Source of the DNA: a virus
DNA length: 64,000 nucleotides
Strand: one strand, 5' to 3'
IMG/VR virus record: IMGVR_UViG_3300024348_000026
Coordinates: 3,530-67,529 of that record
Shown: piece after piece, positions 1 to 64,000 of the stretch
Layout of the letters: each line of letters begins with the position of its first letter
How positions within the stretch are numbered: the first letter of the stretch is position 1
Made by a program: the position numbers and the translations under genes
Notes under the pieces: generated by a model
What the model was told of the DNA's origin: nothing
The model's database searches: none
Seen by the model: the letters and a program-made list of their open reading frames with translations, nothing else

Positions 1-81
1 TAGCCGTTTTTGTAATACTTTTCTAGCTTTTTCATATTATAAGTTTTCAGCGACCAAAATAAATAAACTAGTTACTGCTGT

Positions 82-387
82 TTATCCAAGGAATCCTTTG
101 ACGATCCACCCGATGAGCAGTGCCATCGCTGGCGATAAGAACGCGGTCACTACGCCCGTAACCATTCGCTCCGTTGCGGATTTCTCCTTGTCCTCGTAGC
201 TGTCGTATTGGTGCGTCAGGAACGAGACTACCAGTGCCAGCCCTATTGATTGAGCGATGCCCAGCGGTGCCGCCCCGAACGTGGAGACAATGAACCAGAG
301 CCAGAGCTTGCTCAGTGCGTATCCGCGCCAGATTGGCGAGACGATCAGGGTGACTAGGATGGTGGTGATGATGCCAATTATTTTCAT
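82..387 (-). CDS. membrane protein, GC-richer than its neighbours
   Basis: 101-aa ORF with several hydrophobic segments. Confidence 0.7.
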   Translation of the reverse strand: MKIIGIITTILVTLIVSPIWRGYALSKLWLWFIVSTFGAAPLGIAQSIGLALVVSFLTHQYDSYEDKEKSATERMVTGVVTAFLSPAMALLIGWIVKGFLG

Positions 388-391
388 GTTT

Positions 392-910
392 TCAGTGTTT
401 GGTTGGTGATTCGGAAGAGGATGAACAAGGGGGCGATGGCTCGCGAGTAGTATTTGCTCTATAGCCTACATTGTCAAGATAATTCTTTACTTCTTCGATA
501 TGAACCATAAGATCGCCTGTTACTTCTTGCCATTTTTTATGCCACAAATTGCGTAATTTTAAAGCCTCGTCTCTTTCGTTTTCGGCTTTTGCCGCCATTT
601 CTACAGCGCATTCCCATTTATTTTGCCAGCCTTGGTTTGCTATTTTCAATAGCTCAATCTCCGAATCCATCCATTTGATTCCTTCTACCACGCAAGAATC
701 GCCAATATTAAGTTCTGCCTCTTTAGCATATTTTCCGCCGCATTGAAAAATATCTGCTGCCCTAGCGTGTTTCCTAATGGTGGAGATATAAAAATCTTTT
801 TGTTTTTTTTCTGATTCAAGCTGATCTTCTAGATGCTCGTAATCTTCCGCTTTAACATAGGTGCCAGCGAAATTGTCGTCTGGGAAGGAATAGTAGCGTA
901 GTTTTTTCAT
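392..910 (-). CDS. hypothetical coiled-coil phage protein
   Basis: 172-aa ORF tightly packed in a minus-strand run. Confidence 0.7.
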   Translation of the reverse strand: MKKLRYYSFPDDNFAGTYVKAEDYEHLEDQLESEKKQKDFYISTIRKHARAADIFQCGGKYAKEAELNIGDSCVVEGIKWMDSEIELLKIANQGWQNKWECAVEMAAKAENERDEALKLRNLWHKKWQEVTGDLMVHIEEVKNYLDNVGYRANTTREPSPPCSSSSESPTKH

Positions 911-911
911 A

Positions 912-1154
912 TTAATATAAGTTTAAATATTTGCCGATTTCTTTGACTTCTGGAATTGAGAATGGGTTTATAGAGATCCGTTGCGAAATTTCTCCTTCTA
1001 TAGCTGATTTATAAATATTAAAAAGAAGAATCTTTTGCAGATAATCGGCATTTTGGTGAGCGCCGATTGTGTTGTAGAGGTCATTCATTTTAGCGTCTCT
1101 ATCATTCAAGAGACGAACTGCTTCGGCGTGGGTTGCGTTTTCTGTAGTGAACAT
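912..1154 (-). CDS. hypothetical protein
   Basis: ORF packing. Confidence 0.65.
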   Translation of the reverse strand: MFTTENATHAEAVRLLNDRDAKMNDLYNTIGAHQNADYLQKILLFNIYKSAIEGEISQRISINPFSIPEVKEIGKYLNLY

Positions 1155-1158
1155 TTTG

Positions 1159-1461
1159 TTAGTTTCTTACGGGGCCAATGCTATAACTTTTCCCTTCTGC
1201 CCATGCGATTACTGATGGACTTGAGCGGACATGATCTGCGGTTACTCGTTGGTTAATATTGGAAGAATAAATAGTTTTTTCACCATTTGCTTTCCTCAAG
1301 CTCCAACGAAAATATGCTTTTTTACAAAGTGCTTTCGTTACTTCGATAATATCTCCGTCATGTTCTACGAACAGAGAAGAAGGATCGGGGTTTAATGATT
1401 GCATCCACACACAAGCTTCTGTGGTTTCTACTGGCCCCAAGTTTTGATGAATGAAGTGCAT
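1159..1461 (-). CDS. hypothetical protein (leaderless)
   Basis: ATG 6 nt after a -10 box. Confidence 0.7.
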   Translation of the reverse strand: MHFIHQNLGPVETTEACVWMQSLNPDPSSLFVEHDGDIIEVTKALCKKAYFRWSLRKANGEKTIYSSNINQRVTADHVRSSPSVIAWAEGKSYSIGPVRN

Positions 1462-1467
1462 GGGCGA

Positions 1468-1496
1468 AAGTTAGGCTTTATTGGCTGAGTTGTCAA
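1468..1496 (-). promoter_or_regulatory. sigma70-type promoter
   Basis: TTGACA-N17-TAACTT-N6-ATG. Confidence 0.65.
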
Positions 1497-1737
1497 CCTT
1501 AAAACGATCAAACCACTCATTTAGTTCATAAAAATCAACATCATGCTCCAAATCTTCATAAGAACTCCATTTTTGATCTAAAAACTCAAAACTATAATTT
1601 TCTTCTGATAAAGCTTTTTCTTTTGCTTCAAAGAAATCGACAAAAGCTTGTTCTTTAGAAGAGTATTCGAAAGGGATAAGCGTATCACCATCTGCTTCGT
1701 ATGGAACGCACCAATGATGCTTGAGGATTAGTTTCAT
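1471..1737 (-). CDS. hypothetical protein
   Basis: ORF. Confidence 0.65.
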   Translation of the reverse strand: MKLILKHHWCVPYEADGDTLIPFEYSSKEQAFVDFFEAKEKALSEENYSFEFLDQKWSSYEDLEHDVDFYELNEWFDRFKVDNSANKA

Positions 1738-2216
1738 TTCTTTAGTTTAAAGAAAACAGTGTATAGGCAGAAAAGCGTAAAAACGCCCCCGATAATAATA
1801 AAACAAGTGATCATCTTTTTTTGCAGTTTGGGCAGAGAGGTCTGCCAGTGGATGTATAGTTAATAGAACTCCAACAACGGGGGCATAGGCCGAAGAAATT
1901 AACGACCTTCCCCCAATAGTATCTGACTTTGTAGCCGAAGCGGTTCATGTGCGTAGATTAATGAATTTTATCGTGATCGTCAACATAAAAACGCAGGAAT
2001 GGAAAAATATATTCAAACCCTCCAATACTTTTAAGATGTAAATTATCACCATCAAACCATTTTGTCCAATCGTCCAAAAATCCTCCGTATTTATAAGTAA
2101 AAATAATTTCAAAATATTTAACAGAAATACAAATAGATTTTTCGTCTACGAAATACCGATATTCGTTTTCTATTTTAGACTTAAGCTTTGCTGTAGTTAA
2201 ATAATTCATAAGTCGC

Positions 2217-2573
2217 TTAGTCCCAACACCATCTGTCTTCTTCCTTTGTCCTTTTGTTAGAGGGAATTTTATCAAAGTCTTCTTTTTTGATTGCGTCCCT
2301 CGTCGCAGCCCGATCTTTATCGTTCGAAAACTTTTTAACGTTTTTCCTCATGGATGTTTGCTGACTGGAATCAGTATAGGCGCGAGCAAGTTTAATGATT
2401 TCCCTGCCTGTCCATTCGTTTACTCCGTCCCGTTTGTAACGGGAAGAGTATCTAGCATAATAATTTTCCCACGGTTGTCCATTTACATAAGAAACGGCAT
2501 ACTTATTTTTATTAAGCTTAAGGACTTTAATGCCTCGTTGAAAAAGAATATCTGTTGCTTCTGAAATGGTCAT
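2217..2573 (-). CDS. hypothetical protein
   Basis: ORF. Confidence 0.65.
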   Translation of the reverse strand: MTISEATDILFQRGIKVLKLNKNKYAVSYVNGQPWENYYARYSSRYKRDGVNEWTGREIIKLARAYTDSSQQTSMRKNVKKFSNDKDRAATRDAIKKEDFDKIPSNKRTKEEDRWCWD

Positions 2574-2735
2574 ATATGTATTTATAATAATTTAATTAGC
2601 CAACGGCATTGGCGCTTTTCTACCTAATTTATCTATTTAGAGACTACGGACCATGCTTCCCTGCGTCATTGTATGCTGGGTTTTTCCGTGTTATTCGCCA
2701 AAAACTCAAGACAGTTTTGCCGTTAGCTAAAATTT

Positions 2736-3023
2736 TTAAGATTTAAAGTATCGTTCTGCACGATCTTCAAGATACTCGAAATGTTCGCGAACTACTTCGG
2801 CACGTTCAGGGACCGAGGGAGCAAAAACTTCATCATTCACAAGCTTAGGGTGAGTTGCCCGCGCAAGAGCAATATTGTAGCCGAGCTTCTTGTCGAACTG
2901 GTCTTTTGGGTTACAGAGAGAATATCCAAGCAAATTGTCTTTGCCGTCCCTTACGAGAACAGCAACGCCGATTGGTTTGCGAGTATTAATTTCTCTGATA
3001 TACTTTTTAATTACTGTAGTCAT
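2736..3023 (-). CDS. conserved phage protein (GxSxCxxxDxFxKxxGxxIAxxRA motif)
   Basis: GYSLCNPKDQFDKKLGYNIALARA, a motif common in large phages. Confidence 0.7.
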   Translation of the reverse strand: MTTVIKKYIREINTRKPIGVAVLVRDGKDNLLGYSLCNPKDQFDKKLGYNIALARATHPKLVNDEVFAPSVPERAEVVREHFEYLEDRAERYFKS

Positions 3024-3058
3024 GTTTTTATTAGTTGTCTTGTTGAGGAGATTCTTGA

Positions 3059-3310
3059 TTAAGTATCGGTCTTTGTCAATGCAATTTCTGCATTTCTTTT
3101 TTGGCGCATCTGTTCTTCCATTAGGTCATTTTGTCTTTCAAGTTGATCTGCCATTCTTTTTTGTTGAATTGCGCTTGCTCGTTCGGGCCAAAAATACATT
3201 GATTTATCAGGACTTCTTAGTCCCTTTGTTAAGGAAAAAATCATACTCAAAACAACCACTCCAATAGTTATAGCTACTAAAAATTCTACAAGTGCGAATC
3301 CTTTTTTCAT
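3059..3310 (-). CDS. prepilin-type N-terminal cleavage/methylation domain protein
   Basis: MKKG|FALVEFLVAITI matches the G|FxxxE class III signal. Confidence 0.75.
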   Translation of the reverse strand: MKKGFALVEFLVAITIGVVVLSMIFSLTKGLRSPDKSMYFWPERASAIQQKRMADQLERQNDLMEEQMRQKRNAEIALTKTDT

Positions 3311-3319
3311 CTTAATGTT

Positions 3320-3685
3320 TTATTTATCGACAAACTCTTCTTTTATCATTTTGCGAAACTCTTCTTCGGTGGCAGTCAACCATCTGGCGGGTTCTCCGTC
3401 ATTAAACATCCACTTGCGAACACACATTTTTTGAGAAAGGAATCTGGCGTATGCCGCCTTTTTTAACCTATCTTGTGTGTTGCTGTCGGCAACTAGCCCC
3501 CACATTAGGAGTCCTCGCCATTCGTCCAATTCACGCCGAAAAAGCTCCTCATAAATTGAACCACAGTCAACTTTATCTCTCCCATGATTAGTCAAATAAG
3601 ATTTAACCGCCCCAAAGGCTTCAATCATTTCACGAATATTCATGATTCGCCCAAGAGCTTCTTCGATCATTTGTTTTTTGTTCAT
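3320..3685 (-). CDS. hypothetical protein (leaderless)
   Basis: ORF directly after a promoter. Confidence 0.7.
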   Translation of the reverse strand: MNKKQMIEEALGRIMNIREMIEAFGAVKSYLTNHGRDKVDCGSIYEELFRRELDEWRGLLMWGLVADSNTQDRLKKAAYARFLSQKMCVRKWMFNDGEPARWLTATEEEFRKMIKEEFVDK

Positions 3686-3691
3686 GTGTGT

Positions 3692-3719
3692 ATATTAGTT
3701 TAATAATCAGCCATGTCAA
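3692..3719 (-). promoter_or_regulatory. sigma70-type promoter
   Basis: TTGACA-N16-TAATAT-N6-ATG. Confidence 0.7.
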
Positions 3720-3765
3720 TCTTATATTTGTCGAAAAAATAATAAATTAGCCCTGATGTTCTTGT

Positions 3766-4341
3766 CTAAATTGTATAAAGTTTATTCATCCAATCAACAT
3801 AATCTTGGCTATACCAATAAGGTTTTTCTGTGAATTTCCAAGTTGCTATGTCTTTTTTATCGAATATATAATACATTCTATATTTGTCAATAGGATGGAG
3901 ATATTCAAAAAATGGAAGCTTGCGGCATTCGCAATCTGGATTAATGGCAACTGCGTATGCTGTCATTCCATGAAGGGTGGATGGCAAGAAGTCTGGCGCT
4001 AACGATTTCGCTTGATCCCGCATTTTATAAATTCCAGCTTCACAAAAATGAATTTTATTATATCTTTTTGTGTATTCTTTGCATAGAGCGATACCAATTT
4101 CCGCACCCTGCATAAAATTAAAGTAAGAGTCCCCAAACCATTTAGTTACTGGATGATTTTTATGGGATTCTGCTGGCGCAGACCCTGATTTTGTAAATGG
4201 AAGCTTTTGATTGTCCACTCCGCGACGAATTAAAGCAGAAACCATCATTTGAAAACTTTCTGTGGGCATCTTAACGATGTGTTTGTCACAGTGGAATTTT
4301 GCGCATTCTCTAGGATCGGACGCAAGCAAGAATAAGTTCAT
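3766..4341 (-). CDS. pyrimidine-dimer DNA glycosylase / endonuclease V-like family protein
   Basis: MNLFLL...CDKHIVKM, HKNHP, LCKEYTKRYNKIH, YRMYY..DK motifs; start set from TTGACT-N16-TAAATT-N6-ATG. Confidence 0.75.
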   Translation of the reverse strand: MNLFLLASDPRECAKFHCDKHIVKMPTESFQMMVSALIRRGVDNQKLPFTKSGSAPAESHKNHPVTKWFGDSYFNFMQGAEIGIALCKEYTKRYNKIHFCEAGIYKMRDQAKSLAPDFLPSTLHGMTAYAVAINPDCECRKLPFFEYLHPIDKYRMYYIFDKKDIATWKFTEKPYWYSQDYVDWMNKLYTI

Positions 4342-4443
4342 ACGCAAAATTTATCCTTTTCAGAAAGAAAGTCAAGAAATATCTTCTCCGCGCAACCAAT
4401 TATCAAGTCCGAAGCTCTTCGCAGGAAGAGACGGATTGTTTCT

Positions 4444-4791
4444 TTGTTGGAGTCTATAAGGCTTAATGTGGATTTGATTGATATTGCTCTTGGCTATACC
4501 GACCTAAAGGGACTCGGGAACTTCCCAATGGATGGAACGACACTTGGGGCGAGAGTTTCCGCCTGTGTTGACGACCTCCCCACTGAGACGATCAAGAGTC
4601 TGAATTGGGAGCGATTTCAGTTGGATCATATAGCCTTCAAGGTATTAGTGGCCAATATTACCGTCTCCACCGCTGGTCATATATCGACCAGCCCCAGCCC
4701 GACCCTTTCCGACGTTTCCACTCATCTTCGGGAGACGAAGGAGAATCTGACTTCCCTTTGTTCCCAGATAGTCGCCGCCACAAAGAAATGA
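4444..4791 (+). CDS. hypothetical protein, integron-cassette type (possibly 5'-truncated)
   Basis: GC-richer plus-strand ORF whose stop lies 4 nt before an attC R'' box. Confidence 0.55.
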   Translation: MLESIRLNVDLIDIALGYTDLKGLGNFPMDGTTLGARVSACVDDLPTETIKSLNWERFQLDHIAFKVLVANITVSTAGHISTSPSPTLSDVSTHLRETKENLTSLCSQIVAATKK

Positions 4792-4795
4792 AGAA

Positions 4796-4925
4796 GCACA
4801 ACAAGACGTGCATGGCAATCCCCACTAGCCCATTTGTCGGCGGAGTCTTGCATGGCTTCATGGTTTTACCCCCCGTTTTCGCATCGACACCCGCTAGTTG
4901 GGCTGCCATCACTTTTACGTTAGCC
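4796..4925 (+). mobile_element. attC-like site 1
   Basis: R'' GCACAAC ... R' GTTAGCC; arms ATGGCAATCCCCACTAGC / GCTAGTTGGGCTGCCAT. Confidence 0.75.
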
Positions 4926-5126
4926 TCGGAAAAATGCGATGAGCGCGTTATATCCAAGGACATGCTCCCAGCGTTGGCGCATTTCCTCCCACTGTTCTGG
5001 GCCATTAGCGGGGGCGTGGCATTGCCGTTCCCGCTCGATATTTTCCGCAATCATTACGTCGCGTTCTGCGATCATCATTTGCGTTTGCGCGGCGATGAAT
5101 GCCGCTTTTTCGGTTGGAGTATTCAT
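4920..5126 (-). CDS. cassette-borne hypothetical protein
   Basis: 68-aa ORF filling the interval between attC1 and attC2. Confidence 0.65.
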   Translation of the reverse strand: MNTPTEKAAFIAAQTQMMIAERDVMIAENIERERQCHAPANGPEQWEEMRQRWEHVLGYNALIAFFRG

Positions 5127-5137
5127 AATTCAAAGAT

Positions 5138-5228
5138 GGCTAACAAGTGGATGCTGGCAACGGCGGGGGCTGCCTTGTTGGTTTATTCGGAGTCTAGCGC
5201 CCGCCGCGCCAGATCCTTGTCGTTCGGC
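5138..5228 (+). mobile_element. attC-like site 2
   Basis: R'' GGCTAAC (exact complement of the preceding R' GTTAGCC) ... R' GTTCGGC; arms GGATGCTGGCAACGGCGGG / CCCGCCGCGCCAGATCC. Confidence 0.8.
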
Positions 5229-5296
5229 ATCAGCAATCACACGATTGAATACTAATTCTTGAAGCTTTCGGATTTGAAGCTGTTCTGTCGTGCCGC

Positions 5297-5761
5297 TCAT
5301 TGTTTTAGTTTTTTTATTTCCGCAATATAAGTTATTCCAATATATCCTGAATTTTCAAAAAAATTGCCGATAATTTCGTATCTTTTCCAAAAATAAGGTC
5401 TTGTTGGAGCATGATTGAATTCCCAAAGATCGTAGGGACAAATTTCAGGACTTCCAACATTCAGACCTTTAGACAAGCAAAAAGATCCCTCAAAAAATAC
5501 TACCTGCCCAACAGAATAAGTGTTCGCGGCAGGATTCCACGAACATTTTAAAAAGTCTCCTTCGAAAATTTTATTTCCATTTTTATCCTTTAGACCAGTA
5601 TATTGTTGAAAAACACAATCACTCGCCTCTAAATTAGGATTGCGACAAAGGGAATTAAGAATTCCAACGCAACGAATTCCAATCGCATCAGCGTTTTCGT
5701 AACTTTTTAGATAGGCGTTGATTGATTTAACCCAAACCCTGAATTCAATTTCTCTTTGCAT
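5297..5761 (-). CDS. YopX family protein
   Basis: REIEFRVW...QQYTGLKDKNGNKIFEGD...EIIGNFFEN. Confidence 0.9.
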   Translation of the reverse strand: MQREIEFRVWVKSINAYLKSYENADAIGIRCVGILNSLCRNPNLEASDCVFQQYTGLKDKNGNKIFEGDFLKCSWNPAANTYSVGQVVFFEGSFCLSKGLNVGSPEICPYDLWEFNHAPTRPYFWKRYEIIGNFFENSGYIGITYIAEIKKLKQ

Positions 5762-5767
5762 GGCCAA

Positions 5768-5795
5768 ATTGTAGTTAAAACAGAGAATCAGTCAA
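5768..5795 (-). promoter_or_regulatory. sigma70-type promoter
   Basis: TTGACT-N16-TACAAT-N6-ATG. Confidence 0.7.
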
Positions 5796-5945
5796 GCTCT
5801 TTCTTATCACAAATAAAAAACCCAGATTCCCCCAAAGAAGGAGACACGAAATGTCCATGATACGACAAACCTTTACAATTGCAGCAAACGCTCTTTTTAC
5901 GAAATGCCACTGATTTTCGCTTGTTCTTTTTCTTATTCGGAATCT

Positions 5946-6215
5946 TCATAACTTCTCTCTTAAATATTTTCCATTCCCATCTTTAGAGTCTGCTATTTCG
6001 AAACTATAGCCATTGGTCAAAAGATGATTAACCATTTCTACCGCTAATCTTTTGTATTGTTTGGGAGAAAGATTGTCGATTGAAATGACCCCAAAATCAA
6101 GACCGTAATCTTCAAATTTATATTCCCCGTCCCAATATTCGCCGCCAAAAGAGGAAAAAGAATCATTGGGTTCTGCGGAGGCATAAAGTTCTCCATCATA
6201 TTGTTTTATTTTCAT
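5946..6215 (-). CDS. hypothetical protein
   Basis: ORF; likely start MKIKQY. Confidence 0.6.
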   Translation of the reverse strand: MKIKQYDGELYASAEPNDSFSSFGGEYWDGEYKFEDYGLDFGVISIDNLSPKQYKRLAVEMVNHLLTNGYSFEIADSKDGNGKYLREKL

Positions 6216-6234
6216 TTTTATTGATTTATTAATT

Positions 6235-6286
6235 TTCGAACAGGTCGCTGGATCAGACCTACGGCTGGTCAGCTTGGCTGTTCTGC
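6235..6286 (+). mobile_element. attC-like site 3 (short)
   Basis: R'' TTCGAAC ... R' GTTCTGC; arms GCTGGATCAGACC / GGCTGGTCAGC. Confidence 0.7.
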
Positions 6287-6564
6287 CCGAAAATAGAATC
6301 CAACAGCGCATCTTCGGGTGTTTGTTGCAAAGCTACTGGGCGGCTCGGACACGGAATGATTGAATACCCCTTCCTCCCGTAATTGAGATGACTGCGATCA
6401 ATCGTGGCCTCTTCGTGAGCGTGGCACAGATCGCCTTTAATCCATTCCCATTCGTCCACGCCATGCCACAAAATCAAGAAGGCAGAACAAGCCGTATCAT
6501 CCAACCCCTCGGGGCTAGGTTGTTCGGCGGTGTCAGGCTTCGGGGTGTCGTTTTGGTTTTGCAT
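6259..6564 (-). CDS. cassette-borne hypothetical protein
   Basis: starts inside attC4 (MQNQND) and ends inside attC3. Confidence 0.6.
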   Translation of the reverse strand: MQNQNDTPKPDTAEQPSPEGLDDTACSAFLILWHGVDEWEWIKGDLCHAHEEATIDRSHLNYGRKGYSIIPCPSRPVALQQTPEDALLDSIFGQNSQADQP

Positions 6565-6608
6565 AGTTTTATGGCTTCGATTCGGGGTGGATGGACTCAG
6601 CGTTCTGC
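6482..6608 (+). mobile_element. attC-like site 4
   Basis: R'' GCAGAAC (complement of the preceding GTTCTGC) ... R' GTTCTGC; arms CATCCAACCCC / GGGGTGGATG. Confidence 0.75.
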
Positions 6609-6865
6609 TGAAAATACTCACGAAGGTATCGAAGGACTTGAGCCATTGCGGAATGATCCGATTCATCGTTAATGTCCCAAATCTCCAAGAGGCTTCCGAC
6701 CGTCTCCACGCGCTCCACTTTGCGAGACCATTCGCCATTGTGTTCGGTTTCGTCCACGATGAGAGGTAGATCCTCCCAACGCAGAACAAGGCGTGAGACG
6801 CAATCCCCACCAGTCTCTTGTTGGGTTACGGTTTCTGACTTCGGTATTGATTTATCGTTTTGCAT
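6569..6865 (-). CDS. cassette-borne hypothetical protein
   Basis: starts inside attC5 and ends inside attC4. Confidence 0.65.
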   Translation of the reverse strand: MQNDKSIPKSETVTQQETGGDCVSRLVLRWEDLPLIVDETEHNGEWSRKVERVETVGSLLEIWDINDESDHSAMAQVLRYLREYFQQNAESIHPESKP

Positions 6866-6912
6866 GGTCTTGGGGTATTAGTGGTGGGGATGCGTCCACA
6901 TTGGCGTTCGGC
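6781..6912 (+). mobile_element. attC-like site 5
   Basis: R'' GCAGAAC ... R' GTTCGGC; arms GTGAGACGCAATCCCCACCA / TGGTGGGGATGCGTCCAC. Confidence 0.8.
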
Positions 6913-7169
6913 GGAAAGGGCATCGGCATCCACCACGCCACAAGGTCTTGTCGCACAGGTCGGCAATCGAGGCGAAACTCTCCCTGCATTGGGTTGTGGC
7001 GGAAAAAGTCACCACGGTGCATTGTGATCGGGTAGCGATACCAGGAAGACGCGCCCGTTCCGTCAGCGTAACACCACAGCACATGCTGGAGGTGTTCAGG
7101 AAGTCGCTCGTGAACACTAATCCATGCGGCTGATGACCGACCCTCAATAGCTTTGCTGTTACTTTCCAT
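6852..7169 (-). CDS. DUF551-like phage protein in a cassette
   Basis: WISVHERLP...VAWWMPMPFPP. Confidence 0.75.
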   Translation of the reverse strand: MESNSKAIEGRSSAAWISVHERLPEHLQHVLWCYADGTGASSWYRYPITMHRGDFFRHNPMQGEFRLDCRPVRQDLVAWWMPMPFPPNANVDASPPLIPQDHAKR

Positions 7170-7210
7170 GGTCTGATTCAGTTGCGGGCGTCATAGCCCC
7201 AGCGTTAATT
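7115..7210 (+). mobile_element. degenerate attC-like site 6
   Basis: arms GGCTGATGAC / GTCATAGCC; R' GTTAATT; R'' decayed. Confidence 0.5.
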
Positions 7211-7297
7211 TTTGAGTGCTAAGAATCCAAAAAGCATTAGAGATAAAAGAAATCCAAAAAGAATAAGCTAAAAATTTTGAAAGGTTCATCTTTTATA

Positions 7298-7498
7298 TTA
7301 ATTAAAAGTTGTTTTTACTCCGTTGGCAAATGCGCGGCGAGCATTCTTTCGGCGTTTCCGTTGCGACCTCGGCCAATTAATTTGATCGGGGCGCAGGGGT
7401 TTTGGTTTAAGCTGACTCAAATCGATGCCTAAGTCTGCGAGACTAGGCGTATTATTTAAGATTGCAATACTATCTGTCGTATTCGTGTTCGGACTCAT
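7298..7498 (-). CDS. small basic hypothetical protein
   Basis: ORF downstream of a TTGACA box. Confidence 0.55.
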   Translation of the reverse strand: MSPNTNTTDSIAILNNTPSLADLGIDLSQLKPKPLRPDQINWPRSQRKRRKNARRAFANGVKTTFN

Positions 7499-7977
7499 GT
7501 GTTGTTTTTAGTGTATTTTTAAAATTTGTCAATATTATTCTTCAATCCAGATAATATCTAAGGGAAATTCGTCTTTTGTTCCTAGATATTTGCCATTAAT
7601 CGAATGATGGATGATGCATCCAGTTTTGTCTTTCATTGTCAAGACGCGAAAAGAAGTGCCGATTTTCTCTGTAGTAAGCAAAAGGCCGAATTCTCCGTTG
7701 CGGTATTCTATTCTTTTATGTGTTGTTTTGCGAATGTTCATATTATTTTTTAATTCCGCCTTTCCATAATGGCGTTCCGTCTTTAGTTCTATTGTCTGTT
7801 CCTGTTGTGGAAAAACAACCGTCATAACAATGCCAAGGAGATCTATTTATTCTTTGCCAGTTGTAAGTCATTTTACCACAGCAAGCGCACTTTTTTCGGC
7901 TATTCATTTTTAGTTTAATTGTCTACAGGTGGAGGCATGTAGAATTCGATTGTGTATAGTTTTTCGTTTTTCATAAA

Positions 7978-8244
7978 TTAATAAATTTCAAAAGTCTCCC
8001 ACTCAATTAAACCTTGTGGGTGGAAATTGCACCCTCCGCAACCACCGTCCCGCCCCTGACAAATTATACAGATTTTACTGTATTTTTGTTTATTGAGAGA
8101 ACGGATTATTCCGCTGCCGAGGCAGCTAGAACAGGTTTCGCTTGTGTAATGTCCACAAAATGTATCATAATCTCCTTCTCCATTGCAGGTTGGACAGATA
8201 AGTAGTCCTTGGGATTTTATGAATTCTTTAATCTCTGAGGTCAT
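7978..8244 (-). CDS. DnaJ-type CxxCxGxG zinc-finger protein
   Basis: CPTCNGEG, CSSCLGSG, CIICQG. Confidence 0.7.
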   Translation of the reverse strand: MTSEIKEFIKSQGLLICPTCNGEGDYDTFCGHYTSETCSSCLGSGIIRSLNKQKYSKICIICQGRDGGCGGCNFHPQGLIEWETFEIY

Positions 8245-8322
8245 ATATTTTAAACTCCATTTTTGCCCATTTATCTACAGGCGGCGGCATGTAGAATTCA
8301 ATGTCATATAGTTTTTCTACTA

Positions 8323-8781
8323 TTATCTTTTGGGTCTTAATTTTTCTCGTCTGATATTTAAAGTCGCTTGACTCTTTTTGACTATTTTTAATTTTTCGTG
8401 GAGAGCTTTCGTTTGCTCTAAGATTTTTTTATCTAGCGTTTCTTTTTCTTTATTCAATTCTTCCATCCGACAATAAACAGAAACCTCTTCTTCTGTTGTT
8501 CTGCGGATCATTAAGTCTCCGCAGGAATGCAGACGAGACATTTTTAGATTACTCCCCTTTTTAAGATTAAGCAATCTTTTTTTCTTTGTTTCGGGAAGTA
8601 TTAAAGCTAACTTTTCTATCTGTTCTCTTGTGTAGATAAAATATGGTTTTGTCTCGCCCATTTCATTAATCCAACGAGAGAAATAAGCATGAATAGATGA
8701 TTCGGGTCTGGAAGAATCATAAAAATAATAATAATCGTTCATTTTATTTTTGCACCATGGGCATTTTGTTGATTTTCTCAT
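8323..8781 (-). CDS. hypothetical protein
   Basis: ORF with ATGA overlap. Confidence 0.65.
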   Translation of the reverse strand: MRKSTKCPWCKNKMNDYYYFYDSSRPESSIHAYFSRWINEMGETKPYFIYTREQIEKLALILPETKKKRLLNLKKGSNLKMSRLHSCGDLMIRRTTEEEVSVYCRMEELNKEKETLDKKILEQTKALHEKLKIVKKSQATLNIRREKLRPKR

Positions 8782-9218
8782 TGGCCCTTTAACTCTTTTA
8801 TTGATTCTTTAATTTGCGTGATATGAGCTTCAATACACTCTGCTTCTCTTTTATTTCTGGGAATTGTTCGGCCAAGATTGTTGTCGTGAGTAATCAAGCA
8901 TTCTTCGGCGTATTCTAATCCAAGTTTTAAAGAATCAATGACTGAATAAATTGTATCTTTTTTGACTTGCCAAATTTCAGGAATGTATTCTATCGGGGTA
9001 TATGGCCCCATCTCTGAGCCATAACACATATTTTTAAAATTTAAATATTCTTCGTAAGAGTATTTTAAACAATAACTTTTGTCATGATAATCATCTTTAT
9101 TTTCTTCACTTAATCCAAGAAGCTTATCGCATTTACGGCATTTTGAATAAGGATTTCTTCGGCAGTCTTTCTCCCAATATTTAGGATCTTTATCCCACGT
9201 TTCGTCTTCCACGCTCAT
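8778..9218 (-). CDS. hypothetical protein
   Basis: ORF with ATGA overlaps. Confidence 0.65.
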   Translation of the reverse strand: MSVEDETWDKDPKYWEKDCRRNPYSKCRKCDKLLGLSEENKDDYHDKSYCLKYSYEEYLNFKNMCYGSEMGPYTPIEYIPEIWQVKKDTIYSVIDSLKLGLEYAEECLITHDNNLGRTIPRNKREAECIEAHITQIKESIKELKGQ

Positions 9219-9454
9219 TTGAAAGTTTTGGTTTCTGTTTTTATCTTTGGCTTTCTTGTTAGGATGACCTCTAGCTCAAATTCATCATCTTTTTGCATAT
9301 CAGAAAATAAAGGGTAATCCGTTTCTTCAAAGTTTACTCCAATTCGTGAACAGTTTCTATTCTTGTCAGGATAAGCTAGAAACGAATAGCTATAACTCTC
9401 GCCGCAAAACCACTTGTCATAATTTGTTGAGTGAGATGTAAGACATGCTTTCAT
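9215..9454 (-). CDS. hypothetical protein
   Basis: ORF with ATGA overlaps. Confidence 0.65.
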   Translation of the reverse strand: MKACLTSHSTNYDKWFCGESYSYSFLAYPDKNRNCSRIGVNFEETDYPLFSDMQKDDEFELEVILTRKPKIKTETKTFK

Positions 9455-9831
9455 TTTTTAATTGTGTATTTTTGTTGATTATATAAGTATTGAAAATCGC
9501 CATATTTATCATCAAATAGGTGGCGGCCATAAATATCAAGAACGAATGCTGCCAGAGACGGAGAATAAACTATCCCAGCTTCTCTGGTTTTGTATATTAA
9601 TCCGTTTTCGGTTAGTTGAGTGTCTTCCCAAGAAACAATATCTCCTTCATAAATTTCCTCTCCGCATTCCCCCATAATTCCAGTAGAAAACTGGACGATT
9701 AAATCCTCGTCTTCTTCTCTATGGACGTATCCATCCATAACATCTTCCATAAATAACTGCCCAAGAGAATTTGTAAAATAACCAGAGGGCATATATTCTT
9801 TCGTTTTCTTATTAAAAACTCTAAATTTCAT
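9451..9831 (-). CDS. YopX family protein
   Basis: MKFRVFNK...QFSTGIMGECGEEIYEGDIV. Confidence 0.85.
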   Translation of the reverse strand: MKFRVFNKKTKEYMPSGYFTNSLGQLFMEDVMDGYVHREEDEDLIVQFSTGIMGECGEEIYEGDIVSWEDTQLTENGLIYKTREAGIVYSPSLAAFVLDIYGRHLFDDKYGDFQYLYNQQKYTIKK

Positions 9832-10076
9832 AGCCGAATACTAATCTATATCGATCTGATTGTCCATAAAATACTCGTCCTTATCCATAAATAATTCTTT
9901 CACAGTGTCTTCCGTAAAGGATTGGTGGATTAAAATTGTTTTAAATGTGTCGATCCAATCCTCCAAGCTTGCGTCCCAATTAAGGGTGAGTTGGACACTT
10001 TTAAATCTTGTTGGATCGCTAACGCTGATGGTTATGTTTTTAAGTTGATTGATCATAAACAGAAATTTTTGTAAAG

Positions 10077-10153
10077 TGGTAGCCAAGGCGGGACTCCAAC
10101 CCGCAAAACCTAGTTTCTAAAACTAGTATGTAAAGCAATTCCATCACTTGGCC
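10077..10153 (-). tRNA. tRNA-Leu(TAG), short variable loop
   Basis: acceptor GGCCAAG/CTTGGCT; anticodon arm CTAGT-TTTAGAA-ACTAG; encoded CCA. Confidence 0.85.
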
Positions 10154-10335
10154 ATTTTTTTAAAGACATGCTCCTCACTATCATCATCGGTAAAGATAAT
10201 TTCTTTCGCGGAGAGAAACATGTGAAAATCTTTGATAAACATTGGGAGTTTTAATTCTTTAATATCAGTGAATTCGTATCTAGAGTTCAGGTCTTCTCTG
10301 GTTAAATAAATAGTTCCATCGATGATTTCGCTCAT
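10144..10335 (-). CDS. hypothetical protein (leaderless)
   Basis: TTGCTT-N16-TAACAT-N6-ATG. Confidence 0.6.
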   Translation of the reverse strand: MSEIIDGTIYLTREDLNSRYEFTDIKELKLPMFIKDFHMFLSAKEIIFTDDDSEEHVFKKMAK

Positions 10336-10378
10336 AGGTATATGTTATAGATATTAAAGAATAAAGCAAGAAAATATT

Positions 10379-10596
10379 AACAAATATCAGTCGCTACTCT
10401 GATTAGAAGTCTTTTTTGGACCAATAGGATAAGCTTCCTTCGCACAAGCGTATTCAGCCATTCTATTTACTCCCCACACACGGGTTATCTCTTCGGTCAA
10501 GGTCGGATTACTCATATCAGCATTCTCGGTGTGTCTCCGTCTGATACTTTCGGCCAACTTATGTTCCTGCGTGTCTGCTTTCCACGCCGATTTGTT
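10379..10596 (-). ncRNA. ~218-nt tRNA-framed structured RNA
   Basis: closing stem AACAAAT/ATTTGTT; D-like arm GCGT-GGAAAGCAGAC-ACGC; T-like arm ATCAG-AGTAGCGA-CTGAT; long structured insert. Confidence 0.65.
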
Positions 10597-10601
10597 AAAA
10601 C

Positions 10602-10692
10602 TGGAAATGAGCAATGCTACTGGCGAGTAAGTCTCCAAGATCCCTCTCCTCCGCTTGCGCGGCAATAGCCCGTTTTTCATTGGGCGCTCATT
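10602..10692 (-). ncRNA. 91-nt CCA-ended structured RNA
   Basis: AATGAGC/GCTCATT-T-CCA; GCTATTG/CAGTAGC helix; CCGC-GCAA-GCGG GNRA hairpin. Confidence 0.6.
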
Positions 10693-10702
10693 ATTTGAAA
10701 AT

Positions 10703-10778
10703 TGGAGGGCGGTGTGAGAATTTAACTCACTTAAAGATGGGTTGCAATCATCTGCCTAAACAGTCGAGCCAACCGCCC
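10703..10778 (-). tRNA. tRNA-Cys(GCA)
   Basis: GGGCGGT/ACCGCCC-T-CCA; anticodon loop TTGCAAC. Confidence 0.85.
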
Positions 10779-10787
10779 ATTAAAAAT

Positions 10788-11300
10788 TTATTTTTGTAAC
10801 TCTAAAAGTTTTTCTTTTAAGCGTTCTTTTATAGCCCTTGAAGGTTTGTTATTATTAATACGAGGAAATTTTCCAGACTCTTTTATTGCTTCCGTTAATG
10901 CTCTAAGCATGGTTCCCGCATGACCAGTATATAGGAAAAACTCCATTACGTCTCCAGCTTGAGGACAAAGAATAACACTCAAGCCCATGTGTTCATATTT
11001 ACTGGAAGAAGGGACAATAAACCCAATACTACTCATAAACATTGTATCGTCAAAATGGAAGACTTTTACTTGAGGCTTGTCTGCCGCCCATTTTTCCAAT
11101 ATTTCTCCATAAACATAACCGCCCATTCCTTTTTCGTATTCTGGCGCGGAATGACGAAGAGCGTGAAGGTTTTCGTCTTCTGGGGGATCGTAATCGATGT
11201 CAATCAATTCGCTAAGAATCTTTTGTTGCTCTTCGGTCGCTTGAATCTCTTCATTGTCGATCCAATAAGAATCGCCTGAGTAGCCTGTGATTTCCTTCAT
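10788..11300 (-). CDS. hypothetical protein inside the tRNA array
   Basis: own promoter TTGACT-N17-TACTCT-N6-ATG (11307-11335). Confidence 0.7.
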   Translation of the reverse strand: MKEITGYSGDSYWIDNEEIQATEEQQKILSELIDIDYDPPEDENLHALRHSAPEYEKGMGGYVYGEILEKWAADKPQVKVFHFDDTMFMSSIGFIVPSSSKYEHMGLSVILCPQAGDVMEFFLYTGHAGTMLRALTEAIKESGKFPRINNNKPSRAIKERLKEKLLELQK

Positions 11301-11344
11301 GCGCAAAGAGTAGCGGAAAAAGAGAAGGAAGTCAAGAGGAAAAA

Positions 11345-11425
11345 TGAAGCGCGAGGAAGTTGAATCCTTTTTACTAAAATGCTTCCTTGCAAGGAAAGTG
11401 CTACACCCGTGTAGCCACGCGCCCC
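11345..11425 (-). tRNA. tRNA-Ala(TGC), atypical
   Basis: GGGGCGC/GCGCTTC with G3.U70; loop CTTGCAA; extended variable region; no CCA. Confidence 0.65.
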
Positions 11426-11511
11426 TTAAAATTGACAGAAGTTCAAAACTGTCATATAAACTTATTTTGTCAGACTGGTATAAGTGAGCCTTGATTGGCT
11501 TTTTAAAAAAG

Positions 11512-11584
11512 CAGTCCCACTCTTACTTGAAAAGAGAATTGAGGATTCAAAATCTTCTGTTTTAGCCAGCTAAACTATAGGGCA
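11512..11584 (-). tRNA. tRNA-Gln(TTG), degenerate
   Basis: D arm and CTCTT-TTCAAGT-AAGAG T arm intact; loop TTTTGAA; mismatched acceptor. Confidence 0.5.
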
Positions 11585-11663
11585 ATTAAATTTAAGCATT
11601 TTCTGCTTTTCTATTTTTAAATCAAAAAATTTGTGTAAAGAAGGTTAGCTCTATTTATCTATC

Positions 11664-11981
11664 ATGAATCGCGAATTATTAATCAAGGCCCTTTCTTTTC
11701 TTACCTCTATAGGGCTTGCTATTACAGGCTATTTTTTAGCGGATACTTACGCTAAAATGGACGGAATGAGAAAAGATATTACTGAACTACAGATTAGCTC
11801 AGAGAGAGTAAGTGCTAGTAGATTTTCTTCTTCTGATTTCGTAAAAGCGAAAGAGATTATTGACTCTCAGATTGTCGCCACAGACAAAAGAGTTATTGCT
11901 TTAGAAGAGTCTCAGAAAACAATTAAAGAGTATTTGGTTGAAATGAAGACCGATATTAAAGAGATTAAAAATCAGAGATAA
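11664..11981 (+). CDS. membrane-anchored coiled-coil (holin/XhlA-like) protein, antisense to the tRNA array
   Basis: N-terminal TM segment plus coiled coil; GTGTAA motif at 11633. Confidence 0.6.
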   Translation: MNRELLIKALSFLTSIGLAITGYFLADTYAKMDGMRKDITELQISSERVSASRFSSSDFVKAKEIIDSQIVATDKRVIALEESQKTIKEYLVEMKTDIKEIKNQR

Positions 11982-11990
11982 GATCTGACT

Positions 11991-12734
11991 TTATAATGTT
12001 TTTATAAAAGCTTTATTTATTTGCTCGTCCTTTAAAATAAGAACACTGACGCCATTTTGCTCGCGAACTTTTTTAATTTTTTCTTCATCTTTGACCGCTA
12101 AAAAATCATTCTTAGGGTCAAGATATATGTTTTTATCTATTAAGTAAAAGTCAGGAAAGTATTTTTTATTATCGTATTTTAAATATTTTGGCCTAATCCA
12201 CTTAATATCCAAGTCGTCTAGTATCTCTGCCGTTCTTTTTTCGTAACTAGATTGTAGGCAAACTTCATTGCCAAAACTATCTTTTACATAATATTTATTA
12301 CTGCGTCCCGCCTTAGCCCGATAACCTCCTTGATTGCCATTTTTATTACCTTTGTGAGAGAAATGCTTAAATTTTTCTTCTTCTGACAAATTATCTATAA
12401 ATAATTTAAAAGCATCCTTACTAGAACGAGTTTTTAATAACCCTCTTTTTTTAGCTTGGCTAGTTGTTAACTGATTAATGCCATGTTTTTCCAACAAATC
12501 TCTATAAGAAAGTCCAGAATCGTATTCTTTTTGAATAAAATCCCAATCGACAGCATCTATTTGGGATTTTCTAGGCTTGTCATCGAGCCCTTTTGGGCCA
12601 GAAAAGGCGCAGCTTTTAAATCCAAATTTTTTTAACCAATATTTGATTGTAGATTGGCTACAGGAGTATTTCTCAGCAATTTCTCTTTGAGATAATTTTT
12701 GTTTAATCAACCTTTCTAATTCGAATTTATTCAT
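11991..12734 (-). CDS. HTH plus PD-(D/E)xK free-standing homing-type endonuclease
   Basis: LSQREIA...SQSTIKYWLKK HTH; QSSYE...YFPDFYL...YLDPK. Confidence 0.8.
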   Translation of the reverse strand: MNKFELERLIKQKLSQREIAEKYSCSQSTIKYWLKKFGFKSCAFSGPKGLDDKPRKSQIDAVDWDFIQKEYDSGLSYRDLLEKHGINQLTTSQAKKRGLLKTRSSKDAFKLFIDNLSEEEKFKHFSHKGNKNGNQGGYRAKAGRSNKYYVKDSFGNEVCLQSSYEKRTAEILDDLDIKWIRPKYLKYDNKKYFPDFYLIDKNIYLDPKNDFLAVKDEEKIKKVREQNGVSVLILKDEQINKAFIKTL

Positions 12735-12790
12735 ACTCATTATTACACGATTTTGGTCAAACGAGTATTTTTATTTTAGTCAAATTACAG

Positions 12791-12866
12791 TCCTCCCGAC
12801 TCGCATCGAACGAGTAATTTCCAATTATCAATCGGAGGTTATATGTGCCGTTTTAACTACAGGAGG
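12791..12866 (-). tRNA. tRNA-Ile(GAT)
   Basis: CCTCCTG/CGGGAGG; TCCGA-TTGATAA-TTGGA; TTCGA T loop. Confidence 0.85.
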
Positions 12867-12872
12867 TAAAAT

Positions 12873-12947
12873 TGGAGGGTCGTCAGAGATTTTAACTCTG
12901 TTCTTCCTTCATACCAAGAAGGGCTTCAACGTCAAAGCTTACGGTCC
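12873..12947 (-). tRNA. tRNA-Thr(GGT), two acceptor mismatches
   Basis: CCTTC-TTGGTAT-GAAGG; encoded CCA. Confidence 0.65.
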
Positions 12948-12955
12948 ATTAAAAG

Positions 12956-13038
12956 TGGATCTGGAGGTGAGATTCGAACTCACGGTGTTGTATTCCTACT
13001 TACAAGGTAGGTGCTTTCGACCACTTAGCGACTCCAGA
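12956..13038 (-). tRNA. tRNA-Thr(TGT), extended variable loop
   Basis: TCTGGAG/CTCCAGA-T-CCA; CCTAC-CTTGTAA-GTAGG. Confidence 0.9.
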
Positions 13039-13163
13039 ATATAAAATTTAACACTAGACCTTTTGTTATGTTTCTTGGTCCTTCTAGAGAGGACAACTAG
13101 CGTAATATTTAATCATTTTTATGGGTAATTAATCCACTACTCGCGAAAAAACATTAAAAAATA

Positions 13164-13252
13164 AGAAAGACATGAAGATCGAACTCAAAAACTTCTTAGG
13201 ACCTCCCTCTAATTAACAATTAACGACCACCACCGAGGCGGCATTATCTTCC
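13164..13252 (-). pseudogene. degenerate class II (Ser-like) tRNA
   Basis: GGAAGAT acceptor, long variable region, TTCGA loop, weak anticodon arm. Confidence 0.4.
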
Positions 13253-13261
13253 ATTTAAAAT

Positions 13262-13348
13262 TGGAAGAACACTGAGCAATCCAAGCCCATGACCTTCGAC
13301 CACCATCATCTTTCCAAAATGCGCCCCAAGCTTAGGGGTTAATACTCC
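13262..13348 (-). tRNA. tRNA-Ser(GGA)
   Basis: loop TTGGAAA; long variable arm; G.U-rich acceptor; CCA. Confidence 0.65.
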
Positions 13349-13357
13349 ATTTAAAAT

Positions 13358-13464
13358 TGGTTCGGCCCCCGATCAGGTCGCTCATTCAAGCCGTTGCAAA
13401 AACCTACGGATTACGAGAAAGAGGATCGAATTCCCTCCTTGAATACCCTCATTGCGGGGTCCGA
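13358..13464 (-). ncRNA. K-turn CCA RNA, copy 1
   Basis: CCCCGCAATGAGGG...GAGCGACCTGATCGGGG...ACCA. Confidence 0.65.
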
Positions 13465-13467
13465 AAT

Positions 13468-13590
13468 TGGTGCGGTGGCAGTTCGTCAATACTGCCTTGC
13501 AAGGGACTCCGAAATACCCTATGATCTCCTTTTTCTAGTATAGGCCGAGATTTCCTAACTTTTACTTCGGGTTTTTTTGACTATACCGCA
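13468..13590 (-). ncRNA. 123-nt CCA-ended tRNA-like RNA
   Basis: TGCGGT/ACCGCA-CCA; T-like arm GGCAGT-ATTGACGA-ACTGCC; CCGAAGTA/TATTTCGG helix. Confidence 0.6.
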
Positions 13591-13598
13591 TTGAAAAT

Positions 13599-13674
13599 TG
13601 GTGGCCAACATCAGATTCTAACTGACAATACAAAGTTCGTAGCTTTGCGTGATATACAATTTCACTAATCGGCC
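13599..13674 (-). tRNA. tRNA-Arg(ACG)
   Basis: CAAAG-CTACGAA-CTTTG; CCA. Confidence 0.9.
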
Positions 13675-13680
13675 TTAAAT

Positions 13681-13757
13681 TGGTCCGCGAGGTCAGGCTT
13701 GAACTGACATTATACTCTTTCACAAAGAGGACTTTTACCATTAAAGTTACTCACGGA
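13681..13757 (-). tRNA. tRNA-His(GTG) with U-1:A73
   Basis: T-CCGTGAG/CTCGCGG-A-CCA; loop TTGTGAA. Confidence 0.85.
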
Positions 13758-13765
13758 TTAAAAGA

Positions 13766-13923
13766 TTTCCCCACTACCGAAAATCACAGTGACTATTTCC
13801 TATCGGTCGCTACCCCAATCATACTTTAATTTGCGTCGGATTACTATATTAGCCCTCTAGAAGCGACCTAGACGCTCGTTAATATAGCGCATTATGGGAT
13901 CTTTGTCCATAATGGTGAGGAAA
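13766..13923 (-). ncRNA. 158-nt multi-hairpin RNA with complementary loops
   Basis: TTTCCTCAC/GTGGGGAAA closing stem; CATTATGG/CCATAATG; GCTATATTA/TAATATAGT; loop GTCGCT complementary to AGCGAC. Confidence 0.65.
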
Positions 13924-13926
13924 AAT

Positions 13927-14000
13927 TGGTGCGCCGTGCGGGAGTCTAACCCGCGCTTGATACTTGGAAGGAACCCGTGCTAACGTAACACTTACAGCGC
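13927..14000 (-). tRNA. tRNA-Gly(TCC)
   Basis: GCGCTGT/ACGGCGC-A-CCA; loop CTTCCAA. Confidence 0.85.
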
Positions 14001-14007
14001 ATAAAAA

Positions 14008-14094
14008 GGTGAGCGGGATACCTCGTAATTATTGTGAATCAGGCGTGGATGTTGTCCCATTGGATCGCCACTTATATCACTCATACGCCGCTCA
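14008..14094 (-). ncRNA. 87-nt irregular long hairpin RNA
   Basis: TGAGCGG/CCGCTCA-CC closing stem with nested short helices. Confidence 0.45.
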
Positions 14095-14102
14095 TTGAAA
14101 AC

Positions 14103-14178
14103 TGGCCCCTGTTGGTAGAATTGAACTACCGTCTCAAGATCTTCAATCTAGCGCTAAGGCCAACTCAGCTAAACAGGG
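14103..14178 (-). tRNA. tRNA-Phe(GAA)
   Basis: CCCTGTT/AACAGGG-G-CCA; loop TTGAAGA. Confidence 0.9.
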
Positions 14179-14185
14179 TAAAAAT

Positions 14186-14277
14186 TGGCACTATCCCTTG
14201 GGCTTGAACCAAGATACCGTTCTAGACGGAATACAACATCTTAACAGGATGCCCTCTTGCCATTAGAGTAGGATAGT
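14186..14277 (-). tRNA. tRNA-Asn(GTT) with a long variable arm
   Basis: ACTATCC/GGATAGT-G-CCA; GCATC-CTGTTAA-GATGT; extra CCGT-CTAGA-ACGG hairpin. Confidence 0.85.
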
Positions 14278-14282
14278 AAAAT

Positions 14283-14356
14283 TGGTGAACCGCCACGGTA
14301 ACTCTCCGTGTTCTAGATGTTAAAAGCATCTTGCATCAATTTAATGCTTGCAGTCC
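14283..14356 (-). tRNA. tRNA-Lys(TTT)
   Basis: AGATG-CTTTTAA-CATCT; non-canonical T loop AGAGTTA; CCA. Confidence 0.85.
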
Positions 14357-14373
14357 ATTAAAAAATCATAAAA

Positions 14374-14664
14374 TTGGCTTTTGAATTAAACGGAATCTTC
14401 CATTATGAACCTATATATGGAGAAGAAAAATTAGATAAAATCCAAAACAATGATGAGCGAAAATTCGCAGCCTGTCGAGAAGCTGGTATTTCATTATGTA
14501 TAATAGACACAAGCTCTCAAAAATACGTCAAGCCTAATACTTCTAAAAAATACTTGGATATTATCATTGAGATTATAAATAAGCACACGGATAAGAAATC
14601 GAATCTTACTCACAAAGATTTGGAGTCTTCGTCGCCTAGCCTTGGAACATGCCCGTGCGTTTAA
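14374..14664 (+). pseudogene. C-terminal fragment of a Vsr/PD-(D/E)xK homing-type endonuclease
   Basis: LAFELNGIFHYEPIYG...DERKFAACREAGISLCII; N-terminus missing; runs into tRNA-Trp. Confidence 0.65.
14584..14658 (-). tRNA. tRNA-Trp(CCA)
   Basis: GAAGA-CTCCAAA-TCTTT; TTCGA T loop; no encoded 3' CCA. Confidence 0.75.
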
Positions 14665-14668
14665 AAAT

Positions 14669-14760
14669 TGGAGGATAACTGAGGTGTCGATCCCCATCCC
14701 GCTACTAACGGAATCACCTGTTTTCAAGGCAGAGTCGCAAGCCGTTGCGATAAATTATCC
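14669..14760 (-). tRNA. tRNA-Ser(TGA)
   Basis: GGATAAT/GTTATCC-T-CCA; loop CTTGAAA; long variable arm. Confidence 0.85.
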
Positions 14761-14766
14761 ATAAAT

Positions 14767-14866
14767 TGGCTCCCCGCTCAGGTCGCTCTTATTCAGGTGT
14801 CTAGCGTAATCGGTTTTCTCGCCTTCTTCGCCATTGACGTTTCAGAATAAGCCCTCATTGTGGGGT
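14767..14866 (-). ncRNA. K-turn CCA RNA, copy 2
   Basis: CCCCACAATGAGGG...GAGCGACCTGAGCGGGGAGCCA. Confidence 0.65.
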
Positions 14867-14877
14867 ATTGTATAAAT

Positions 14878-14967
14878 TGGTGCGTGTTGAGGAAGTCGAA
14901 TCCCCTATGGTTCTTATGTTCTGGGTTTACAATCCAGCGCAGCACTCTCCAACTCTGCCGAACACGC
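14878..14967 (-). tRNA. tRNA-Tyr(GTA)
   Basis: GCGTGTT/AACACGC-A-CCA; loop TTGTAAA; long variable region. Confidence 0.9.
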
Positions 14968-14975
14968 TTTGAAAA

Positions 14976-15027
14976 TGGTCGCTCCCCATACGGCTCATGA
15001 AACCGTTACGCTTGCAAGCAGGGAGCG
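14976..15027 (-). ncRNA. 52-nt T-armless mini-tRNA with CAT anticodon
   Basis: CGCTCCC/GGGAGCG-A-CCA; GCT-TGCA-AGC; ACGGT-TTCATGA-GCCGT. Confidence 0.7.
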
Positions 15028-15035
15028 TTTGAAAA

Positions 15036-15107
15036 TTGCAGGTGCGAGAATCGAACTCGCTTACGAGGCTTATGAAACCCCTTTCTGAACCATTCGAATT
15101 ACCTGCG
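15036..15107 (-). tRNA. initiator tRNA-fMet(CAT)
   Basis: C1xA72 mismatch; GGGGT-TTCATAA-GCCTC. Confidence 0.85.
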
Positions 15108-15118
15108 ATTGAAAAATA

Positions 15119-15186
15119 AAGGTGTCCTACCATTAGACGACGACGAGCAATAAGCGTATCGGTAGGGGTCGAACCTACATTTCCTT
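15119..15186 (-). ncRNA. YrlA-like (circularly permuted tRNA-like) RNA 1
   Basis: order is T arm GTAGG-TTCGACC-CCTAC, looped acceptor, D arm GTCT-AATGGTA-GGAC; closed by AAGG/CCTT. Confidence 0.7.
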
Positions 15187-15200
15187 AAAATTTGTAAAAT

Positions 15201-15277
15201 TGGTCAGGCATGTGGAATTTGAATCCACAATCTCAACATCCCAAATGTTGCGCGATACCAAGTTACGCTAATGCCTG
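15201..15277 (-). tRNA. tRNA-Pro(TGG)
   Basis: CAGGCAT/ATGCCTG-A-CCA; CAACA-TTTGGGA-TGTTG. Confidence 0.9.
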
Positions 15278-15344
15278 ATTGACGCCCCCGTGCAATCTGT
15301 TACACTAATCAATATCGGAGTCGCACCGCTCTTGAGGCTGAATC
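15278..15344 (-). ncRNA. YrlA-like permuted RNA 2
   Basis: T-like arm CGG-TGCGACT-CCG, then D arm GTGT-AACAGATT-GCAC; closed by GCCTC/GGGGC and GATT/AATC. Confidence 0.55.
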
Positions 15345-15351
15345 TATAAAT

Positions 15352-15427
15352 TGGTCATGCTAGGGGGATTTGAACCCTCCAATGACACGTTGAAAGCGTG
15401 TCGTGCTAACCTTTACACTATAGCATG
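15352..15427 (-). tRNA. tRNA-Glu(TTC)
   Basis: CATGCTA/TAGCATG-A-CCA; ACACG-CTTTCAA-CGTGT. Confidence 0.9.
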
Positions 15428-15713
15428 TTTAAAATTTAAGATTACTAAAGCCGCTCTTACTCGATTGATTAGATCTCCAGTGGCTGCTTGTTCATCTACG
15501 GTTTTCTATCTTGACGGAATCACCCGCTATTGTCGAGAACCTGAAAATTTATCCGCTGAACTTCATTCGAATTAAAAACTCAAAAATGAAAAAACTTAAC
15601 AGGCAAGCGGAATATTGCCATAATAAAAATTTCTGTTTAGTAGGTTTATTTCACCCTAATCTCCCTTTCGGACCTTTGCGGCTTCTTGGCGCTCGCTGCC
15701 GTTGATGTTTTAG

Positions 15714-15741
15714 ACTTTATCTAGTTTCCTGATTTTGTCAA
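15714..15741 (-). promoter_or_regulatory. sigma70-type promoter of the tRNA array
   Basis: TTGACA-N16-TAAAGT with an A-rich upstream region. Confidence 0.65.
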
Positions 15742-15781
15742 CATCTTTTTGTCTTTTTTTCTTCTTCCTCTTTATTCCAAC

Positions 15782-15810
15782 AAAAAAGCCCAACTTTTTA
15801 AGGGTTGGGC
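15782..15810 (-). terminator. intrinsic terminator (attenuator)
   Basis: GCCCAAC-CCTTAAAAA-GTTGGGC-TTTTTT. Confidence 0.85.
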
Positions 15811-15833
15811 CAAAAAAAATCATTTTTTAGCCC
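15807..15833 (-). promoter_or_regulatory. antiterminator hairpin
   Basis: GGGCTAAAAAA-TGATT-TTTTTTGGCCC sequesters the GCCC of the terminator 5' arm. Confidence 0.65.
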
Positions 15834-15838
15834 CTGAG

Positions 15839-15904
15839 TCACCCACGATCCCACTCGCAATTAATTGCGGGTTTCTGCGTGAGTGATGTAAAGGAATATC
15901 TCAT
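15839..15904 (-). CDS. leader peptide MRYSFTSLTQKPAINCEWDRG
   Basis: 21 distinct codons, 18 amino acids; stop 5 nt before the antiterminator; GTGTAA motif at 15928-15933. Confidence 0.75.
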   Translation of the reverse strand: MRYSFTSLTQKPAINCEWDRG

Positions 15905-15945
15905 TTTAATAAAGCTGTCGAAGCTTCTTACACTAATAATACTCA

Positions 15946-16521
15946 TTACCACAAATTTTTCAAGAAATAATTCCATTCTTGGCGAATTTTTTCTGCATTA
16001 AGCATTAAGGCTGGAATTGCAGGTGGTTTTGGTATTTGTCCATTCTTATCATGCCAAGGAGTCAGGTCTGCCTTTTTGAGGTTGCATTTGCGGCAAGCTA
16101 GAACGAGATTATTATGATCGTTGCTGCCGCCCTTGCTCTTTGGATGAATATGATCGAGGGTTAAATCTTTTAAATGATATTTTTCAAAACAATATTGACA
16201 AGTATAGTCGCAAAGTTTTGCAAGATCAAATAAAGTTAATTTTGTTTTTTTTGGTTTTCTGAAGAATTTGCTTGTTACGATAATTACTGTAGGAATTGGC
16301 CAACCTGCGTGGGCGCTTCTTAAGAACGGTTGATCATCATAATATTCTGCTTGACTATTCCAGCTATCTAAAGAATGAAACACAGAACTGTTTTTGTCTA
16401 ACGCGGAAATTCTTTTTTTATGCAAATGCTGAAATGCGGCCCGTGCGGTGACAACTGTAATTGGTTGCCATGCGTTATTAAGAAGCAGGGTTGTTTTTGT
16501 ATTTGCTGTTACAGCGTTCAT
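15946..16521 (-). CDS. HNH endonuclease (McrA-like)
   Basis: LLLNNAWQPI; CQYC...TLDHIHPKSKGG...NLVLACRKCNLKK. Confidence 0.9.
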   Translation of the reverse strand: MNAVTANTKTTLLLNNAWQPITVVTARAAFQHLHKKRISALDKNSSVFHSLDSWNSQAEYYDDQPFLRSAHAGWPIPTVIIVTSKFFRKPKKTKLTLFDLAKLCDYTCQYCFEKYHLKDLTLDHIHPKSKGGSNDHNNLVLACRKCNLKKADLTPWHDKNGQIPKPPAIPALMLNAEKIRQEWNYFLKNLW

Positions 16522-16868
16522 TGTGTTAATTCTACAATTTCGATAAGACTAAAAAGCTTTTCGCGAAATTCTTTTTCTCGGCGTTCTTGATTTTCTTTAT
16601 TATAATTATAATTATTGCGCATTACGCCTTGACTATCAATATAAGGATCTATCTGCTCAAAAACATAGTTTGATTCTAATGAATTAAAATGACAAAGAAT
16701 AGCTGATTTAGCGTGACCAATTTGTTTCCAGCTACTCTTTCCAGAACGCATAATTAAATTTTTCCCCTTATATTGAGCAACATAAGTTTTTGCTTTCTTT
16801 TCTTTCTGATTAGAAATCATTTGATCAAGAACATCAGCGAGTTCTTCTGTGTTTTGAATCTCTTTCAT
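16518..16868 (-). CDS. hypothetical protein
   Basis: ORF. Confidence 0.7.
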   Translation of the reverse strand: MKEIQNTEELADVLDQMISNQKEKKAKTYVAQYKGKNLIMRSGKSSWKQIGHAKSAILCHFNSLESNYVFEQIDPYIDSQGVMRNNYNYNKENQERREKEFREKLFSLIEIVELTQ

Positions 16869-16872
16869 TATT

Positions 16873-17577
16873 TTAAATGTCTTTTGCTCCTAATTCTTTT
16901 GCTCTTTCGTCGCTAAGGACAGAATACCAACCTCTTATAATTCTAAGTTTGCCTTTTTCGCCAGTATCCTGACAAGTTTTTAAACTTAAATATTCTGCTA
17001 GTCGAATCATTCCGTTAACGTTTTTATCTCCACCGTCAATATAAAATCTAAGCGATCCAAATTTTTCTTTATATTGGGCGACTTTTACTGGTCGCGGTTT
17101 TTTATTAATATAAAAGTTTTGACTATTACGGATCTTTTGATCGATTTTTGATGTCAGGCGACGAACCTTTGCCGCAAATGTTTTATCTTGTTTTTCTTTT
17201 TGTTCTTTAGTGATGAGGAGTTTGGAGTGTTTATCCCAAGGGCAGAAAAAGTAATCGATTTTTGCCTTCGCTTTCGTCCAAACCTTATAAAGAGAGTATC
17301 TGAATTTTTTGTCTGGGTCAAGGACTACTTGAGTAGTATTTTTTTGATAATCAAGGATGCATCCAAAAAGGTTGTCAACGATCTTCTCCCACCCCTTGGG
17401 GCAAGAATTCCAGCATCTTTGAGATTGAGGTAGAAGCTTTCCTTCCTCGTCTGTTTCAAACAGATCTGGATATTTAGAAAAAAGATAATCTTCGAAATCG
17501 ATATCTTCTTTTACGTCATCATCGATCTTTTCGATCAGCTCTTTTACTGTTTTGATTTTCATATACTTGTTTTTCAT
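16873..17577 (-). CDS. conserved phage protein (QxKEKFGxLRFY family)
   Basis: CPKGW...QYKEKFGSLRFY...AEYLSLKTCQDTG. Confidence 0.75.
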   Translation of the reverse strand: MKNKYMKIKTVKELIEKIDDDVKEDIDFEDYLFSKYPDLFETDEEGKLLPQSQRCWNSCPKGWEKIVDNLFGCILDYQKNTTQVVLDPDKKFRYSLYKVWTKAKAKIDYFFCPWDKHSKLLITKEQKEKQDKTFAAKVRRLTSKIDQKIRNSQNFYINKKPRPVKVAQYKEKFGSLRFYIDGGDKNVNGMIRLAEYLSLKTCQDTGEKGKLRIIRGWYSVLSDERAKELGAKDI

Positions 17578-17663
17578 GTATATGATTACCCTTAATTAAG
17601 GCGAAGTCAAGAAATTATTGCTATTTGGCTAAAAGAATCAGCGCGGCAAATAAATATTAAAAA

Positions 17664-18050
17664 TTAATATTGAACGTAAACCCGTGGGATTTCGACCTTA
17701 TAAGAATCTCCAAGGCCCAAAACTTTTAAAGCCTTAGTCATCGATCCAGCGTCAGCTATGTGGGGTAAATGTCCAGCTCCCGTGTGTTTATAAAAAGCAT
17801 CTCTTAAATAAGAAATATCTTCGCGCATCCATTTGGTTTGGTATTCAAATTCGCTCAACATTGCTTTCACCATACAATGCATGTCTTCCACGCATACTTT
17901 TGGAGAATCTTCCATATAAGCCTTTGATTCAAAACAAACGACTTTATTTTCCCCTTCTCCTTCGATAAAAGCTGTAATTCCGAACTTTTCGGCATCTTTA
18001 ACCGCCGCTTCTGAAAGTTCCATATTAATTAAAGGGAGAATTTTTTTCAT
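17664..18050 (-). CDS. hypothetical protein
   Basis: GTGTAA-N8-ATG sets the start at MKKILPL. Confidence 0.7.
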   Translation of the reverse strand: MKKILPLINMELSEAAVKDAEKFGITAFIEGEGENKVVCFESKAYMEDSPKVCVEDMHCMVKAMLSEFEYQTKWMREDISYLRDAFYKHTGAGHLPHIADAGSMTKALKVLGLGDSYKVEIPRVYVQY

Positions 18051-18072
18051 ATTTTTTATTACACTTATTATA

Positions 18073-18594
18073 TTAGATGTTGAAATGCTTTTTTGCTTCA
18101 TCAAGAGTATAGAAGAATCTGCCAGTATTTCTATAAATAGCATCAACGCAGCAATTTAAATACTTTTTGTCTAAAACTTTTTTGCCATACCAAGTTTTTT
18201 TCATAATATCTTGATCATGGATATGCCCACATAGGTTCCCAACGCATCTTCTCATTTCGTCAGGATGAATTGGGCAGTGAGTCAACCACATTTTTTTATA
18301 TCGGACCATTCCGTGGATCTCCTCAAAAACAGCCATTTGATCGGCGTTTGTTGTTTCTAGATCGTGGTTTCCTAGAATTAGTCTTTTTCTGCCTTTTAGA
18401 TTTCCTATTACATCTAACCCTCTTTTATCAAAAGCAACGTCTCCAAGAAACCAAACAACATCTTGTTTTTTAATAATCTTCTCGTAGGCTTCTACAAGAA
18501 GTTTTTCGTTTTCTTCTGGAGAAGAGATATATTTTCTAAAGTTTGGCAAATTAGTATGTGAAAGATGCCAATCGCTGGTGAAGTAAACGCTCAT
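18073..18594 (-). CDS. calcineurin-like metallophosphoesterase
   Basis: SDWH, LGD, GNHD, THCP, CGHIH. Confidence 0.9.
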   Translation of the reverse strand: MSVYFTSDWHLSHTNLPNFRKYISSPEENEKLLVEAYEKIIKKQDVVWFLGDVAFDKRGLDVIGNLKGRKRLILGNHDLETTNADQMAVFEEIHGMVRYKKMWLTHCPIHPDEMRRCVGNLCGHIHDQDIMKKTWYGKKVLDKKYLNCCVDAIYRNTGRFFYTLDEAKKHFNI

Positions 18595-18878
18595 TTCGGT
18601 ATTATATGGTCATCGCTCTTCGCGCCAATCTTTTTCTCAATAAACATGGATATCGGTTGCCCTAGAATTGCCCCAATTGATGACCCTATGCATGAAAATA
18701 ACATCGTTTGGGTATCAGAGGATATAAGTTCCTTCATAAAGAATATCCAGAGGAAATTTGAGACTATGACGAGCAAGGAATGATACAGAACATTATTTCT
18801 GTTTCTTGCCCTGCCCATCATCGACCAGAGGACATTTAAAACAAAGGATATTAAGATTAGTTCAATTATCTTCATCAC
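18591..18878 (-). CDS. small membrane protein
   Basis: three hydrophobic segments. Confidence 0.65.
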   Translation of the reverse strand: MMKIIELILISFVLNVLWSMMGRARNRNNVLYHSLLVIVSNFLWIFFMKELISSDTQTMLFSCIGSSIGAILGQPISMFIEKKIGAKSDDHIIPK

Positions 18879-19058
18879 GAAGCTTCATCAAGTCTAGTCT
18901 AGTATCGAGGGCGTCATTAATCTTATTGACCCAAGACTTTTTCTTTCTCATCTCTGCTTTTGTCCATTTCTTAGCGAGGAAGGAAAGGGTTTTGTCGTGG
19001 TCTTTAATTATTTTTATATATTTGTTGTTCATTTTTTTTGGGGAGGCATAGAGGGAAA

Positions 19059-19451
19059 TTACAACAATGGTAAGTGGTCAGTAATTCCTTCGAACTTATT
19101 TTCAAAATGCGGCCCCACTGCAACTGCCGTGGGCGTTTTAACTCCATTAAATTCTGTAGCCCCATTGTCTATAACTAAATGGGAAATTAATCCTGCGTCA
19201 AGAGCTTTTTGGTGAATCTCCATCAACTCTTCTTCACTATTAACATAACAGACAATTTTGCGAAAGGATGTTTTAAGCCACAGCTCACACTCTAATTTAT
19301 GCTCCATCGGTATCTTGTATACAAAATGTCCAGTTCCAAACATTACATCTTTAGTTAAAAATGCCATAGACGCATGGGCGCATTGGCTCCCGATTTTTCC
19401 TTTGCGGCATTTTAGGGCGTTATTCCAAATTATAACTTGCTTGGTATTCAT
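19059..19451 (-). CDS. pth2: peptidyl-tRNA hydrolase, Pth2 family
   Basis: KQVII...KGKIGSQCAHAS...KIV...DNGATEF...TAVAVGP...ITDHLPLL. Confidence 0.9.
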   Translation of the reverse strand: MNTKQVIIWNNALKCRKGKIGSQCAHASMAFLTKDVMFGTGHFVYKIPMEHKLECELWLKTSFRKIVCYVNSEEELMEIHQKALDAGLISHLVIDNGATEFNGVKTPTAVAVGPHFENKFEGITDHLPLL

Positions 19452-19596
19452 TTTTGTGCTGCTAAAATTAATCCCACATTTGCGAAAGCATAAGCATACC
19501 AAGTAAGCGCCCAAGGGAAATTTCCTTTTAGGGCAAAACTGGTTCCAGTAATAAAATAAAGAGCCGTCGAAATTCCTACTGTGAAGGTTTCAAGAT

Positions 19597-20064
19597 TCAT
19601 AAATTATTTTTATATTCGACTATTAAAACTTCAAACCCTTTAAAAACGTCCTGAATCATTGCGTTCACGACGATCCAAGAGCCGCCAGCCCTATCACTCG
19701 CCATTTTATAGGGAATACCGATGATACCCTTAAAATTTAAACCAATCAGTTCTTCCCGCACACCCTCAAAACAGCGGTAAAGGGCCTCGTAATTAACTTG
19801 GCGACATTGGGTTCCATAATTTTTTTGAGCGTGAAGATTAAATATATAACCATTTTGAAATCCAGCAAAACTATTAGTTCCTAATTTTAGACCGCTTGTT
19901 TCTTCATGTAGTCTATATGATTTGTAAGCTTCTGGAAATTGATTTTTAATTTGAAGAGCTATTCCACTTCCCATTACTCCTTGGCAGTTAGCGCAATGCA
20001 AAACAGTATTGACTTTCCCACTTCTAAAAAACTCAAGAATATCCCCTCTTTCGTGATTAATCAT
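19597..20064 (-). CDS. macrodomain (TARG1/Poa1p-like) protein
   Basis: GDIL...HCANCQGVMGSGIALQIK.FP...IPYKMASDRAGGSW. Confidence 0.9.
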   Translation of the reverse strand: MINHERGDILEFFRSGKVNTVLHCANCQGVMGSGIALQIKNQFPEAYKSYRLHEETSGLKLGTNSFAGFQNGYIFNLHAQKNYGTQCRQVNYEALYRCFEGVREELIGLNFKGIIGIPYKMASDRAGGSWIVVNAMIQDVFKGFEVLIVEYKNNL

Positions 20065-20434
20065 GTTTTTTCTCTATTTTGATTTTCATATACTGTGGGT
20101 AATTTTTGATATACCACTGAGCCTTTGCTCTGGAAGAACAAAAAACATCAACAACGATTGTTTTCCCTTTAGAAGCTTTTTTAGAAACCAAAGCCGAACC
20201 TGTGTCGCTAACAACAAACTGTTTCTTCATCGCGGAAATGCTAACTATAGAGCCGTAGGGGATCGCTTTGGGGTCAGCCGCAAGGGTTTTGCCGCAGATG
20301 GGCTTCTTACCCGTAGAAGTGATTTTATCGCCCCAATAATAGGTAACTCTAGCCAATACTTCTTTTGCGTTCACGGTGGGCGTGAACAGGGTTAAAATCG
20401 TGAACAGGGTTATTAGTTTTTTAGTCATGTCCAT
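20057..20434 (-). CDS. secreted 3D-domain protein
   Basis: signal peptide; AADPKAIPYGS...DTG...VDVF. Confidence 0.8.
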   Translation of the reverse strand: MDMTKKLITLFTILTLFTPTVNAKEVLARVTYYWGDKITSTGKKPICGKTLAADPKAIPYGSIVSISAMKKQFVVSDTGSALVSKKASKGKTIVVDVFCSSRAKAQWYIKNYPQYMKIKIEKKHD

Positions 20435-20955
20435 CTTATACAGTATAATTTCAGAACATTCAAGTCTAAATGATAACCATTTATCCCTCGCACCCTCATT
20501 TTTCTTACTGTGTCGGCAGTTCCCCCTTCTTTTACTTGATCTTTATCGCCAAAAGTCATCGCTAAAAATAAATCAGCTTCATCTGCAACTTTTGAATTAC
20601 GATCTTTAAATCCGCCGAAACTTTGGATATTAAAATGTTTTAATTTGAAGCAATCGTTCAGTTCTTTCCAAGTGTCCTTTTCTCTTGCGGAGCTAAACTT
20701 TCCATGATAACCGTGTAGAGTGCTTAAATCTCTACCGTTTTCGGGCAACCAGATTTTTGTTTTTACCTTGTCTTTGATACCTATCTCTACCGCAATGTGA
20801 TCGGCCCAGGCTGCGCCTCCAGAAATGATGGAAGTTGTTTTTTCTTTTCTAATTATGCATCTGGCGGCATCAAGCATCCTTTGCCAATGGATTTTGGAGA
20901 GCTTTGCTGCGTCATCTTTTCGGCCAGCAGTTCCGATTATAGCTAATTTGCTCAT
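20425..20955 (-). CDS. SLOG-superfamily protein
   Basis: AIIGTAGR, SGGAAWADH, RNSKVA, GGTADT. Confidence 0.75.
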   Translation of the reverse strand: MSKLAIIGTAGRKDDAAKLSKIHWQRMLDAARCIIRKEKTTSIISGGAAWADHIAVEIGIKDKVKTKIWLPENGRDLSTLHGYHGKFSSAREKDTWKELNDCFKLKHFNIQSFGGFKDRNSKVADEADLFLAMTFGDKDQVKEGGTADTVRKMRVRGINGYHLDLNVLKLYCIRWT

Positions 20956-20960
20956 CTTAG

Positions 20961-21488
20961 TTATGACAAAAGGATTTTCCAGTATTTTGAATCCATATCT
21001 CTTTTCCCACTGTCGAGGTCGAAGATTGCTTTAAATAACTCTTCCTTATTCTCAAAAACAAAATCCATATTTACTAGCCCAACTAACCAAAGAGGCATTT
21101 CTGATCTTTTATTAATCATAAAGAAAATAGGCTTTCTTTGGGAGGAAGCTTGAATGACTTCATGCGTGGTCCCCCACGTTGCCTTATTTGGTTCTAGTTT
21201 GACTATAACAAAAGTGCTAAGATCGACGGCTCTCAAATCACGCCGAATAATATTCTTCATTATATCATGAAGCTCGCTAAATTCATTATTTTCGCGCATT
21301 TTCTTAAATTTATTGCGCATATCCTCTGATTCGCTCAATTGATCATGAAACATTGGACGAGTAGGATTAAGGACTTTGATATTGATTTTCTCAAGATCTT
21401 TTGTGAAGGAATCTCTCCAATTTTCAGCGTCCTCCGTGTTTTCCATGTTGCCGCAAAGGTAGCAAATTGTGTTTTTTAGTTTATTCAT
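20961..21488 (-). CDS. nucleoside 2-deoxyribosyltransferase-like protein
   Basis: YLCGNM...WR...LNP...DLRAVD...GTTHE. Confidence 0.8.
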   Translation of the reverse strand: MNKLKNTICYLCGNMENTEDAENWRDSFTKDLEKINIKVLNPTRPMFHDQLSESEDMRNKFKKMRENNEFSELHDIMKNIIRRDLRAVDLSTFVIVKLEPNKATWGTTHEVIQASSQRKPIFFMINKRSEMPLWLVGLVNMDFVFENKEELFKAIFDLDSGKRDMDSKYWKILLS

Positions 21489-21910
21489 TCTATTTGTTTC
21501 TTTTTATTTAATCTCTTTAACCCATCCAAAGTTTCTTTAACTATCCAAGAGCTAAAGTAGGCATGAACTTCTTCTCCGTCTGGATCATTATTTCCTTGCC
21601 CCCTGTAAGACAAAATCATATGGGCTGCATGAAAAGCTTCATGGGATAGATTTGCACAAAATGTTGAATCAAATTTATAAGATTTAAAGAAAATACAAAC
21701 ATTCATTCCATGGTCGATGGTAATTGTGCGGGCGTTAAATTGACTATCGCTTGAAGCGTTTTTTATTTTAAAATTATCTTCTATCCATAGATTAATTTCT
21801 TCCGCGTTAGATATCCCAACTGTAACATAAATACTAGCGCAGAAAATGGGATCAAACATCCAAACGCACTTGTATCTATTTTTGTCCACAAAGGTCCGAA
21901 TTTCTCTCAT
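21485..21910 (-). CDS. HExxH zincin-like protein
   Basis: SHEAFHAA...EEVHAY. Confidence 0.7.
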   Translation of the reverse strand: MREIRTFVDKNRYKCVWMFDPIFCASIYVTVGISNAEEINLWIEDNFKIKNASSDSQFNARTITIDHGMNVCIFFKSYKFDSTFCANLSHEAFHAAHMILSYRGQGNNDPDGEEVHAYFSSWIVKETLDGLKRLNKKKQIE

Positions 21911-21913
21911 TTT

Positions 21914-22171
21914 TTAAAAATTTTCGTAAAAACTAATATCCCCGTTTTCTTTGATCTTCTTGTTTTCTAAAAATGCTACCCGCCGCCTATATAGTTCCAT
22001 AGAAACGCACCCAAGCGCCCCAATTATATCATTGTAGCTTTGGTAGTTCTCTCCAGCGACACCTAAATACCTCTCTAGCAAAACATGAATGCAATAATTC
22101 AATTCGCCAGCGCTATCTGGAAGAAGTTTTTCATCTAGGAATTTTCGATCTTCTTGTTTAATATAAGGCAT
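21914..22171 (-). CDS. conserved phage protein (MPYI...GELNY family)
   Basis: MPYIKQEDR, AGELNY, ELYRRR, ENGD. Confidence 0.75.
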   Translation of the reverse strand: MPYIKQEDRKFLDEKLLPDSAGELNYCIHVLLERYLGVAGENYQSYNDIIGALGCVSMELYRRRVAFLENKKIKENGDISFYENF

Positions 22172-22910
22172 TTTTTAGTTTCTTTGTTGGCTTTTGTAAA
22201 ATAAGTTCCCATTTTTGGGAATCTTCATTAAAGTTTAGTCTGCGATGAGAGGATTCGATATCGTTAGGAAGACCGCAGTTCTTCTCGATAAGTTCCCACA
22301 TTTTTGGCCATTTTTTATTAGTTTTTTGACCAAAAAATTTGCACAGTTGACGGTTAATTTTATCATCTTCGACTGTGAAAGTTTTCTCTTTTAAGAATCC
22401 TTTAATAATCGGCAATGGTTCTTCTGTTACCTTACATGGGTCATCGTAAGTTACATACATATTCTCAAAATATCCATCGTTTTTCTTTACGGCGAGATAC
22501 TGGCGAATTGTTTGACGGATTTCGTAAGCCAGTCCTCCGTTTCTTGCTTTTTTATGGCCAATTCCATAAGAAGAATTAAATCCTCCAGCGATGCCCATAT
22601 TATTTGCCCTTTCTAGGAAATTTTTCATTTCCCAATCAGGATCTCCCAGAATCTCTTTTTGTTCGTTGTATAAGTTGTTATATTGATCAGAATATTCTCC
22701 ATGACCATTATACCGAAGAATTGGTGGTTCTGGAAAAATTAATGATCTGAGAAATTTATGAATAGCTCCTCTCTCTTCATGAGAGAAAAAAGCTTCTGGG
22801 AAAGCCTCATCAATAGCTATATCAAATTGTCCCAAGCGAAGTCGAGTATAAACCTCTAACGCTTGTTCTATCGTGCGTAAATGGGCGTCTGTGAATGATA
22901 TGTCGGTCAT
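22158..22910 (-). CDS. hypothetical protein
   Basis: 250-aa ORF. Confidence 0.75.
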   Translation of the reverse strand: MTDISFTDAHLRTIEQALEVYTRLRLGQFDIAIDEAFPEAFFSHEERGAIHKFLRSLIFPEPPILRYNGHGEYSDQYNNLYNEQKEILGDPDWEMKNFLERANNMGIAGGFNSSYGIGHKKARNGGLAYEIRQTIRQYLAVKKNDGYFENMYVTYDDPCKVTEEPLPIIKGFLKEKTFTVEDDKINRQLCKFFGQKTNKKWPKMWELIEKNCGLPNDIESSHRRLNFNEDSQKWELILQKPTKKLKNALY

Positions 22911-23127
22911 TGAAATAGTTTTTCTAGTAGTTGGATTTGGTCTTTAGCTGTTTTAACAAGATTTAAAGAAACCTCTTCAGTATTAGAAAAGTCGGCAGTT
23001 GTTTTTTTAAAGCGGACAGCATAAGAGCATTGTCTGGCCTTATCTACACAGGGGAGAATGTTGAAAAAGACCCCTCCAAATTTCCAATCAATCCTATCGT
23101 CTGACCATTCGTAGTAATAGATTTCTT

Positions 23128-23610
23128 TCATTTTCTTGTTTTTATAGAGATTAGATGCTCAATAACTTCTTTTGTTTTGCCATGAATTCTTCCCTGCGTC
23201 TCGATAATAGCTTTTAGATGATCAATCGAGCAGTTTTTCAACAAAACATACTTAAGGGGTTCGTCTCCATTAATGCCGCGACACCCCCAGCAGAAAGCTT
23301 CGCTTTTTTCTTCGATAGAGTCGCAATTAGGCCAATCTTTCTTTTCTAGGATTTTTACGTCCTCAATGTTCCAAACGCCGTATTTGCGGTTTTTGTTATT
23401 GCAATTATAGTCGTTATATAGCTCCGCAAAGGTTTGGGGAATTTGAAACCAAACGACATCTCCACCTCCAAAGCGGGTATATCCGCCATACATATTTGTA
23501 GTTGGTTGGCCAGAGTCAGCAATCATTCCATCCTCTGAAACAAAATCATGGTGAGCCATTGACGCTATAACTTTTTTGCCATTTGTAACTCCAAGTAATT
23601 TCATGCCCAT
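23128..23610 (-). CDS. conserved phage protein
   Basis: HHDFV, WGCRGINGDEPLKYV...DHLKAI. Confidence 0.7.
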   Translation of the reverse strand: MGMKLLGVTNGKKVIASMAHHDFVSEDGMIADSGQPTTNMYGGYTRFGGGDVVWFQIPQTFAELYNDYNCNNKNRKYGVWNIEDVKILEKKDWPNCDSIEEKSEAFCWGCRGINGDEPLKYVLLKNCSIDHLKAIIETQGRIHGKTKEVIEHLISIKTRK

Positions 23611-23692
23611 ACACTACTCTTTCTTTAGGAGTTTGTAAAGAGGTTTTTACACAATATGAACAAAAACCTTTAGGTTTTTTGCTTTTGCGATA

Positions 23693-24445
23693 TTAATCAT
23701 GTGTATGCTCCCCGCTATTATTGTTTTCATTTTGTGTTTTTTTAATTAATTTATAAAGAAGGGTTTTTTCTTTTTCTGAGATTTCCATGCTGTCGTATTT
23801 AGCATGGTTCTTTTTGAAAAAATGAATTAGTGGAGCGTTTGAATTGACAATATCTAGCGGATCTTCTTCCGCCAACAAAAGTCTTGAGCGCAGACTAGAA
23901 AAGGGTTCTATTTTGCTGCCGACTCCATCTAATATCAAAAAATCATTTGGAGATGCTTTACGGGCGTTATGATTTAAGTAGGAATTTCCAAATGGCAGGC
24001 TTTTTCCTATATGGGTATTCGATTCAAACATTAAGTCGTTATGCTCTTCCCATTTTTTATAAAAGTCTGTATGGTCTTTTGCCCCTAAAATTGCATTATT
24101 AAATCCAATAAGCTTGCCAAAAACATAAAAGCCTATAAAGAATCCACTCTTCTCTTCGATGCTCTTAAATAAGCCGTCTAGACTTTCTCTAACTAAAACA
24201 TCGCTATCAAGCCAGATACCGCCATATTGTTTTAATAGTTTTACGCGAAGGAAATCGGTGGCGTCTACTATATGCGGCAAATCAAAAACGGCATCAGGGA
24301 ATTTGATGTATTGTTTGATAGATTCTTTAGTTAGCTTGTGTAAAGCGTAGCTCTCTTTAGAGCAGCGTTTTTCTAAGATCTCCTCCAAGTCTTCGATTAC
24401 TTCTGACTTTGGCCCATCCCAATATGTGAAAATATTTTTTAACAT
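23693..24445 (-). CDS. GT32-like / capsular polysaccharide synthesis glycosyltransferase
   Basis: IFTYWD; DFLRVKLLKQYGGIWLDSD. Confidence 0.85.
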   Translation of the reverse strand: MLKNIFTYWDGPKSEVIEDLEEILEKRCSKESYALHKLTKESIKQYIKFPDAVFDLPHIVDATDFLRVKLLKQYGGIWLDSDVLVRESLDGLFKSIEEKSGFFIGFYVFGKLIGFNNAILGAKDHTDFYKKWEEHNDLMFESNTHIGKSLPFGNSYLNHNARKASPNDFLILDGVGSKIEPFSSLRSRLLLAEEDPLDIVNSNAPLIHFFKKNHAKYDSMEISEKEKTLLYKLIKKTQNENNNSGEHTHD

Positions 24446-25113
24446 GATTCTTTGATTGGGTGGAAGATTTCTTTTTCGCCTGAAAATATCATTGCATTAT
24501 AATCGACAAACGGCAAGTTTATTTCCCCTATTCTCGCGCCTTCTATTGACGCTATCGTGGGCAAGCGTAATTCGCTTATAATATCTTGTCTATAAGCTTC
24601 GTCCCACTGTGGGCGGGCAATGCTATCTAAAACCCATTTCTTTGTTAGAAAGCAGCCAAGCGAAATAAGCCCAACGGCTCGCTCTGAAAGCATTAGTTTT
24701 AGTTTTGGAATCTCACCCCACCAATACCAATAATCCTGATGCCAATCGAGATCGGACATTCTTTTTCTTACCCATTGATTCTTTAGGTGCAACGGCTCAA
24801 CGAACATTTGTTTGCCGACAAGATCAAGATTAAACGGAATTTCTGGGAATGCACAATTAACTAAAGTGTCCCATTCTATAATAGCAACACAATTTGTAGC
24901 GACTAAAGAACCGTTTTCTATCCACCATTTTCTTAAAGCTTGATCTGCGTTTCTCCAATTATATCTTTTGCCAAAAGGGTGGTCTTCTCCAATAACGACA
25001 TGAACTGACATTTTTGGATTATTTTTAAGTAAAGGCAAAAGGTGAGGAAGCAGTAGCTCGCCTGTGGTTTTGTTCACATGGGTTAATATTAAACAAGTAT
25101 AATTAGATATCAT
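24439..25113 (-). CDS. putative GT-A fold glycosyltransferase
   Basis: AIIEWDT (DxD-like), SELRLPT, FHPIK; operon context. Confidence 0.55.
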   Translation of the reverse strand: MISNYTCLILTHVNKTTGELLLPHLLPLLKNNPKMSVHVVIGEDHPFGKRYNWRNADQALRKWWIENGSLVATNCVAIIEWDTLVNCAFPEIPFNLDLVGKQMFVEPLHLKNQWVRKRMSDLDWHQDYWYWWGEIPKLKLMLSERAVGLISLGCFLTKKWVLDSIARPQWDEAYRQDIISELRLPTIASIEGARIGEINLPFVDYNAMIFSGEKEIFHPIKESC

Positions 25114-25868
25114 TTTAATAATGATTTGAATGTTTTAGACCTTTTCCAAAAAACTAAAAATCTTGCTGATTCTTTCCAATGGAAAAACTGCTTGTGCGTT
25201 AGCACCCTCTCTTGAAGTTTCTCTTTTACATTTTTTGTCCATTTGTAATGATTGACTTTTAATATTTCAGAATTAAACACAGCTTTGCTTTTGAATTCGG
25301 GCATTAACTCATGATGTCCTCCTTTGACGAGGATATTAGCTTTTGTTATGGGTATTTTTTTTGTTTGACACCATAGAATGGAGCGTCCGATATCTGCTGT
25401 TCTTGGAAATTGTTCTGATAGGGGTTTTTGGGGGATTATTTCTGGAAGCGAACCGTCTTCGGATACTCTATCTATCATAGATCCTGAACAACAATTTTCC
25501 CCATTAGCCTCCATTTTCTTGATTTTTTCTTTTAGGGTTTGGCCAACAGATTCTGCTTGTTCGTCTATATCTGTATGAATAAGCCAATCCTTATCTGTTA
25601 GCCCTGATTCCTTGATGACTAAGTGCCTAGCATCTTCTGAGACTTTCGTATTCCATTCGCCATATTGAAAATAGACAGAGGCTTTTTTGGTAGAGTAGTA
25701 GTCTCGATAAGCGTTTTCATCAGTGGGGCTTTTTGAGTGCAAAATCAAGAAATGGTGATCTACTCCCTGAGAATCGTAGAAAGCTAGAAAATGATCGATA
25801 TATGCTTCGTCAAAATCCAAGCTGCACATTGTAATGGTCGCGATCATTGTAGGTATTCCTCTCTCCAA
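25110..25868 (-). CDS. GT2/GT92-like glycosyltransferase
   Basis: HFLAFY..GVD, WLIHTDIDE, GHH, HYKW. Confidence 0.75.
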   Translation of the reverse strand: MERGIPTMIATITMCSLDFDEAYIDHFLAFYDSQGVDHHFLILHSKSPTDENAYRDYYSTKKASVYFQYGEWNTKVSEDARHLVIKESGLTDKDWLIHTDIDEQAESVGQTLKEKIKKMEANGENCCSGSMIDRVSEDGSLPEIIPQKPLSEQFPRTADIGRSILWCQTKKIPITKANILVKGGHHELMPEFKSKAVFNSEILKVNHYKWTKNVKEKLQERVLTHKQFFHWKESARFLVFWKRSKTFKSLLK

Positions 25869-26590
25869 GGTTGTTTGTTGGCGAAGTGTCGCAAGATGGT
25901 ATCATTTGGAAGGGTTTTGTTTATAAAAAGTCTCCTTAATGCCCACGCTTGCCGATTGTCTATTTCTTCTTGCAGAAGAGTAACATTCCATATTGGATCT
26001 TTCACTTCGACATGATCGAGCAATTCTGTGACGATATATTTAGCATCTTCGGCTTGAGCAGAGTGAAACCCGTAATGAGGCAGCGTTAGAAAAGACTGCC
26101 CATTAAATGGTTGGATTCCAGCCAAAGAATACCATGCGGCTTGCTCCCTGAAGTGTTGCCAGAATTTTATATTTTTGTTTTTTTGGTATAAGTCTTCATC
26201 TAATATGTTTTTGATTAAACCTATCGACCACTCGTTCAAATTAATACAAAAGTTTCCCATACAGTGGCTATTGCAGCTATCGATAGCGTAAGAAAAACTT
26301 TTTTCTGTCAAGTATTCCATGTCTGGTTTTACTATCACCATGTCGGCATCAAAATGTATAATCCTATCTCCCATCTCTATTTCTGCATTATGGTAAAACT
26401 GTTCTAATAAATAGAACTTTAACCAAGTAGGATTCTCTCTAAAGTCTGGAAGATTCCAAGAGTTGTCTATTAGCAGATATTCCATTCCATGCCTAAAACA
26501 ATAATCTTTATTCTTAGGCGAAATAGACTCCTCAAATAGATCCTGTCTTTCGTCTTGGTATCTTGCAATAACAAATAGATATTTTTTCAT
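25844..26590 (-). CDS. GT34-like glycosyltransferase
   Basis: YCFRHG.EY, W.K, FDAD, EQAA, WN, HFA. Confidence 0.75.
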   Translation of the reverse strand: MKKYLFVIARYQDERQDLFEESISPKNKDYCFRHGMEYLLIDNSWNLPDFRENPTWLKFYLLEQFYHNAEIEMGDRIIHFDADMVIVKPDMEYLTEKSFSYAIDSCNSHCMGNFCINLNEWSIGLIKNILDEDLYQKNKNIKFWQHFREQAAWYSLAGIQPFNGQSFLTLPHYGFHSAQAEDAKYIVTELLDHVEVKDPIWNVTLLQEEIDNRQAWALRRLFINKTLPNDTILRHFANKQPWREEYLQ

Positions 26591-27240
26591 TTAAAAAGTT
26601 TGTGACAGCTATCTTGTCTTGATGCCTTATGCTCTTTTTGGGCATAGAGTCCATTGTTATAATCGGGCAGATTTAAGAATCTGTTTCTTAAAAAAAGTGG
26701 AAGCGTTTTGTTTTTTATTAATGAGGATATAAATATATCGTCTTCTATTCTTGGATTGTCTATTGAAGCTCCAAATGCCTCGCTGTTCAACCTTAAGACA
26801 GACTTTGGGCAAAAGATGAATCTGCCTTTTAAAATGTCAACCTTGTCTGTTTCTCCAGCGACTAAATGTTTTGATCCCCAATAAGACTTATCTTTATTCA
26901 AATGGACGCCAAAGAAACCAATAGCTCCTTTGTCGTTTTGTTTTTGACAATAAAAAATACAATCTTCAATGACTTTTTCGTCTCTAAAGATGAAATCATC
27001 ATCTAAAGAAAAAATATAATCGGAAGATGCGTAATTAGCCATGAACCATCTAGGCCAGCACATTAGATTCTTTGAAGAGTCGATTTGAAGATCGACATCA
27101 TATTTTGTTTTGTCGAGGGGATTATTGTTCCATAAAAATATCTCGATAGGCGCAGATTGACTTCTTAAAGAGTTGATTATCTTTAAGAGGTTACTCTGTC
27201 TTGCGTAAGATAGAAGTAAGGCTGTCGCTTTGCTTTTCAT
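26587..27240 (-). CDS. GT2/GT64-like glycosyltransferase
   Basis: LLSYAR, WNNN, IFSLDDD, EDDIFIS. Confidence 0.75.
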   Translation of the reverse strand: MKSKATALLLSYARQSNLLKIINSLRSQSAPIEIFLWNNNPLDKTKYDVDLQIDSSKNLMCWPRWFMANYASSDYIFSLDDDFIFRDEKVIEDCIFYCQKQNDKGAIGFFGVHLNKDKSYWGSKHLVAGETDKVDILKGRFIFCPKSVLRLNSEAFGASIDNPRIEDDIFISSLIKNKTLPLFLRNRFLNLPDYNNGLYAQKEHKASRQDSCHKLFK

Positions 27241-27415
27241 GATGGAATTTTAAAATCTCTTTTGCTCTTTGCTCTAAAGCTCTCCTACAATAGTCATAGG
27301 TTCCGCCTGGCTTTTCAGGCCCAGCGATCAATTTAACAAAAGCTAAAAGATCATTCGTTTTGGCTAATTGAAGCCAAAACTGTCTTTCCGTCTCTCACTC
27401 CAAGAAGTTTCATAA

Positions 27416-27631
27416 TTAATTTTCTGTGTAAGAGTGGATTTTAATAGAGTGAGGCCCATCAATAGATGTTACTGACTCTGGAAGAGCTGGGCTTTTAAGA
27501 CCTTCTCTAAATGGGTTATAAGCGGTCATTGCATCGGCCCATTCGTTAAATTCAATTAGTTTTTCTTCTGGAACCATATACCAATTACAGTCGTCATCTT
27601 GACACAAGATATAGGAAGCTTTATTTGTCAT
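27416..27631 (-). CDS. hypothetical protein (leaderless)
   Basis: TTGCTT-N16-TATAGT-N6-ATG. Confidence 0.65.
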   Translation of the reverse strand: MTNKASYILCQDDDCNWYMVPEEKLIEFNEWADAMTAYNPFREGLKSPALPESVTSIDGPHSIKIHSYTEN

Positions 27632-27643
27632 AAAATGACTATA

Positions 27644-27766
27644 TCAAAAATACCTAAGTAAGCAAACAAAAACTATAAAAAGATATATAACCCCAAAAAT
27701 AAAAATTAATACTTTATCTTTACGGCTATAAATTGGAGTATTTAAGTCGAAAGGATCATCGTCCAT
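27644..27766 (-). CDS. 40-aa single-pass membrane peptide absent from the ORF track
   Basis: GTGTAA-N7-ATG; MDDDPFDLNTPIYSRKDKVLIFIFGVIYLFIVFVCLLRYF. Confidence 0.5.
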   Translation of the reverse strand: MDDDPFDLNTPIYSRKDKVLIFIFGVIYLFIVFVCLLRYF

Positions 27767-28034
27767 CCTATCTTTACACTTAGACTGCTAAGCTTCCTTA
27801 TTTTCCCTGAGATTTCAAGATCTCTTTGGCTTTTTGCTCTAAAGCTTCGCGGCAATAATTATATGTTCCGTCTGGCCTTTTTGGGCGAGCCGCCAACTCA
27901 ACAAACGCTAAAAGTTCTTCAACAGATATCGTCAATTCGTTTGTTTTCATCAGTTGGTCCAAATATTTTTGGAAGTAATACTCTGGTTTATTTTCTGTAA
28001 AAGACATGGTATCGTTTATTATAGTAGTGTTAAC

Positions 28035-28397
28035 TTATTCGACCCATTTATTAAAAGTTTTTAAAATAGATTCGGCAATTTCTTCGGAGTTGGCAAGTAA
28101 AAGATCAACATCACTAGTTAATGCTGTGCCAGACTTATTTTTTGGCATTCTACGGCTAACGATTGTTCTTAAATTATTTACCCACTTAACTCTTAAAATA
28201 TTATTGCTTCTATCTTTTACTCCAAGAATCTCAAGTAATTTACTAAGATCGTCTAAATTTCTAACGAAAGATGGAACAATGCGTTTTTCTTCTAAGAGAG
28301 TCTCTCTAAGCCCTCCAAATTCCCCTTTATTAACTCTTTGGATATTAGGGTATCCATATAATTCAGCCAAGGCTATTCTTTGTTCTTCTTCTTTCAT
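28035..28397 (-). CDS. hypothetical protein
   Basis: ORF with ATGA overlap. Confidence 0.65.
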   Translation of the reverse strand: MKEEEQRIALAELYGYPNIQRVNKGEFGGLRETLLEEKRIVPSFVRNLDDLSKLLEILGVKDRSNNILRVKWVNNLRTIVSRRMPKNKSGTALTSDVDLLLANSEEIAESILKTFNKWVE

Positions 28398-28921
28398 TGG
28401 TTATTTCTCTTTTCTAAAAATTCCATTACATCTTGTTCAAACGGATCATTAGGGAAGTTTGCTCCATAATAATCTCTCACTTTAAAATAGTTTGTGTCAA
28501 GGGTTTTCCAAATCCCCAAATAAGATATTTTGTCGGGATTATATCTAGGGTCAAGATTATCAATCAACACGTTATCTTTGTTGGCGTATTCGCTCGCCAC
28601 AACTGCTGATCCTCCATATGCGGTGCTATATGTATACGCAGAAACGTCTTCTCTGGCGAGGATTTGAGATTCTGGAAATGCAAATTGAGCCAATCGATTT
28701 ATTTCACAAGCGTAATCTTTTGTCGCTGCGGTAAGAACAAAAACATTTTCAACCCCAACAAGTTTTCGAGAAAATTCAATAACCCTTTTGGCGCAAGGGC
28801 GAATCATTGTATAATAAATCTCCCCATCGTTTAAAGAAAAACGAATATGGTTTTGATTGGGTTCTCGAAAAACCGTGCTTATTATCGATTCATCATAATC
28901 AAAAAATATTCTCTTTATCAT
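28394..28921 (-). CDS. HAD-superfamily (NIF/FCP1-like) phosphatase
   Basis: FFDYDES, RP, LTAA..YA, LIDN. Confidence 0.75.
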   Translation of the reverse strand: MIKRIFFDYDESIISTVFREPNQNHIRFSLNDGEIYYTMIRPCAKRVIEFSRKLVGVENVFVLTAATKDYACEINRLAQFAFPESQILAREDVSAYTYSTAYGGSAVVASEYANKDNVLIDNLDPRYNPDKISYLGIWKTLDTNYFKVRDYYGANFPNDPFEQDVMEFLEKRNNQ

Positions 28922-29179
28922 AATTTATAGTTTTTATCTAAAGGCCTCCAAATTATAGTGCAATGGGGGAGACGTTTCTCAAATTCTTTTTTTGTCACTG
29001 GAGTTTCCCATGTGACTCCATCTTCTTTTCTGAATCCATCTGGATCAAGCATTTTAACAGAATCTCCATACAAAATTTCGAACCACTGTTGCGGCTTCTT
29101 ACAAAAAGCCTTATCCCATCCTTCTGCATAAGATGTTGAATAAGCTTTTGTTCGAATTTCGTCATTAGTTACAGAATTT

Positions 29180-29455
29180 TTACTCATAAACAATGACTGT
29201 CTTTTCTATAGGGAAGACTTCTTCAAAAACAGGGTCTTCTCCTTCGTATGGCCTTTCGTCTTGGCATTCTGTCGCGCCTTCGGAATAACAAGACTTGAAG
29301 AGCTTGCCGTCCGATTGTCTTTGAACAATGATGTTAGTAATAATTGACCAGCGAGTAGTATCAACGATAGTTTGATTGATGATTTTAAAATTTTCATCGT
29401 CGCCCCAAATAATCATTCGGGCTTCTTGTTCCGTTAATTTTAATGTTTCTTTCAT
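29180..29455 (-). CDS. conserved phage protein
   Basis: RWS...GATECQD...EVFPIEKTVIVYE. Confidence 0.7.
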   Translation of the reverse strand: MKETLKLTEQEARMIIWGDDENFKIINQTIVDTTRWSIITNIIVQRQSDGKLFKSCYSEGATECQDERPYEGEDPVFEEVFPIEKTVIVYE

Positions 29456-29578
29456 ATTTTAAATTTTTATTTTGTTTTCAGTTAGTATAAAGACTTTATC
29501 TCTTTTTTCAAAAAATGTCAAGATTTAATAGAGAAGAGAGGAAGCTTCAAACCGCTCCCCCTCTATCCCCGAGTTTTG

Positions 29579-30583
29579 TTAGCGAAGAGCAACCCAAAGG
29601 CTCCCGCGTTTTTCTTTAATCCAAACGTATCCAAGAGCGTTCAAAGCTGCCAAAACGCAAATTTCGCTAGGGTATTCTGGACTAAAACTGTTTCTGATTT
29701 GTTTGACATAAACAGCGGTAAAACCTTGTGTATATTTCTTGTCCAAGTATGACTGAACACGCTTTTCAAAAGCCGTCAAATCTGTTTGCGCTTTATCCAC
29801 AATTTCTTTGCCTCTACTATCTGTTGCGGGAACTAGAATTTCTTTTTCAACATCGCAAAGAACCTCATAAGCGCAACACCGCAATTTCTTACAGTTATAA
29901 TCAGATGGGACACTCACAACGTCTTTTGGATTAATCTTAACTACGACAAGCTTCCCTTGAGCAAAGTTTGTGCTATAAGTGATTTCTGAGGCGTGAAGAC
30001 CAGACGAGCAATGAATTTCTCTATTATCGTCAACGTCTTTTCTATCAACTTCAATAGCTTCTCCAATTCCATTAAAAATCTTTCCCGAAAAATCAACCTT
30101 GCCTTTTAAGACGTTTGTCTTCGTATTGCCTGAAATACTCCAATAGTTTTTTTGAAGACCTTTATAGGCGAGGAAGCATCCATCCTCAGTTAGCGGCAAA
30201 CCCGTATTTTCTAAAAACTGATACAATTCATTAACAGAACGATAAGACGGATTCATTCTCAAATTCCGCCAAAAATTCAGAAAAAGAGTAATCGGCAGTC
30301 CTTCTTTCCGCAAAGAATTAATCTTGTCCACTAAGACTTGAGGGAGCAATTCTCCATCAATAAAAACTTGGTCACCCTTAAATTCAAAGCCTTCTTTTTT
30401 AGCTTCTTCGGCAAAAACTTTTGATTCATTGAGGACATTCTCAATAGCCTCGTCTTGCTTTGATTCTGGAAGATCAAAAGCTTTCAAGATTTTGGCATAT
30501 TTGACTGATCCTTTTTGGACGTTGGTTGGTCTTCCATTGTGAAAAAACGTAATGGAGGAGTTTGAAATGATATATTTGGCCAT
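29579..30583 (-). CDS. rIIB: rIIB-like protein
   Basis: NPS..SVNELYQFL...LTEDGCFLAYK...VDDNR..CSSGLH...KINPKDVVSVPSDY..KLRCCAY. Confidence 0.85.
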   Translation of the reverse strand: MAKYIISNSSITFFHNGRPTNVQKGSVKYAKILKAFDLPESKQDEAIENVLNESKVFAEEAKKEGFEFKGDQVFIDGELLPQVLVDKINSLRKEGLPITLFLNFWRNLRMNPSYRSVNELYQFLENTGLPLTEDGCFLAYKGLQKNYWSISGNTKTNVLKGKVDFSGKIFNGIGEAIEVDRKDVDDNREIHCSSGLHASEITYSTNFAQGKLVVVKINPKDVVSVPSDYNCKKLRCCAYEVLCDVEKEILVPATDSRGKEIVDKAQTDLTAFEKRVQSYLDKKYTQGFTAVYVKQIRNSFSPEYPSEICVLAALNALGYVWIKEKRGSLWVALR

Positions 30584-30845
30584 TTTTTTTGTTGTTGTTG
30601 TTTTTTTTAATTGTAATTTACTAGTCCCAAATGTTCAAGAATATCTTTCGCCAATTCTGCTCTCCCGTCTTTGGTTCCTAACGAATAGGCAAGCCAAGGG
30701 TCCATGTGACCAATGCTACCATCCTTAAGATCTTCGACTTCTCTTTGTGACAGATTAATAAGAAGCTGAATCATTGAGTGGGAAATGTCGAACTTGTCTC
30801 TCATGAGCAAATGATATTGAAAATTTCAGAGTTTGTCAAGATAAT

Positions 30846-32780
30846 TTAGATCATTTTCATTACTGCTCTGAATTCTTCCCTAGTCAACTTTGGTTTTGAG
30901 CTATGGTAGCTTTCGTGAGCGTGAGAGAAAGAAGTAAAGATTTTCGATCTTGTCGTTTGCTGGTTAAGGATAGAGTTCCAAAACTTAGTTACGCGATCTG
31001 CGTTTTTTTCTTTTTTAATCAAAATAATTGTTTTGGGATTGAAAGACAACCAAGGTTTTAGGGCTTTTGCTATCTTCAACCGTGCGGCGTTTTTCTCTTG
31101 TTCCTCTTTCGCCCACCCTTGAACGAGTTTTGAGTGTTCATCGCGCCCATGAATAAAAAATCCCAAGGCTTGGATGGCTTGGCCAAGCTCTTCCGATTGG
31201 CAACTCCATGCATTATATCTACTTTTGCCGCCGATATGGATAGAAATCCACTCCAATCTGCTTGTATCTTTTTTGTCGATTACTTTTTTCTTTTCTTCTT
31301 TGACCCATTCAATGAGTTTTGTGAGATCGGGTTCAGCAGGAAGGCTAAAACGTTCTTCTCGCACAAGATTAAGAAATCCTACGGCATTGAAGCTTCCTTT
31401 TTTACGATCCTTGCAATAAACCGCATAGGTTTTTTCGCGTTTCCCTTTTGGAAAGGGAATCCTTTTGACCGTCATTGTTTGAAAAATGCCATCAATTTCA
31501 GTGGCTGCTTCTGGCGAAAGTTTAGAAAATTTAGATTGGCAACCAATATAATAACTTTCATTATTTTGAATGGCAAAAGTTCGCAATTTGGACCTCCAAT
31601 AATCTGTAGCCGAATTGTCTGGAATTAAAACAAGGATTGGTTTGTCGTTTTTAAGGACAAAGTTATGTTTTTTGTCTTCTTTAAAATTGGAAACGGTAAT
31701 CCCCCCTACAAAGCCCCAAGTTTCTTTAAAAATAGAAGCGAGTTTTGCTTGAAACATTGAGCCGTCGCACCATTTATGAAAAGAGATTTCGCCCAAGTTT
31801 TCATCGATAACATCTTTTAGGGGTTTGGATTTGATGTGAGCAAAATCTTTTTGGGTTAGCTCCTCTAAGATATTATGAATTTTGCTTTTATAGTTTTGAT
31901 TGAGAGGGGTGTCGTGAAAAGACTCGCGGGAAAGAGCAACCGTCATAGCTCCAATTGGAACATTGATTGCTAGAGTGTGATCATTCTTTACCAAAAAGCC
32001 ATCGGGAATACTAAAGCTTTCGTATTTAACGCCGCCCATTTGCAAGACTGCTTGATTATTTTTGTCGCGCCCAAAGATGCCGCCAAAAAGAGTGAATTCG
32101 ACGTTGTTAATTACTTCTTTTTTGGCAATTGGATAAGGCTTAATCTCGTCTCCCAAAACATTAGCCTCGATGTTATGAGGGGAAAAATAAACAAAACTCC
32201 TGATTTCGTTGGAGAATTTGTTTGAGTCTAAGTGCTGAATTGGGACAACCACTTCCAGACCTGTTTCATTGGATGGTTCAGAATGAGTTTTGTAAATAAA
32301 CCCATTGGAAGACCCTTTGTTGTCGCCGCCAAGAGCGCAGGTATAAATTGTTTTTTCTCCTCCAAAATAAGAGATCACATAATAAGAATCAGTATAGCAG
32401 AATCCAGATTTTGAACCCACGCCGTAGGCTCCGACTGTTTTGTTATCGTTGAGTTTGGTGGAGTTTCCATACATTCCAAAAACCGTGCGAATTTCTTTTT
32501 CTGAAAGTCCTTTTGCGAAATCTCGCACAAAAAATTCACGCTGATTGTCCATTTCTCGCAATCCAATTTTTACAGGATCAGCGATATTGAATTTGAGGTG
32601 CTCGTCTAATCCGTTACTCGTAAATTCACGGACGACAGCTAGGGCTTTGTTGGTATAAATTGTATCTCGCAAATGTTTTGCCATTTGCAAGGCTGCTTCT
32701 TGACTCATCCCCATAATTGAGGCATTTGGATCAAAACCATCGGAAACAATAAGAGGAGAGGCGGAATTAGCGATTTTCAT
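30846..32780 (-). CDS. rIIA: rIIA-like protein (GHKL ATPase N-terminus)
   Basis: IYTNK.AVVRE..SNGLD.H, RDFAKGLS, STK, GAYGVGSKSGFCYTD; next to rIIB. Confidence 0.85.
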   Translation of the reverse strand: MKIANSASPLIVSDGFDPNASIMGMSQEAALQMAKHLRDTIYTNKALAVVREFTSNGLDEHLKFNIADPVKIGLREMDNQREFFVRDFAKGLSEKEIRTVFGMYGNSTKLNDNKTVGAYGVGSKSGFCYTDSYYVISYFGGEKTIYTCALGGDNKGSSNGFIYKTHSEPSNETGLEVVVPIQHLDSNKFSNEIRSFVYFSPHNIEANVLGDEIKPYPIAKKEVINNVEFTLFGGIFGRDKNNQAVLQMGGVKYESFSIPDGFLVKNDHTLAINVPIGAMTVALSRESFHDTPLNQNYKSKIHNILEELTQKDFAHIKSKPLKDVIDENLGEISFHKWCDGSMFQAKLASIFKETWGFVGGITVSNFKEDKKHNFVLKNDKPILVLIPDNSATDYWRSKLRTFAIQNNESYYIGCQSKFSKLSPEAATEIDGIFQTMTVKRIPFPKGKREKTYAVYCKDRKKGSFNAVGFLNLVREERFSLPAEPDLTKLIEWVKEEKKKVIDKKDTSRLEWISIHIGGKSRYNAWSCQSEELGQAIQALGFFIHGRDEHSKLVQGWAKEEQEKNAARLKIAKALKPWLSFNPKTIILIKKEKNADRVTKFWNSILNQQTTRSKIFTSFSHAHESYHSSKPKLTREEFRAVMKMI

Positions 32781-33099
32781 GTTTTTTTGTTTTTAAAGGA
32801 TCGGGAACTTCCCGAACACGCAAGGACTTTGGCGTATCTTGGCGAACTTGTCAAGATCTTTTCACAAAATAAAATCAAAGCTTTTTTGCCGATAATCGTT
32901 GGACTCTGCTATGGTTTCTTCAATTACCTGTTTTTTAATGATTTTAAATTGCTCTTCTGGATAAAATTCGCAAAGATCTTTATAAAATTCAAAAGCGTTC
33001 TTTTTTTCTTTAAAAACTCCTTTTGTGATATCGGACGATGATTTGATAATGAATTCAGTCATTCCTCATTTTATTACGCATTAAACAGGAGTCAAGATT

Positions 33100-33711
33100 T
33101 TAGTCTTTGTAGGCGTTTAATTTTTTCCAAATCGCGGCAATTCCTATTTGTTTTGAACGCGCAGTCGGGGACCAGACCCCATCTCTAATATATTTTCCTG
33201 CTTTTTCAATAGAAGTCCCAGTCCACAAATAGGGAGAAGGAGTTTCTGGGTGATATTTTCGATATCCGTCCCCATTGAATTTTTCGACCGAACTCAATGC
33301 GCTCCCAACTTCTTTCCAATTCTTTTTATCCATCTTATCGTATAACAATGCATCTTTTGCACTATATTCCCAAGCGAAAGGGGGAGTTCCAGTTAATGGG
33401 CGACCTTTTGGGACATACTTTGTTCGACCCTTTAAAGAACTTCCTTCGTGCAAATGATGATTGAAAGACCCTCCGCTTTCCATATTATGCAATCCAGAGA
33501 TTATTTCCCACGGAACCTTTGTTTCTCCGCTTACTTTTTTGTAGCGTTCTATATTTTTTTCTATTCTTTTGGCAATGACTTCAACTTCATGAACTCTGTG
33601 TTTAGCGATTGTCGCTGATTTCCATCTGGACGCATTAACTAGATCGTGTCCCGCTGGCTGGGCGAGACACGTAAGAATGGAAAGCAATAATAGAAGCAAT
33701 ATCCTCATCAT
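33100..33711 (-). CDS. secreted lysozyme-family endolysin (COG5526-like)
   Basis: signal peptide; VPW..I..LHNMES, EKFNG.GY, SPYLW, GKYIRDG, QIG. Confidence 0.8.
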   Translation of the reverse strand: MMRILLLLLLSILTCLAQPAGHDLVNASRWKSATIAKHRVHEVEVIAKRIEKNIERYKKVSGETKVPWEIISGLHNMESGGSFNHHLHEGSSLKGRTKYVPKGRPLTGTPPFAWEYSAKDALLYDKMDKKNWKEVGSALSSVEKFNGDGYRKYHPETPSPYLWTGTSIEKAGKYIRDGVWSPTARSKQIGIAAIWKKLNAYKD

Positions 33712-34103
33712 TTACTAATTGTCGCAAAGCAGATCAAAGGCATCAAGTAACTAATAGCAGTAGCAAACCAATAATGTTTAAGTCTTGCTGAAACAGAGGA
33801 TCTATTCTTAATGTCTGAGGTTAATCCCCCGTTTTCTGCATATAGAGCCGCTTCTGCGAATAAAATCAATCTAAGAAGAGGTCCAAGCAGGGCTACACCG
33901 AATACTGAAATCGTCGTATAATAAAGCTCGATAAAAGGCATTTCTGGCAACGACTTATAATGAGCAACCATAAGGGCAAAAAGAAGAATAGATACCCATT
34001 TGCCCCAAATATATCCTCTTGTTGCGGCGAAAGGTTGATAATTCCAAATTCCTAAAGCGATATCTTTAATTACCCCTGCTATTTTTAGTAGTATTTTTTT
34101 CAT
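33708..34103 (-). CDS. putative holin
   Basis: three TM segments, between endolysin and spanin. Confidence 0.5.
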   Translation of the reverse strand: MKKILLKIAGVIKDIALGIWNYQPFAATRGYIWGKWVSILLFALMVAHYKSLPEMPFIELYYTTISVFGVALLGPLLRLILFAEAALYAENGGLTSDIKNRSSVSARLKHYWFATAISYLMPLICFATISK

Positions 34104-34105
34104 AT

Positions 34106-34678
34106 TTAAATAAGTTTGAATTTTGTGACGATAAATAGGATTCCTCCTATGATTGCTGCGGCGACAAGGGTATAAATAATCCCCTTAACCATTTTGCCCA
34201 AAGCTACATTACCAGCTTGATCGGCGGCTTGATCTTTTAATGATATGATTGTTTTGTCTGATTCTTTAGCTTCTACCTTAAGTTTCCCAGCCTCTTGCTT
34301 GCTATATAAAGCTGCCGTCTCTAGTTCTGCTGAATTTATTGTTAGTGATTTTGTTGCCGCCTCTAAGAATTTAACCTTAAAATTTATAGCGTCCCAATTC
34401 TTATAATTTTCTTCTATCTGCTCTAAAGTCGCCGTTCCAGATTTTTTCATCTGTGCCGCAAGGAACTTTCCTTTTTCTGTGTCTATTTGTAAGGATTTGA
34501 TATCAGCATTAACGGTTTTGATTTCTTGCTTTACTTTCGTGGCTATTCTTGCCGTATTAGTTGTTGCTTCTGCGACAACTGCCGCTCTTGGAGCCACAGG
34601 ACTAATCACAATTGCTTTTGGATGGCAAGAAGCCACGCAAAATAACATTAAAACAAAAGCAAAAATCTTATTTTTCAT
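34106..34678 (-). CDS. putative unimolecular spanin
   Basis: lipobox VAS|C, coiled coil, C-terminal TM segment. Confidence 0.65.
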   Translation of the reverse strand: MKNKIFAFVLMLFCVASCHPKAIVISPVAPRAAVVAEATTNTARIATKVKQEIKTVNADIKSLQIDTEKGKFLAAQMKKSGTATLEQIEENYKNWDAINFKVKFLEAATKSLTINSAELETAALYSKQEAGKLKVEAKESDKTIISLKDQAADQAGNVALGKMVKGIIYTLVAAAIIGGILFIVTKFKLI

Positions 34679-34884
34679 TTATCATCCAGTATTTGTATTC
34701 TGAAATTTTCAAATCCATATTTTAAAAGAGCGTGATATAGTTTTGTTTGGCGTTTGCAATTTAAATTACGATAAGTTGAAATTCTTCGGTTAATATTCAC
34801 CGAACGACCAACATAACACTTGTTGGAAGGAGAGGTTAAATAATATATTCCAGATTTTTTATTCATGTTAATTTCATAATCCAT
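34675..34884 (-). pseudogene. truncated GIY-YIG homing endonuclease
   Basis: SGIYYL...CYVGRS...RR...KYG.ENF; stops before the catalytic Glu. Confidence 0.7.
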
Positions 34885-35211
34885 TCGAACTTCTGTCTAA
34901 TTATCTCCGACAATTCTCGCCCAAGATAATCGTTCCATTCTTTCTCAAGTGGTTTTACACAAGAACGGATAGAATGGTCGCCATAAGGAAAGCCAACTTC
35001 ATGTTCGTGGGTATATTGTTCTACATTTTGGAAGTTGTGAATAAAAGGTTCTTCGTCCAAATATCTCCACAATTTATTCATTTAATCAATGGAATCATCA
35101 AACTTGGCAAAAGATTCCAAGCAGATCCTGAAAAATTCATCAAAAAGTAATTTTATTCTGATTAAAACAATTCTGGAGAAATACTTGGCAAAAAATGTGT
35201 AATTAACAATA

Positions 35212-35550
35212 ATGCCAAGACACTTACAGTCCGAAATACATTCTGATTTCTCATCAAATACTGGTGTCTGGGCGAATTATAAAACTTTAATAATTGGACT
35301 TTACGACAGCTCTCAAGATCCATTAAAAACAGATTTTGATAATCACTTGATTAGGGAATATAATCGCAAAATTCATAATCTTGGTCAAAACACCAGTTTA
35401 TTTATAACACCTTTCGATGCTGGATATAGGTTTGTCGGTGAACAGATACCAGATTTAAATTATGTTTTCGTGTATACTATAGACGATCAACAAGTCTTTA
35501 CAAATACAGATGAAGCTGTTCAAGTTCCAGATAACTATGCTAACTCTTAA
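35212..35550 (+). CDS. late hypothetical protein (MPRHLQS family)
   Basis: GTGTAA-N9-ATG. Confidence 0.7.
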   Translation: MPRHLQSEIHSDFSSNTGVWANYKTLIIGLYDSSQDPLKTDFDNHLIREYNRKIHNLGQNTSLFITPFDAGYRFVGEQIPDLNYVFVYTIDDQQVFTNTDEAVQVPDNYANS

Positions 35551-35562
35551 TATTTAATAAAA

Positions 35563-36849
35563 ATGACAAAACTTACCACATCCACAGACGTATCAACTTT
35601 TTTAGCAGCAGCAAATAAACAAGCAGCCGTCGCAATCCTCGGTCTGCGTAATATTTTAACTGTGTTATCAGCTGCCGAACGCAAGAACGCTGCCACTTAC
35701 ACAGGAGCGAATTCAGCCTCGGTAGGATACACTCGTGTTTTTCAATCCGACCTTCCTGGTATTCTATGGACATTGATAGACAGTGATGTAACTCTCGACG
35801 CTTCATGGATTGGACAACCTTACACAGTCGATCCTGATGGTGACGTAATTGTAAGCATGGAGCTTGCGGATATTACAGGTACAGTTCCTGATCGGAATGT
35901 ATTAGGTGTCAGTGGAAATCAACTGCGACTAGGTGATGGAGTGACAACCAACGGAGTTGATGTATTTAATCTTCCGCCAGATCTCGGAATGAACGCATTT
36001 ACGCTGGGAATGACATCAACGGAATTTCGACTATCCGCAAAGTTCACATACACCAAGACAACTGCCCCAACAGGATCGGTAAACGTGGGTGGCGGAGCGA
36101 CTCATGTCAAGTTTCTGCGTTGGGATGGGACGTATCATACCGTTCGCAAGGCAGTCAGTGGTGATACGTCCTTCGCCGCAGCCGATTGGGGTGCAGCACC
36201 TCTCACTCCCTACAACACACGGTTGCCCAAATATGGAGCGATTTGCCCGTGCGATTCCGCAGGAAATCCTATTGGTTATCTGACCTTTTTCAGCTGTACC
36301 ACTAACGAACTTACCACTTTTTCAGGAACAGGTTTGTCATCTTTGCTCTCCCTCAACCTCTACGGCAACCAACTTACCACATTTTCAGGAGCAGGTTTGT
36401 TATCGTTGACGTCCCTCGACCTCCAAAGCAACCAACTTACCACTTTCTCAGGCACAGGCATGTCATCTTTGACCTCCCTCGGCCTCTACGGCAACCAACT
36501 TACCACATTTTCAGGAGCAGGTTTGTTATCGTTGACTTCCCTCGACCTCCAAAGCAACCAACTTACCACTTTCTCAGGCACAGGTTTGTCATCTTTGACA
36601 TGGCTCCGCACCCAAAACAACCAACTTACCAGCATCCTAGCTACTGGTTTGGATTTATCTTTCAACGTTACCTCGCTTTTCTCGGCTATTAGTAGTAATA
36701 ATTTATCTTTTGAGGCGTTGCAGGCTTTCGTGAACTCGCTGGCAGTTACCACCACTGGTAAGATAAAGTATGGCGGAAATCCTGGATCAACTGCTTTTGC
36801 GGCTTGGTTGACAACAGAGAATGATAAAGATTACATCTGGCTTAATTAG
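35563..36849 (+). CDS. leucine-rich-repeat virion/receptor-binding protein
   Basis: tail-fibre-like N-terminus; 21-aa LxxLxLxxNQLTTFSGxG repeats. Confidence 0.75.
   Translation: MTKLTTSTDVSTFLAAANKQAAVAILGLRNILTVLSAAERKNAATYTGANSASVGYTRVFQSDLPGILWTLIDSDVTLDASWIGQPYTVDPDGDVIVSMELADITGTVPDRNVLGVSGNQLRLGDGVTTNGVDVFNLPPDLGMNAFTLGMTSTEFRLSAKFTYTKTTAPTGSVNVGGGATHVKFLRWDGTYHTVRKAVSGDTSFAAADWGAAPLTPYNTRLPKYGAICPCDSAGNPIGYLTFFSCTTNELTTFSGTGLSSLLSLNLYGNQLTTFSGAGLLSLTSLDLQSNQLTTFSGTGMSSLTSLGLYGNQLTTFSGAGLLSLTSLDLQSNQLTTFSGTGLSSLTWLRTQNNQLTSILATGLDLSFNVTSLFSAISSNNLSFEALQAFVNSLAVTTTGKIKYGGNPGSTAFAAWLTTENDKDYIWLN
36304..36630 (+). repeat. 63-bp tandem LRR units (126-bp higher-order duplication)
   Basis: AACCAACTTACCAC...TCAGG repeated about five times, alternating A/B units. 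Confidence 0.9.
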
Positions 36850-36881
36850 CCATAACCATACCCTCATACCCAAAACACGCT

Positions 36882-37331
36882 ATGCCAAAATACTACAACG
36901 CTAAAGAGGACGCTGACGGAAACTACGTCTCAGCCAACCATACAAGATATACCATCATAGAAACTGACTCTGCCGATGTCTATATTCCTGTCGGAAGACA
37001 AAGTGAAATGATCTCCTATGATTCTATAGAGGATTTTTTGCCGATGATAGGATTAGAGCTCGTGGAGGTGCATACGTTTCCAGTTCCAGAACCAACAGCA
37101 GAGGAGCTGCAAGCACGGATTATTGAAGGAGCACTCGCTGCCGCTTCTGCCGTGTATGACTCCCTTCCCAAAGGCAAGCAAGCCTTGTGGGAACAAGTCA
37201 GATTGGCTGTGCATGCAGCTATACTTGCTGGCGACTTGGCAGGAGCTAGGGAAATTCTCGAAACCGTACCGATCATTTATCCAGATATGCCCGCAGACCG
37301 TGACTCATTCCTAGCTCTCTTTCCTGTATGA
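36882..37331 (+). CDS. hypothetical protein (possible fibre chaperone)
   Basis: follows the fibre-like gene. Confidence 0.55.
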   Translation: MPKYYNAKEDADGNYVSANHTRYTIIETDSADVYIPVGRQSEMISYDSIEDFLPMIGLELVEVHTFPVPEPTAEELQARIIEGALAAASAVYDSLPKGKQALWEQVRLAVHAAILAGDLAGAREILETVPIIYPDMPADRDSFLALFPV

Positions 37332-38509
37332 TGAAACTTCGCGGTGGTAACGGTCCGACAATGCGGGTGGCACAGCTATCAGACGTAGCAGGATCGGCGC
37401 AGTATAATCCTGTGAGTGTCTATCTCACTGGAGGATCTTCCTCTGCACAGACGTTGCAAGATGCCAATTTTATCACTTACACAGGCGCGACTTACTATCG
37501 GCAAGGCAATGTTGTGATCGAAGGCTTGGGAAATGCTGTAATCATCAACCTTGATCCTAGTGTAGGGACTGTCGCATCAGACGGGACAATCACCCGCTTA
37601 TCTTCTGGGATTATGCGTTTGCTTATAAAGACCTCACACCTCACCTTACCGCTTGTTTGTGATCTGACGACTGTTTCGGCTGCTCCAGAACAGCCTAATC
37701 AGTTTGTATCAACGGTTGCAGGATCACTTGCTGCACACCTTCAAGGACAAGTGGATAATCGCATTAACAACACAATGTCCATGGCAGTTAATGGCTTGGT
37801 GTTTTCCACGCAAAACCACGCCACTCAAAGCTACGTCCGCAATCCTAATCTTTGGTGTGCCGATGTAAATCTAACTTGTATCAGCCCATGGAACTCCAAC
37901 GGGGCGAACACAAAAGCAGGGACACTTATCACGCCACGCCACGCACTCAACGCAACGCACTACGAATACAACGTGGGAAATACAGTCAGGTTCGTGGCAC
38001 AGGATGGAACGGTTCACAACCGCACGATCACAGGCAAAGCGCGGCATCCTAATTATGTGCCGTATACTCCTGATCTGACCATTTACACTCTCGCCTCAAA
38101 CCTTCCTGTGGGAATCACACCGTGCAAGTTGATGCCGTCAAACTGGGCGAGCTATCTGGTGCATAATGTAAACAATCGCCCTCCCGCTCTTGGGCTTGAT
38201 CAGGAGGAAAAGGCTTTGATTATCGACTTTTACACCGATGGAGCGTTCCTTACTCCTACCGACTCGGATCGTCGCATCTTCGATGAAAGCAAGATTGGCG
38301 GTGATAGTGGCAATCCAGCGTTCCTGATTGTCAACGGCGAGCTGGTGCTCGTCACTGTTTGGACCTACGGTGGTGCGGGATCTGGCACGCCAGTTGCCAA
38401 CTTTATCGCAGACCTTAACGCTATGATTGTCACAGCGGATGCTCAAGCAGGAGTGTCCACAGGCTACACCGTAACCGAAGCGGATTTCTCCGCGTTTCCT
38501 AGCTACTAA
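37328..38509 (+). CDS. trypsin-like serine protease domain virion protein
   Basis: TLITPRHALNATHY (His), PDL (Asp), GGDSGNP (Ser). Confidence 0.75.
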   Translation: MMKLRGGNGPTMRVAQLSDVAGSAQYNPVSVYLTGGSSSAQTLQDANFITYTGATYYRQGNVVIEGLGNAVIINLDPSVGTVASDGTITRLSSGIMRLLIKTSHLTLPLVCDLTTVSAAPEQPNQFVSTVAGSLAAHLQGQVDNRINNTMSMAVNGLVFSTQNHATQSYVRNPNLWCADVNLTCISPWNSNGANTKAGTLITPRHALNATHYEYNVGNTVRFVAQDGTVHNRTITGKARHPNYVPYTPDLTIYTLASNLPVGITPCKLMPSNWASYLVHNVNNRPPALGLDQEEKALIIDFYTDGAFLTPTDSDRRIFDESKIGGDSGNPAFLIVNGELVLVTVWTYGGAGSGTPVANFIADLNAMIVTADAQAGVSTGYTVTEADFSAFPSY

Positions 38510-38650
38510 TAATAAATAACGAGCTACAACGTAGCCATATTGAGCGATACATTGGATTGCTTGACGGTTAAGGTATATCACTAATATAAAGTAGTATTAT
38601 ACTTAGTTTGGACTAAATATGTTTATTGATTCATGGTTTTTTTTTTTGCT

Positions 38651-38944
38651 TTATTTTTTATAATAATTAAAAAAACACTTCATCACTTCCATATTAATAT
38701 TTTTGAAGTGATTAGCTGGAAGCAGTTTCGTAGGAACTAATTCTCGCAACTCCTTACAATCGTATAAACTCTTACGACGAGACCAGCAAGCCGTCATAAA
38801 CACATATTGATAATAATAAAGATAAATATTCGCATTTTGGGCATATATTTCGGGGCTAGTAATATTAAATTTTTTGATTAAATTCAACGACCTTCTTTCA
38901 CAAGAATGTTCACAATGTATTTTGCTTTGTAGGTGTCGAGGCAT
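38651..38944 (-). CDS. MPRHLQS-family paralogue
   Basis: N-terminus like 35212..35550; GTGCAA-N9-ATG. Confidence 0.6.
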   Translation of the reverse strand: MPRHLQSKIHCEHSCERRSLNLIKKFNITSPEIYAQNANIYLYYYQYVFMTACWSRRKSLYDCKELRELVPTKLLPANHFKNINMEVMKCFFNYYKK

Positions 38945-39176
38945 TTAATCCTTTTGCACCAAAAAAGAACTAAATCTCTTTCAAAAAGACCGCTCTTGTA
39001 TCTTCTCCAAAAATAATCGCCTGTCCTTGGGCATGAATATCTGCCGCTTGTCTGTCGTCTTCTCTAAAAGAAATCGTCAATCCTTTTAGAAGGTGATGCG
39101 TCCCTTTAAATGAATAAATATACTTTTTGGCTTTAGGAGTTTTTTTGTCTTTTTTCATGTGTGTAAATGTTTGTTT

Positions 39177-39437
39177 TTAAGAAATAGTCATCTTGGACAG
39201 GTAGTTTAAAACAGTCTGAATGGCCATTTCCGCTTCAGAAGCGTCTCTAAGGATTTTATCTTCTGACCAACGGTGGGAGGTCGCAAATTCCTCAGTAATC
39301 ATTAGTTTTTTGGTGAAAGGATCTACCCAATGCTCGGGCGACCATCCTGCCATTTTTCTTATTGTCTCAATGGCTACTCTTTTTTGTTCGCAAGGGGACA
39401 ATTCCGCCTCGATAAAGGTTGTTGCTTTCACTTTCAT
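39177..39437 (-). CDS. hypothetical protein
   Basis: TTGACA-N17-TACATT promoter sets the start at MKVKAT. Confidence 0.65.
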   Translation of the reverse strand: MKVKATTFIEAELSPCEQKRVAIETIRKMAGWSPEHWVDPFTKKLMITEEFATSHRWSEDKILRDASEAEMAIQTVLNYLSKMTIS

Positions 39438-39478
39438 TCTTTGGAGAATGTAAACCAAAAACTTACGTTTGTCAACTT

Positions 39479-40132
39479 TTATTTGATAAATTCGCCGCAT
39501 TTTTGAGGACCATTATCATAGTAGACCTTCTGGGATTTGGGATATTCTGGAATTATTTGGTATTTTAATTTGCCGAGCATCTCTTTTTTCTGCTTTTTTG
39601 AACCAACAAAATAGAAGTATCTGTGTTTTGGCGAGGGTTTTATCTTTTCAATATTATTCTCCCTTGCCCATTCTGCGGGTTTTGTTATGCCGAACTTGTC
39701 TCTGAGGGTCATTGGGTGGGTTGGTTTCCCGTCAACCATATAAAGGCAATCGTGGGACACTGTTGGCCCTGTATATATCCAGTTTGTCGCTTGGTAAACA
39801 ATTCCGCTGTGTCCGTGGGCAGAGTCCGCATAACTCACTATGGCGCAAAATCTTTCTTTCAGCATTTTGATTGACTGACTTATCAAAAACGATGCGGCGT
39901 TATTGATTCCATTATCAACAACTAATCTAGTCAATTCGTATAGGCGAAAATCTCTGTTTTCAAAAGCGTATTTTTGAATAGGGGAAGATGGTTGGCCAAA
40001 ACAGCAAACGCCAATCAGTTTTTCTTCGCTATAAAGCCCAAATCCTTCCCAAAAAATACCTAATCTTTTTGAATAATGTTTGTTTGACACAACAAGATCT
40101 GCCGTGCGACGATCTATTGATTTAACGATCAT
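39479..40132 (-). CDS. Mom-like (GNAT) DNA adenine modification protein
   Basis: HYS, LIGVCCFG, ELTRL, ASFLIS, VSYADSAHGHSGIVYQATNWIYTG, KHRY. Confidence 0.85.
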   Translation of the reverse strand: MIVKSIDRRTADLVVSNKHYSKRLGIFWEGFGLYSEEKLIGVCCFGQPSSPIQKYAFENRDFRLYELTRLVVDNGINNAASFLISQSIKMLKERFCAIVSYADSAHGHSGIVYQATNWIYTGPTVSHDCLYMVDGKPTHPMTLRDKFGITKPAEWARENNIEKIKPSPKHRYFYFVGSKKQKKEMLGKLKYQIIPEYPKSQKVYYDNGPQKCGEFIK

Positions 40133-40400
40133 TTATAAAGACCTTTTTTGTCTATCCCTAATGAAAAATTAATTTCCCTACCCCATAAATAAATTGCAAA
40201 ACCAGAAAGCTCCCAATGTTTAGCATAGTGCTGAAAACGAAAGCGAGGCAGCCATCGAAATTTTGGACTCCCTCCGTCACAAAATACTCTAATTCGTCTG
40301 GTCCATATAATTGTCTTACAATGTAATGGGTAAGTCCAAGTTCGCTCGATAAATTCGCGAATAGGATTTTTTAATTTTAAAGTTTTTATGGATTTAAAAA

Positions 40401-40691
40401 TTAGAGATTAATTAATGTCGGAGCTAATTGTTCTAGCTCTACACTAATATTTCTGACTTCTTTAGTTTCTATTTCTTTAGAAATAAACCTTAATTCTTTT
40501 ACTTTTTTATAAAAAATAGAAAAGCATTCGTCCTGTTCGAAGGATTTTTTTAAAAATTTATCGTAAATACTGTCGGGATGGACTTCGTAACGAGTTGGAT
40601 CTACTTGTCTTTCGATTGGATCGTAATTGCTTCTGCCGATGATATAGTCAAAAATATCCTTTGAGTTGACCTTGATGGATCGTCCGTTCAT
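40401..40691 (-). CDS. hypothetical protein
   Basis: ORF. Confidence 0.65.
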   Translation of the reverse strand: MNGRSIKVNSKDIFDYIIGRSNYDPIERQVDPTRYEVHPDSIYDKFLKKSFEQDECFSIFYKKVKELRFISKEIETKEVRNISVELEQLAPTLINL

Positions 40692-40746
40692 TATTTATTT
40701 ATATTGTGCGAGGAGTTTACTCTTGAAATTTAGAAATGTCAAGATT

Positions 40747-42267
40747 TTAAATTATAATCCAGCCCGATCCAGTAGATTTAACAGTGATTGAATCGGGGCC
40801 ATTGATTGATATAGCTAATTCTTCATCAATTAATTCAGAGTTATATCCTTCTAATATTACAATACACGAATTAGACGCTTTTAATTCAAATACTTGACCA
40901 TCAATGCCAACCGCTGTTGGAAGAGCGACTGTGCATGAGGCTGTCGCATGAATAGTGTGATCGGTTAATGAAAATATTGTATTTATCGAGGTCGCCCTAT
41001 ATCTACTGCGGACTCCTCCAGAGAAAATGACTGTTGTTGAAAAGTTTTTCTCGCCTGAAATCTCTTGATTTCCAGTTAATAAAACTGCGCCACTTAATGA
41101 ATCAATGAACCCACTAGGATTTGTGATGGGATAATAATTTCCTGTAGCATTTTCAAGATCATTAATTTGTCCCTGCAAATAACCACTAGCGCCAGAAACA
41201 TAAGATTGTAAATATCCAGTTGTGGCAACAAGATCTCCGTTTGAATAAATATTTGCCGCAGATAAATTATAAATTCCTAAATCTACGTCTTTAATCGCTC
41301 CTTCGTATGGAAGGTAGTCGCTTAGTAATACATGAACTGGAACTGGCAGAAGCACTCTAACTGGCGTTGTCCCGCCAAATTGAAAATCATAAGAGGGGCT
41401 TGAGCCTCCCCTGATTTTTGTTCCATAAAATTTTAAAATAACCCTGTCGGAAGCGTCGAAAACTCCATCATTAAATACCGCAGCCGCAAAAAATTGAACA
41501 TAAAAGTCTTCTGTGACTTCTAAGGTTTCGCTGCTCATTGCTATTAATTCTTCTGTCCCGCCAGAATCTCTTTTATGAACTTCAAAATGAAAAGTAGCTT
41601 TTGAGGAAGTTGATCCCCCTGTTTTTTTAATATTTCCTATTGTCGTGATATTAAATATACCTAAATCTCCAACAAGAAGCCCTGATTCAGAAGCTAATGA
41701 CGCTATTAATTGGTCGCTTCCCGTTATTGGACCTGTGGGAATATTTAAAGCTGGATCGTCATAATTTACATCTAGCGGCGTTGTCACTAGTTTATAATAT
41801 CCGCTTATGTCAGAAGTCGCAGAGGTTGGATATAAAGTTAAAGAGGAAGCTAGATCCTCTACTTTTACATAAGATGTATTATCTAACGATCCGTCTCCTT
41901 TTATAAAATCAAAGGAAGTTCCCGATGGACGAATGATTTGTCCAGTAACCAAATTGGAGTATTCGCCAGAATTTAAATGATAATAGTTTCCGCTCTCACC
42001 TCCTTGAACTCCAAAAAGTAGATTGTGATCAATTTGGTCTGCCCCTCCTTTTAAATGAGATTCTGCATGTAAAAAATAATCATAAATATTAACATTTGGC
42101 GGATTTCCGCTCTGTTCTATAGAGACATTAATTGTGTCCCCGCTTTGTGTAATTGATAAATTGGGAAGATCTCCCGTATTATTTATAGAAATATTGGGCG
42201 TATTTCCCGAATCACTGATCGACAAATTAATACTTGGAACAATGAACGTATAAAGGATTTCGCTCAT
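40747..42267 (-). CDS. tail fibre-like protein
   Basis: HAESH..GG.D, HN.L.G.QGG..YYHL, GNQEISGEKNF, LPTA C-terminal domain. Confidence 0.75.
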   Translation of the reverse strand: MSEILYTFIVPSINLSISDSGNTPNISINNTGDLPNLSITQSGDTINVSIEQSGNPPNVNIYDYFLHAESHLKGGADQIDHNLLFGVQGGESGNYYHLNSGEYSNLVTGQIIRPSGTSFDFIKGDGSLDNTSYVKVEDLASSLTLYPTSATSDISGYYKLVTTPLDVNYDDPALNIPTGPITGSDQLIASLASESGLLVGDLGIFNITTIGNIKKTGGSTSSKATFHFEVHKRDSGGTEELIAMSSETLEVTEDFYVQFFAAAVFNDGVFDASDRVILKFYGTKIRGGSSPSYDFQFGGTTPVRVLLPVPVHVLLSDYLPYEGAIKDVDLGIYNLSAANIYSNGDLVATTGYLQSYVSGASGYLQGQINDLENATGNYYPITNPSGFIDSLSGAVLLTGNQEISGEKNFSTTVIFSGGVRSRYRATSINTIFSLTDHTIHATASCTVALPTAVGIDGQVFELKASNSCIVILEGYNSELIDEELAISINGPDSITVKSTGSGWIII

Positions 42268-42599
42268 TTTGTCTTATTTTGAATGATTGCGACTGCTCCG
42301 TAAAGCAGTTTTTTTGAACACTCGTCCTCTTGATCGAGAAAAATGTCGTAGGAGCTTGCGGCTTCCTCTAGAGCGCAAGTTTGCCCTGTAGTTAAAAAAA
42401 GGACTGCTGTTCCACTCGCGGCATTTAATATCTGAGTATTGAATACTGCTTGAAGAGAGTCGTCAAAATCTCTTCTTATTTCTCCCGTTAAGGACGCTCC
42501 TGAAAGATTATATGGAGATCCATCCCTATTTGTAAGCGTTATTCCCCAGCCAAAACAGGTTCTTTTTTCAACGGTTATATCGTATAAAGCTGCACTCAT
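42264..42599 (-). CDS. BppU-N-like baseplate/fibre adaptor
   Basis: YDITVE...PYNLSG...IR...L.LT.QT.L...YDI...LLYG. Confidence 0.7.
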   Translation of the reverse strand: MSAALYDITVEKRTCFGWGITLTNRDGSPYNLSGASLTGEIRRDFDDSLQAVFNTQILNAASGTAVLFLTTGQTCALEEAASSYDIFLDQEDECSKKLLYGAVAIIQNKTK

Positions 42600-43116
42600 C
42601 AGAAGGTTTTACACCTTCTTTGGGCTATTTCTTTTTATTTTTTAGGAGAAACTGTAAATATAGTTTCGGCCTTTTCCTCTTTGTTTTCAACACAGATCTG
42701 ATCGACTCGGCCATTCATCCTAGTGGCGCAACTTTTGGCCCACTGAAAACCTCCATCCAGCTTGTCGCTGTAAGATTGGATATAATTATTCTTGTTGTCG
42801 AAAACCCTATACATGCTTGGCTCTTTTTTCTTCATTATGTTTTTAACTTAAACTATTTCAGGCTCTTTGTCAATGCTTTTTTTAGGAAAAAACTTAATTG
42901 CCACATTGCCAGCGAGCTTGCTGTCATCGCTCATCATGCCAAAAAACAGAAGATGGTCTTCAAAAACACGGGTTTCTTTGATATCTAAGAGATATCTGTT
43001 GTCTTCTATAAAAAAGCTGTGGATGACTCCTTCGCATTTTAGAATGCAATTTTCAAAAACTCTCTCATGAAAGTCTCTTGTCGCGTCGTTTGTGCCTATA
43101 AATTTTGCCGATCCGT

Positions 43117-43578
43117 TCATTTGTTCCAAAAAATTTGTGTTTTTCCGTCTGCCTCTATTATCTCACAAGTTTTATCGTATTTCAATAAGAAATTTATGAA
43201 TTTTTGTTTTTTGTATTTTCTTTGGATTGTTGACTTAGTATATTGTTTGCTAAATTCTTTTTGAGCAAAAGATATTATTTCCCGAAAAGCTTCCATAATA
43301 ACCCTTCCTCCAAGTTTAAATTCTCCAATGGCAAACTCCAAAACCATGCAGTCTGGTTCTTGAGAAAGAAAAACAAATCCTACAAGTTTGCCCTCCTTTT
43401 TTGCTTCAAAAATTAAAGATGTATTTATAAGCGAATCAAAGTATTCTTTTATTTTAAAACGTCTAAGCTTTATTGAATTGAGTTCGCAAAAGTCATAAGG
43501 TTTCGACTGAGCGCAGAATTTAAAAAAATAATTATAAAATTCTTCATCAAGGCTAATTACCTGTTTAATTTCAATCAT
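43117..43578 (-). CDS. GNAT-like protein
   Basis: EGKLVGFV.L...LEFA.G. Confidence 0.45.
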   Translation of the reverse strand: MIEIKQVISLDEEFYNYFFKFCAQSKPYDFCELNSIKLRRFKIKEYFDSLINTSLIFEAKKEGKLVGFVFLSQEPDCMVLEFAIGEFKLGGRVIMEAFREIISFAQKEFSKQYTKSTIQRKYKKQKFINFLLKYDKTCEIIEADGKTQIFWNK

Positions 43579-43615
43579 TCTTGGATACTATATCAATAAT
43601 AGTGTAAATTCAAAC

Positions 43616-44596
43616 ATGGGTCAAGGTCAAAATAAAATTGCGAGTAGTTTGTTGGATATTCAACCGACAGCTATTCTAGAATTTTTTAGAATCTATCCCG
43701 ATACTATTGCTAAACCTGGTGTTTTTATTCCAATGCATGGAGGCTCTGTTTTTGGAAATAATGTTTTTTGGCAGGGGATTGAATATATCCCTGTTCCAAT
43801 CGAAGGCGAGGGTTTTGAGGTTAATGGAAATGGGCAATTGTCTAGACCAAAACTTAGAATTGCTAATAAAGACTATTTAATGAGCAGCCTCCTCCAAAAT
43901 AATTATGATTTTAAAAACGCTAAAATTGTAAGAAAAAGAACATTTCTTAAATATTTAGATGATGCTAATTTCGAAGGAGGCAATCCCTTTGGTTCTCAGG
44001 ATTTTACTGCTGAGATAAGTGATGAATCTTATTTAGTCGGCCAAAAACTTAGCGAAAATAAACTTTTTGTAGAGTTGGAGCTTACTTCTCCTCTTGATCT
44101 TGAAAACTTTGAAGTGACAAATCGCCAGATCTTGGCTAAATATTGTTATTGGATGTATAGAGGAAAGGGTTGTAATTATTTAAAAGGTCCAGTAGAAAAA
44201 GAGAATGGGTATAATTTCATTGATTCTGATGGTAATGCAGTCGTTCCCTTTTCGCCAACGCAAGGTTTTTTGACAGATCCTACTAATTTGTGGTCTTCTG
44301 CTAAACCTTATATCAAGGGTGATATAGCTTATTTAGAAAATCCGAAAATAATGATAAATCCTCATCCTGATGATGCAAAAATAGATCCTAACCCTAAGCC
44401 TCTTAAAACTTGGTATGTTTGCGTGGGAGTCGATCCAAAGTCTGAGAAAGCTCTCGGCAAAAACCCACAATCAGAGCCTTCTTATTGGGAGAAGGATGGC
44501 TGTAGCAAAAAGATTTCTGCTTGCAAAAAAAGATTTTCTGGAACTTTGCCTTTTGGCGGATTTCCTGGAACAGACGGATTTAATTATGGAGGTTAA
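43616..44596 (+). CDS. minor tail protein (lambda gpL-like)
   Basis: WQG.EY.P.PIE.EGFE..G.G.LSRPKL, RKRTF.KYLD..NF, C.W.YRG..C, C.K..S.CK.RF...FGGFPG. Confidence 0.9.
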   Translation: MGQGQNKIASSLLDIQPTAILEFFRIYPDTIAKPGVFIPMHGGSVFGNNVFWQGIEYIPVPIEGEGFEVNGNGQLSRPKLRIANKDYLMSSLLQNNYDFKNAKIVRKRTFLKYLDDANFEGGNPFGSQDFTAEISDESYLVGQKLSENKLFVELELTSPLDLENFEVTNRQILAKYCYWMYRGKGCNYLKGPVEKENGYNFIDSDGNAVVPFSPTQGFLTDPTNLWSSAKPYIKGDIAYLENPKIMINPHPDDAKIDPNPKPLKTWYVCVGVDPKSEKALGKNPQSEPSYWEKDGCSKKISACKKRFSGTLPFGGFPGTDGFNYGG

Positions 44597-44990
44597 TATT
44601 TTTAAAAACATTAAAGATTCCTTAAATAAGATCAAGGAATATTGTCGGATTAGCCCGACGATGGAGATTTGCGGTTTTTTGGGTTACGATGAATTCCGCA
44701 AAAAATACATAGTGCAACTTGAAAAAAACTGCTCTAACGATCCTAGAAATTTCTTTGCCATTGATGCTCTGAGATATTTACTATTTAAGCAAAAATATAC
44801 ACTAATATCTGTTTTTCATAGTCATGTCGTTGGCGATGAAAAACCTTCTGAGTTTGATATAAAAATGTCAGAAAATTGTTGTATCCCGTTTTTAGTGTAT
44901 GGATTAAACACAGATAAATTTGATATTTATCAACCCAAAAACATCGAATTCGATGTAAAGATATTGAAAAGGATTAAGGCTAATATATGA
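44586..44990 (+). CDS. JAB/MPN protein (lambda gpK N-domain-like)
   Basis: EICGF...FHSH....PSEFD; no NlpC/P60 domain. Confidence 0.85.
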   Translation: MEVNIFKNIKDSLNKIKEYCRISPTMEICGFLGYDEFRKKYIVQLEKNCSNDPRNFFAIDALRYLLFKQKYTLISVFHSHVVGDEKPSEFDIKMSENCCIPFLVYGLNTDKFDIYQPKNIEFDVKILKRIKANI

Positions 44991-45661
44991 CAAACATTAT
45001 TTTACATGGAATACTCGCTAAAGAATTTGGCAAAAGTATTAGAATGAAAATTTATAAAGCTTCAAATGTTATTAAGGCTATCGACGCTAATCGTAAAAAT
45101 TTCAATAAAAGAATATTCGAATTGTCAAGAGAGGGATTAAACTATACGATGATTGTCGATGGAAAAAAAATCACAGAACTAGAAGAGTTAAATATTCAAA
45201 GAGAGCCGCAGGAGATTCATTTAGTTCCTTTGATTATAGGATCAGGAGGCTTTGTCGCTGTCGCCTCGATTATGACTGCTCTGGGGACGGCTACTGTCGC
45301 TGGTTCTATCGCCGTTGGGAGTGCTGCTTTTTTTGCCGCATCATTAATAAACGCAGTAGTTCTTGCTGCTGTTTCTATTGGTCTTCAAATGCTTTTAGCG
45401 CCAGAACCTGAAGCTCCCGCCCGAATATCGGCCACAACCAAAGCCTTATCTGACTCTTTTTCTTTTTCAAATAAAGCCAATGTCGCTTCTCAAGGATCGC
45501 CAGTCCCTGTCGGATATGGCAGATTGAAAATAGGATCTCAGGTTATTCAATCATGCGTTAAATCTTATCCTCAAAACAAAGAAAGCATTACTGCCATGCA
45601 ACGGAGTCCAAATCCAGCAGTAGCCATTAATTCTCAAATTGTTTCTAGCAGAGTTTTATGA
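44987..45661 (+). CDS. tail assembly protein (lambda gpI-like)
   Basis: I.LHG.L...FG, IHLVP.I.GSG, QG.PVPVGYGRL.IGSQVI. Confidence 0.9.
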   Translation: MTNIILHGILAKEFGKSIRMKIYKASNVIKAIDANRKNFNKRIFELSREGLNYTMIVDGKKITELEELNIQREPQEIHLVPLIIGSGGFVAVASIMTALGTATVAGSIAVGSAAFFAASLINAVVLAAVSIGLQMLLAPEPEAPARISATTKALSDSFSFSNKANVASQGSPVPVGYGRLKIGSQVIQSCVKSYPQNKESITAMQRSPNPAVAINSQIVSSRVL

Positions 45662-48600
45662 ATCATTTATTAAAAAAGATTGGACTAGCTGGAGCTAAGG
45701 GTTCTAAACCTAAAGCTAAACCCGCTATTTTAAAACCTCCTGTTGTCGGAGAGCTTCAGCTTTCCTCGTCTTATAGCTACGCAGAAACCCTAGATATTAT
45801 AAGTGATGGACCTATTGAAGGTTTAGTTAATAAAAATGGGCTGACTTTAACAGACGAACATATTTTACAGGGAATATATTTGGACGATACCCCTATTGCT
45901 GTATCAAATGATCAAGCCTTGAGTAGAGGGGCTTCTTATGATCCTCTTTTTACTGGCATTTATAATACGGGGGAATTGATCTCTGGATCTGTCCAGCTTT
46001 TTAATAATTTAAAAAATTTAAATATAGCAACGTCTTCTTATGTGACTCCTTCTCATGGTTTTAAATGTATTGGCTACAAGAATAAGTTCCTTGATGATAC
46101 GTCGAAAAATCAAACCTTTTTTGACGATTATGACACAGCAATAAAAATAAATCTTTCAGGAATAAGTGGCTTAAATAGGCAAGCTTATGTAAAAGGAATC
46201 GCTAGTCCTGTTGTTTTATCGGGAGTTAGTAATCAGTATTTCTTAAATACTTTTCCGCTAGATTTTAATCTTTCTATTTGGGGGTCCAATGTAATAGATG
46301 ATTCTTTTATAAACCTCACTGTTCAAACGCATTTAACTTTAGTTAATCAATTAGGTTCTGCTATAACCAATAATGCTCTAATCGGCCCATTTTTAAATGC
46401 ATATGAAAAAGAATATGCAACAAAAATTTTTAATAGAAATATTATTGGAGGATGGAATCAAGCCTCCGCAAATACTTTAGTCACTAATTGGATAAAAACA
46501 ATTAAAAGACCTGGAGACATGTTCTTTGTTATAAAGGTTAAAGATTTAACTTTGGTGGCTCCTAATATTAGCTTGGTTACAGACGGCAAGTTAGATGATT
46601 TTAGATTTGTTTTAGAAAATGTTGATGGTATCGATTTATTAGAAAGAGATCCTAATGTAGAAGTCTATGATTTTATTCTTCCAAGAATGAATGACAACGG
46701 GACCACAAACGGAAGATGCTATGGATGTCTAATATTTAAGATTAGAGGTGAAGTCAAAAAAAGAGCAAACAAAGAATCTGTATATTATGAATATTGGTAT
46801 AGTTATTCTATATCGAATTCTGTTTTAAACAGTCTTTGTTTATCTACATCTTTAAAGCTTAGAAAAGTTTCTATCTCTACTAACCCATCAATAAATGATC
46901 AAAAATATAACTATACCAATATTCTTGCTGAATATAGGGATGGGTCAGAGTATCAACATCCTTTTAAATATTTTAATAATGTTTTAATCGACAAAGCTTA
47001 TAATTCTTCTTTATTAGGGCCATTTCGGGTTGATGGTTCTGTCCAAAGAATCTTAGAAAATTCTAGCACTCTTCTTACTGGTTATGGCACGAATATAGCT
47101 CCAACGGGCGCTGATCCAACTGGTCAATATTTAGAAGGGAGTATTGACGGAACGTGGTCTACGGACCCAAAAAGGCTTTCGTCAAAAAGTTACTCAGAGT
47201 GGAATGTTTCTCAATCTTCTTTTAACGAAGAGGGTTCTCCGATAAAACATGTTGTAATTAATCCGAACGTATCTTCTGTTTTTATAACAATTTGTGTCCA
47301 ATCGCTAGGGGATACCGCTTCGCAAGAGTTTAACGCCAAAACAAACTCTACCTCTAGCACAACACAGAAAATAGATGCAGGAACAAAATTCCCAACTATT
47401 GTTAATTTGGAGGTCGAAGTTGGTATTATAAACCCAAAAGGAGAAGAGACTGTTTCTTCTAAAAGAAAGTTTAAAATAGTATCTCTTATTGAGTCTGCAA
47501 CTTATATTGATATAGGAAATCCTGATGGAAGCTCTTTTAAGGATGATGATGATTATAAATTTATTTCTGAATACTCGCCAGAGGCTGGAGCAAGCATATT
47601 TAAGCCTTTCGATCTTCCTTCTGTCGAAAGCTCGATCAGTGCTGAAGATAGCTCTTCGAAGAGGTATGTTAAAGTCTCTAAATTGTCTACAGAAACAAAT
47701 TCCACTCTAATATCGAAAGAGATATCTCTTACTAAGATTACAGAAATTATTCCATCAAATTTTAGTTACCCCTTTTCCACAATTGTTGGGACAAAAATAG
47801 ATTCTCGCTCTTTCTCGACTGTTCCAACAAGAACCTTCGATTGTAAATTAAAAAAAATAAAAGTTCCTTCTAATTATTATCCATGTTTGGCGAATGGAAA
47901 AGATAAAAGGTATTATTATACTATTGACGAATTTAATTTAACTGCAAAATTAGACACCTTAATTTATGATGGAGATTGGGATGGCGAATTTAAAGAAGAT
48001 CTTCAATGGACAGATAATCCTGCGTGGATTCTTTACGATTTGTTGACAAACGAAAGATATGGATTGGGTCAGTATTTAGATATCTCTCAAATCGATATTT
48101 TTGACCTATATAAAATAGGAAGATTCTGCGATTCTGTCGATGATCTTGGCTACTTCCAAGGGACACCAGATGGCGCGGGAGGTCTTGAGCCTAGATTCTC
48201 ATGTAATATTTTATTTGCTGATGGAATGAAGATTTTTGATGCGATCAATGTTGTCGCGTCTTTATTTAGAGGTATTGTCTATTACAATAACTCTCAAATT
48301 AATTTTGTAGATGATCGTCCAAAAGAAACTGTAGCTTTGTTTTCTAACTCTAATGTTAAGGATGGTCTTTTTGATTACTCAAATTATAGAAGAGACGAGC
48401 AGTTTAATAGCATTGAAGTCGTCTATATAGATAGGTTTGAAAACTTCTTAACCAAAGTTGAATATGTCGAAGACGAAGAAGATATTAGAAAAAGAGGAGT
48501 TTTCAAAAAAACTATTAATGCTGATGGAGTTACTTCTAAGGCTATGGCGAGAAGACTTGGCCAACATTTAATTTTCCAAACTATCAAAGAAAATCAAAGC

Positions 48601-50004
48601 GTTTCATTTACCGCTGGCTTAGAGTCTTTATTATGTAAACCTGGTGATTTGATAATTGTTGAAGATGAATTAAAAAGCCTTAAATCAAATTTCGGAAGAG
48701 TTTTGTCTGTTAATCCAACAACAAAATCTATAAGGCTTAGTGAAAAATTCTCTAGCGATGATTTTCAAAATAAATTAACTGTATATACGCCCACGGGATA
48801 TTCTACTTTTTCTGAAATTTCTGACTTGGCCCAGAGTGATCGAGGAAGAGTTAATGGTTCTGGATTTTATTTAACAAGTGGCGGATGGTCATCTACTCAT
48901 AATTATTTAACAGGATTCTATCAATTTATTAAATACGAGGAGGGGTTCTCTGAGGCCAAAACAACAGTGGATAGTTTACTTCGCCCTCAGTATGCTTATT
49001 ACTCTGGAACTGGATCTAATTTTTGTTATTTTTCAACTGGTTTTACTGGATGGGTCTTGGGGTCAGGAACTCCTTTTACAAATGATAACAGTTATAATAA
49101 ATTTATATTCGAAACGGGTGTCCATAATTTTACTGATGCTAATAGGGGTCTTTGCTATCCTTATAGTGGGCAAAATTCAAGCGGAAGAGGGTCTTCTTTT
49201 GTCACAGCTTTAAATGGGCAAGTTTCTGGATCTGGCTCTAAATTTAGGGATATTGGCGGAGTCGAATTGATAATGACTAATGGTTTATTAGATTCTGACA
49301 TATCGCTAACCAGTCCTGTTCAAATAACAACATTTGGGCTTTCTGGTATTGTCGAATACGATTATGGATGCGAAGCTTTTGTTCATAGTGGAGATATAAA
49401 CTACTCTTTGGTTCCTTTTGCTAAGGAGGGTTCTGCTTATAGATTCCAAAGAAAAAATGCAGACGATCAAATTTATAAAGTAATCTCTATCAAAGAAGCT
49501 AACCCTAATGAATATTCTTTAATTTGCACAAAATTTAATACGGGAAAATACGCTCTTATTGAAAATCAACAAAGTATTGAATATCAAGCTAATACCTACA
49601 GTTATTCGCTAAGTCAAAAAATTGGCGATACCAACTACTTATTATTAAACACTCCTATTATTAACTCGATTATTACAGGAGCAAATGTTACTGGATTTTA
49701 TTTATCTGGAAAATGGGAACCAGTCCTAAATGCTCAGGGATATAATATCCGTTTGTATCAACCTAATGGAGTTTTACAAGAAACCACATTAATAGGTATT
49801 AATTCTACTGGGCATCTTTTTTATGCCGAAGGAATTGGAAATTATTCTTATAGAGTTTCTGCTTCTGGAAGCTATTCTAATGGAGCGGTTCGTTCTAATA
49901 CATATTTTAATTCTGAATACGATTCTTCTGGACTATTTTTAATATACGAAGATTCTGTGGCAACTTACGACAGGCCGTTCTTGTCTTCTGTAACAATTTT
50001 ATAA
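45658..50004 (+). CDS. tail tip / host-specificity protein (lambda gpJ-like)
   Basis: DIISDGPIEGL, YP, P.R, IKVPSNY, WDG.FK..WTDNPAWILYDLLTN.RYG.G, EPRFSCN. Confidence 0.9.
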   Translation: MNHLLKKIGLAGAKGSKPKAKPAILKPPVVGELQLSSSYSYAETLDIISDGPIEGLVNKNGLTLTDEHILQGIYLDDTPIAVSNDQALSRGASYDPLFTGIYNTGELISGSVQLFNNLKNLNIATSSYVTPSHGFKCIGYKNKFLDDTSKNQTFFDDYDTAIKINLSGISGLNRQAYVKGIASPVVLSGVSNQYFLNTFPLDFNLSIWGSNVIDDSFINLTVQTHLTLVNQLGSAITNNALIGPFLNAYEKEYATKIFNRNIIGGWNQASANTLVTNWIKTIKRPGDMFFVIKVKDLTLVAPNISLVTDGKLDDFRFVLENVDGIDLLERDPNVEVYDFILPRMNDNGTTNGRCYGCLIFKIRGEVKKRANKESVYYEYWYSYSISNSVLNSLCLSTSLKLRKVSISTNPSINDQKYNYTNILAEYRDGSEYQHPFKYFNNVLIDKAYNSSLLGPFRVDGSVQRILENSSTLLTGYGTNIAPTGADPTGQYLEGSIDGTWSTDPKRLSSKSYSEWNVSQSSFNEEGSPIKHVVINPNVSSVFITICVQSLGDTASQEFNAKTNSTSSTTQKIDAGTKFPTIVNLEVEVGIINPKGEETVSSKRKFKIVSLIESATYIDIGNPDGSSFKDDDDYKFISEYSPEAGASIFKPFDLPSVESSISAEDSSSKRYVKVSKLSTETNSTLISKEISLTKITEIIPSNFSYPFSTIVGTKIDSRSFSTVPTRTFDCKLKKIKVPSNYYPCLANGKDKRYYYTIDEFNLTAKLDTLIYDGDWDGEFKEDLQWTDNPAWILYDLLTNERYGLGQYLDISQIDIFDLYKIGRFCDSVDDLGYFQGTPDGAGGLEPRFSCNILFADGMKIFDAINVVASLFRGIVYYNNSQINFVDDRPKETVALFSNSNVKDGLFDYSNYRRDEQFNSIEVVYIDRFENFLTKVEYVEDEEDIRKRGVFKKTINADGVTSKAMARRLGQHLIFQTIKENQSVSFTAGLESLLCKPGDLIIVEDELKSLKSNFGRVLSVNPTTKSIRLSEKFSSDDFQNKLTVYTPTGYSTFSEISDLAQSDRGRVNGSGFYLTSGGWSSTHNYLTGFYQFIKYEEGFSEAKTTVDSLLRPQYAYYSGTGSNFCYFSTGFTGWVLGSGTPFTNDNSYNKFIFETGVHNFTDANRGLCYPYSGQNSSGRGSSFVTALNGQVSGSGSKFRDIGGVELIMTNGLLDSDISLTSPVQITTFGLSGIVEYDYGCEAFVHSGDINYSLVPFAKEGSAYRFQRKNADDQIYKVISIKEANPNEYSLICTKFNTGKYALIENQQSIEYQANTYSYSLSQKIGDTNYLLLNTPIINSIITGANVTGFYLSGKWEPVLNAQGYNIRLYQPNGVLQETTLIGINSTGHLFYAEGIGNYSYRVSASGSYSNGAVRSNTYFNSEYDSSGLFLIYEDSVATYDRPFLSSVTIL

Positions 50005-50005
50005 A

Positions 50006-52117
50006 ATGAGCGCAAATTATTCACAAATTTTAAATATTTATATTACATGGTCAGGAGATGATTATACTTATTATGACCCTGGATTAATGACTGGATATTT
50101 TGAGTCTTATGACAATGACTTGGATGTTGAGGTTCAGTTTTTAAATAAATTGGTAGGGCAAGATTATGGGTCATCTAATGAATATTTAAAGTGGGTAGAT
50201 AATTCTGGCGTTGGCCTTGTTCAACAACAAAGAATTACGGTAGATTTATTCAATGCCAATTTAAATGGGGCGGTAAGTGGATATTCCGACATATACTGCT
50301 TCGCTGATTGGATGTATGCGATGCCAACTGGCAATATATGGCCTATCATGTTGGAGTGGGACTGCCAAGGCGTTGAGTATAGCGAAATTATTTATAGCGG
50401 AACTCCTTATATAGACGCTAGTGGCGTTAGTAGATCTTTAATCAAGACCTTAAATATAAAAAATCCTATATACCCTTACTATCCTTATATAGAATATCCT
50501 GTTTACGAATTTGATCCAATTTTCGATGTAAATACTGGAGATTTAACGGCTTTAGCTACTGGCAAGGCTGTTCACAAGTATAAAGACGTTAATTTTTCTT
50601 TTGAAGTCGCTGATCGCCAATTAAATACTTTATCTTCCGAAAGCGCCCTTTTAGAAAACCCATTTGTTCAAAGTGTCGATGTGGATATTTTAGATATTTC
50701 TGGGAATCTAGTTTCTGGAAATTATGTAACAAATTCATTTAATAATAAATTCTCTTTTTCTGAACAGCAAAATATTGAAGTTTTCGGAACTTATACTCCT
50801 AATTTTGGAATAAGGGTATCAACTTTAAGTTCTAACGCAAATATTCATTCTAGCGAATACTATGTATATGGAAACAATCTTCAAATTGAAGCCGTCTCTG
50901 TAAATGATTATTCTGGAGTCTGGTTAAATAATCAACCAATTGGATATCAGTCTTACTCTCCTTCTTCGAGATCTGGGGTTATGTCGGATGGCCAAAGTGT
51001 TTTTGGAAATGCTTTGTATTTTCCAAAGATAACCAATACACTCAGCGGTTTTAGGTCTTATATATCTGGAGATTTGGCGTTTGCTAGGCTTAGTGGGGAG
51101 AGTCTTCAAATTGATTGGGGAAACTCACAAACTGGCACTGTATTTATTCAAACAGGGACTACTGGCGGCTTTTCTGGCATCGTCGGAACAATACAGACGA
51201 ACACTAACGTTTCGGACGTCTTGTTGCAAGATTTAATTAGTCCTACTGGAATCAATGGAAAAACATACTCGTTTTCTACGGGGCATGTTTATCCATCAAC
51301 GGGAATTTATGATGTTAAATTTTACTATAGTGGAAGCGGGTCCACTGGAAACCAGTTGATCAAACAAGTTCAATATAGAATCCCTGATCAATTGCTTGGC
51401 GCGGGCAAACCTCAAATAGGAGATCCTGTTGAAAGTAAAATTAATTTTGACATCAGTTTTTATAATGACCTTGCTTATGCAAAAGCAGACAAGCTAGATA
51501 TTTATGCCTTTACTGGATCTGGACAAAGCCTGTCTGCTAATAACCTAGTCAAAACTGCTCCTGTTTTAACTCAGGACGGGCGATGCTCCTTTTATTTAGA
51601 TCCTCAAACTATAGCTTCGGACTTGAATTATTGGTTTAAGGTGGTTCCTTTTGGCGCTTTGGGGAGTGGGTATGCTTGGGAAGTTGGCCCTTATTCCATG
51701 AAGACTCCCCCAGAAGTGCCGTCCAGCTTTTCTACAGAAATACTAAAAGTAACAAATGGAGATTCATTCGTGACTACAGATCTTCTTACAGGAGCCATTC
51801 CTACGAGTTCTGTTTTTGTTTTAGACTCTTGGCCAAAGAGTGGAATAATTGTTGATGGAGTGACTGGTAATGGAAACAGCACCAGAACCTATCTGACTCA
51901 AATCATATATAAGAATGGAGCCTCTTATTCTGCTAATCACCTTGTTCAAAGCTATGGATCTTCGGCTGAACTTGTTAATATTGCTTCGGCAGTAGGCAAT
52001 GATCATGCCGCATTTAGCGCTGTAGAATCCGACCCGTCTTTTTTTCAGTATCGCGTAGATTTAGAAGCGGGTTATGAAACGGGATATTATAAGATTTATA
52101 GAACCGTCATTTCATAA
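50006..52117 (+). CDS. tail-associated beta-rich structural protein
   Basis: 703 aa, S/G/T/Y-rich, follows gpJ. Confidence 0.7.
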   Translation: MSANYSQILNIYITWSGDDYTYYDPGLMTGYFESYDNDLDVEVQFLNKLVGQDYGSSNEYLKWVDNSGVGLVQQQRITVDLFNANLNGAVSGYSDIYCFADWMYAMPTGNIWPIMLEWDCQGVEYSEIIYSGTPYIDASGVSRSLIKTLNIKNPIYPYYPYIEYPVYEFDPIFDVNTGDLTALATGKAVHKYKDVNFSFEVADRQLNTLSSESALLENPFVQSVDVDILDISGNLVSGNYVTNSFNNKFSFSEQQNIEVFGTYTPNFGIRVSTLSSNANIHSSEYYVYGNNLQIEAVSVNDYSGVWLNNQPIGYQSYSPSSRSGVMSDGQSVFGNALYFPKITNTLSGFRSYISGDLAFARLSGESLQIDWGNSQTGTVFIQTGTTGGFSGIVGTIQTNTNVSDVLLQDLISPTGINGKTYSFSTGHVYPSTGIYDVKFYYSGSGSTGNQLIKQVQYRIPDQLLGAGKPQIGDPVESKINFDISFYNDLAYAKADKLDIYAFTGSGQSLSANNLVKTAPVLTQDGRCSFYLDPQTIASDLNYWFKVVPFGALGSGYAWEVGPYSMKTPPEVPSSFSTEILKVTNGDSFVTTDLLTGAIPTSSVFVLDSWPKSGIIVDGVTGNGNSTRTYLTQIIYKNGASYSANHLVQSYGSSAELVNIASAVGNDHAAFSAVESDPSFFQYRVDLEAGYETGYYKIYRTVIS

Positions 52118-52296
52118 GCATTAAAGTCAGGATTATTGTTTTTTTTAAAATCGTTTTTAAAAATAGATATATTTACCTTTTGAGAGGTTCCGTCCTTTAG
52201 CTTGATCTCTATTGACCCAGATAGATATTGTTTGTTGGCTTTTGTTTTTTTAATCCAGAAGGCTCCAACTTTTTTATTGGCCCAATTATTTTCCAT
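52096..52296 (-). CDS. DUF736-like small ssDNA-binding protein
   Basis: VGAFW.K...YLSGSI...IFKN..K...PDF. Confidence 0.65.
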   Translation of the reverse strand: MENNWANKKVGAFWIKKTKANKQYLSGSIEIKLKDGTSQKVNISIFKNDFKKNNNPDFNAYEMTVL

Positions 52297-52446
52297 TTAG
52301 TGTCTCTGCAAACATATCAAGAAATAATGCTTTGCTGCTAGATGGGACTTTTGTGAATTGTTTTTTGATTCTTCGATAAACTCTACGGATTGTTGGATCA
52401 CTCAAATCTCCTGCGATTTTTCTAATTTTCTTTGCTTGTTTGTTGT

Positions 52447-52902
52447 TCATAATTGTGTGATAAATGTTTCTGTGTCTCTAATAAAGCCCATTTTATTGTA
52501 AAAGTCCATCACTTTTTCAGATTTTGGATGTTTTACAACCGTGTTCATTGTCATGTATTTAAATTTATTTTGTCTAGCAAATTTAATGGCTTCTTTGAAT
52601 AATCTAAAGCCAGCTTTTGGATTCTTTGACAACCAAAGATATTCTGAGAATATCTTCTCGTTAAACTTGGCGCTCTTGTCGTTATATATCATAATAATAG
52701 CGTCATAACTTGTCCCGTTGTGGTTTCCCCAAACAAACATATCCCACGCCAGAATATGCTTGTTTGAGAAGCTATTAATGATTGTCTCCTTGCTATGCTT
52801 TAGAAAGAAATGCCCCTCGTTCTCATTTTCGTATTCGAAAAGATCAGAAATATCTGAAATCAATACTTTGAAATCTTCAGGGTCTAATATTCTTTTAATC
52901 AT
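52447..52902 (-). CDS. GNAT-fold protein
   Basis: EYLW...GFRLFKEA...FYNKMGF. Confidence 0.65.
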   Translation of the reverse strand: MIKRILDPEDFKVLISDISDLFEYENENEGHFFLKHSKETIINSFSNKHILAWDMFVWGNHNGTSYDAIIMIYNDKSAKFNEKIFSEYLWLSKNPKAGFRLFKEAIKFARQNKFKYMTMNTVVKHPKSEKVMDFYNKMGFIRDTETFITQL

Positions 52903-53783
52903 TTCTTATTAACAAGGGGGAGAAGAATTCTCGCTTCTTTTGCGGGGATATCTGAGAAATCTTTCCACACTTTTACTCCCTCACCCCTATACTCATTGGC
53001 TGCCCATAATTTTCTAAAGATGACTTTCGCTCCTTCAAAATCGACTACGCCATGTTTTTCGCGAAGTGTTTTTTCTAGGATGCCTGTCGGGGTAACTGGC
53101 ACGGTGTTATTATCGTAGCCTGTTGATTCAATCGACTCTGAACTAGAGTTTGAAGGGCTTTTCGACTTATCAATTTCGTCTGCGCCAACAATATGAACGT
53201 TTAGGAAATTGCGAACGCATCTTACAAAAGCTCTGTTACAAGCAATAGTTTCAAGAAATTTGGCGCAAAAATCATCAGTGTTCGCTAAAGTTGCATTAGC
53301 TACGTCTTCATAAGTCACTCCAACTCCATAGGCATTTTCGGTTTCATAATTGCAGATCCAATTAATAGAGCATTTTGCTACCACATAGCTTTCGCTTACA
53401 TGGTTCACTTCGTATGAAACGCCAGTGAATCCTCTCAATTTGGCCAACTCTTTAATCCCTGCGAGCATAATCAAAAGCTGATTATCTTTTAAACCCTCAA
53501 TGGAGGTTGGAACTGGTTGTTTTCGGCATTCAAAAAAACCTTTATTTGGATAGAGGAATTCGTCTTTAACCATTTTCCGCCAATCAACTGATCCGTCTTC
53601 ATTGAACTGGTATAAGACACTATCAATTAGTCCATGCTCATTTCTTTTATATTTTCCAATAAAATCTACAGGCGGGGTTGATGATTCTTCTTGATAAACC
53701 GTAGAATCAATTTCTGTATAAAGATCGTCTTCGTTGGTAGGCTGAATACCTTCTGTTTCTGGTTGTTTTTTAACTTTGCTCAT
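52899..53783 (-). CDS. putative single-strand annealing/recombination protein
   Basis: GIKELA..RG, ANA...N...LETIACNRAFVRCVRN.L resembles the AETRA..RA motif of SSAP-like families. Confidence 0.45.
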   Translation of the reverse strand: MSKVKKQPETEGIQPTNEDDLYTEIDSTVYQEESSTPPVDFIGKYKRNEHGLIDSVLYQFNEDGSVDWRKMVKDEFLYPNKGFFECRKQPVPTSIEGLKDNQLLIMLAGIKELAKLRGFTGVSYEVNHVSESYVVAKCSINWICNYETENAYGVGVTYEDVANATLANTDDFCAKFLETIACNRAFVRCVRNFLNVHIVGADEIDKSKSPSNSSSESIESTGYDNNTVPVTPTGILEKTLREKHGVVDFEGAKVIFRKLWAANEYRGEGVKVWKDFSDIPAKEARILLPLVNKK

Positions 53784-54924
53784 AAAAATAAAAATGGGCT
53801 TGTTCTTCCCAATATTCAGGAGTATGCAGTATCTCCATACTAATGTCAACACTTTTTAATCCACATTTCCAATGAGCCAAGCTTGGATACTCTACTCCGT
53901 CAGCAAAAACTCTTTTATTTGAAAGAAAAAAGCACTTATCAGAAACGTCCTCTGGTTTTTTAATCTTAGTTTCGTAAAAACTAACCACTTGATCAAAATA
54001 TTTGTTTCTAAGAGGTGGCAAATCTTCTTCTTTTTGGGTGAAGATTTCAAATTCTATTCCCCATATTTTTAATATTTCAAAATATTTATCAGGAATTTCT
54101 CCAAAATCTTTATCTATAAAGACGGATATTTTTTTAATGTTTTCTTTAATTTTTTCTAAGTGAGATGGCTGTATCAATTTATTGGCTATAATGCTTACCT
54201 TATAATTCTGGCAATATTTAATAAAAGCCTCTTGGTCGTATCCCTTGTCTGTCCTTAAAAAAAGAATCTCGCCCTCTTTAAGAGGAATCGGGGAAAAAGA
54301 AATAGGAACGACTTCTGTTATTTGGGTGTCGAATAATTTCCCAATACTAATTGTTTTAAATAAAAGTTTTTTAGGAATCTTAAGTAAATCCAAAATGGCT
54401 TGAGATACGATTTCGGGTTTTATTTTGTTTATTTCTGATTTCGGGTCTTGCAAATTTAAGCAGGGCTTAACGTCCCAAGGGGCGGCGATATCCTTCTTTT
54501 TGTCGTTTTTCGACCAATAACCATTGCTTATGCTTGGGTAAGTGTTTCCGAATAAAGTGACTAGGGGAATATTTTTGCTACTTGCATAATGAGAATATAC
54601 GTTGTCAACGCCGATATGCAGTAATGAGCCTGATAGAACATTAGCGTATTGTTTAAACGAAAGCCCTCCTAAAACCTTGTCAACTCCATTTATAGATTGT
54701 CCTCCTCTATCTATTTGAATTATTTTTATATCTTTTTCTTTTAGAAAAGGGTGGATTAAATTGATAACCAAGTCAAAGTTTTTATACATTTTTGACGGGA
54801 TTCTTTCTTCAAGAAAAATGGTTATGTATTTTCCTTCAGGAATCGGAAAGAAGTGTTCACACACTGTTGGTTTTGAAATTAAAACCCCAAGGTTTTTTGC
54901 GTATTCTTCTAAAACGTGAGACAT
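53770..54924 (-). CDS. GT9-like glycosyltransferase
   Basis: K.Y, IIQI, LHIGVDN...HYA...P.V.LFG. Confidence 0.7.
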   Translation of the reverse strand: MSHVLEEYAKNLGVLISKPTVCEHFFPIPEGKYITIFLEERIPSKMYKNFDLVINLIHPFLKEKDIKIIQIDRGGQSINGVDKVLGGLSFKQYANVLSGSLLHIGVDNVYSHYASSKNIPLVTLFGNTYPSISNGYWSKNDKKKDIAAPWDVKPCLNLQDPKSEINKIKPEIVSQAILDLLKIPKKLLFKTISIGKLFDTQITEVVPISFSPIPLKEGEILFLRTDKGYDQEAFIKYCQNYKVSIIANKLIQPSHLEKIKENIKKISVFIDKDFGEIPDKYFEILKIWGIEFEIFTQKEEDLPPLRNKYFDQVVSFYETKIKKPEDVSDKCFFLSNKRVFADGVEYPSLAHWKCGLKSVDISMEILHTPEYWEEQAHFYFYEQS

Positions 54925-54925
54925 G

Positions 54926-56833
54926 TTATTCTATTAATTTAAATTGATGCTTGTTTAATCCGTTATGTAGATAACAAATATTTTTTTGAGTTGTCGTGTG
55001 AGGATAAAATGCCATTTCAAAATAGCCTTTATGTTCCCCGCCTCCTTCTAGGATTAAAACGTTTTCTAAAGATTCTGAATACTCCATCACCTTAAAAACG
55101 AATGGACTATCCTCTATTAGTGAAAAGTATTCTCGACGGGTGAATACATAGATGTTGTATAGCGGATATTGTTTCTTTAAATTTTTCATTAAAGAATTGA
55201 TCAATAATACATCTGTATCTGATTGAGGTATAATAACGGCGATCCTTTTCCCTTCGTCTTCCTTCCCAAGAAGATCCCCAAAGCTTACGCTTGTTTTTTT
55301 AGAATTCAAAGATCTTGCTTGTCCTCTAAATTGATCTACCATTTGCCCCGCGCTTATTTCTTTATTAAAGATCCTACTGGCCCACATTTTAAATACGCTT
55401 GAGTTTTTGTCTACGTCTTCATTTAAAAAGTTTTTGTGAAGATCTATTATAAATTCATCAACTTGAGAGTTCTCTTTTGGTTGGTAGTTTTCATCGTAAG
55501 AAACCGATTGGTTTTCAAAATCAAAATCTACGGGTGGGGAATTGTCAATAAGCTCTTCTAATTTTTTACCAATAACCTCGATTGAGAAATTATCAATAAC
55601 CCACTGTCTTGCGGCTTTTTCCACACTTCTTTTGCTTTCTTGGCTCATTTTATAGACATATAAAAGCTCGGCAGCTATACTGTCAGGGCTTGTAGATGCT
55701 TTTATGAATTGAGTCCCAGGTTCACGGTATTCGCTCCACTGAAGACCAATTCCGCCGCTTTCCAAAGTGCAATTGTCTTCTCCGCATGAGTAATCCGTAA
55801 CCAGAGTAATTAGTTCTGTTAATTTTGCTTCTTGAATTGGAATCTCTTGCCCTCCGCTTGTAAAAGGGTGGCAATACACATCCATTAGGTTATAAACCTC
55901 ATTTAACTGCTTTTCTGAAACGCCAAAAGATACGTTCGTTGTGTTTACTGTTTTTGATGATCCGCAACTAGGGCAGTTTTGTTCTTGACCAGTAAAGGGC
56001 CTAACTTCATAAGAGTGGCACTTAGAACAAAAATAAGTTGTTAAAACATCCTCTGGACTTATCTCTTTTTCTCTCAAAAATTCGGGGATATTCCAACCCT
56101 CTCCCCAATGAGTATGAAGCAATAATTTAGTTTTTATTTCTGGATTCTCGTTTTTGAACTTTTTAAATCCGTCCAAAAGATTAGGGACGGATTTCCTTAA
56201 TTGATTTCTAAAGACAAATCCTACTATAAAAGTGTCTTGCGAAATATTATGCTTGCTTCTTAAGCCTTGTCTTTGTTCATCTTCAAGTCTAAAAAAGTTT
56301 TGAGTATCTACTGCTCCTCTTAGGGTTTTGATGTGATTATATCCTAGTTTATTAAAAGCTTTTTCTGCAAATGATGCCCATACAAAATAATTCTTAACTT
56401 TTGGGGCAAAATCTACTGCTTGTTGTAGCAGTGGAAGACTGTCTAATGTCGTCCAAATGGCGCAATTAATTTTGTTCCACCAAGGTTTTTTATCAAAATC
56501 AGAAAAGGCCCAAATGTCTTCTATCCCTATGTAAAAATCTGGCTTGGTTAGTTTAATAATATCATCTATTACAATAGATCCATATACGGCGGCTCTTTGT
56601 TGATCTGGTCCAAGCTGGTTGTAGACTTGCATCGACGGCATAGTTCCGTAACATTGCCACGGAACGGTCTTCGTTATCGGATCATCAAAACCTACTCCAT
56701 TCGCCGCTTCTATAATATTATATTTGCCTGTAGAAAAAAGATATCTTAGAATGTTTTTCTTGTTTTTCCCAAAACCAGTAAAAGCCTTGCAAAAATTAGA
56801 TTGCAGGACGACTGTTTTTTTCTTATTTGTCAT
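54926..56833 (-). CDS. GT4-like glycosyltransferase
   Basis: TGFG, GFVFRNQLRK..PNL, LNEVYNLMDVY..P..GG.EIPIQEA. Confidence 0.85.
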   Translation of the reverse strand: MTNKKKTVVLQSNFCKAFTGFGKNKKNILRYLFSTGKYNIIEAANGVGFDDPITKTVPWQCYGTMPSMQVYNQLGPDQQRAAVYGSIVIDDIIKLTKPDFYIGIEDIWAFSDFDKKPWWNKINCAIWTTLDSLPLLQQAVDFAPKVKNYFVWASFAEKAFNKLGYNHIKTLRGAVDTQNFFRLEDEQRQGLRSKHNISQDTFIVGFVFRNQLRKSVPNLLDGFKKFKNENPEIKTKLLLHTHWGEGWNIPEFLREKEISPEDVLTTYFCSKCHSYEVRPFTGQEQNCPSCGSSKTVNTTNVSFGVSEKQLNEVYNLMDVYCHPFTSGGQEIPIQEAKLTELITLVTDYSCGEDNCTLESGGIGLQWSEYREPGTQFIKASTSPDSIAAELLYVYKMSQESKRSVEKAARQWVIDNFSIEVIGKKLEELIDNSPPVDFDFENQSVSYDENYQPKENSQVDEFIIDLHKNFLNEDVDKNSSVFKMWASRIFNKEISAGQMVDQFRGQARSLNSKKTSVSFGDLLGKEDEGKRIAVIIPQSDTDVLLINSLMKNLKKQYPLYNIYVFTRREYFSLIEDSPFVFKVMEYSESLENVLILEGGGEHKGYFEMAFYPHTTTQKNICYLHNGLNKHQFKLIE

Positions 56834-57287
56834 TTGCGCTCTGTCTTTCCTTATAAATTTCGTTTAATGCGAATTTAAAAAACTGGCGTAAGGCATAAGC
56901 TTCTGACATTTCAACGCCCATGCCAAATTTATTGGCCGAGTTTCTGGTAATGGTGAATGAAAAAGCTTTTTTGCCGTCTTTTTTTGTATAAGGCTTAAAA
57001 GAGATGGTTGTTTTGTTATCTTCATAAGTATGAAATGCCGAAAATTCCGTGTATTGTTCGATGGCATAAATAAAGCCTCCTAATTCGATTTCGTTAAGCT
57101 TTAAAGAGATAGACTTCTCTGGATTCTTTGCATTTTCCGTGAAAGATCCATTTTTTGTCTTTTCGTTCCACGCAAACTGCTGAATTGCTGTCATAAAAAC
57201 AGATGGCTCTTTGTTTTTAGAACCCGTTCCTAATTGGAACCCGAAAGCAGACCCTGTATTGCTTGAATTAGGCTTATATAATTTCAT
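56823..57287 (-). CDS. Whirly/PC4-like ssDNA-binding protein (tentative)
   Basis: duplicated beta-strands-plus-helix pattern: SLKLNEIELG / MGVEMSEAYAL. Confidence 0.45.
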   Translation of the reverse strand: MKLYKPNSSNTGSAFGFQLGTGSKNKEPSVFMTAIQQFAWNEKTKNGSFTENAKNPEKSISLKLNEIELGGFIYAIEQYTEFSAFHTYEDNKTTISFKPYTKKDGKKAFSFTITRNSANKFGMGVEMSEAYALRQFFKFALNEIYKERQSANDK

Positions 57288-57320
57288 AAAATATTATATA
57301 CAAACATGAATAAAAATCCA

Positions 57321-58391
57321 TTAAGCTTTTTGATTTAAAATTGGCTCAGTTATTGTTTTTAAAATAAATTTTTCGTTATTTTTAAAATGAGGAATACTCA
57401 TATATCGGTCATATGATAGAGAAAATCGGTCAGAGATATTGACGATCTCAGATACTCTTCTGGAGCCGTATAAATATACTTCTTTTAGATATCCAATAAC
57501 TAATTCCAGTCCTTTTTTCATAAGAGACGCTTGTTGACATTTTTTATATAACTTTAAGGCTTCTTTGTCTAAGGTAATATTCATGTGAGAGCAAAAGACA
57601 CTCAGCAAGCCAAACTCCATTTCTTCTGGAACTCCAAGTTCTATAAAGATGTCGTTTAAATCTAAAAAACAATGAGATCTATGGCTATGGTCAAAATTTA
57701 TAAATTTAAATAGCCCATTTTTTGAAATAATATTTTCTCTATTCAGATTTCCGTGACAAACAAACCCTTTGCTAATCAGATCGTTATTACAAGACTCCAG
57801 TAGCTCGCCCTCCATTCTTTCTATTATTTCGCTAATTAATTTAAAATCAGTATAATTTTTAATACTTTCTATAGAGTCTTCGGTGAAATTTTTTGATAAT
57901 AGCGCTCCAAAAGATTCTTCTAAATATTCTTTGTATGAAAATGGCGGATTTTGAGACTGCTGCATCAAAGAATAAGACTCACAAAAACTTGCAAAGTTTT
58001 CTGTAAAATAAGATAAGCCTAAGTCGCTAAGGTTTTCGGCGTTTTCGTTTGAAGTTATAATGTATCTCAATTCGTCACCGATTTTTACCACTCCATCTTT
58101 TATGTATTTAGCTCTTATTAGGGGATTTATTCCATTAAGAATCAAACTCTCTCTGTTTATTTTTTCACACTTGGGGTCTAAGGATATTTTAATACGAAAA
58201 TCGAATCCTGCTTCGCTGTATTTATATACGTCATAATCTTCTGTTTCAGAAAGAAATTTTATGTTTTCCCCAAAAATTGGAGGATCTAAGCTTTTTAGCA
58301 AAATGGAAACCAATTTTATTTCGCTATCTTCTCCAGCTAAGTGTTCTGGAATTACATAAGCCTTATTCTGAAATAAATTAGAAAGATTCAT
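57321..58391 (-). CDS. APH/choline-kinase-fold protein
   Basis: VCHGNL..ENI...FINFD...DL. Confidence 0.65.
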   Translation of the reverse strand: MNLSNLFQNKAYVIPEHLAGEDSEIKLVSILLKSLDPPIFGENIKFLSETEDYDVYKYSEAGFDFRIKISLDPKCEKINRESLILNGINPLIRAKYIKDGVVKIGDELRYIITSNENAENLSDLGLSYFTENFASFCESYSLMQQSQNPPFSYKEYLEESFGALLSKNFTEDSIESIKNYTDFKLISEIIERMEGELLESCNNDLISKGFVCHGNLNRENIISKNGLFKFINFDHSHRSHCFLDLNDIFIELGVPEEMEFGLLSVFCSHMNITLDKEALKLYKKCQQASLMKKGLELVIGYLKEVYLYGSRRVSEIVNISDRFSLSYDRYMSIPHFKNNEKFILKTITEPILNQKA

Positions 58392-58405
58392 TGTTTAATG
58401 ATAAC

Positions 58406-58435
58406 AAAAAACCCCTGTTTTTCAACAGGGGTTTT
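58406..58435. terminator. intrinsic terminator
   Basis: AAAACCCCTGTT / AACAGGGGTTTT inverted repeat with an A/T tract. Confidence 0.8.
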
Positions 58436-58704
58436 GATCGCCAACTACCTACAAAAAAGTTAATAAGCTTCTCCAAAAACCTTTCCAGCAAAGCTAACTC
58501 CAAGAATATTCGTCTTGGCCAACTTTACATTAGTTCTGGCGTTACGATCATATACCTTAATATACGATGGAGTTTCGCTTCGGAATTGAGCATTAATTGC
58601 TGGGCGGTGATTTGCGGTATAAAGACCGAAAAAACGTCCCGCACTATTACGGATCAATGGAAGCACCTTACTATTTTGTTGTTTGTTTTTCATATGAGGG
58701 TATC

Positions 58705-61131
58705 TTAATGGATATTGATGGTATTGTCAACAAAATTTACAGAAAAATCTGACTTTTCTGGATTTTGAATGATAAATTTCGATATTGGGATCTGAATTTT
58801 TGACTTTACAATCTCTTTTATGTTTCTGGCGTGAAGCTTCTCTATTTTTAATGAATTTAAAATAAATTCCACAACGCCATCGCCAAAAGATATCTTAATG
58901 TTTTGTTGTTTTAGTTTATTCTCAATTTCAGATATTTCTTTGCTGATGATTTTTTGATATTCTTTATCTTTGAGTTCGTTAAAAACCAAAATAGCATCAA
59001 CTCTAGCAATGAATTCTGGTTTTAGATGTCTTTTAATAGCTTCTCTATAAACGTCTGATTGAGGAACAAAATCATTAACAAACCCCATCGAAACCTTATC
59101 TTTGTTTTCGTGTCCAACATTACTTGTAAAAATAACGATTGACTTATTGAAAGATATTTTATTGTTGAGATTGTCGTTGACGTATCCTTCGTCTAAAAGA
59201 TGAAGCAATAAATTGAGAATATCAGGGTCGCATTTCTCAGCTTCATCAAACAAGACAACACAATTGGGATTGTTTTTTACGAACTCTGTTAGAATCCCCC
59301 CTTGATCAGATCCAATATAGCCAACGCTCGCTCCAATAAGCTTATTTATTCCTGACTTATCTTGGTATTCGCTCATATTAATCTGGATGAAGGATTGTTC
59401 GTTTCCAAAAAAGTATTTAGCTATTTTTTTTGCAGTATGAGTTTTGCCCACGCTCGTTGGTCCAACAAAAAATAAACTTGCAAGAGGTTTGTTGTTGTCG
59501 TTTAATCCGACCTTTGCACAAGATAGAATGTCTGTTATTTCTTTAATGTTTTCAGATTGACCAAACACTTCCTGTTCTATGTTTTTTTGAAAGTGTAAAA
59601 ATTCGCTATTGTCTGTTGATATCGATTCTTTTGATAGGCTTGTCTTTTCTGAAAATACTTCGACAACATCGCTTTTTGTAATTTCAAAAACTTGATTTTT
59701 GACATACTCATTAAATTCTCCCATTGCGGCGACGTATTGAACTAATAAATTTTTACAATATTCGTCTTCTTCTGGATTTACTTCGTCATCTAATGCATAT
59801 AATGTTTCAAGCAAATAAGCTTGAAGGCTTTTTATCTCTTCTGGAATTTGTCTGTTTTTAATTTTGACCTTCGCTCCAATAGAATCGATCATATCGAAAG
59901 CTTTGTCTGGAAAATTCTTATGTGGAATATATTTTTCGCATAAGTTAACAATCATTTGAATAATCTCAGACTCGTATTTAACGTTGTGGAAAGACTCGTA
60001 ATAGTCAATGCAATTAGACACGATCTCTTTTGTTTTTTCGGCAGATGGAACGCTGACAAAAATAGGATCAAATCTTCTTTTTATTGCGCTATCTTTTTCA
60101 AAATATTTTTTGTATTCGCTCGCTGTTGTAGCTCCTATGCATTTTAATTCTCCTCTGGCTAATGCTGGTTTCAAAATGTTCGCGGCATCAAGGGTTCCAG
60201 CGTTGCTTCCTGCTCCAATAATATTATGGATTTCGTCAAAGAATAAAACAATGTTTTCATATTTTGATGCCACACTTATTAATTGCTTGAGTCTTTCTTC
60301 AAATTCGCCACGATACTTCGTTCCAGAGATCATTGAGGTTAAATCGACACTATATATCTGCAAAGAAAGCAGGTTTGACGGAACGTTCTGAGAGACAATC
60401 CTCTGAGCAAGACCTTCTACAATGGCCGTCTTGCCAACTCCGCTTTCTCCTATTAAAACTGCGTTACTTTTTGATCTTTTAGAAATGATTTCTATAAGCT
60501 CATCTATCTCCTTGTCTCTTCCAGAAATCTTATTAAATTTTCCAGCTATTGCGTCTTCATTTAAAAGAGAACAATATAGCTCCAAAGGTTTTATTTTTTT
60601 TCTTTCGTTGACGCTTGCTGTCTGGTGAGGCTTTTCCTCGGAAACTTTTTCCTTCTTTTGGGAGGGCATTAAAATATTTTCTATATTTTTTTTAATCAGC
60701 GCCTTGAAATTTTCAACATCGATTTTTTCTTTAGTTAGAAAAGAACAAAGCTTTTCCGAATTTTCTAAAGTTGCATAAGTAAGGTGCTCTATCCCAATGT
60801 AATCATGTTCATAAATTTCCGATAGTTTTTGGGCGTAAGAAATTATTTTGTCAATTTCTTCTCTTTTAAAATCCTGTTCGAAGTCTTTCTTGTAGTCTTT
60901 TGGATTTTTATCAAAAAACTTAAGCAGTAAGTCTTTGTAGTCGAGAGGAGACGAACTTATCTCGTTATTCTCTAATGTTAAAACTAAATCTTCTGATAAA
61001 TTGCTCAAGCATCCATAAAAAAGATGGGCGCTATCTATATCCATATGATAATTATCTACCGCAAATTCTTTAGCGCGTTTAAATGCTTTTTTTGCTCTTG
61101 GCGTCAAGTTTGGACTTTTGGTTTCTGTCAT
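58705..61131 (-). CDS. clpC: ClpA/ClpC-family AAA+ ATPase
   Basis: Clp N-domain; GESGVGKT, GTKYRGEFEER, KPALARG, GPTSVGKT, MSEY, PEF..R.D. Confidence 0.9.
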   Translation of the reverse strand: MTETKSPNLTPRAKKAFKRAKEFAVDNYHMDIDSAHLFYGCLSNLSEDLVLTLENNEISSSPLDYKDLLLKFFDKNPKDYKKDFEQDFKREEIDKIISYAQKLSEIYEHDYIGIEHLTYATLENSEKLCSFLTKEKIDVENFKALIKKNIENILMPSQKKEKVSEEKPHQTASVNERKKIKPLELYCSLLNEDAIAGKFNKISGRDKEIDELIEIISKRSKSNAVLIGESGVGKTAIVEGLAQRIVSQNVPSNLLSLQIYSVDLTSMISGTKYRGEFEERLKQLISVASKYENIVLFFDEIHNIIGAGSNAGTLDAANILKPALARGELKCIGATTASEYKKYFEKDSAIKRRFDPIFVSVPSAEKTKEIVSNCIDYYESFHNVKYESEIIQMIVNLCEKYIPHKNFPDKAFDMIDSIGAKVKIKNRQIPEEIKSLQAYLLETLYALDDEVNPEEDEYCKNLLVQYVAAMGEFNEYVKNQVFEITKSDVVEVFSEKTSLSKESISTDNSEFLHFQKNIEQEVFGQSENIKEITDILSCAKVGLNDNNKPLASLFFVGPTSVGKTHTAKKIAKYFFGNEQSFIQINMSEYQDKSGINKLIGASVGYIGSDQGGILTEFVKNNPNCVVLFDEAEKCDPDILNLLLHLLDEGYVNDNLNNKISFNKSIVIFTSNVGHENKDKVSMGFVNDFVPQSDVYREAIKRHLKPEFIARVDAILVFNELKDKEYQKIISKEISEIENKLKQQNIKISFGDGVVEFILNSLKIEKLHARNIKEIVKSKIQIPISKFIIQNPEKSDFSVNFVDNTINIH

Positions 61132-61141
61132 GTTTTTATTC

Positions 61142-63712
61142 TTATTTAAGTTGGGAGAGTTTCATGTATATCTTTTCCTGCAAAACCTCTATTTTGTCAA
61201 CAAAAATAATATCGTCTCCTTTTGAGCCAAAAACAATAATGACATCGCCTTTGATTGGCAGTTTTTTTCCAGAGTCTAAGTATTCTGTTAATTTAGCTCT
61301 ATTGCCGCTGTCCATAAATAAGCCGCAAGCTGAACCTAATTCGTCTTGCATCTCTATTCTTGCATATTTATTTCCAGATGCACTTGTTTTCTTCATTATA
61401 TCGGATATTGTTCCAACAAACTTTATTGGTTTGTTCATTTCAAGCTCTTTAATTTGTTGCGCCGAATAAAAGCCGCTTGATTCGTGATCTTTGAAAATCT
61501 GTCTTACGTTGTAAGAATAACTATAACCCAGAAGCTCTGATTCAAAAAACCAGTTAGCGAACTTCATGTGTTTTTTATTCATTTCGTAGATCTTTTTATA
61601 TGGATCATATTTAGATTTAAATGTAACAAACCTTTTCGCAGAAAAAATAGGCTTGCTGTCGTCGCCTAACAAAGAGTCTTTTTGACACTCGTAAATGCAC
61701 TGTAATAAGTCGTAATTAAACTTGTTTCCAAATTGAACGATATTCCTTTTTTCTTTGTCGCTTAAGATATTAAACGTTTGAGCTTCTAAGACGAGTCTGC
61801 ATCTATCCTTATCAACCAAAGAGTCTAAGAGTCCCGCTTGAATCAGGGCTGATAAACATCCGATATTAAGGCCAGATTGTTTTGCCGCCATGAATGCTTC
61901 GTATTTATTAGAAAAGGACTCTTCTCTAAAATCCAAAAGAGCCTCTAAGGATCTGCTCGACACTCCTTTGATGCAATTTAATCCATAACGGATGTTTTTG
62001 CCCTCTATTTTAAAATCAATATCTGACTTGTTTAGATCGGGAGGAAGAAGTTTAATGTCGAAGAACGATAGTTCTTGAGAAATCTTATGAATTTCTTGTA
62101 AAGGATCTGGCTCAAACTGAGCAAATTTCATGAGATTCAAAAAGAACTCTTGCGGATAATTAAATTTTAAATAGATCGTTATCGCCGCTAAGTTGGCGTA
62201 TGAAATACTGTGGCTCTTATTAAAAGAATAGTTGGCTGAATCTTCAGCAACTTTCCATAAGATTTCTCCAATCACTGGATCTAAATTATTTTCAGAAATT
62301 TTCTGGGAAATTTTATCTTTCCAAGCAACCATCTGGTCTACTTTTTTCTTGCCTACGATGCGGCGAAGCTGTTCTGATTCATCTAATGAAAATCCTACTT
62401 TAACAGCCATTTTCATTAACTGTTCTTGATAAAGAGGGATTCCTCCTGTATAGCTCAAAACATCATCAAAAAATGGATGAACAGATTGGAAATCTCCTGT
62501 TCTAACATAATCAGCATATCTATCTTTGAAGTCTAAAGCCCCAGGTCTAGCGATAGCTACGACGGCAGAAAGCTCCTCTAGATTTCTAGGACGGATTAGT
62601 TTGCATACTTTAAAGTTGGTATCAGCTTCGATTTGAAACAATCCTTGCGGTTGCTCCAAGCAAGCAAGTGCGGAATAGATTGTTGGGTCTTTTACGTCAA
62701 TTTCATCTGCTTTGATTCCTAATTGTTCGCAGACGGCATGAACAACAGATAATGTTCTTAAACCTAGAATATCGAATTTGACGCTAAGACTTGCGACATC
62801 ATTCATATCGTATCCAGATATAAGTGATCCATCGCTTGTTTTTTGCAAAGGCATGATGTCTTCTACGTCATAATAACTAATACAAATTCCTGACGGATGG
62901 ACTCCTGTGTTTTTATTTAAGCCTTCAAGTTTTTTTGCGATATCATAAGACGATGGGTATTGATTTGCATATTTCTTGAATATTTCGCTTTCCTCAAAAG
63001 CAGCAGCTAATTTGGCAACCTTTCCAAATTTCTTAGGAATAGAATCACTAATTTCGTTCACTTGGCTTTCCGAAAGCTCGTCTACGATTTTTCCACACTC
63101 TTTGATACAAAGTTTGCTGCTGAGAGTGTTTAAAGTTAATATCTTGCAAGCTCTTCCTTTGTATTTATTGTTAATATACTCAATGACTTCTGCTCTACGG
63201 TCATAACTAATATCGTTATCGACATCAGCGAGAAGTGACCCATCGAGATAGATTTCCCCATTGTCCTCAATTTTTTTTGCTCGACTTTTCGATACAAATC
63301 TTTCGAAGAATAAATCATATTTAATTGGGTCAATATTGGTAACTTTGATTAGATATAGAACTAAGCTTCCTGCGGCAGATCCTCTCCCAGCTCCTGTTGG
63401 TATTTTATTCTCATGACAAAAATTTATAATATCCCAATTTAATAAGATATAATCTATAAATCCAAGATCAAAAAGAATTTCTAATTCGCTCGAAACCCTA
63501 GAATAATATTCTCCCTTATTCTCTAGAAGATTTATCTTTTTCTCTTTAATGCCCTTCCAGCAGAGAGCTTTTAAAAAAGCAAGATTAGTTGGTTTTTCAG
63601 AAAAGCCCAGATCTCCCCAGTATTTTTCCTCAATAAAAATTGAAGGGAGCTTAACTCCAATCGGAAAAGGCCGATCATACTCCTTATAGTTTTCAGAAAA
63701 TTTAGTTGCCAT
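61142..63712 (-). CDS. dnaE: DNA polymerase III alpha subunit lacking the PHP domain
   Basis: GRGSAAGSLV, FERF, DVDND, HPSG, KFDILGL, FQ.E, YQEQ, YSFNKSH. Confidence 0.92.
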   Translation of the reverse strand: MATKFSENYKEYDRPFPIGVKLPSIFIEEKYWGDLGFSEKPTNLAFLKALCWKGIKEKKINLLENKGEYYSRVSSELEILFDLGFIDYILLNWDIINFCHENKIPTGAGRGSAAGSLVLYLIKVTNIDPIKYDLFFERFVSKSRAKKIEDNGEIYLDGSLLADVDNDISYDRRAEVIEYINNKYKGRACKILTLNTLSSKLCIKECGKIVDELSESQVNEISDSIPKKFGKVAKLAAAFEESEIFKKYANQYPSSYDIAKKLEGLNKNTGVHPSGICISYYDVEDIMPLQKTSDGSLISGYDMNDVASLSVKFDILGLRTLSVVHAVCEQLGIKADEIDVKDPTIYSALACLEQPQGLFQIEADTNFKVCKLIRPRNLEELSAVVAIARPGALDFKDRYADYVRTGDFQSVHPFFDDVLSYTGGIPLYQEQLMKMAVKVGFSLDESEQLRRIVGKKKVDQMVAWKDKISQKISENNLDPVIGEILWKVAEDSANYSFNKSHSISYANLAAITIYLKFNYPQEFFLNLMKFAQFEPDPLQEIHKISQELSFFDIKLLPPDLNKSDIDFKIEGKNIRYGLNCIKGVSSRSLEALLDFREESFSNKYEAFMAAKQSGLNIGCLSALIQAGLLDSLVDKDRCRLVLEAQTFNILSDKEKRNIVQFGNKFNYDLLQCIYECQKDSLLGDDSKPIFSAKRFVTFKSKYDPYKKIYEMNKKHMKFANWFFESELLGYSYSYNVRQIFKDHESSGFYSAQQIKELEMNKPIKFVGTISDIMKKTSASGNKYARIEMQDELGSACGLFMDSGNRAKLTEYLDSGKKLPIKGDVIIVFGSKGDDIIFVDKIEVLQEKIYMKLSQLK

Positions 63713-63713
63713 T

Positions 63714-64000
63714 TTAGATTTCAATATCAAAGAGTTGTTTTTTAAATATTCTATATGTCATTTCGCAATCGTATGAGGCATCGTGCAAGCGCTTTTCGTC
63801 AAAAGCAATGTCATATTTTTTAAGTAGGGCTGATTGGGAGGCTTTTACTTTCTTATCTCGGTGATTTAAAAGTCTATATTGCCAACTGATTAGGTCATCA
63901 GACTGAATTGGAATTTGCTTTGCAATGGCCATCGCTAAACATCTTGTGTCTAGGATTCTATCAATAAACGAATAATCAGACGGCAATCCTATCAATTTCC
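63714..64000 (-). CDS. DEDDh 3'-5' exonuclease (epsilon-like), partial at window edge
   Basis: LDT..LA...LHDASYD ExoIII motif. Confidence 0.75.
   Translation of the reverse strand, partial: KLIGLPSDYSFIDRILDTRCLAMAIAKQIPIQSDDLISWQYRLLNHRDKKVKASQSALLKKYDIAFDEKRLHDASYDCEMTYRIFKKQLFDIEI

What the first reader, a model, noticed from the sequence alone, without database searches (positions are those of the whole stretch)
4444..7210. Integron attC cassette array in a phage, with ORFs translated through the attC sites
Six attC-like imperfect palindromes, all in one orientation, with R''/R' boxes and extrahelical bases. The cassette rule holds three times: R' GTTAGCC (4919) matches the next R'' GGCTAAC (5138), and GTTCTGC (6280, 6602) matches GCAGAAC (6482, 6781). 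The cassettes look GC-richer than the phage. One ORF (4444-4791) has the canonical orientation. The others are antisense, co-directional with phage transcription, and three start inside one attC and stop inside the next. No integrase lies in the window. Inference: the phage uses a host or distant IntI to gain and shuffle accessory genes, and the attC loops supply translation starts.
Basis: partly seen in the sequence, partly recalled or inferred. Interest (0 to 1): 0.74.

Follow-up and report, generated by a model that had tools for sequence, protein, structure and literature searches.

The report
Backward integron cassettes in a phage
Two short GC-rich stretches of this marine phage genome are rows of integron-type mobile gene cassettes whose genes run backwards through the folding recombination sites, so phages trade small accessory genes with the machinery best known for spreading antibiotic resistance in bacteria.

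Summary
Four are strong (E 3e-16 to 7e-8) and two marginal (0.01, 0.015). The same model finds 6 of 7 class 1 integron attC sites in control plasmids, on the bottom strand.

The sites have attC geometry: AAC/GTT boxes, a 4-5 nt spacer, and bulged bases at positions 16 and 23/24, the last a T. The cassette rule holds for 31 of 38 neighbouring sites across related arrays.

Genes lie on the attC bottom strand, backwards relative to bacterial integrons. They usually start and stop inside the attC loops. The plus-strand ORF is real but truncated.

The 67.5-kb record, about 53% complete, has no integrase. Four other contigs (three viral, one phage-like contig in a Verrucomicrobiales MAG) carry an IntI-like gene next to such arrays.

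CALINs in phages are published (Qi et al. 2023), so this is a new variant of a known kind. Activity in this phage is unproven. This scan noted reversed phage cassettes before on other DNA.

The parts
4405..4791 (+). Cassette A gene in canonical (top-strand) orientation. It is a 5'-truncated copy of a ~168-aa protein family with an N-terminal hydrophobic stretch. The listed ORF is 4444-4791; homology in the same frame runs back to about 4405.
   Evidence: 12 homologs at 63-91% identity, 154-169 aa. The alignment shows the window copy lacks the first ~54 residues. The upstream extension is my reading against the consensus.
4796..4925 (-). attC A, 130 nt, same sequence family as D and E. The strand given is the bottom strand.
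   Evidence: R2 49.8 bits, E 1e-8. Bulged G at position 16. Scanner score 22.
4920..5126 (-). Cassette B ORF, 68 aa, lying wholly inside cassette B on the bottom strand. Its stop TAA is the TTA of GTTAGCC at the crossover.
   Evidence: No family hit. No homolog search was run.
5138..5228 (-). attC B, 91 nt, with arm sequences unrelated to those of A, D and E.
   Evidence: R2 58.3 bits, E 1.6e-10. Fold z -3.7. Bulges C16 and T23.
5130..5300 (-). Backbone ORF of 56 aa. It overlaps the YopX stop, reads right through attC B, and stops 4 nt before the cassette B ATG.
   Evidence: That it is a real gene is inferred.
6235..6286 (-). attC C, a short 52-nt site at the end of array 2. It holds the stop of ORF D. 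Marginal.
   Evidence: R2 21.8 bits, E 0.01. Below my scanner's threshold.
6259..6564 (-). Cassette D ORF, 101 aa. It starts in the loop of attC D and stops in attC C.
   Evidence: Five homologs at 73-91% identity keep the body and change the tail after ...QN.
6482..6608 (-). attC D, 127 nt.
   Evidence: R2 46.1 bits, E 6.5e-8. T23 bulge. Boxes GCAGAAC/GTTCTGC.
6569..6865 (-). Cassette E ORF, 98 aa. It starts in the loop of attC E and stops in the loop of attC D.
   Evidence: Only its attC-encoded first 24-28 residues recur in other viral contigs.
6781..6912 (-). attC E, 132 nt, 85% identical to a site in viral contig L014.
   Evidence: R2 85.3 bits, E 2.8e-16. Bulges T16 and T23 with 6 bp between them. 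112 of 132 columns identical to L014 3954-4082.
6852..7169 (-). Cassette F ORF, 105 aa, a DUF551 protein. The domain match ends at the AAC of attC E. The last 17 residues are read from attC E.
   Evidence: Pfam PF04448, E 3.3e-7, residues 15-88.
7109..7210 (-). attC F, degenerate. It has a good 5' box, arms and 3'-arm bulges, but no GTT box at the normal spacing. Its top-strand R' G|TTAATT is the array/backbone joint.
   Evidence: R2 21.0 bits, E 0.015.. GC drops at 7204/7205.

Best explanation
The region holds two clusters of genuine integron attC sites without an integrase (CALINs), embedded in an AT-rich, probably virulent, marine phage. Array 1 runs from about 4405 to 5228 (cassettes A and B). 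Array 2 runs from 6235 to 7204 (attC C, then cassettes D, E and F).

The + strand is the attC top strand. The phage's coding (minus) strand is the recombinogenic bottom strand. All cassette genes except truncated A therefore lie backwards relative to classical cassettes.

Read along the coding strand, a cassette is: C of nnnnAA|C, 5' arm, loop, 3' arm with the bulged bases, GTTnnnn box, gene body, nnnnAA. In D, E and F the loop carries the stop of the upstream gene and the ATG of the cassette's own gene. Each protein then has a leader read from its own attC and a short tail read from the next cassette's attC. The row is read as one operon with stop and start close together.

Shown here: the site identity, the orientation, the cassette rule, the ORF layout, exchange of whole cassettes at AA|C between related contigs, and the link of this attC family to IntI-like genes in phage contigs.

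Inferred: the GC-rich cassettes came from the cassette pool of GC-rich phages (probably of Verrucomicrobiota) that carry their own IntI-like integrase. They were inserted by such an integrase. The loop ATGs are used, with ribosomes from the upstream gene opening the hairpin.
For: Independent model hits. Reciprocal control on class 1 integrons: 6 of 7 annotated cassette ends found, all on the intI1 coding strand.

attC geometry as given by Nivina et al. 2016 (passages). Of 47 phage-type sites, 36 have a single bulge at 15-17 on the arm opposite AAC, 37 have a bulged T at 23-25, and only 10 have a 5'-arm-only bulge. The control attC sites fold alike.

Covariation on 36 sites: 81% of cells paired against 62% in shuffles (0 of 500 shuffles reach it) and 33-50% when slid. 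All 9 pairs of the L-box helix show compensatory changes.

Cassette rule: 31 of 38 adjacent pairs are complementary at all 4 outer bases, against 3 of 52 within a site.

The L016/L018 methylase cassette is alike (24-30 of every 30 columns) from nnnGAA|C to GCTGAA|C and unrelated outside.

Of 44 inter-site bodies, 20 are open only on the bottom strand and 0 only on the top strand. DUF551 and methylase hits lie on that strand.

The L031 integrase's best family is TIGR02249, its best solved relative is VchIntIA, and it is 35.5% identical to IntI1. Arrays lie directly upstream in 4 of 4 contigs of this integrase clade that hold upstream DNA.

Contigs from three or four runs bridge every array/backbone junction.
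Against: There is no integrase in the record, but it is only about 53% complete.

Sites C and F are marginal, and F lacks a proper 3' box. The left end of array 1 is a truncation inside a gene, not a G|TT joint. The F-to-E and C-to-B boxes do not match.

The boxes are mostly GTTC/GAAC rather than GTTRRRY/RYYYAAC. The first bulged base is C in 27 of 36 sites, not the usual G.

The phage integrases score 229.9 bits, below the TIGR02249 cut-off of 265.

No excision joints appear in the laid contigs. No close relative of the backbone could be fetched to show an empty site.

IntegronFinder and HattCI could not be run. Use of the loop ATGs rests on ORF geometry alone.
Confidence: 0.8

Rival explanations
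1. Dead relics. The arrays are true attC cassettes but were picked up once by illegitimate or homologous recombination from another phage. They are no longer recombined in this phage. Only the genes matter now, and the hairpins persist by inertia or as translational couplers.
For: No integrase in the record. Cassette A's gene is truncated at the array edge. F is degenerate and C marginal. No excision joints.
Against: A, B, D and E keep full geometry and perfect inter-site box matches. Short contigs in other runs carry F's cassette or look-alikes of the B and E sites in other contexts, with breaks at the box edges: 7206, 6781, 5138/5227. The record is only half complete.
Confidence: 0.3
2. The hairpins belong to an integron-like system run by another enzyme, such as a small Xer-like recombinase, as this scan has noted for Bacteroidota phages. 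They are not IntI substrates.
For: Scan notes describe such systems on other DNA (unchecked AI notes). The boxes deviate from RYYYAAC/GTTRRRY, and the first bulge is C. The tyrosine recombinases of two array-bearing contigs are not IntI.
Against: The adjacent enzyme in the L031, L156, L198 and L199 contigs is IntI-like, not Xer-like: TIGR02249 229.9 bits against XerD 124, and VchIntIA is the best solved relative. The site model also finds class 1 attC sites. Bulge positions match IntI requirements.
Confidence: 0.07
3. The palindromes are phage RNA structures at gene junctions (translational coupling or processing signals) that only resemble attC by chance. They have nothing to do with DNA recombination.
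For: Stops and starts sit in the loops. In 23 of 33 sites the stop lies within -7 to +11 nt of the ATG. All sites lie on the transcribed sense strand.
Against: An RNA hairpin does not explain why the outer box bases match the neighbouring site (31 of 38) and not their own partner (3 of 52). It does not explain why homology between contigs breaks at AA|C. It does not explain the adjacent IntI-like genes.
Confidence: 0.03

Closest known systems
CALINs (clusters of attC sites lacking an integron integrase) in bacteriophage genomes: Qi, Rajabal, Ghaly, Tetu and Gillings 2023, Front Microbiol, PMC9892861 (read: abstract, section 3.4, passages)
   Same: attC arrays without intI in phages, including virulent ones. 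DNA methyltransferase cassettes occur. 5 of 6 phage attC sites were recombined by IntI1.
   Different: That work reports 17 CALINs and 3 complete integrons (host-derived or class 1) among 10,705 complete GenBank phage genomes. The sections I read describe cassettes as typically oriented like bacterial ones. Here nearly all genes lie on the attC bottom strand and start and stop inside attC loops. The same attC family sits beside an IntI-like gene in phage contigs. I could not see their supplements, which list all sites.
Classical and sedentary chromosomal integrons (IntI, attI, attC; Vibrio VCR-type arrays)
   Same: R boxes with AAC/GTT, unpaired central spacer, bulged bases at 16 and 23/24, variable loop, and the cassette rule. 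There are families of look-alike 125-135-nt attC sites, as in chromosomal arrays. In L031 the geometry is classical: intI's 5' end faces the array and intI is coded on the attC bottom strand.
   Different: Cassettes are usually transcribed away from intI from the Pc promoter (Cury et al. 2016, passage). Here they are transcribed toward intI, with no need for Pc. The ORFs run through the sites.
Short ORFs in attI1 (ORF-11) and in attC sites that couple translation of downstream cassettes (review by Fonseca and Vicente 2022, PMC8876359, passages)
   Same: Termination-reinitiation across an attC hairpin helps the next gene.
   Different: Those are tiny helper ORFs on the top strand. Here the cassette's own gene starts in the loop, on the bottom strand.
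Inverted toxin-antitoxin cassettes in chromosomal integrons (seen as search listings only; otherwise recalled)
   Same: The cassette gene lies antisense to the array.
   Different: Those are the exception in an array and bring their own promoter. Here inversion is the rule, and genes depend on read-through.
Promoter-early stem-loop (PeSL) mobile cassettes of T4-type phages
   Same: Small phage accessory genes bounded by repeated stem-loops and shuffled between phages.
   Different: PeSLs are conserved promoter-plus-hairpin sequences recombined by homology. Here sequences vary, structure is kept, and the joints follow the integron G|TT rule.

Membership tests
Integron attC site | R' and R'' boxes with conserved 5'-AAC and GTT-3' triplets at the two ends of an imperfect palindrome of 57-141 nt | tested here: met
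   AAC(G) and (CTT)GTT are invariant in 36 of 36 aligned sites. Lengths are 52-146 nt. The outer box bases are mostly GAAC/GTTC, not the RYYY/RRRY consensus.
Integron attC site | Unpaired central spacer of about 5-6 nt between the R and L boxes | tested here: met
   Typically 5 nt on the 5' side and 4 nt on the 3' side; A, B and E are 3-5 and 2-4. D and F are irregular.
Integron attC site | Extrahelical bases on the arm opposite the AAC triplet of the bottom strand: position 16, optionally 20, and a conserved T at 23/24, with a 6-bp stem between first and last (Nivina 2016) | tested here: met
   36 of 47 sites have a bulge at 15-17 and 37 of 47 a T at 23-25. B and E have 16 and 23 with 6 bp between. 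The first base is C in 27 sites and G in 7, which differs from 'usually G'.
Integron attC site | Structure conserved while sequence varies | tested here: met
   Covariation score 0.472 against 0.163 in shuffles (0 of 500). 21 of 25 pairs show changes on both sides.
Integron attC site | Cassette rule: the box at the start of a cassette complements the far box of its own attC, so neighbouring sites match and a site's own boxes need not | tested here: met
   31 of 38 adjacent pairs are 4/4, against 3 of 52 within a site. In the window, 3 of 5 pairs.
Integron attC site | Detected by the curated attC covariance model (IntegronFinder, HattCI) | not testable with these tools
   The model is not on hand. 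Rfam returned no attC match in a permissive scan (E up to 10) of 3000-9000. Reciprocal test: the model built from phage sites finds 6 of 7 class 1 attC sites on the bottom strand.
Integron attC site | Recombined by an integron integrase as folded bottom strand | not testable with these tools
   Needs the attC x attI conjugation assay.
CALIN | Two or more attC sites on one strand less than 4 kb apart, with no intI nearby (Cury 2016, passage) | tested here: met
   Six sites on one strand within 2.4 kb. No PF00589 or TIGR02249 hit in the 67.5-kb record.
Complete integron | intI with the IntI-specific insertion, next to attI and the array | tested here: not met
   Not met in the window. In the relatives L031, L156, L198 and L199 an IntI-like gene adjoins the array. 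It scores 229.9 bits, below the TIGR02249 cut-off of 265, but aligns without a break to VchIntIA across the IntI-specific region. attI and promoters were not tested.
DUF551 (PF04448) | Score over Pfam's gathering cut-off | tested here: met
   ORF 6852-7169 (-): 31.5 bits against 22, profile positions 1-68 of 68.

The most novel reading that the evidence does not exclude
A lineage of phages, probably of Verrucomicrobiota, owns a native integron. It has an IntI-family integrase at the end of an early-gene operon, preceded by attC cassettes whose genes lie on the attC bottom strand.

Each attC loop carries the stop-start junction. The recombination site thus also serves as the translation-initiation region and as a leader and tail coding segment.

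This cassette pool (DUF551 proteins, DNA methylases, many unknowns) is shared across unrelated phages, including the 37%-GC rIIA/rIIB phage of this window. That would make integron recombination a general route of accessory-gene exchange among phages, not only a capture of bacterial integron fragments.
Probability: 0.55. Interest if true: 0.8.

Novelty: new variant of a known kind. Interest (0 to 1): 0.68.

Why it matters
Integrons are treated as bacterial devices. The one paper on phages that I found reports rare CALINs and captured host integrons.

Here the attC family, the cassettes (DUF551, methylases) and the IntI-like enzyme are all phage-borne. The coding logic is turned round. Genes sit on the recombinogenic strand, are read toward the integrase, and use the attC loop as their start region.

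If confirmed, this gives three things. It is a concrete mechanism for the mosaic 'hyperplastic' regions of small genes in phage genomes. It is a natural example of attC sites embedded in coding sequence. It places the sense (non-template) strand, not the template strand, as the recombinogenic one, which may link transcription to cassette mobility.

It also shows that searches which expect cassette genes on the top strand may misread such arrays.

Tried and rejected
Rfam returned no attC or other credible match for 3000-9000.

Plain minimum-free-energy z-scores are unimpressive for most sites, because the loops are long. Only B (z -3.7) and E (-1.8 and -2.5) stand out. I therefore used an anchored arm scan and covariance models.

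I first read the A/D/E direct repeats as paralogous N-termini. They are attC sequence read in different frames.

I proposed that removing 4447-5222 would restore a 50-aa phage gene (note). This is rejected, because 4405-4446 belongs to the truncated cassette A gene.

Backbone relatives are too distant to show empty sites: phrog_624 gene 32-46% identity, YopX 43% or less over long matches.

The genome contigs pattern scan gave 120 stretches. My scanner found a true array only in L031, and the rest look like chance hits in GC-rich genomes.

The bodies of cassettes B, D, E and F have no relative among the fetched loci. P0010 has no relative in viral contigs. The region has no blastn match in GenBank phages. 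The metagenome scan for P0001 gave only L193, where the D body is fused into a longer ORF without an attC. There is no attC in the first 3.7 kb of the record.

The laid contigs show no joints. Bins without cover say nothing.

The bona fide IntI genes of MAGs G006 and G007 have no such sites at scanner score 18 or more within their roughly 1.5-kb flanks.

I found no paper on bottom-strand cassettes with loop starts, or on a phage-native IntI clade, in searches. These are few, word-based searches. Supplements were closed.
Full report
WHAT THE WINDOW IS. The window is bases 3530-67529 of a 67.5-kb IMG/VR virus record that CheckV rates about 53% complete. It is a real phage: rIIA- and rIIB-like proteins, a tail fibre J-like protein, a DNA polymerase and a Lon-type protease, plus a tRNA array noted by others. 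Overall GC is 37%. Genes around the finding are packed on the minus strand. They include a phrog_624/Pyr_excise-like gene (3766-4347) and a YopX gene (5297-5767).

THE OBSERVATION. Two patches, 4405-5228 and 6235-7204, have 52-53.5% GC against 35-37% beside and between them. They hold six imperfect palindromes of the form nnnnAAC, spacer, long bulged stem, loop, stem, spacer, GTTnnnn.

A scan of my own (AAC and GTT 35-135 nt apart, banded alignment of the arms) finds three sites at score >=22, all inside 4300-7400. Forty block shuffles gave 0.8 per window and none in that region.

The decisive test avoids circularity. I collected similar sites from other contigs and built model R2 from 53 hits that include no window sequence. 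I then searched the whole window on both strands without filters. The next hit scores 14.3. B's arms are unrelated in sequence to those of A, D and E (66 of 132 alignment columns identical to E), so its score should come mainly from the shared boxes and the structure.

ARE THEY attC SITES? I took the defining features from the introduction of Nivina et al. 2016 (passages):
- On the bottom strand the AAC triplet lies in the 5' box.
- The extrahelical bases lie on the opposite arm, at position 16, sometimes 20, and 23/24.
- The last of these is a conserved T, and a 6-bp stem separates first and last.
- The central spacer is 5-6 nt and the length is 57-141 bp.

I folded 47 phage-type sites with only the AAC/GTT pairs forced:
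- 36 have a single-base bulge at 15-17.
- 37 have a bulged T at 23-25.
- 10 have any bulge confined to the 5' arm.

Window sites B and E have bulges exactly at 16 and 23 with 6 bp between them. Six class 1 attC sites folded by the same script look the same.

Over 36 aligned sites the stem covaries. 81% of cells are paired against 62% in shuffles (0 of 500 reach it) and 33-50% when the partner is slid. All nine pairs of the L-box helix show compensatory changes.

As a reciprocal control I ran R2 over two plasmid regions with annotated class 1 integrons. It reports six hits at E < 0.01. Each lies at the 3' end of an annotated cassette gene, so 6 of 7 such ends are found. All are on the intI1 coding strand, which is the attC bottom strand, opposite to the cassette genes. 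The modelled strand, which is the coding strand in the phage arrays, is therefore the bottom strand.

Two departures from the textbook remain. The boxes are mostly GAAC/GTTC rather than RYYYAAC/GTTRRRY. The first bulged base is C in 27 sites and G in 7.

THE CASSETTE RULE AND MOBILITY. I first noted that the rule is symmetric and cannot fix orientation.

Across all arrays I collected, the 3' box of a site complements the 5' box of the next site at all four outer bases in 31 of 38 adjacent pairs. A site's own two boxes do so in only 3 of 52 sites (L017's terminal duplicate is counted twice). This is what integron recombination predicts, and an ordinary hairpin does not explain it.

It is answered by L016 against L018. 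A methylase cassette is alike (24-30 of every 30 columns) from nnnGAA|C, through its attC and gene, to GCTGAA|C. The two contigs are unrelated on both sides.

At the protein level, five relatives of the window's D protein keep the body but change the tail right after ...QN (AAC). Three others share only the attC-encoded leader.

Short contigs of coded runs X1, X3 and X4 carry F's cassette, or look-alikes of the E and B sites, in other contexts. Homology ends at 7206 (GTT|), 6781 and 5138/5227. These contigs are low-depth, so this is only a hint.

GENE LAYOUT. Minus-strand ORFs run 7169->6852 (DUF551, Pfam E 3e-7, with the domain ending at the AAC of attC E), 6865->6569 and 6564->6259. Each starts in one loop and stops in the next. 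Cassette B's 68-aa ORF (5126->4920) starts 11 nt after attC B. Its stop is the TTA of GTTAGCC. A backbone ORF (5300->5130) reads through attC B and stops 4 nt before that ATG.

The pattern is general in the family:
- 42 of 52 sites contain an ATG whose ORF runs beyond the 3' box.
- 41 of 52 contain the stop of an upstream frame of at least 40 codons.
- In 23 of the 33 sites with both, the stop lies within -7 to +11 nt of the ATG, often as ATGA.

My ORF caller takes the first such ATG. The starts are not verified.

Of 44 inter-site bodies, 20 are open only on the bottom strand and none only on the top strand. Seventeen are open on both strands and 7 on neither. A, D and E share DNA but D is read in another frame, so the constraint is on the DNA, not on the peptide.

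The plus-strand ORF 4444-4791 is a real gene in canonical orientation. It has twelve homologs of 63-91% identity and about 168 aa. The window copy lacks the first ~54 residues, and the homologous frame runs back to about 4405 (and my reading). Array 1 therefore begins with a truncated cassette, not with a G|TT joint. The right ends of both arrays are clean: G|TTCGGC at 5222 and G|TTAATT at 7204, where GC falls.

WHERE THE CASSETTES COME FROM. The leader of ORF E and a pattern taken from attC E led to 11 viral stretches of 50-61% GC with arrays of the same architecture. They also led to one 4-kb contig of a Verrucomicrobiales MAG (L031). attC E is 85% identical to a site in L014.

In L031 the array (DUF551-like gene, unknown gene, C5-methylase, unknown gene) is followed within 30 nt by an integrase. 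Its best family is TIGR02249, integron integrase, at 229.9 bits (cut-off 265; XerD 124). Its best solved relative is VchIntIA (E 6e-42), aligned without a break across the IntI-specific segment. It is 35.5% identical to IntI1. A minor head protein follows it.

Relatives of this integrase occur in four viral contigs. The three of them that hold upstream DNA (L156=L196, L198 and L199, the last matching only residues 1-140) have attC arrays directly upstream on the integrase strand, as L031 does. The fourth, L157, has a small terminase and an endolysin downstream.

The geometry between intI and the attC strands is the classical one. Only the cassette genes are turned, so the array is read toward intI. 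Other array-bearing contigs have ordinary phage integrases that are not IntI.

THIS PHAGE. No tyrosine recombinase is present in the record, and about half of the genome is missing. Contigs from runs of three or four studies bridge every array/backbone junction: 4270-4741, 5117-5365, 5753-6459 and 7008-7304. The arrays are therefore not an assembly chimera. One of these runs may be the source sample.

No excision joints were seen. Whether the arrays are active here is open. I put 0.3 on their being relics.

COMPARISON WITH PRINT. Qi et al. 2023 (PMC9892861; abstract, section 3.4 and passages read) screened 10,705 complete GenBank phage genomes. They report 3 complete integrons, one In0 and 17 CALINs, methylase cassettes, and IntI1-mediated recombination of 5 of 6 phage attC sites. 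An attC array in a phage is therefore known.

Cury et al. 2016 state that cassettes are most often transcribed away from intI (passage). A 2022 review describes short helper ORFs in attI and attC that couple translation (passages).

Three things appear in none of my searches: genes placed as a rule on the bottom strand, starts and stops in the attC loops, and an IntI-like clade resident in phage genomes with phage genes as cassettes. I could not see supplements.

Unchecked notes of this scan report similar reversed phage cassettes on other DNA (e1-5971010).

VERDICT. This is a new variant of a known kind, with interest 0.68.

Noticed in passing
L195 (GenBank KX853513.1, Virus Rctr41k) 4680-10101: A deposited 'partial' phage genome has an IntI-like gene annotated xerD (34% identical to the L031 integrase). 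It is followed by six ~130-nt weak attC hits (15-20 bits), all on the minus strand between plus-strand genes that include two methyltransferase-like genes. This looks like a complete integron of the inverted-integrase type with canonical gene orientation. The paper by Qi et al. excluded partial genomes and does not name it in the main text.
   Followed up: partly
L017 (IMGVR_UViG_3300021075_000209) 1-4068: This 4-kb viral contig consists almost only of cassettes: ten model hits, the first and last being the same site. Its ends repeat (5-102 equals 3946-4043). It may be a circular multi-cassette molecule or an assembly wrap-around.
   Followed up: no
window 5130-5300 (-): A small backbone ORF overlaps the YopX stop, then reads through the whole of attC B as a low-complexity tail, and stops 4 nt before the next ATG. 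It may be a phage gene whose end was replaced when the array arrived.
   Followed up: partly
L193 (Ga0114976_10035071) 2282-2986: The body of the window's D protein occurs as the C-terminal part of a 234-aa ORF that still shows ...STPCSAF... at the joint. No attC is detected there, which suggests a cassette fused into a longer gene after decay of its site.
   Followed up: no
G006 and G007 (Verrucomicrobia MAGs), loci L148-L155: Both MAGs hold a bona fide IntI (395.6 and 333.6 bits). They also hold 13 and 10 further matches below the family cut-off (14 and 11 in all), many of them short pieces. This suggests many integron remnants or prophage copies.
   Followed up: no
window 29579-32780 (-): rIIA- and rIIB-like genes lie side by side. 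A tail fibre J-like 1448-aa protein lies at 45658-50004, and a Lon-type protease next to the DNA polymerase at 58705-63730. This points to a large virulent-type phage.
   Followed up: no
all arrays: The family has extended invariant motifs, AACG at the 5' box and CTTGTT at the 3' box, which put a G.T pair next to the crossover. The class 1 control sites show the same AACG...TTGTT.
   Followed up: no

Follow-up and report, generated by a model that had tools for sequence, protein, structure and literature searches.

Putative tRNA-like mini-RNAs with a methionine anticodon arm in the tRNA arrays of uncultured large phages

Within the tRNA array of an uncultured large phage we identified a 52-nt element that has both ends of a methionine tRNA and very little in between. 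Such an element raises two questions: (i) whether it is what remains of a deleted tRNA or an RNA gene in its own right and (ii) what an RNA of this shape might do.

An uncalled element in a phage tRNA array

The window, that is, the whole stretch of DNA analysed here (64,000 nt), makes up most of a 67.5-kb record of an uncultured virus that is about 53% complete. The virus is a large phage that encodes a DnaE-type polymerase and a ClpB-like ATPase. Its tRNA array occupies about 15430 to 10077 of the minus strand. ARAGORN identified 12 tRNAs in the array and Rfam adds two that ARAGORN did not call (13930-14000 and 10706-10778); many other units are detected by neither. Between units there are short (CCA)ATTTTCAAA-type spacers. 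The element, hereafter the mini, is flanked on both sides by the 8-nt spacer TTTTCAAA, as the neighbouring tRNAs are (Table 1).

Read on the minus strand from 15027 to 14976, the mini is CGCTCCC-T-GCTTGCAAGC-GTA-ACGGT-TTCATGA-GCCGT-ATG-GGGAGCG-A-CCA, or in RNA form CGCUCCC-U-GCUUGCAAGC-GUA-ACGGU-UUCAUGA-GCCGU-AUG-GGGAGCG-A-CCA. Location, sequence and segmentation are exactly those given in an earlier note on this DNA, and the strand is minus. All of the main parts named there were found as described: a 7-bp acceptor stem with CCA, an anticodon arm with a 5-bp stem and a 7-nt loop, and no T arm. The same note had pointed to an echo, GGT-TTCATRA-GCC, of the anticodon arm of the neighbouring tRNA(CAU). 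The echo is real: the upstream tRNA (15107..15036) has the arm GGGGT-TTCATAA-GCCTC (loop UUCAUAA), with TTCATAA where the mini has TTCATGA.

Of a tRNA, the mini retains only two parts, the acceptor end and an anticodon arm of the methionine type, and has neither a T arm nor a real D arm. It shares with canonical tRNAs the 7-bp acceptor stem with discriminator and CCA, and an anticodon arm of standard form (5-bp stem, 7-nt loop, U33 and a purine at position 37). The D and T arms and the elbow of the cloverleaf are missing, the two helices being linked by no more than 14 nt on one side and 3 nt on the other. The MFE fold has three helices, as drawn in the segmentation above, at -22.3 kcal/mol (z = -2.8), and 3 of 200 shuffled sequences fold as well. 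ARAGORN made no call at 14976-15027, even at -ps80, and Rfam returned nothing there at gathering scores, nor at E values up to 10 in a search over 9500-16500 that included RF00005.

Table 1. Positions of the mini, its parts and its neighbours in the window, and the other members of the family.
Feature	Record	Positions	Strand	Remarks
Initiator-like tRNA(CAU), upstream	window	15036..15107	-	ARAGORN; Rfam 41.9 bits; C1xA72, without encoded CCA
8-nt spacer UUUUCAAA	window	15028..15035	-	between initiator-like tRNA(CAU) and mini; same type as other array spacers
Whole mini tRNA(CAU)-like RNA gene	window	14976..15027	-	52 nt including encoded CCA; from sequence, fold, model and 6 homologues
Acceptor stem, 5' strand CGCUCCC	window	15021..15027	-	7/7 Watson-Crick pairs with 14980-14986
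5' connector, 14 nt, with palindromic mini-hairpin GCUUGCAAGC replacing the D arm	window	15007..15020	-	
Anticodon-like stem, 5' strand ACGGU	window	15002..15006	-	5 bp, last pair U.G
7-nt loop UUCAUGA	window	14995..15001	-	U33, anticodon CAU, G37, A38
Anticodon-like stem, 3' strand GCCGU	window	14990..14994	-	
3' connector AUG, replacing variable region and T arm	window	14987..14989	-	
Acceptor stem, 3' strand GGGAGCG	window	14980..14986	-	
Discriminator A73 and encoded CCA	window	14976..14979	-	ACCA in 7/7 members
8-nt spacer UUUUCAAA	window	14968..14975	-	between mini and tRNA-Tyr-like unit
tRNA-Tyr(GUA)-like unit with long variable arm, directly downstream	window	14878..14967	-	ARAGORN at -ps80 only
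Member L037	G001	7199-7249		
tRNA-Tyr following L037	G001	7264-7355		
Member L051	G002			131-kb record
Member L076	G003			365-kb record, complete; identical sequence in L079, L086, L095, L096 and metagenome contig L101
Member L094	G004			identical sequence in L106
Member L256	G005			198-kb record, terminal repeats, complete
Member L469	G008			

Homologues, compensatory changes and an invariant loop

We scanned 2.9 million viral contigs with patterns based on the loop, the 3' end or the small 5' hairpin. This homologue search recovered six further distinct members in which the architecture is kept, so that at least seven distinct minis of 51-53 nt, the window's included, occur in uncultured large phages. 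Five members were retrieved by patterns that fix the loop, L256 by the 5' hairpin alone, and L469 by a pattern with N at position 37. A covariance model (R1) with six seeds scores the seeds at 58-72 bits, the window mini at 71.9 bits, and L469, which lies outside the seed, at 40.9 bits; all non-members in 400 sources (about 3.4 Mb) score at most 24 bits. The model was run on these 400 sources and on nine whole records, with L190-L200, L301-L338 and L505-L521 left out.

Other collections added nothing to the family. A metagenome scan gave 15 loci, two of which are already known members, and no new member. A pattern scan of bacteria and archaea, with one genome per prokaryote species, gave 11 loci, the best at 21.5 bits or less, and no member. 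A blastn search of 50,697 GenBank phage records with the 781-nt surroundings and three minis gave no match. As far as the patterns reach, the family appears to be rare, at least seven sequences in 2.9 million viral contigs. It is missed by tRNA finders and by Rfam, and is a discrete new RNA family with its own covariance model. A literature search found no published description of a phage mini or of an armless phage tRNA(CAU).

The carriers are diverse. The DnaE of the window phage is 71% identical to that of G001, the only one of G001-G005 in which it has a match. In an all-against-all blastp comparison of six records (1e-6), only one protein family, a metallophosphoesterase, is common to all five lineages. 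We did not count this protein as evidence because many large phages have it and its gene does not adjoin the mini. Given the absence of a DnaE match in G002-G005 and the single shared protein family, the mini spans unrelated large phages, and protein comparison places its carriers in at least five unrelated lineages. Every copy lies within a tRNA array, of between 4 and more than 27 tRNAs, and all six records searched whole (G001-G005 and G008) have exactly one.

The surroundings of the mini vary among carriers. In G001, as in the window, the mini is followed by a tRNA-Tyr. Elsewhere its neighbours are Lys and Tyr, Val, Tyr and Asn, or an unidentified upstream unit with tRNA-Ser directly after, and one mini adjoins a promoter-like site: L256 begins 5 nt past the sequence TTGACT-18-AATACT. 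The mini of G002 abuts the next tRNA with zero spacer. No neighbouring gene common to the carriers was found, and a search for pairing in trans with other RNAs of the arrays revealed no complementarity of at least 9 nt that recurs across the six genomes. In the stretches read, every mini-bearing record has exactly one ordinary tRNA(CAU) with A37, and its 1:72 pair is mismatched in four of six. The resident tRNA(CAU) of G002 has an acceptor 6/7 identical to that of the mini, the stem being the same plus one inserted pair; such co-variation between mini and resident tRNA(CAU) appears striking in G002 alone, and not general.

Both stems are kept while their letters change. Over seven members, 44 of 49 cells of the acceptor stem hold a pair, as do 35 of 35 in the anticodon-like stem; with strands swapped between clades, 3.09 of 7 acceptor cells and 2.50 of 5 anticodon-stem cells pair. 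The pair counts were made by segmentation, each sequence being cut at its loop, and not from MAFFT or model-fitted alignments, which misregister the upper anticodon stem. Two-sided changes occur at acceptor positions 2, 4, 5, 6 and 7 and at anticodon-stem pairs 27:43, 28:42, 29:41 and 31:39, with a one-sided change at 30:40 (G-C to U.G). Between the G001 and window minis alone there are two compensatory pairs in the anticodon stem, A-U to G-C and C-G to A-U. From these changes the mini is a real, selected RNA gene, its two stems kept through compensatory changes. The earlier note had read the intact stems as an argument against simple decay, a view that the homologues, with compensatory changes in both stems, uphold.

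Unchanging in all seven members are the pair C3:G70, the hexamer U33-C34-A35-U36-G37-A38, A73 and CCA. The hexamer UCAUGA is the sole internal stretch without variation: the closing pair (G-C in L256 and C-G in L469, versus U.G), position 32 (U, or A in L256) and the stem all vary. G37 is present in L256 and L469, although the patterns that retrieved them left position 37 free, and the ACCA of L256 was likewise unforced by its search pattern. Among the matches listed, position 37 of a mini is never A, C or U. G37 in place of A, which had been passed over in the earlier note, is the most conserved and most informative feature of the mini.

The connectors are less uniform. The 5' connector is 13-15 nt long, with the motif C-U-N-G-C-A in 7/7 members and a palindrome of 10, 8, 8, 8 or 6 nt in every one. 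The motif mostly falls within a palindrome of 8-10 nt. The tiny D-like hairpin proposed for this segment in the earlier note appears in the MFE fold of four of the seven members and shows one compensatory change only, so it is the least certain part of the structure. The 3' connector is 2-4 nt long before stem extension (2 nt in L469) and, in the six members examined, 0-3 nt after maximal stem extension, so that stacking of the two helices could give a rod of about 12-15 bp.

We also considered whether the hairpin could be a T arm rather than an anticodon arm, and rejected this assignment. T loops follow the consensus UUCRANY with A58, are closed by G53-C61 and abut the 3' acceptor strand. The loop UUCAUGA has U as its fifth base and so lacks A58, and its closing pair is not a fixed G53-C61. 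A minihelix of acceptor and T arm was likewise set aside, given a closing pair that may be U.G, G-C or C-G and a connector of 0-3 nt instead of direct abutment.

Origin and proposed role

The arm GGU-UUCAUGA-GCC recurs in larger bodies at four loci (L015, L022, L003 and L019). L015 is a full-size tRNA called by ARAGORN whose acceptor and D arm resemble those of an initiator; it is the lone tRNA of a GC-rich contig and may be host-derived. The L022 unit with the G37 arm has 82 nt and a canonical T arm, and its phage also has CAU tRNAs with the loops CUCAUCA and UUCAUAC. The units of L003 and L019 are 77-78 nt long and lack a D arm; L003 matches the arm of the window mini over all 17 nt. Position 37 is A in 15, C in one and G in one of the 17 distinct ARAGORN tRNA(CAU) from all loci retrieved, the single G37 case being L015, which was itself fetched by a G37 pattern.

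Reduction to a mini is specific to the CAU anticodon: a search of 10 array loci for an acceptor, a hairpin and NCCA within 47-64 nt (CCA included) found no convincing mini with another anticodon. The shared G37 arm, the rarity of G37 and the restriction of minis to CAU together suggest that the family is a reduced offshoot of a G37 (initiator-like) tRNA(CAU). The link to fMet drawn in the earlier note holds in this respect, since the G37 loop occurs in the full-size, initiator-like L015. It does not hold for position, since among mini-bearing records only the window has the mini next to an initiator-like tRNA(CAU).

As to what the RNA might do, the best reading, which we hold tentatively, is that of a tRNA-Met/fMet mimic that is processed, does not decode and has a loop that evades nucleases. 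The earlier note had made much the same proposal, a decoy for fMet-directed toxins such as VapC or a ligand of MetRS. We infer its expression, processing, binding partner and decoy action as follows. The single-copy gene would be transcribed within the phage tRNA operon and give a stable RNA of ~52 nt, matured in the manner of a tRNA by RNase P at the 5' end and with the encoded A73-CCA at the 3' end. Excision by tRNA-processing enzymes is suggested by the shared spacers, the abutment in G002, the promoter-like site of L256 and the RCCA end, which is described as the kind used by RNase P (PMC12710915). An initiator-type phage tRNA(CAU) with G37 would have been stripped of its entire elbow, D arm and T arm alike, leaving a Met-type anticodon stem-loop joined nearly end to end with an acceptor helix in a rod of about 12-15 bp. 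Having no elbow, the mini is most likely unable to decode. Its CAU loop and acceptor end would be displayed to a host factor, the most plausible being a nuclease that cuts anticodon loops (VapC type), with MetRS as the alternative, and G37, beside the usual cleavage sites, would spare it from consumption and leave a competitive decoy or ligand.

Published work lends this proposal some background. VapC toxins are described as cleaving the anticodon loop of tRNAs, the initiator included, at 36/37, 37/38 or 38/39 (PMC5175351), and phage tRNAs have been proposed to dodge such nucleases via anticodon-loop substitutions (PMC10264068). MetRS recognition is described as depending mainly on the CAU anticodon, and a CAU anticodon-arm mimic as bringing an mRNA operator under MetRS control (PMC9976931). 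Family searches of G000 and G002-G005 found no phage-encoded MetRS, TilS or deformylase, so a partner of this sort would have to come from the host.

Several observations weigh against the mimic. In these phages the ordinary tRNA(CAU) has A37, so the Met tRNAs are not generally hardened at this position. A decoy must be abundant enough to compete with cellular tRNA. The hexamer UCAUGA is a perfect palindrome, for which a purely protein-directed mimic has no need, and the needs of processing or stability alone could account for the conservation of the acceptor stem and A73-CCA end. The rarity of the family noted above, with at least seven sequences in 2.9 million viral contigs, also counts against it.

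The palindrome leads to a different explanation, unlikely though by no means implausible, in which the mini is a loop-loop ("kissing") RNA and UCAUGA pairs with a second copy (6 bp) or with a tRNA(CAU). In one variant A35-U-G-A38 would pair with U33-C-A-U over four contiguous pairs, the mini displaying an AUG codon. Met/fMet tRNAs would be shielded or sequestered, or a dimeric particle formed. A single A37-to-G change makes the loop hexamer self-complementary, which would explain a frozen UCAUGA amid drifting surroundings. The 5' connector is palindromic in every member as well, and loop-loop complexes, those of complementary anticodons included, are described as an established and stable RNA interaction. 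However, the palindrome may be a by-product, since it takes no change beyond position 37. Full-size tRNAs (L015 and L022), in which dimerisation is unexpected, have the same G37 loop, and connector palindromes are largely expected of any short hairpin with a UGCA loop. Distinctly unlikely is a structural passenger without a function in trans, that is, a tRNA-shaped module for processing or stability that gives RNase P a point of entry, protects a 3' end or, in L256, caps the transcript at its 5' end. This would accord with the position of the mini between tRNAs with identical spacers (none in G002), with the start of L256 5 nt after its promoter-like site, and with the precedent of plant-mitochondrial t-elements as tRNA-like processing signals (PMC1920247). 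Any neighbouring tRNA already provides an RNase P site, though, and a processing module has no need of an invariant CAU-G37 loop or of a mini form for CAU only. The passenger is further opposed by the single copy in each record searched whole, at differing positions in the array. It is hardly credible that an internal deletion in a tRNA(CAU) gene left the mini as a decaying pseudogene. Phage tRNA arrays do turn over quickly, and the anticodon arm resembles that of the neighbouring tRNA. Decay is nevertheless contradicted by at least seven versions in at least five lineages, all 51-53 nt long, with compensatory changes and an invariant loop. Recent transfer of one sequence is excluded because the stems of the members differ. 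In the earlier note, a full tRNA at this site in relatives would have meant a recent deletion; the closest relative, G001, has the short form at the same place, before tRNA-Tyr, so this objection falls away.

A working minimal tRNA appears very improbable. In this explanation an armless initiator, charged by MetRS, would reach the P site of the 30S subunit independently of EF-Tu, and its G37 would pair with a C at -1 of a subset of start sites. EF-Tu needs a T arm, and initiation is the only tRNA task known to bypass EF-Tu. Armless mitochondrial tRNAs of 44 nt are reported as experimentally characterised (PMC9976931), and tRNA-fMet with A37G is reported to be tolerated and to function as an initiator in E. 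coli, with a preference that shifts to the complementary base at -1 (PMC10018350). All seven minis have CAU, A73 and C3:G70, four of the seven have G2:C71, and the family is kin to initiator-like tRNAs. On the other side, three G:C pairs closing the anticodon stem define initiators, and no mini has three consecutive G:C pairs next to its loop: pairs 29-31:39-41 are G-C, G-C and U.G in the window, and C-G, G-C and U.G or similar in the others. The unpaired 1:72 of initiators is not general either, with a mismatched or weak pair in just three of the seven (AxG in two and U.G in one), Watson-Crick pairs in four, and C1-G72 in the window copy. A C at -1 is not enriched at SD-preceded ATG starts (7-24% in six phage records), and the 3' connector of 0-3 nt gives a rod and not a boomerang with two flexible bulges. 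Nor are bacterial ribosomes and MetRS known to be adapted to tRNAs that lack an elbow. There is a slight chance that the mini is either an elbow-less working tRNA, as an EF-Tu-independent and nuclease-proof initiator, or an "anti-anticodon" RNA that captures the initiator tRNA via AUGA:UCAU.

Relation to known RNAs

In shape the mini is closest to mitochondrial RNAs. Reviews, as represented by PMC9976931, place armless tRNA shapes in animal mitochondria only, with the armless, 44-nt mt-tRNA-Arg of Romanomermis culicivorax as an example. The armless and T-armless mitochondrial tRNAs described there, from nematodes, mites and other animals, fall in the same size class as the mini and share with it the 7-bp acceptor, the 5-bp/7-nt arm, U33, a purine at 37 and short connectors (PMC9976931). 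At 51-53 nt, the minis lie within the total of about 42-60 nt that goes with this shape. In contrast, the minis occur in phage arrays and for CAU only, with encoded CCA, an invariant G37 and a 3' connector of 0-3 nt. The mitochondrial RNAs are described as organellar decoders with adapted factors and ribosomes (PMC9976931), whereas decoding by the mini is unlikely. The mini matches a mitochondrial armless or T-armless tRNA in shape, but not in context nor, probably, in use.

Two other systems may be closer in logic. Phage tRNAs thought to evade VapC, PrrC or colicin-type nucleases carry, like the mini, a loop change beside the anticodon (PMC10264068). In the mini this is the G37 of all seven members, versus the A37 of 15 of 17 ARAGORN tRNA(CAU). 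These phage tRNAs are presented as full-size decoders that replace cut host tRNAs (PMC10264068). The mini lacks an elbow, so if active it would be a decoy rather than a replacement. The E. coli thrS operator, when switched to CAU, comes under MetRS, and a lone CAU hairpin, comparable to the loop of the mini, thereby engages the enzyme (PMC9976931). The operator acts in cis within an mRNA, whereas the mini is predicted to be a free RNA with an acceptor end and has no MetRS gene nearby. By analogy, the logic of the mini would be nearest to that of nuclease-evading phage tRNAs and of the anticodon-arm mimics in synthetase operators.

The family is of interest as a conserved, covarying, armless-type RNA in large phages that exists for the Met anticodon only and has an invariant G37 absent from their ordinary tRNA(CAU). 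Should the decoy be true, it would represent RNA-level counter-defence against toxins directed at initiator or Met tRNAs, a class that has been proposed but is undemonstrated for phages. A loop-loop binder or a minimal initiator would bear on how little of a tRNA suffices. If the mini were a working elbow-less tRNA, phages would have reinvented the armless design known only from animal mitochondria.

The array of phage T4 offers a parallel of another kind. Its species 1 and 2 (rnaC and rnaD) are stable RNAs of the T4 tRNA cluster, matured alongside the tRNAs, longer than 100 nt, of unknown function and without mimicry of an anticodon arm. Likened by description only, they and the mini are small non-tRNA RNAs among phage tRNA genes, and the mini, as a predicted non-tRNA RNA gene inside the array, is flanked in the same way as a tRNA.

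Larger relatives of the mini-tRNA

The arm GGU-UUCAUGA-GCC, with G37 in its loop, also occurs in four units larger than the T-armless mini-tRNA: a full-size initiator-like tRNA, a unit of 82 nt whose T arm is canonical, and two D-armless units of 77-78 nt, one of which (L003) shares a 17-nt identity with the arm of the window's mini-tRNA. The recurrence of the same loop in these bodies suggests that the G37 tRNA(CAU) relatives form a size series.

Sequence likeness hints at exchange between the mini-tRNA and the resident tRNA(CAU) gene in G002, a 131-kb mini-bearing record. There, six of the seven acceptor bases are identical in the two genes, and the anticodon stems are equal except for one inserted C-G pair. 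No likeness of this kind was seen in the other mini-bearing lineages.

Features discussed in the text, with positions in the window or in the named locus
Feature	Location	Strand	Call
Resident tRNA(CAU) and mini-tRNA, G002	L349:12730-12801 and 11804-11855	-	
Promoter-like site at start of mini-tRNA, 198-kb phage	L256:4755-4788	-	
Full-size initiator-like tRNA	L015:6689-6761	+	
82-nt unit	L022:1175-1256	+	
D-armless unit	L003:3077-3153	+	
D-armless unit	L019:1086-1163	+	
tRNA(CAU) genes	L022:868-937 and 950-1025	+	ARAGORN
Extra hairpin, G001	L037:6797-6823	+	
Metallophosphoesterase (phrog_547)	window 18073-18594	-	
PTH2-type peptidyl-tRNA hydrolase	window 19059-19514	-	
Macro-domain phosphatase-like protein	window 19597-20064	-	
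HNH endonuclease, head of tRNA array	window 15946-16521	-	
Helix-turn-helix protein, within tRNA array	window 11991-12740	-	
tRNA-Tyr(GUA)-like gene	window 14878-14967	-	ARAGORN at -ps80
tRNA-Ser(UGA)-like gene	window 14669-14760	-	ARAGORN at -ps90

Array position and neighboring genes

In a 198-kb complete phage, the mini-tRNA opens the tRNA array and begins 5 nt past a promoter-like TTGACT-18-AATACT site. Because its first base is A (giving AxG at 1:72), the primary transcript may have its 5' end at this unit.

Immediately upstream of the window's array lies a gene for a metallophosphoesterase, the sole protein family common to all five mini-bearing lineages (blastp, 1e-6). The same stretch encodes a PTH2-type peptidyl-tRNA hydrolase and a macro-domain phosphatase-like protein. 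The array itself is headed by a gene for an HNH endonuclease and contains one for a helix-turn-helix protein.

Other unusual tRNA-like units

The GC-rich phage contig L022 carries two tRNA(CAU) genes with loops CUCAUCA and UUCAUAC, in which 3' loop positions are changed; such changes are of the kind proposed for evasion of anticodon nucleases. The window's relative G001 has an extra hairpin whose 5-bp stem is perfect and whose loop reads CUCAUAA. It receives no tRNA call by ARAGORN, and no counterpart was seen in the window; it could be a further non-canonical tRNA(CAU).

Neither the tRNA-Tyr(GUA)-like nor the tRNA-Ser(UGA)-like gene of the window's array is called by default ARAGORN or matched in Rfam; both come up as tRNA-like once the ARAGORN threshold is relaxed. 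In the former, the variable arm is long and 31:39 is an AxC pair.

Follow-up and report, generated by a model that had tools for sequence, protein, structure and literature searches.

Why should a virus place, immediately in front of its tRNA genes, a tiny open reading frame (ORF) that uses almost every amino acid once? This question is raised by a locus on the minus strand of a 64,000-nucleotide stretch of viral DNA (positions 3,530 to 67,529 of the IMG/VR record IMGVR_UViG_3300024348_000026), hereafter the window. The record is 67.5 kb long and is judged to be about half complete, and searches with the region against GenBank phages, using both megablast and blastn, found no match, while a search with the rIIA-like protein indicated only that no close cultured relative exists. 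A preliminary description of the locus, made from the sequence alone, proposed that the ORF is the leader of a 'pan-codon' attenuator, in which the loss of almost any host tRNA, for instance through anticodon nucleases or starvation, would stall the ribosome and allow transcription to read through into the tRNA array. We therefore sought to establish whether the element is real, whether it is conserved, and to what extent its anatomy supports such a role.

Every sequence statement in that description proved to be correct. The ORF, MRYSFTSLTQKPAINCEWDRG, extends from an ATG at 15904-15902 to a TGA at 15841-15839, and comprises 21 sense codons, all of which differ, specifying 18 amino acid types, with no His or Val and with Arg, Ser and Thr each occurring twice through two different codons. 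The stop codon is followed by 5 nt (CTCAG) and then by a hairpin (A; 15834-15807) formed by GGGGCUAAAAAA and UUUUUUGGCCC, the last bases of which, GCCC, are also the start of a predicted intrinsic terminator (T; 15810-15782), comprised of GCCCAAC, a 9-nt loop, GUUGGGC and U6. A further hairpin (H1; 15886-15839, around CGCAAUUAAUUGCG) lies within the ORF in the minimum-free-energy fold, with its 3' arm ending at the stop codon, and might represent a pause hairpin that the ribosome must open. The frame is also open further upstream, with in-frame ATGs at 15946, overlapping the stop of the preceding gene, and at 15976, a point absent from the preliminary description.

The surroundings of the ORF are equally distinctive. 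Upstream lies a gene for a McrA-like HNH endonuclease of 191 residues (16521-15946), which matches HNH families in PHROG, and whose homologs match PF13395, PF01844 and PF14279. A sigma-70-like promoter (P1; 15963-15936), TTGAAA-16-TATTAT with 10 of 12 matches in a promoter scan, has its -35 element in the last codons of the HNH gene. It is followed by GTGTAAGAA (15933-15925), in the start region of the leader transcript, and by a 20-nt untranslated stretch bearing a small hairpin (15927-15911; GAAGCU-UCGAC-AGCUUU), which is a window-specific insertion, as relatives have only 6-9 nt between the motif and the ATG. The preliminary description had called the GTGTAA within GTGTAAGAA a promoter motif; it is indeed part of a promoter region, but GTGTAAKAA is not a repeated motif of the window (3 matches against 1.26 expected). 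A second sigma-70-like promoter (P2; 15741-15714), TTGACA-16-TAAAGT preceded by an A-rich stretch, lies between the terminator and the array and likewise had not been mentioned. Beyond P2 come structured RNA and then the tRNA array (15427-10077), beginning with tRNA-Glu(UUC) at 15427-15352. Neither the leader nor the neighboring structured RNAs matched any Rfam family.

Could such an ORF arise by chance? Of 46,268 open 21-codon windows in the six frames of the 64 kb, 200 have all codons different, but only this one has 18 or more amino acid types, and none of 13,488 windows inside long ORFs does. Independent draws from the codon usage of the phage give probabilities of 1.7e-4 for 18 or more types and 4e-3 for all codons being different, whereas shuffles preserving local base composition give about 0.001 for the amino acid count but only 0.02-0.04 for codon distinctness. 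Hence, the unusual property is the variety of amino acids rather than that of codons as such.

The comparison with relatives indicated that this is not a chance ORF. An exact 23-nt pattern search of IMG/VR returned nothing, and a neighboring protein of 234 residues led only to one distant locus without tRNAs or DNA similarity. In contrast, the HNH protein has many homologs at 50-92% identity, the closer ones at 82-92%, and anchoring on its alignment in IMG/VR yielded 72 loci, in 59 of which tRNAs follow the HNH gene. The same module follows the HNH gene in L004, L006, L014 and L015, and, with a small extra ORF inserted, in L003 (L numbers here and below denote relatives). A pattern scan of IMG/VR and of metagenome contigs added single-nucleotide variants and L179, and a generic search for a short ORF followed by a terminator between the HNH gene and the first tRNA uncovered a second, much more diverged group, comprised of L007, L009, L017, L020 and L024. 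Two further patterns, one of GTGTAAGAA followed by ATGMGATAT and one based on ATATTC, gave 48 stretches, of which 4 were real and already known, and 115 stretches, which re-found only known loci. In all, we recovered 15 sequence variants, 10 close and 5 distant, representing 13 peptide types. tRNA-Glu is also the first tRNA in L003, L004, L006, L007, L009, L014, L015, L017 and L020. Contigs from four DNA sequencing runs gave one additional variant, in run X4, which differs from the window by R2K, N15S and D19N and lacks 10 nt of the untranslated hairpin, while no RNA run was found to contain the sequence. The module is not a constant feature of this synteny: in a crude pattern-based sort of the 72 anchored loci, 14 have it, 11 have TTGACA within 60 nt of the HNH stop, and 47 show other arrangements.

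Across the 15 variants several aspects of the anatomy are retained despite considerable sequence divergence. The ORF is 20-21 codons long in 15 of 15, with TGA, TAG and TAA all used as stops, although peptide identity between clades is only 24-57% (5-12 of 20-21 residues), and the stop lies 29-37 nt from the 5' arm of the terminator. The terminator itself, CCCARC...GYUGG(G)-U5-9 with a G+C-rich stem of 5-7 bp, is present in 15 of 15. H1 occupies the second half of the ORF and ends at the stop, and is more stable than shuffles at p<=0.05 in 14 of 15, with unrelated arm sequences in the distant group. The segment after the stop is complementary to the region holding the 5' arm of the terminator at p<=0.05 against shuffles in 13 of 15 variants, and at p<=0.08 in 15 of 15, through quite different sequences; the antiterminator structure shares CCC(A) or more with the 5' arm of the terminator, though by our reading L092 overlaps by only about 1 nt. 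In L179, L024 and L009 the post-stop segment is a near copy of the 3' arm of the terminator directly after the stop, the classic sign of alternative pairing. The antiterminator arm begins 0-7 nt after the stop in 14 of 15 variants, inside the footprint of a terminating ribosome, as the preliminary description had proposed for the window. RNAalifold on a MAFFT alignment recovered only the terminator, because that alignment is not structure-aware, and these conclusions therefore rest on per-sequence folds and shuffle tests.

The promoters too recur in the relatives. By our reading, TTGAnn-16/17-TAnnAT is found at the position of P1 in 12 of the 13 relatives whose upstream sequence was inspected (L084, L088, L092, L100, L128, L135, L142 and L179, in the 80 nt upstream, and L007, L009, L020 and L024), L017 showing only a weaker TTAGAA-18-TATAAT. 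GTGTAAGAA is invariant in 8 of 10 aligned close variants, and in distant relatives the same position reads GTG followed by TATAAT, TAAGAT, TAAAAT or TATTAT, a -10 hexamer 6 nt before the start codon. In 8 of 13 peptide types such a -10-like hexamer (GTG-TAnnAn) lies exactly 6 nt before the start codon, so the mRNA may be leaderless. After the terminator, GTTGACAAA, belonging to P2, is conserved in the relatives.

The signs that the ORF is translated are indirect. The start codon is ATG in 12 of 13 types and GTG in L007, and its AAAATG context without a Shine-Dalgarno motif is the norm for the genes of this phage. Over six partly overlapping close pairs, synonymous changes are in excess (Sd 14, Nd 20, pN/pS 0.43, binomial p 0.014 against the site proportions), though the counts are small. 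Residue 2 is always polar, and basic (R, H or K) in 9 of 13 types, through the codons AGA, CGA, CAT, AAG, GGA and AGT, as well as AAA in the X4 contig. Amino acid diversity is high only in the reading frame, with a mean of 15.8 types against 13.2 in each of the other two frames.

The 13 peptide types show 18, 17, 16, 17, 19, 16, 15, 16, 12, 16, 16, 14 and 13 amino acid types in 20-21 residues, against a null mean of about 13 (sd 1.4) even for a flat amino acid distribution. The clade z-scores are 3.3, 2.8, 2.6, 4.3, 2.3, 1.6, -0.7, 1.9 and 0.2, that is, positive in 8 of 9 clades. Conditional on the peptide of the window and the observed divergence, random replacement predicts about 13.9 types, against which L100 keeps 19 of 20 at p=4e-5, L128 has p=0.017 and L123 p=0.03, the others ranging from 0.07 to 0.30. 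A gradient of base composition along the leader, from AU-rich through C-rich to G-rich, does not explain this diversity, because block shuffles raise the null mean only to about 13.3 and the other two frames sit at 13.2. The property is nevertheless not obligatory, as diversity is ordinary in L009 (12 of 21) and L024 (13 of 20). His is missing from 12 of 13 types, whereas the absence of Val in the window is not a family trait, most relatives having it. No residue occurs more than three times. Rare-codon bias of the leader is not significant (p 0.087), and the leader does not mirror the array: at a relaxed threshold ARAGORN finds tRNAs for 15 amino acids in the array of the window, with none for Tyr, Lys, Ala and Asp of the leader, while His of the array is absent from the leader.

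To examine whether ribosome position might select between the two structures, as had been suggested as a check, we folded each leader with a ribosome footprint held unpaired, from 15 nt before to 12 nt after the first A-site base. With the stop codon in the A site, the equilibrium probability of the terminator helix is 0.7-1.0 in 15 of 15 variants. With the A site at codons 2-10 it falls to <=0.1 in 7 of 10 close variants (the window, L088, L128, L142, L100, L179 and L123), is partial in L092 and in L084, which switches only weakly, and remains about 1 in L135. The natural variants L135, L146 and L190 carry an uncompensated G-to-A change in the antiterminator arm and are predicted to terminate always. 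In 0 of 5 distant variants was the switch reproduced, the terminator winning at almost every ribosome position, with dips to 0.0-0.4 at a few codons in four of them, and never falling below 0.7 in L009. In the absence of a ribosome the probability is 0.02-0.04 in the window and L179, but 0.55-1.00 in the other 13. A trp-like anti-antiterminator, with the start region pairing with the 5' arm of A, which would make the absence of translation lead to termination, initially looked attractive but is significant in only 2 of 15 variants and was dropped as a general feature. Thus, the equilibrium model supports the proposed logic for the close group, whereas for the distant group the switch would have to rest on folding kinetics.

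We favor, with moderate confidence, the view that the element is a leader-peptide (ribosome-mediated) transcription attenuator with its own promoter, placed just upstream of the promoter and genes of the tRNA array. In this view, P1 would start a short RNA whose first feature is the 20-21-codon ORF, and a ribosome translating quickly to the stop codon would cover the 5' arm of A, so that T forms and the P1 transcript ends. If the ribosome were slow, stalled at any codon in roughly the first two-thirds of the ORF, or, in the version of the window, absent, A would form first, T would be blocked, and the polymerase would run on through P2 into the structured RNAs and tRNAs. As the leader has no run of one amino acid and samples 15-19 types in most lineages, the signal would be general decoding speed or tRNA supply rather than one amino acid. 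Because P2 lies after the terminator in all members, the array does not depend on read-through, which could only add to the transcription from P2, presumed constitutive, giving a negative feedback on the supply of phage tRNAs. What our analysis establishes is the anatomy, its conservation and covariation, the signatures of the ORF and the equilibrium folding predictions; translation, termination, read-through and the nature of what is sensed are inferred, there being no expression, termination or ribosome data. The most defensible statement is that of a translation-coupled attenuator that modulates P1-derived transcription into the array, and the interpretation offered in the preliminary description is accordingly supported only in part. 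In particular, nothing links the element specifically to anticodon nucleases, which would represent one of several conditions that slow decoding.

Other explanations must be weighed against this view. The unit from P1 to T might be an independent gene for a stable small RNA of about 115-135 nt, possibly also coding for the peptide, that acts in trans, with T simply its terminator and H1 and A parts of its fold. Its own promoter, strong terminator and conserved structure are compatible with this, as is the dispensability of read-through given P2, and the most conserved stretch in the close group is the single-stranded 5' end, AUGMGAUAUUUUAUU, as in many sRNA seeds; moreover, attenuator RNAs and their peptides are reported to act in trans, as in rnTrpL/peTrpL of Sinorhizobium. 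However, this reading does not explain the constant ORF length, the placement of the stop just before A, the pairing of A always with the 5' arm of the terminator, or the folding of the window's RNA to A rather than T at equilibrium, which would make a poor terminator for an sRNA gene. We regard it as unlikely on present evidence, though it does not exclude attenuation.

A functional micropeptide, or an arrest peptide sensing a specific ligand or factor in the style of TnaC or SecM, appears more doubtful still. The pN/pS ratio, the N-terminal motif M-[RHK]-Y-[FS] and the pattern YSxxSxxQxxP, which by our reading are shared between the window and L017-type peptides with synonymous differences, and N-x-E-W near the C-terminus in four types, speak in its favor. 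Against it are the low identity between clades, the replacement of the seemingly invariant Asn by Ser in the X4 contig, where the change falls in a hairpin loop, and the tendency of the C-terminal residues to track the G-rich 3' arm of H1. Furthermore, the peptide is not hydrophobic, its 35-residue form has no family hit, and there are no neighboring modifying enzymes. Least likely is an ordinary operon-end terminator of the HNH transcription unit, shielding P2 from incoming polymerases, with a chance ORF in front of it. T does follow the HNH gene and precede a strong promoter, and codon distinctness is only weakly significant once local composition is kept; but a dedicated predicted promoter separates the HNH gene from the ORF, ORF length, H1 and A are kept to the extent described above, diversity is frame-specific, and relatives without the module have no terminator between the HNH gene and P2.

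Among described systems, the leader-peptide attenuators of enterobacterial amino acid operons (trpL, hisL, pheL, leuL, thrL and ilvL) likewise combine a short leader ORF, mutually exclusive antiterminator and terminator structures, control by ribosome position (for the phage element inferred from geometry and folding), and a hairpin inside or after the ORF that could pause the polymerase. The phage element differs from them in having near-maximal variety instead of a codon run for the amino acid whose pathway is controlled, no well-supported anti-antiterminator, a start codon only 6-20 nt from the -10 region, a second promoter after the terminator, and tRNA genes of a phage behind it; it is not a classical amino-acid-specific member of this class, and there is no sequence relationship. 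The closest functional precedent is the whiB7 (wblC) uORF of mycobacteria, where stalling gives antitermination, knock-down of genes for 18 of 20 amino acids, including tRNAs and synthetases, activates read-through, the M. smegmatis uORF holds every amino acid but Cys, and a single Trp codon suffices for Trp sensing (PMC10274678). Hence, a general sensor with one codon per amino acid is experimentally established in bacteria. However, the whiB7 uORF is variable in length, Ala-enriched, and controls a transcription factor for drug resistance in Actinobacteria, whereas the ORF described here is fixed at 20-21 codons, has no enriched residue and precedes phage tRNA genes, and homology between them is not expected. 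Antibiotic-responsive leader-peptide attenuators before ABC-F and other resistance genes also pair a short leader ORF with a terminator/antiterminator pair as a sensor of generally slowed ribosomes, the role proposed here, but they respond to drug-bound ribosomes and are not known before tRNA genes or in phages. The long tRNA array (trn operon) of Anabaena is an additional array whose transcription rises when translation is impaired (PMC8421152, PMC10272220), but this is a bacterial system reportedly controlled by a protein repressor, TrcR. Our literature searches found no account of leader-peptide control of phage tRNA genes.

A further, more speculative possibility is that selection keeps the leader as a near-pangram, so that loss of any one host tRNA or charged amino acid, through starvation, host shut-off or an anticodon nuclease defense, would stall the ribosome, open the antiterminator and boost transcription of the phage's own array, making it a self-correcting tRNA-supply circuit carried by a virus. 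This reading is plausible but unproven, and we consider it tentative at best. Phage tRNA arrays are usually discussed in terms of codon usage and, recently, of escape from tRNA-cleaving defenses, and little is known of how their expression is controlled. The element is small (about 150 nt) and portable, which makes it easy to test in vitro, and it could also serve as a compact reporter of translation stress. A translation-speed attenuator in front of such an array would be a direct feedback between decoding capacity and tRNA supply, reusing the logic of the trp operon for RNA genes without bias towards one amino acid.

The McrA-like HNH gene (window positions 15946-16521, minus strand) lies directly upstream of a tRNA array in 59 of the 72 loci that were anchored on this gene (L003-L074), and this arrangement extends down to about 30% protein identity. 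This is a conserved synteny rather than a sporadic homing endonuclease. At the 3' end of this gene in the window, the frame of the leader ORF is open further upstream (15944-15976, minus strand), with in-frame ATGs at 15946, where a TAATG overlaps the HNH stop to give a 35-codon ORF, and at 15976. We did not observe this overlap downstream of the HNH stop in those relatives whose sequences were inspected.

In the anchored locus L003 (4604-4775), a lipoprotein-like ORF of roughly 55-60 codons by our count from the sequence, which begins MKAKIFTLIASLVLLNSC, is situated between the promoter motif and the leader ORF, and the leader in this locus starts 7 nt after the stop of that ORF. In L007, L020 and L024, an extra conserved element, which begins GGCTCATGACGAGGGAGTGCC, is inserted between the terminator of the leader and the array promoter, and a comparison with Rfam recovered no match for it at gathering score. 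In L017 and L019, an HNH-like ORF, which begins MKSHKVKYNRQEY, is inserted between the terminator of the leader and the tRNA array, which starts about 1.4 kb after the anchor gene.

The first element transcribed from P2, the predicted promoter of the array, is a conserved structured stretch (CAUCAACGGCAGCGAGCGCC ... GGUCCGAAAGGGAGAUUAGGGUG) that precedes the first tRNA. It is located at about 15705-15640 on the minus strand of the window, and is also present in L006, L014, L010-L013, L022 and L023, but has no match in Rfam. At 10066-14760 in the window, a search with ARAGORN at a relaxed threshold added Ser(tga), Gly(tcc), Thr(ggt), Cys(gca) and a second Asn to the 12 tRNAs that were found with the default settings. 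The array also holds many structured units other than tRNAs, as noted in the preliminary description.

Finally, a survey of the long ORFs of the window indicated that the genes of this phage lack Shine-Dalgarno (SD) motifs: among 59 ORFs of 120 aa or more, GGAG or GAGG occurs upstream of one each, and the start contexts are A/T-rich. This hints at a host that initiates without SD pairing.
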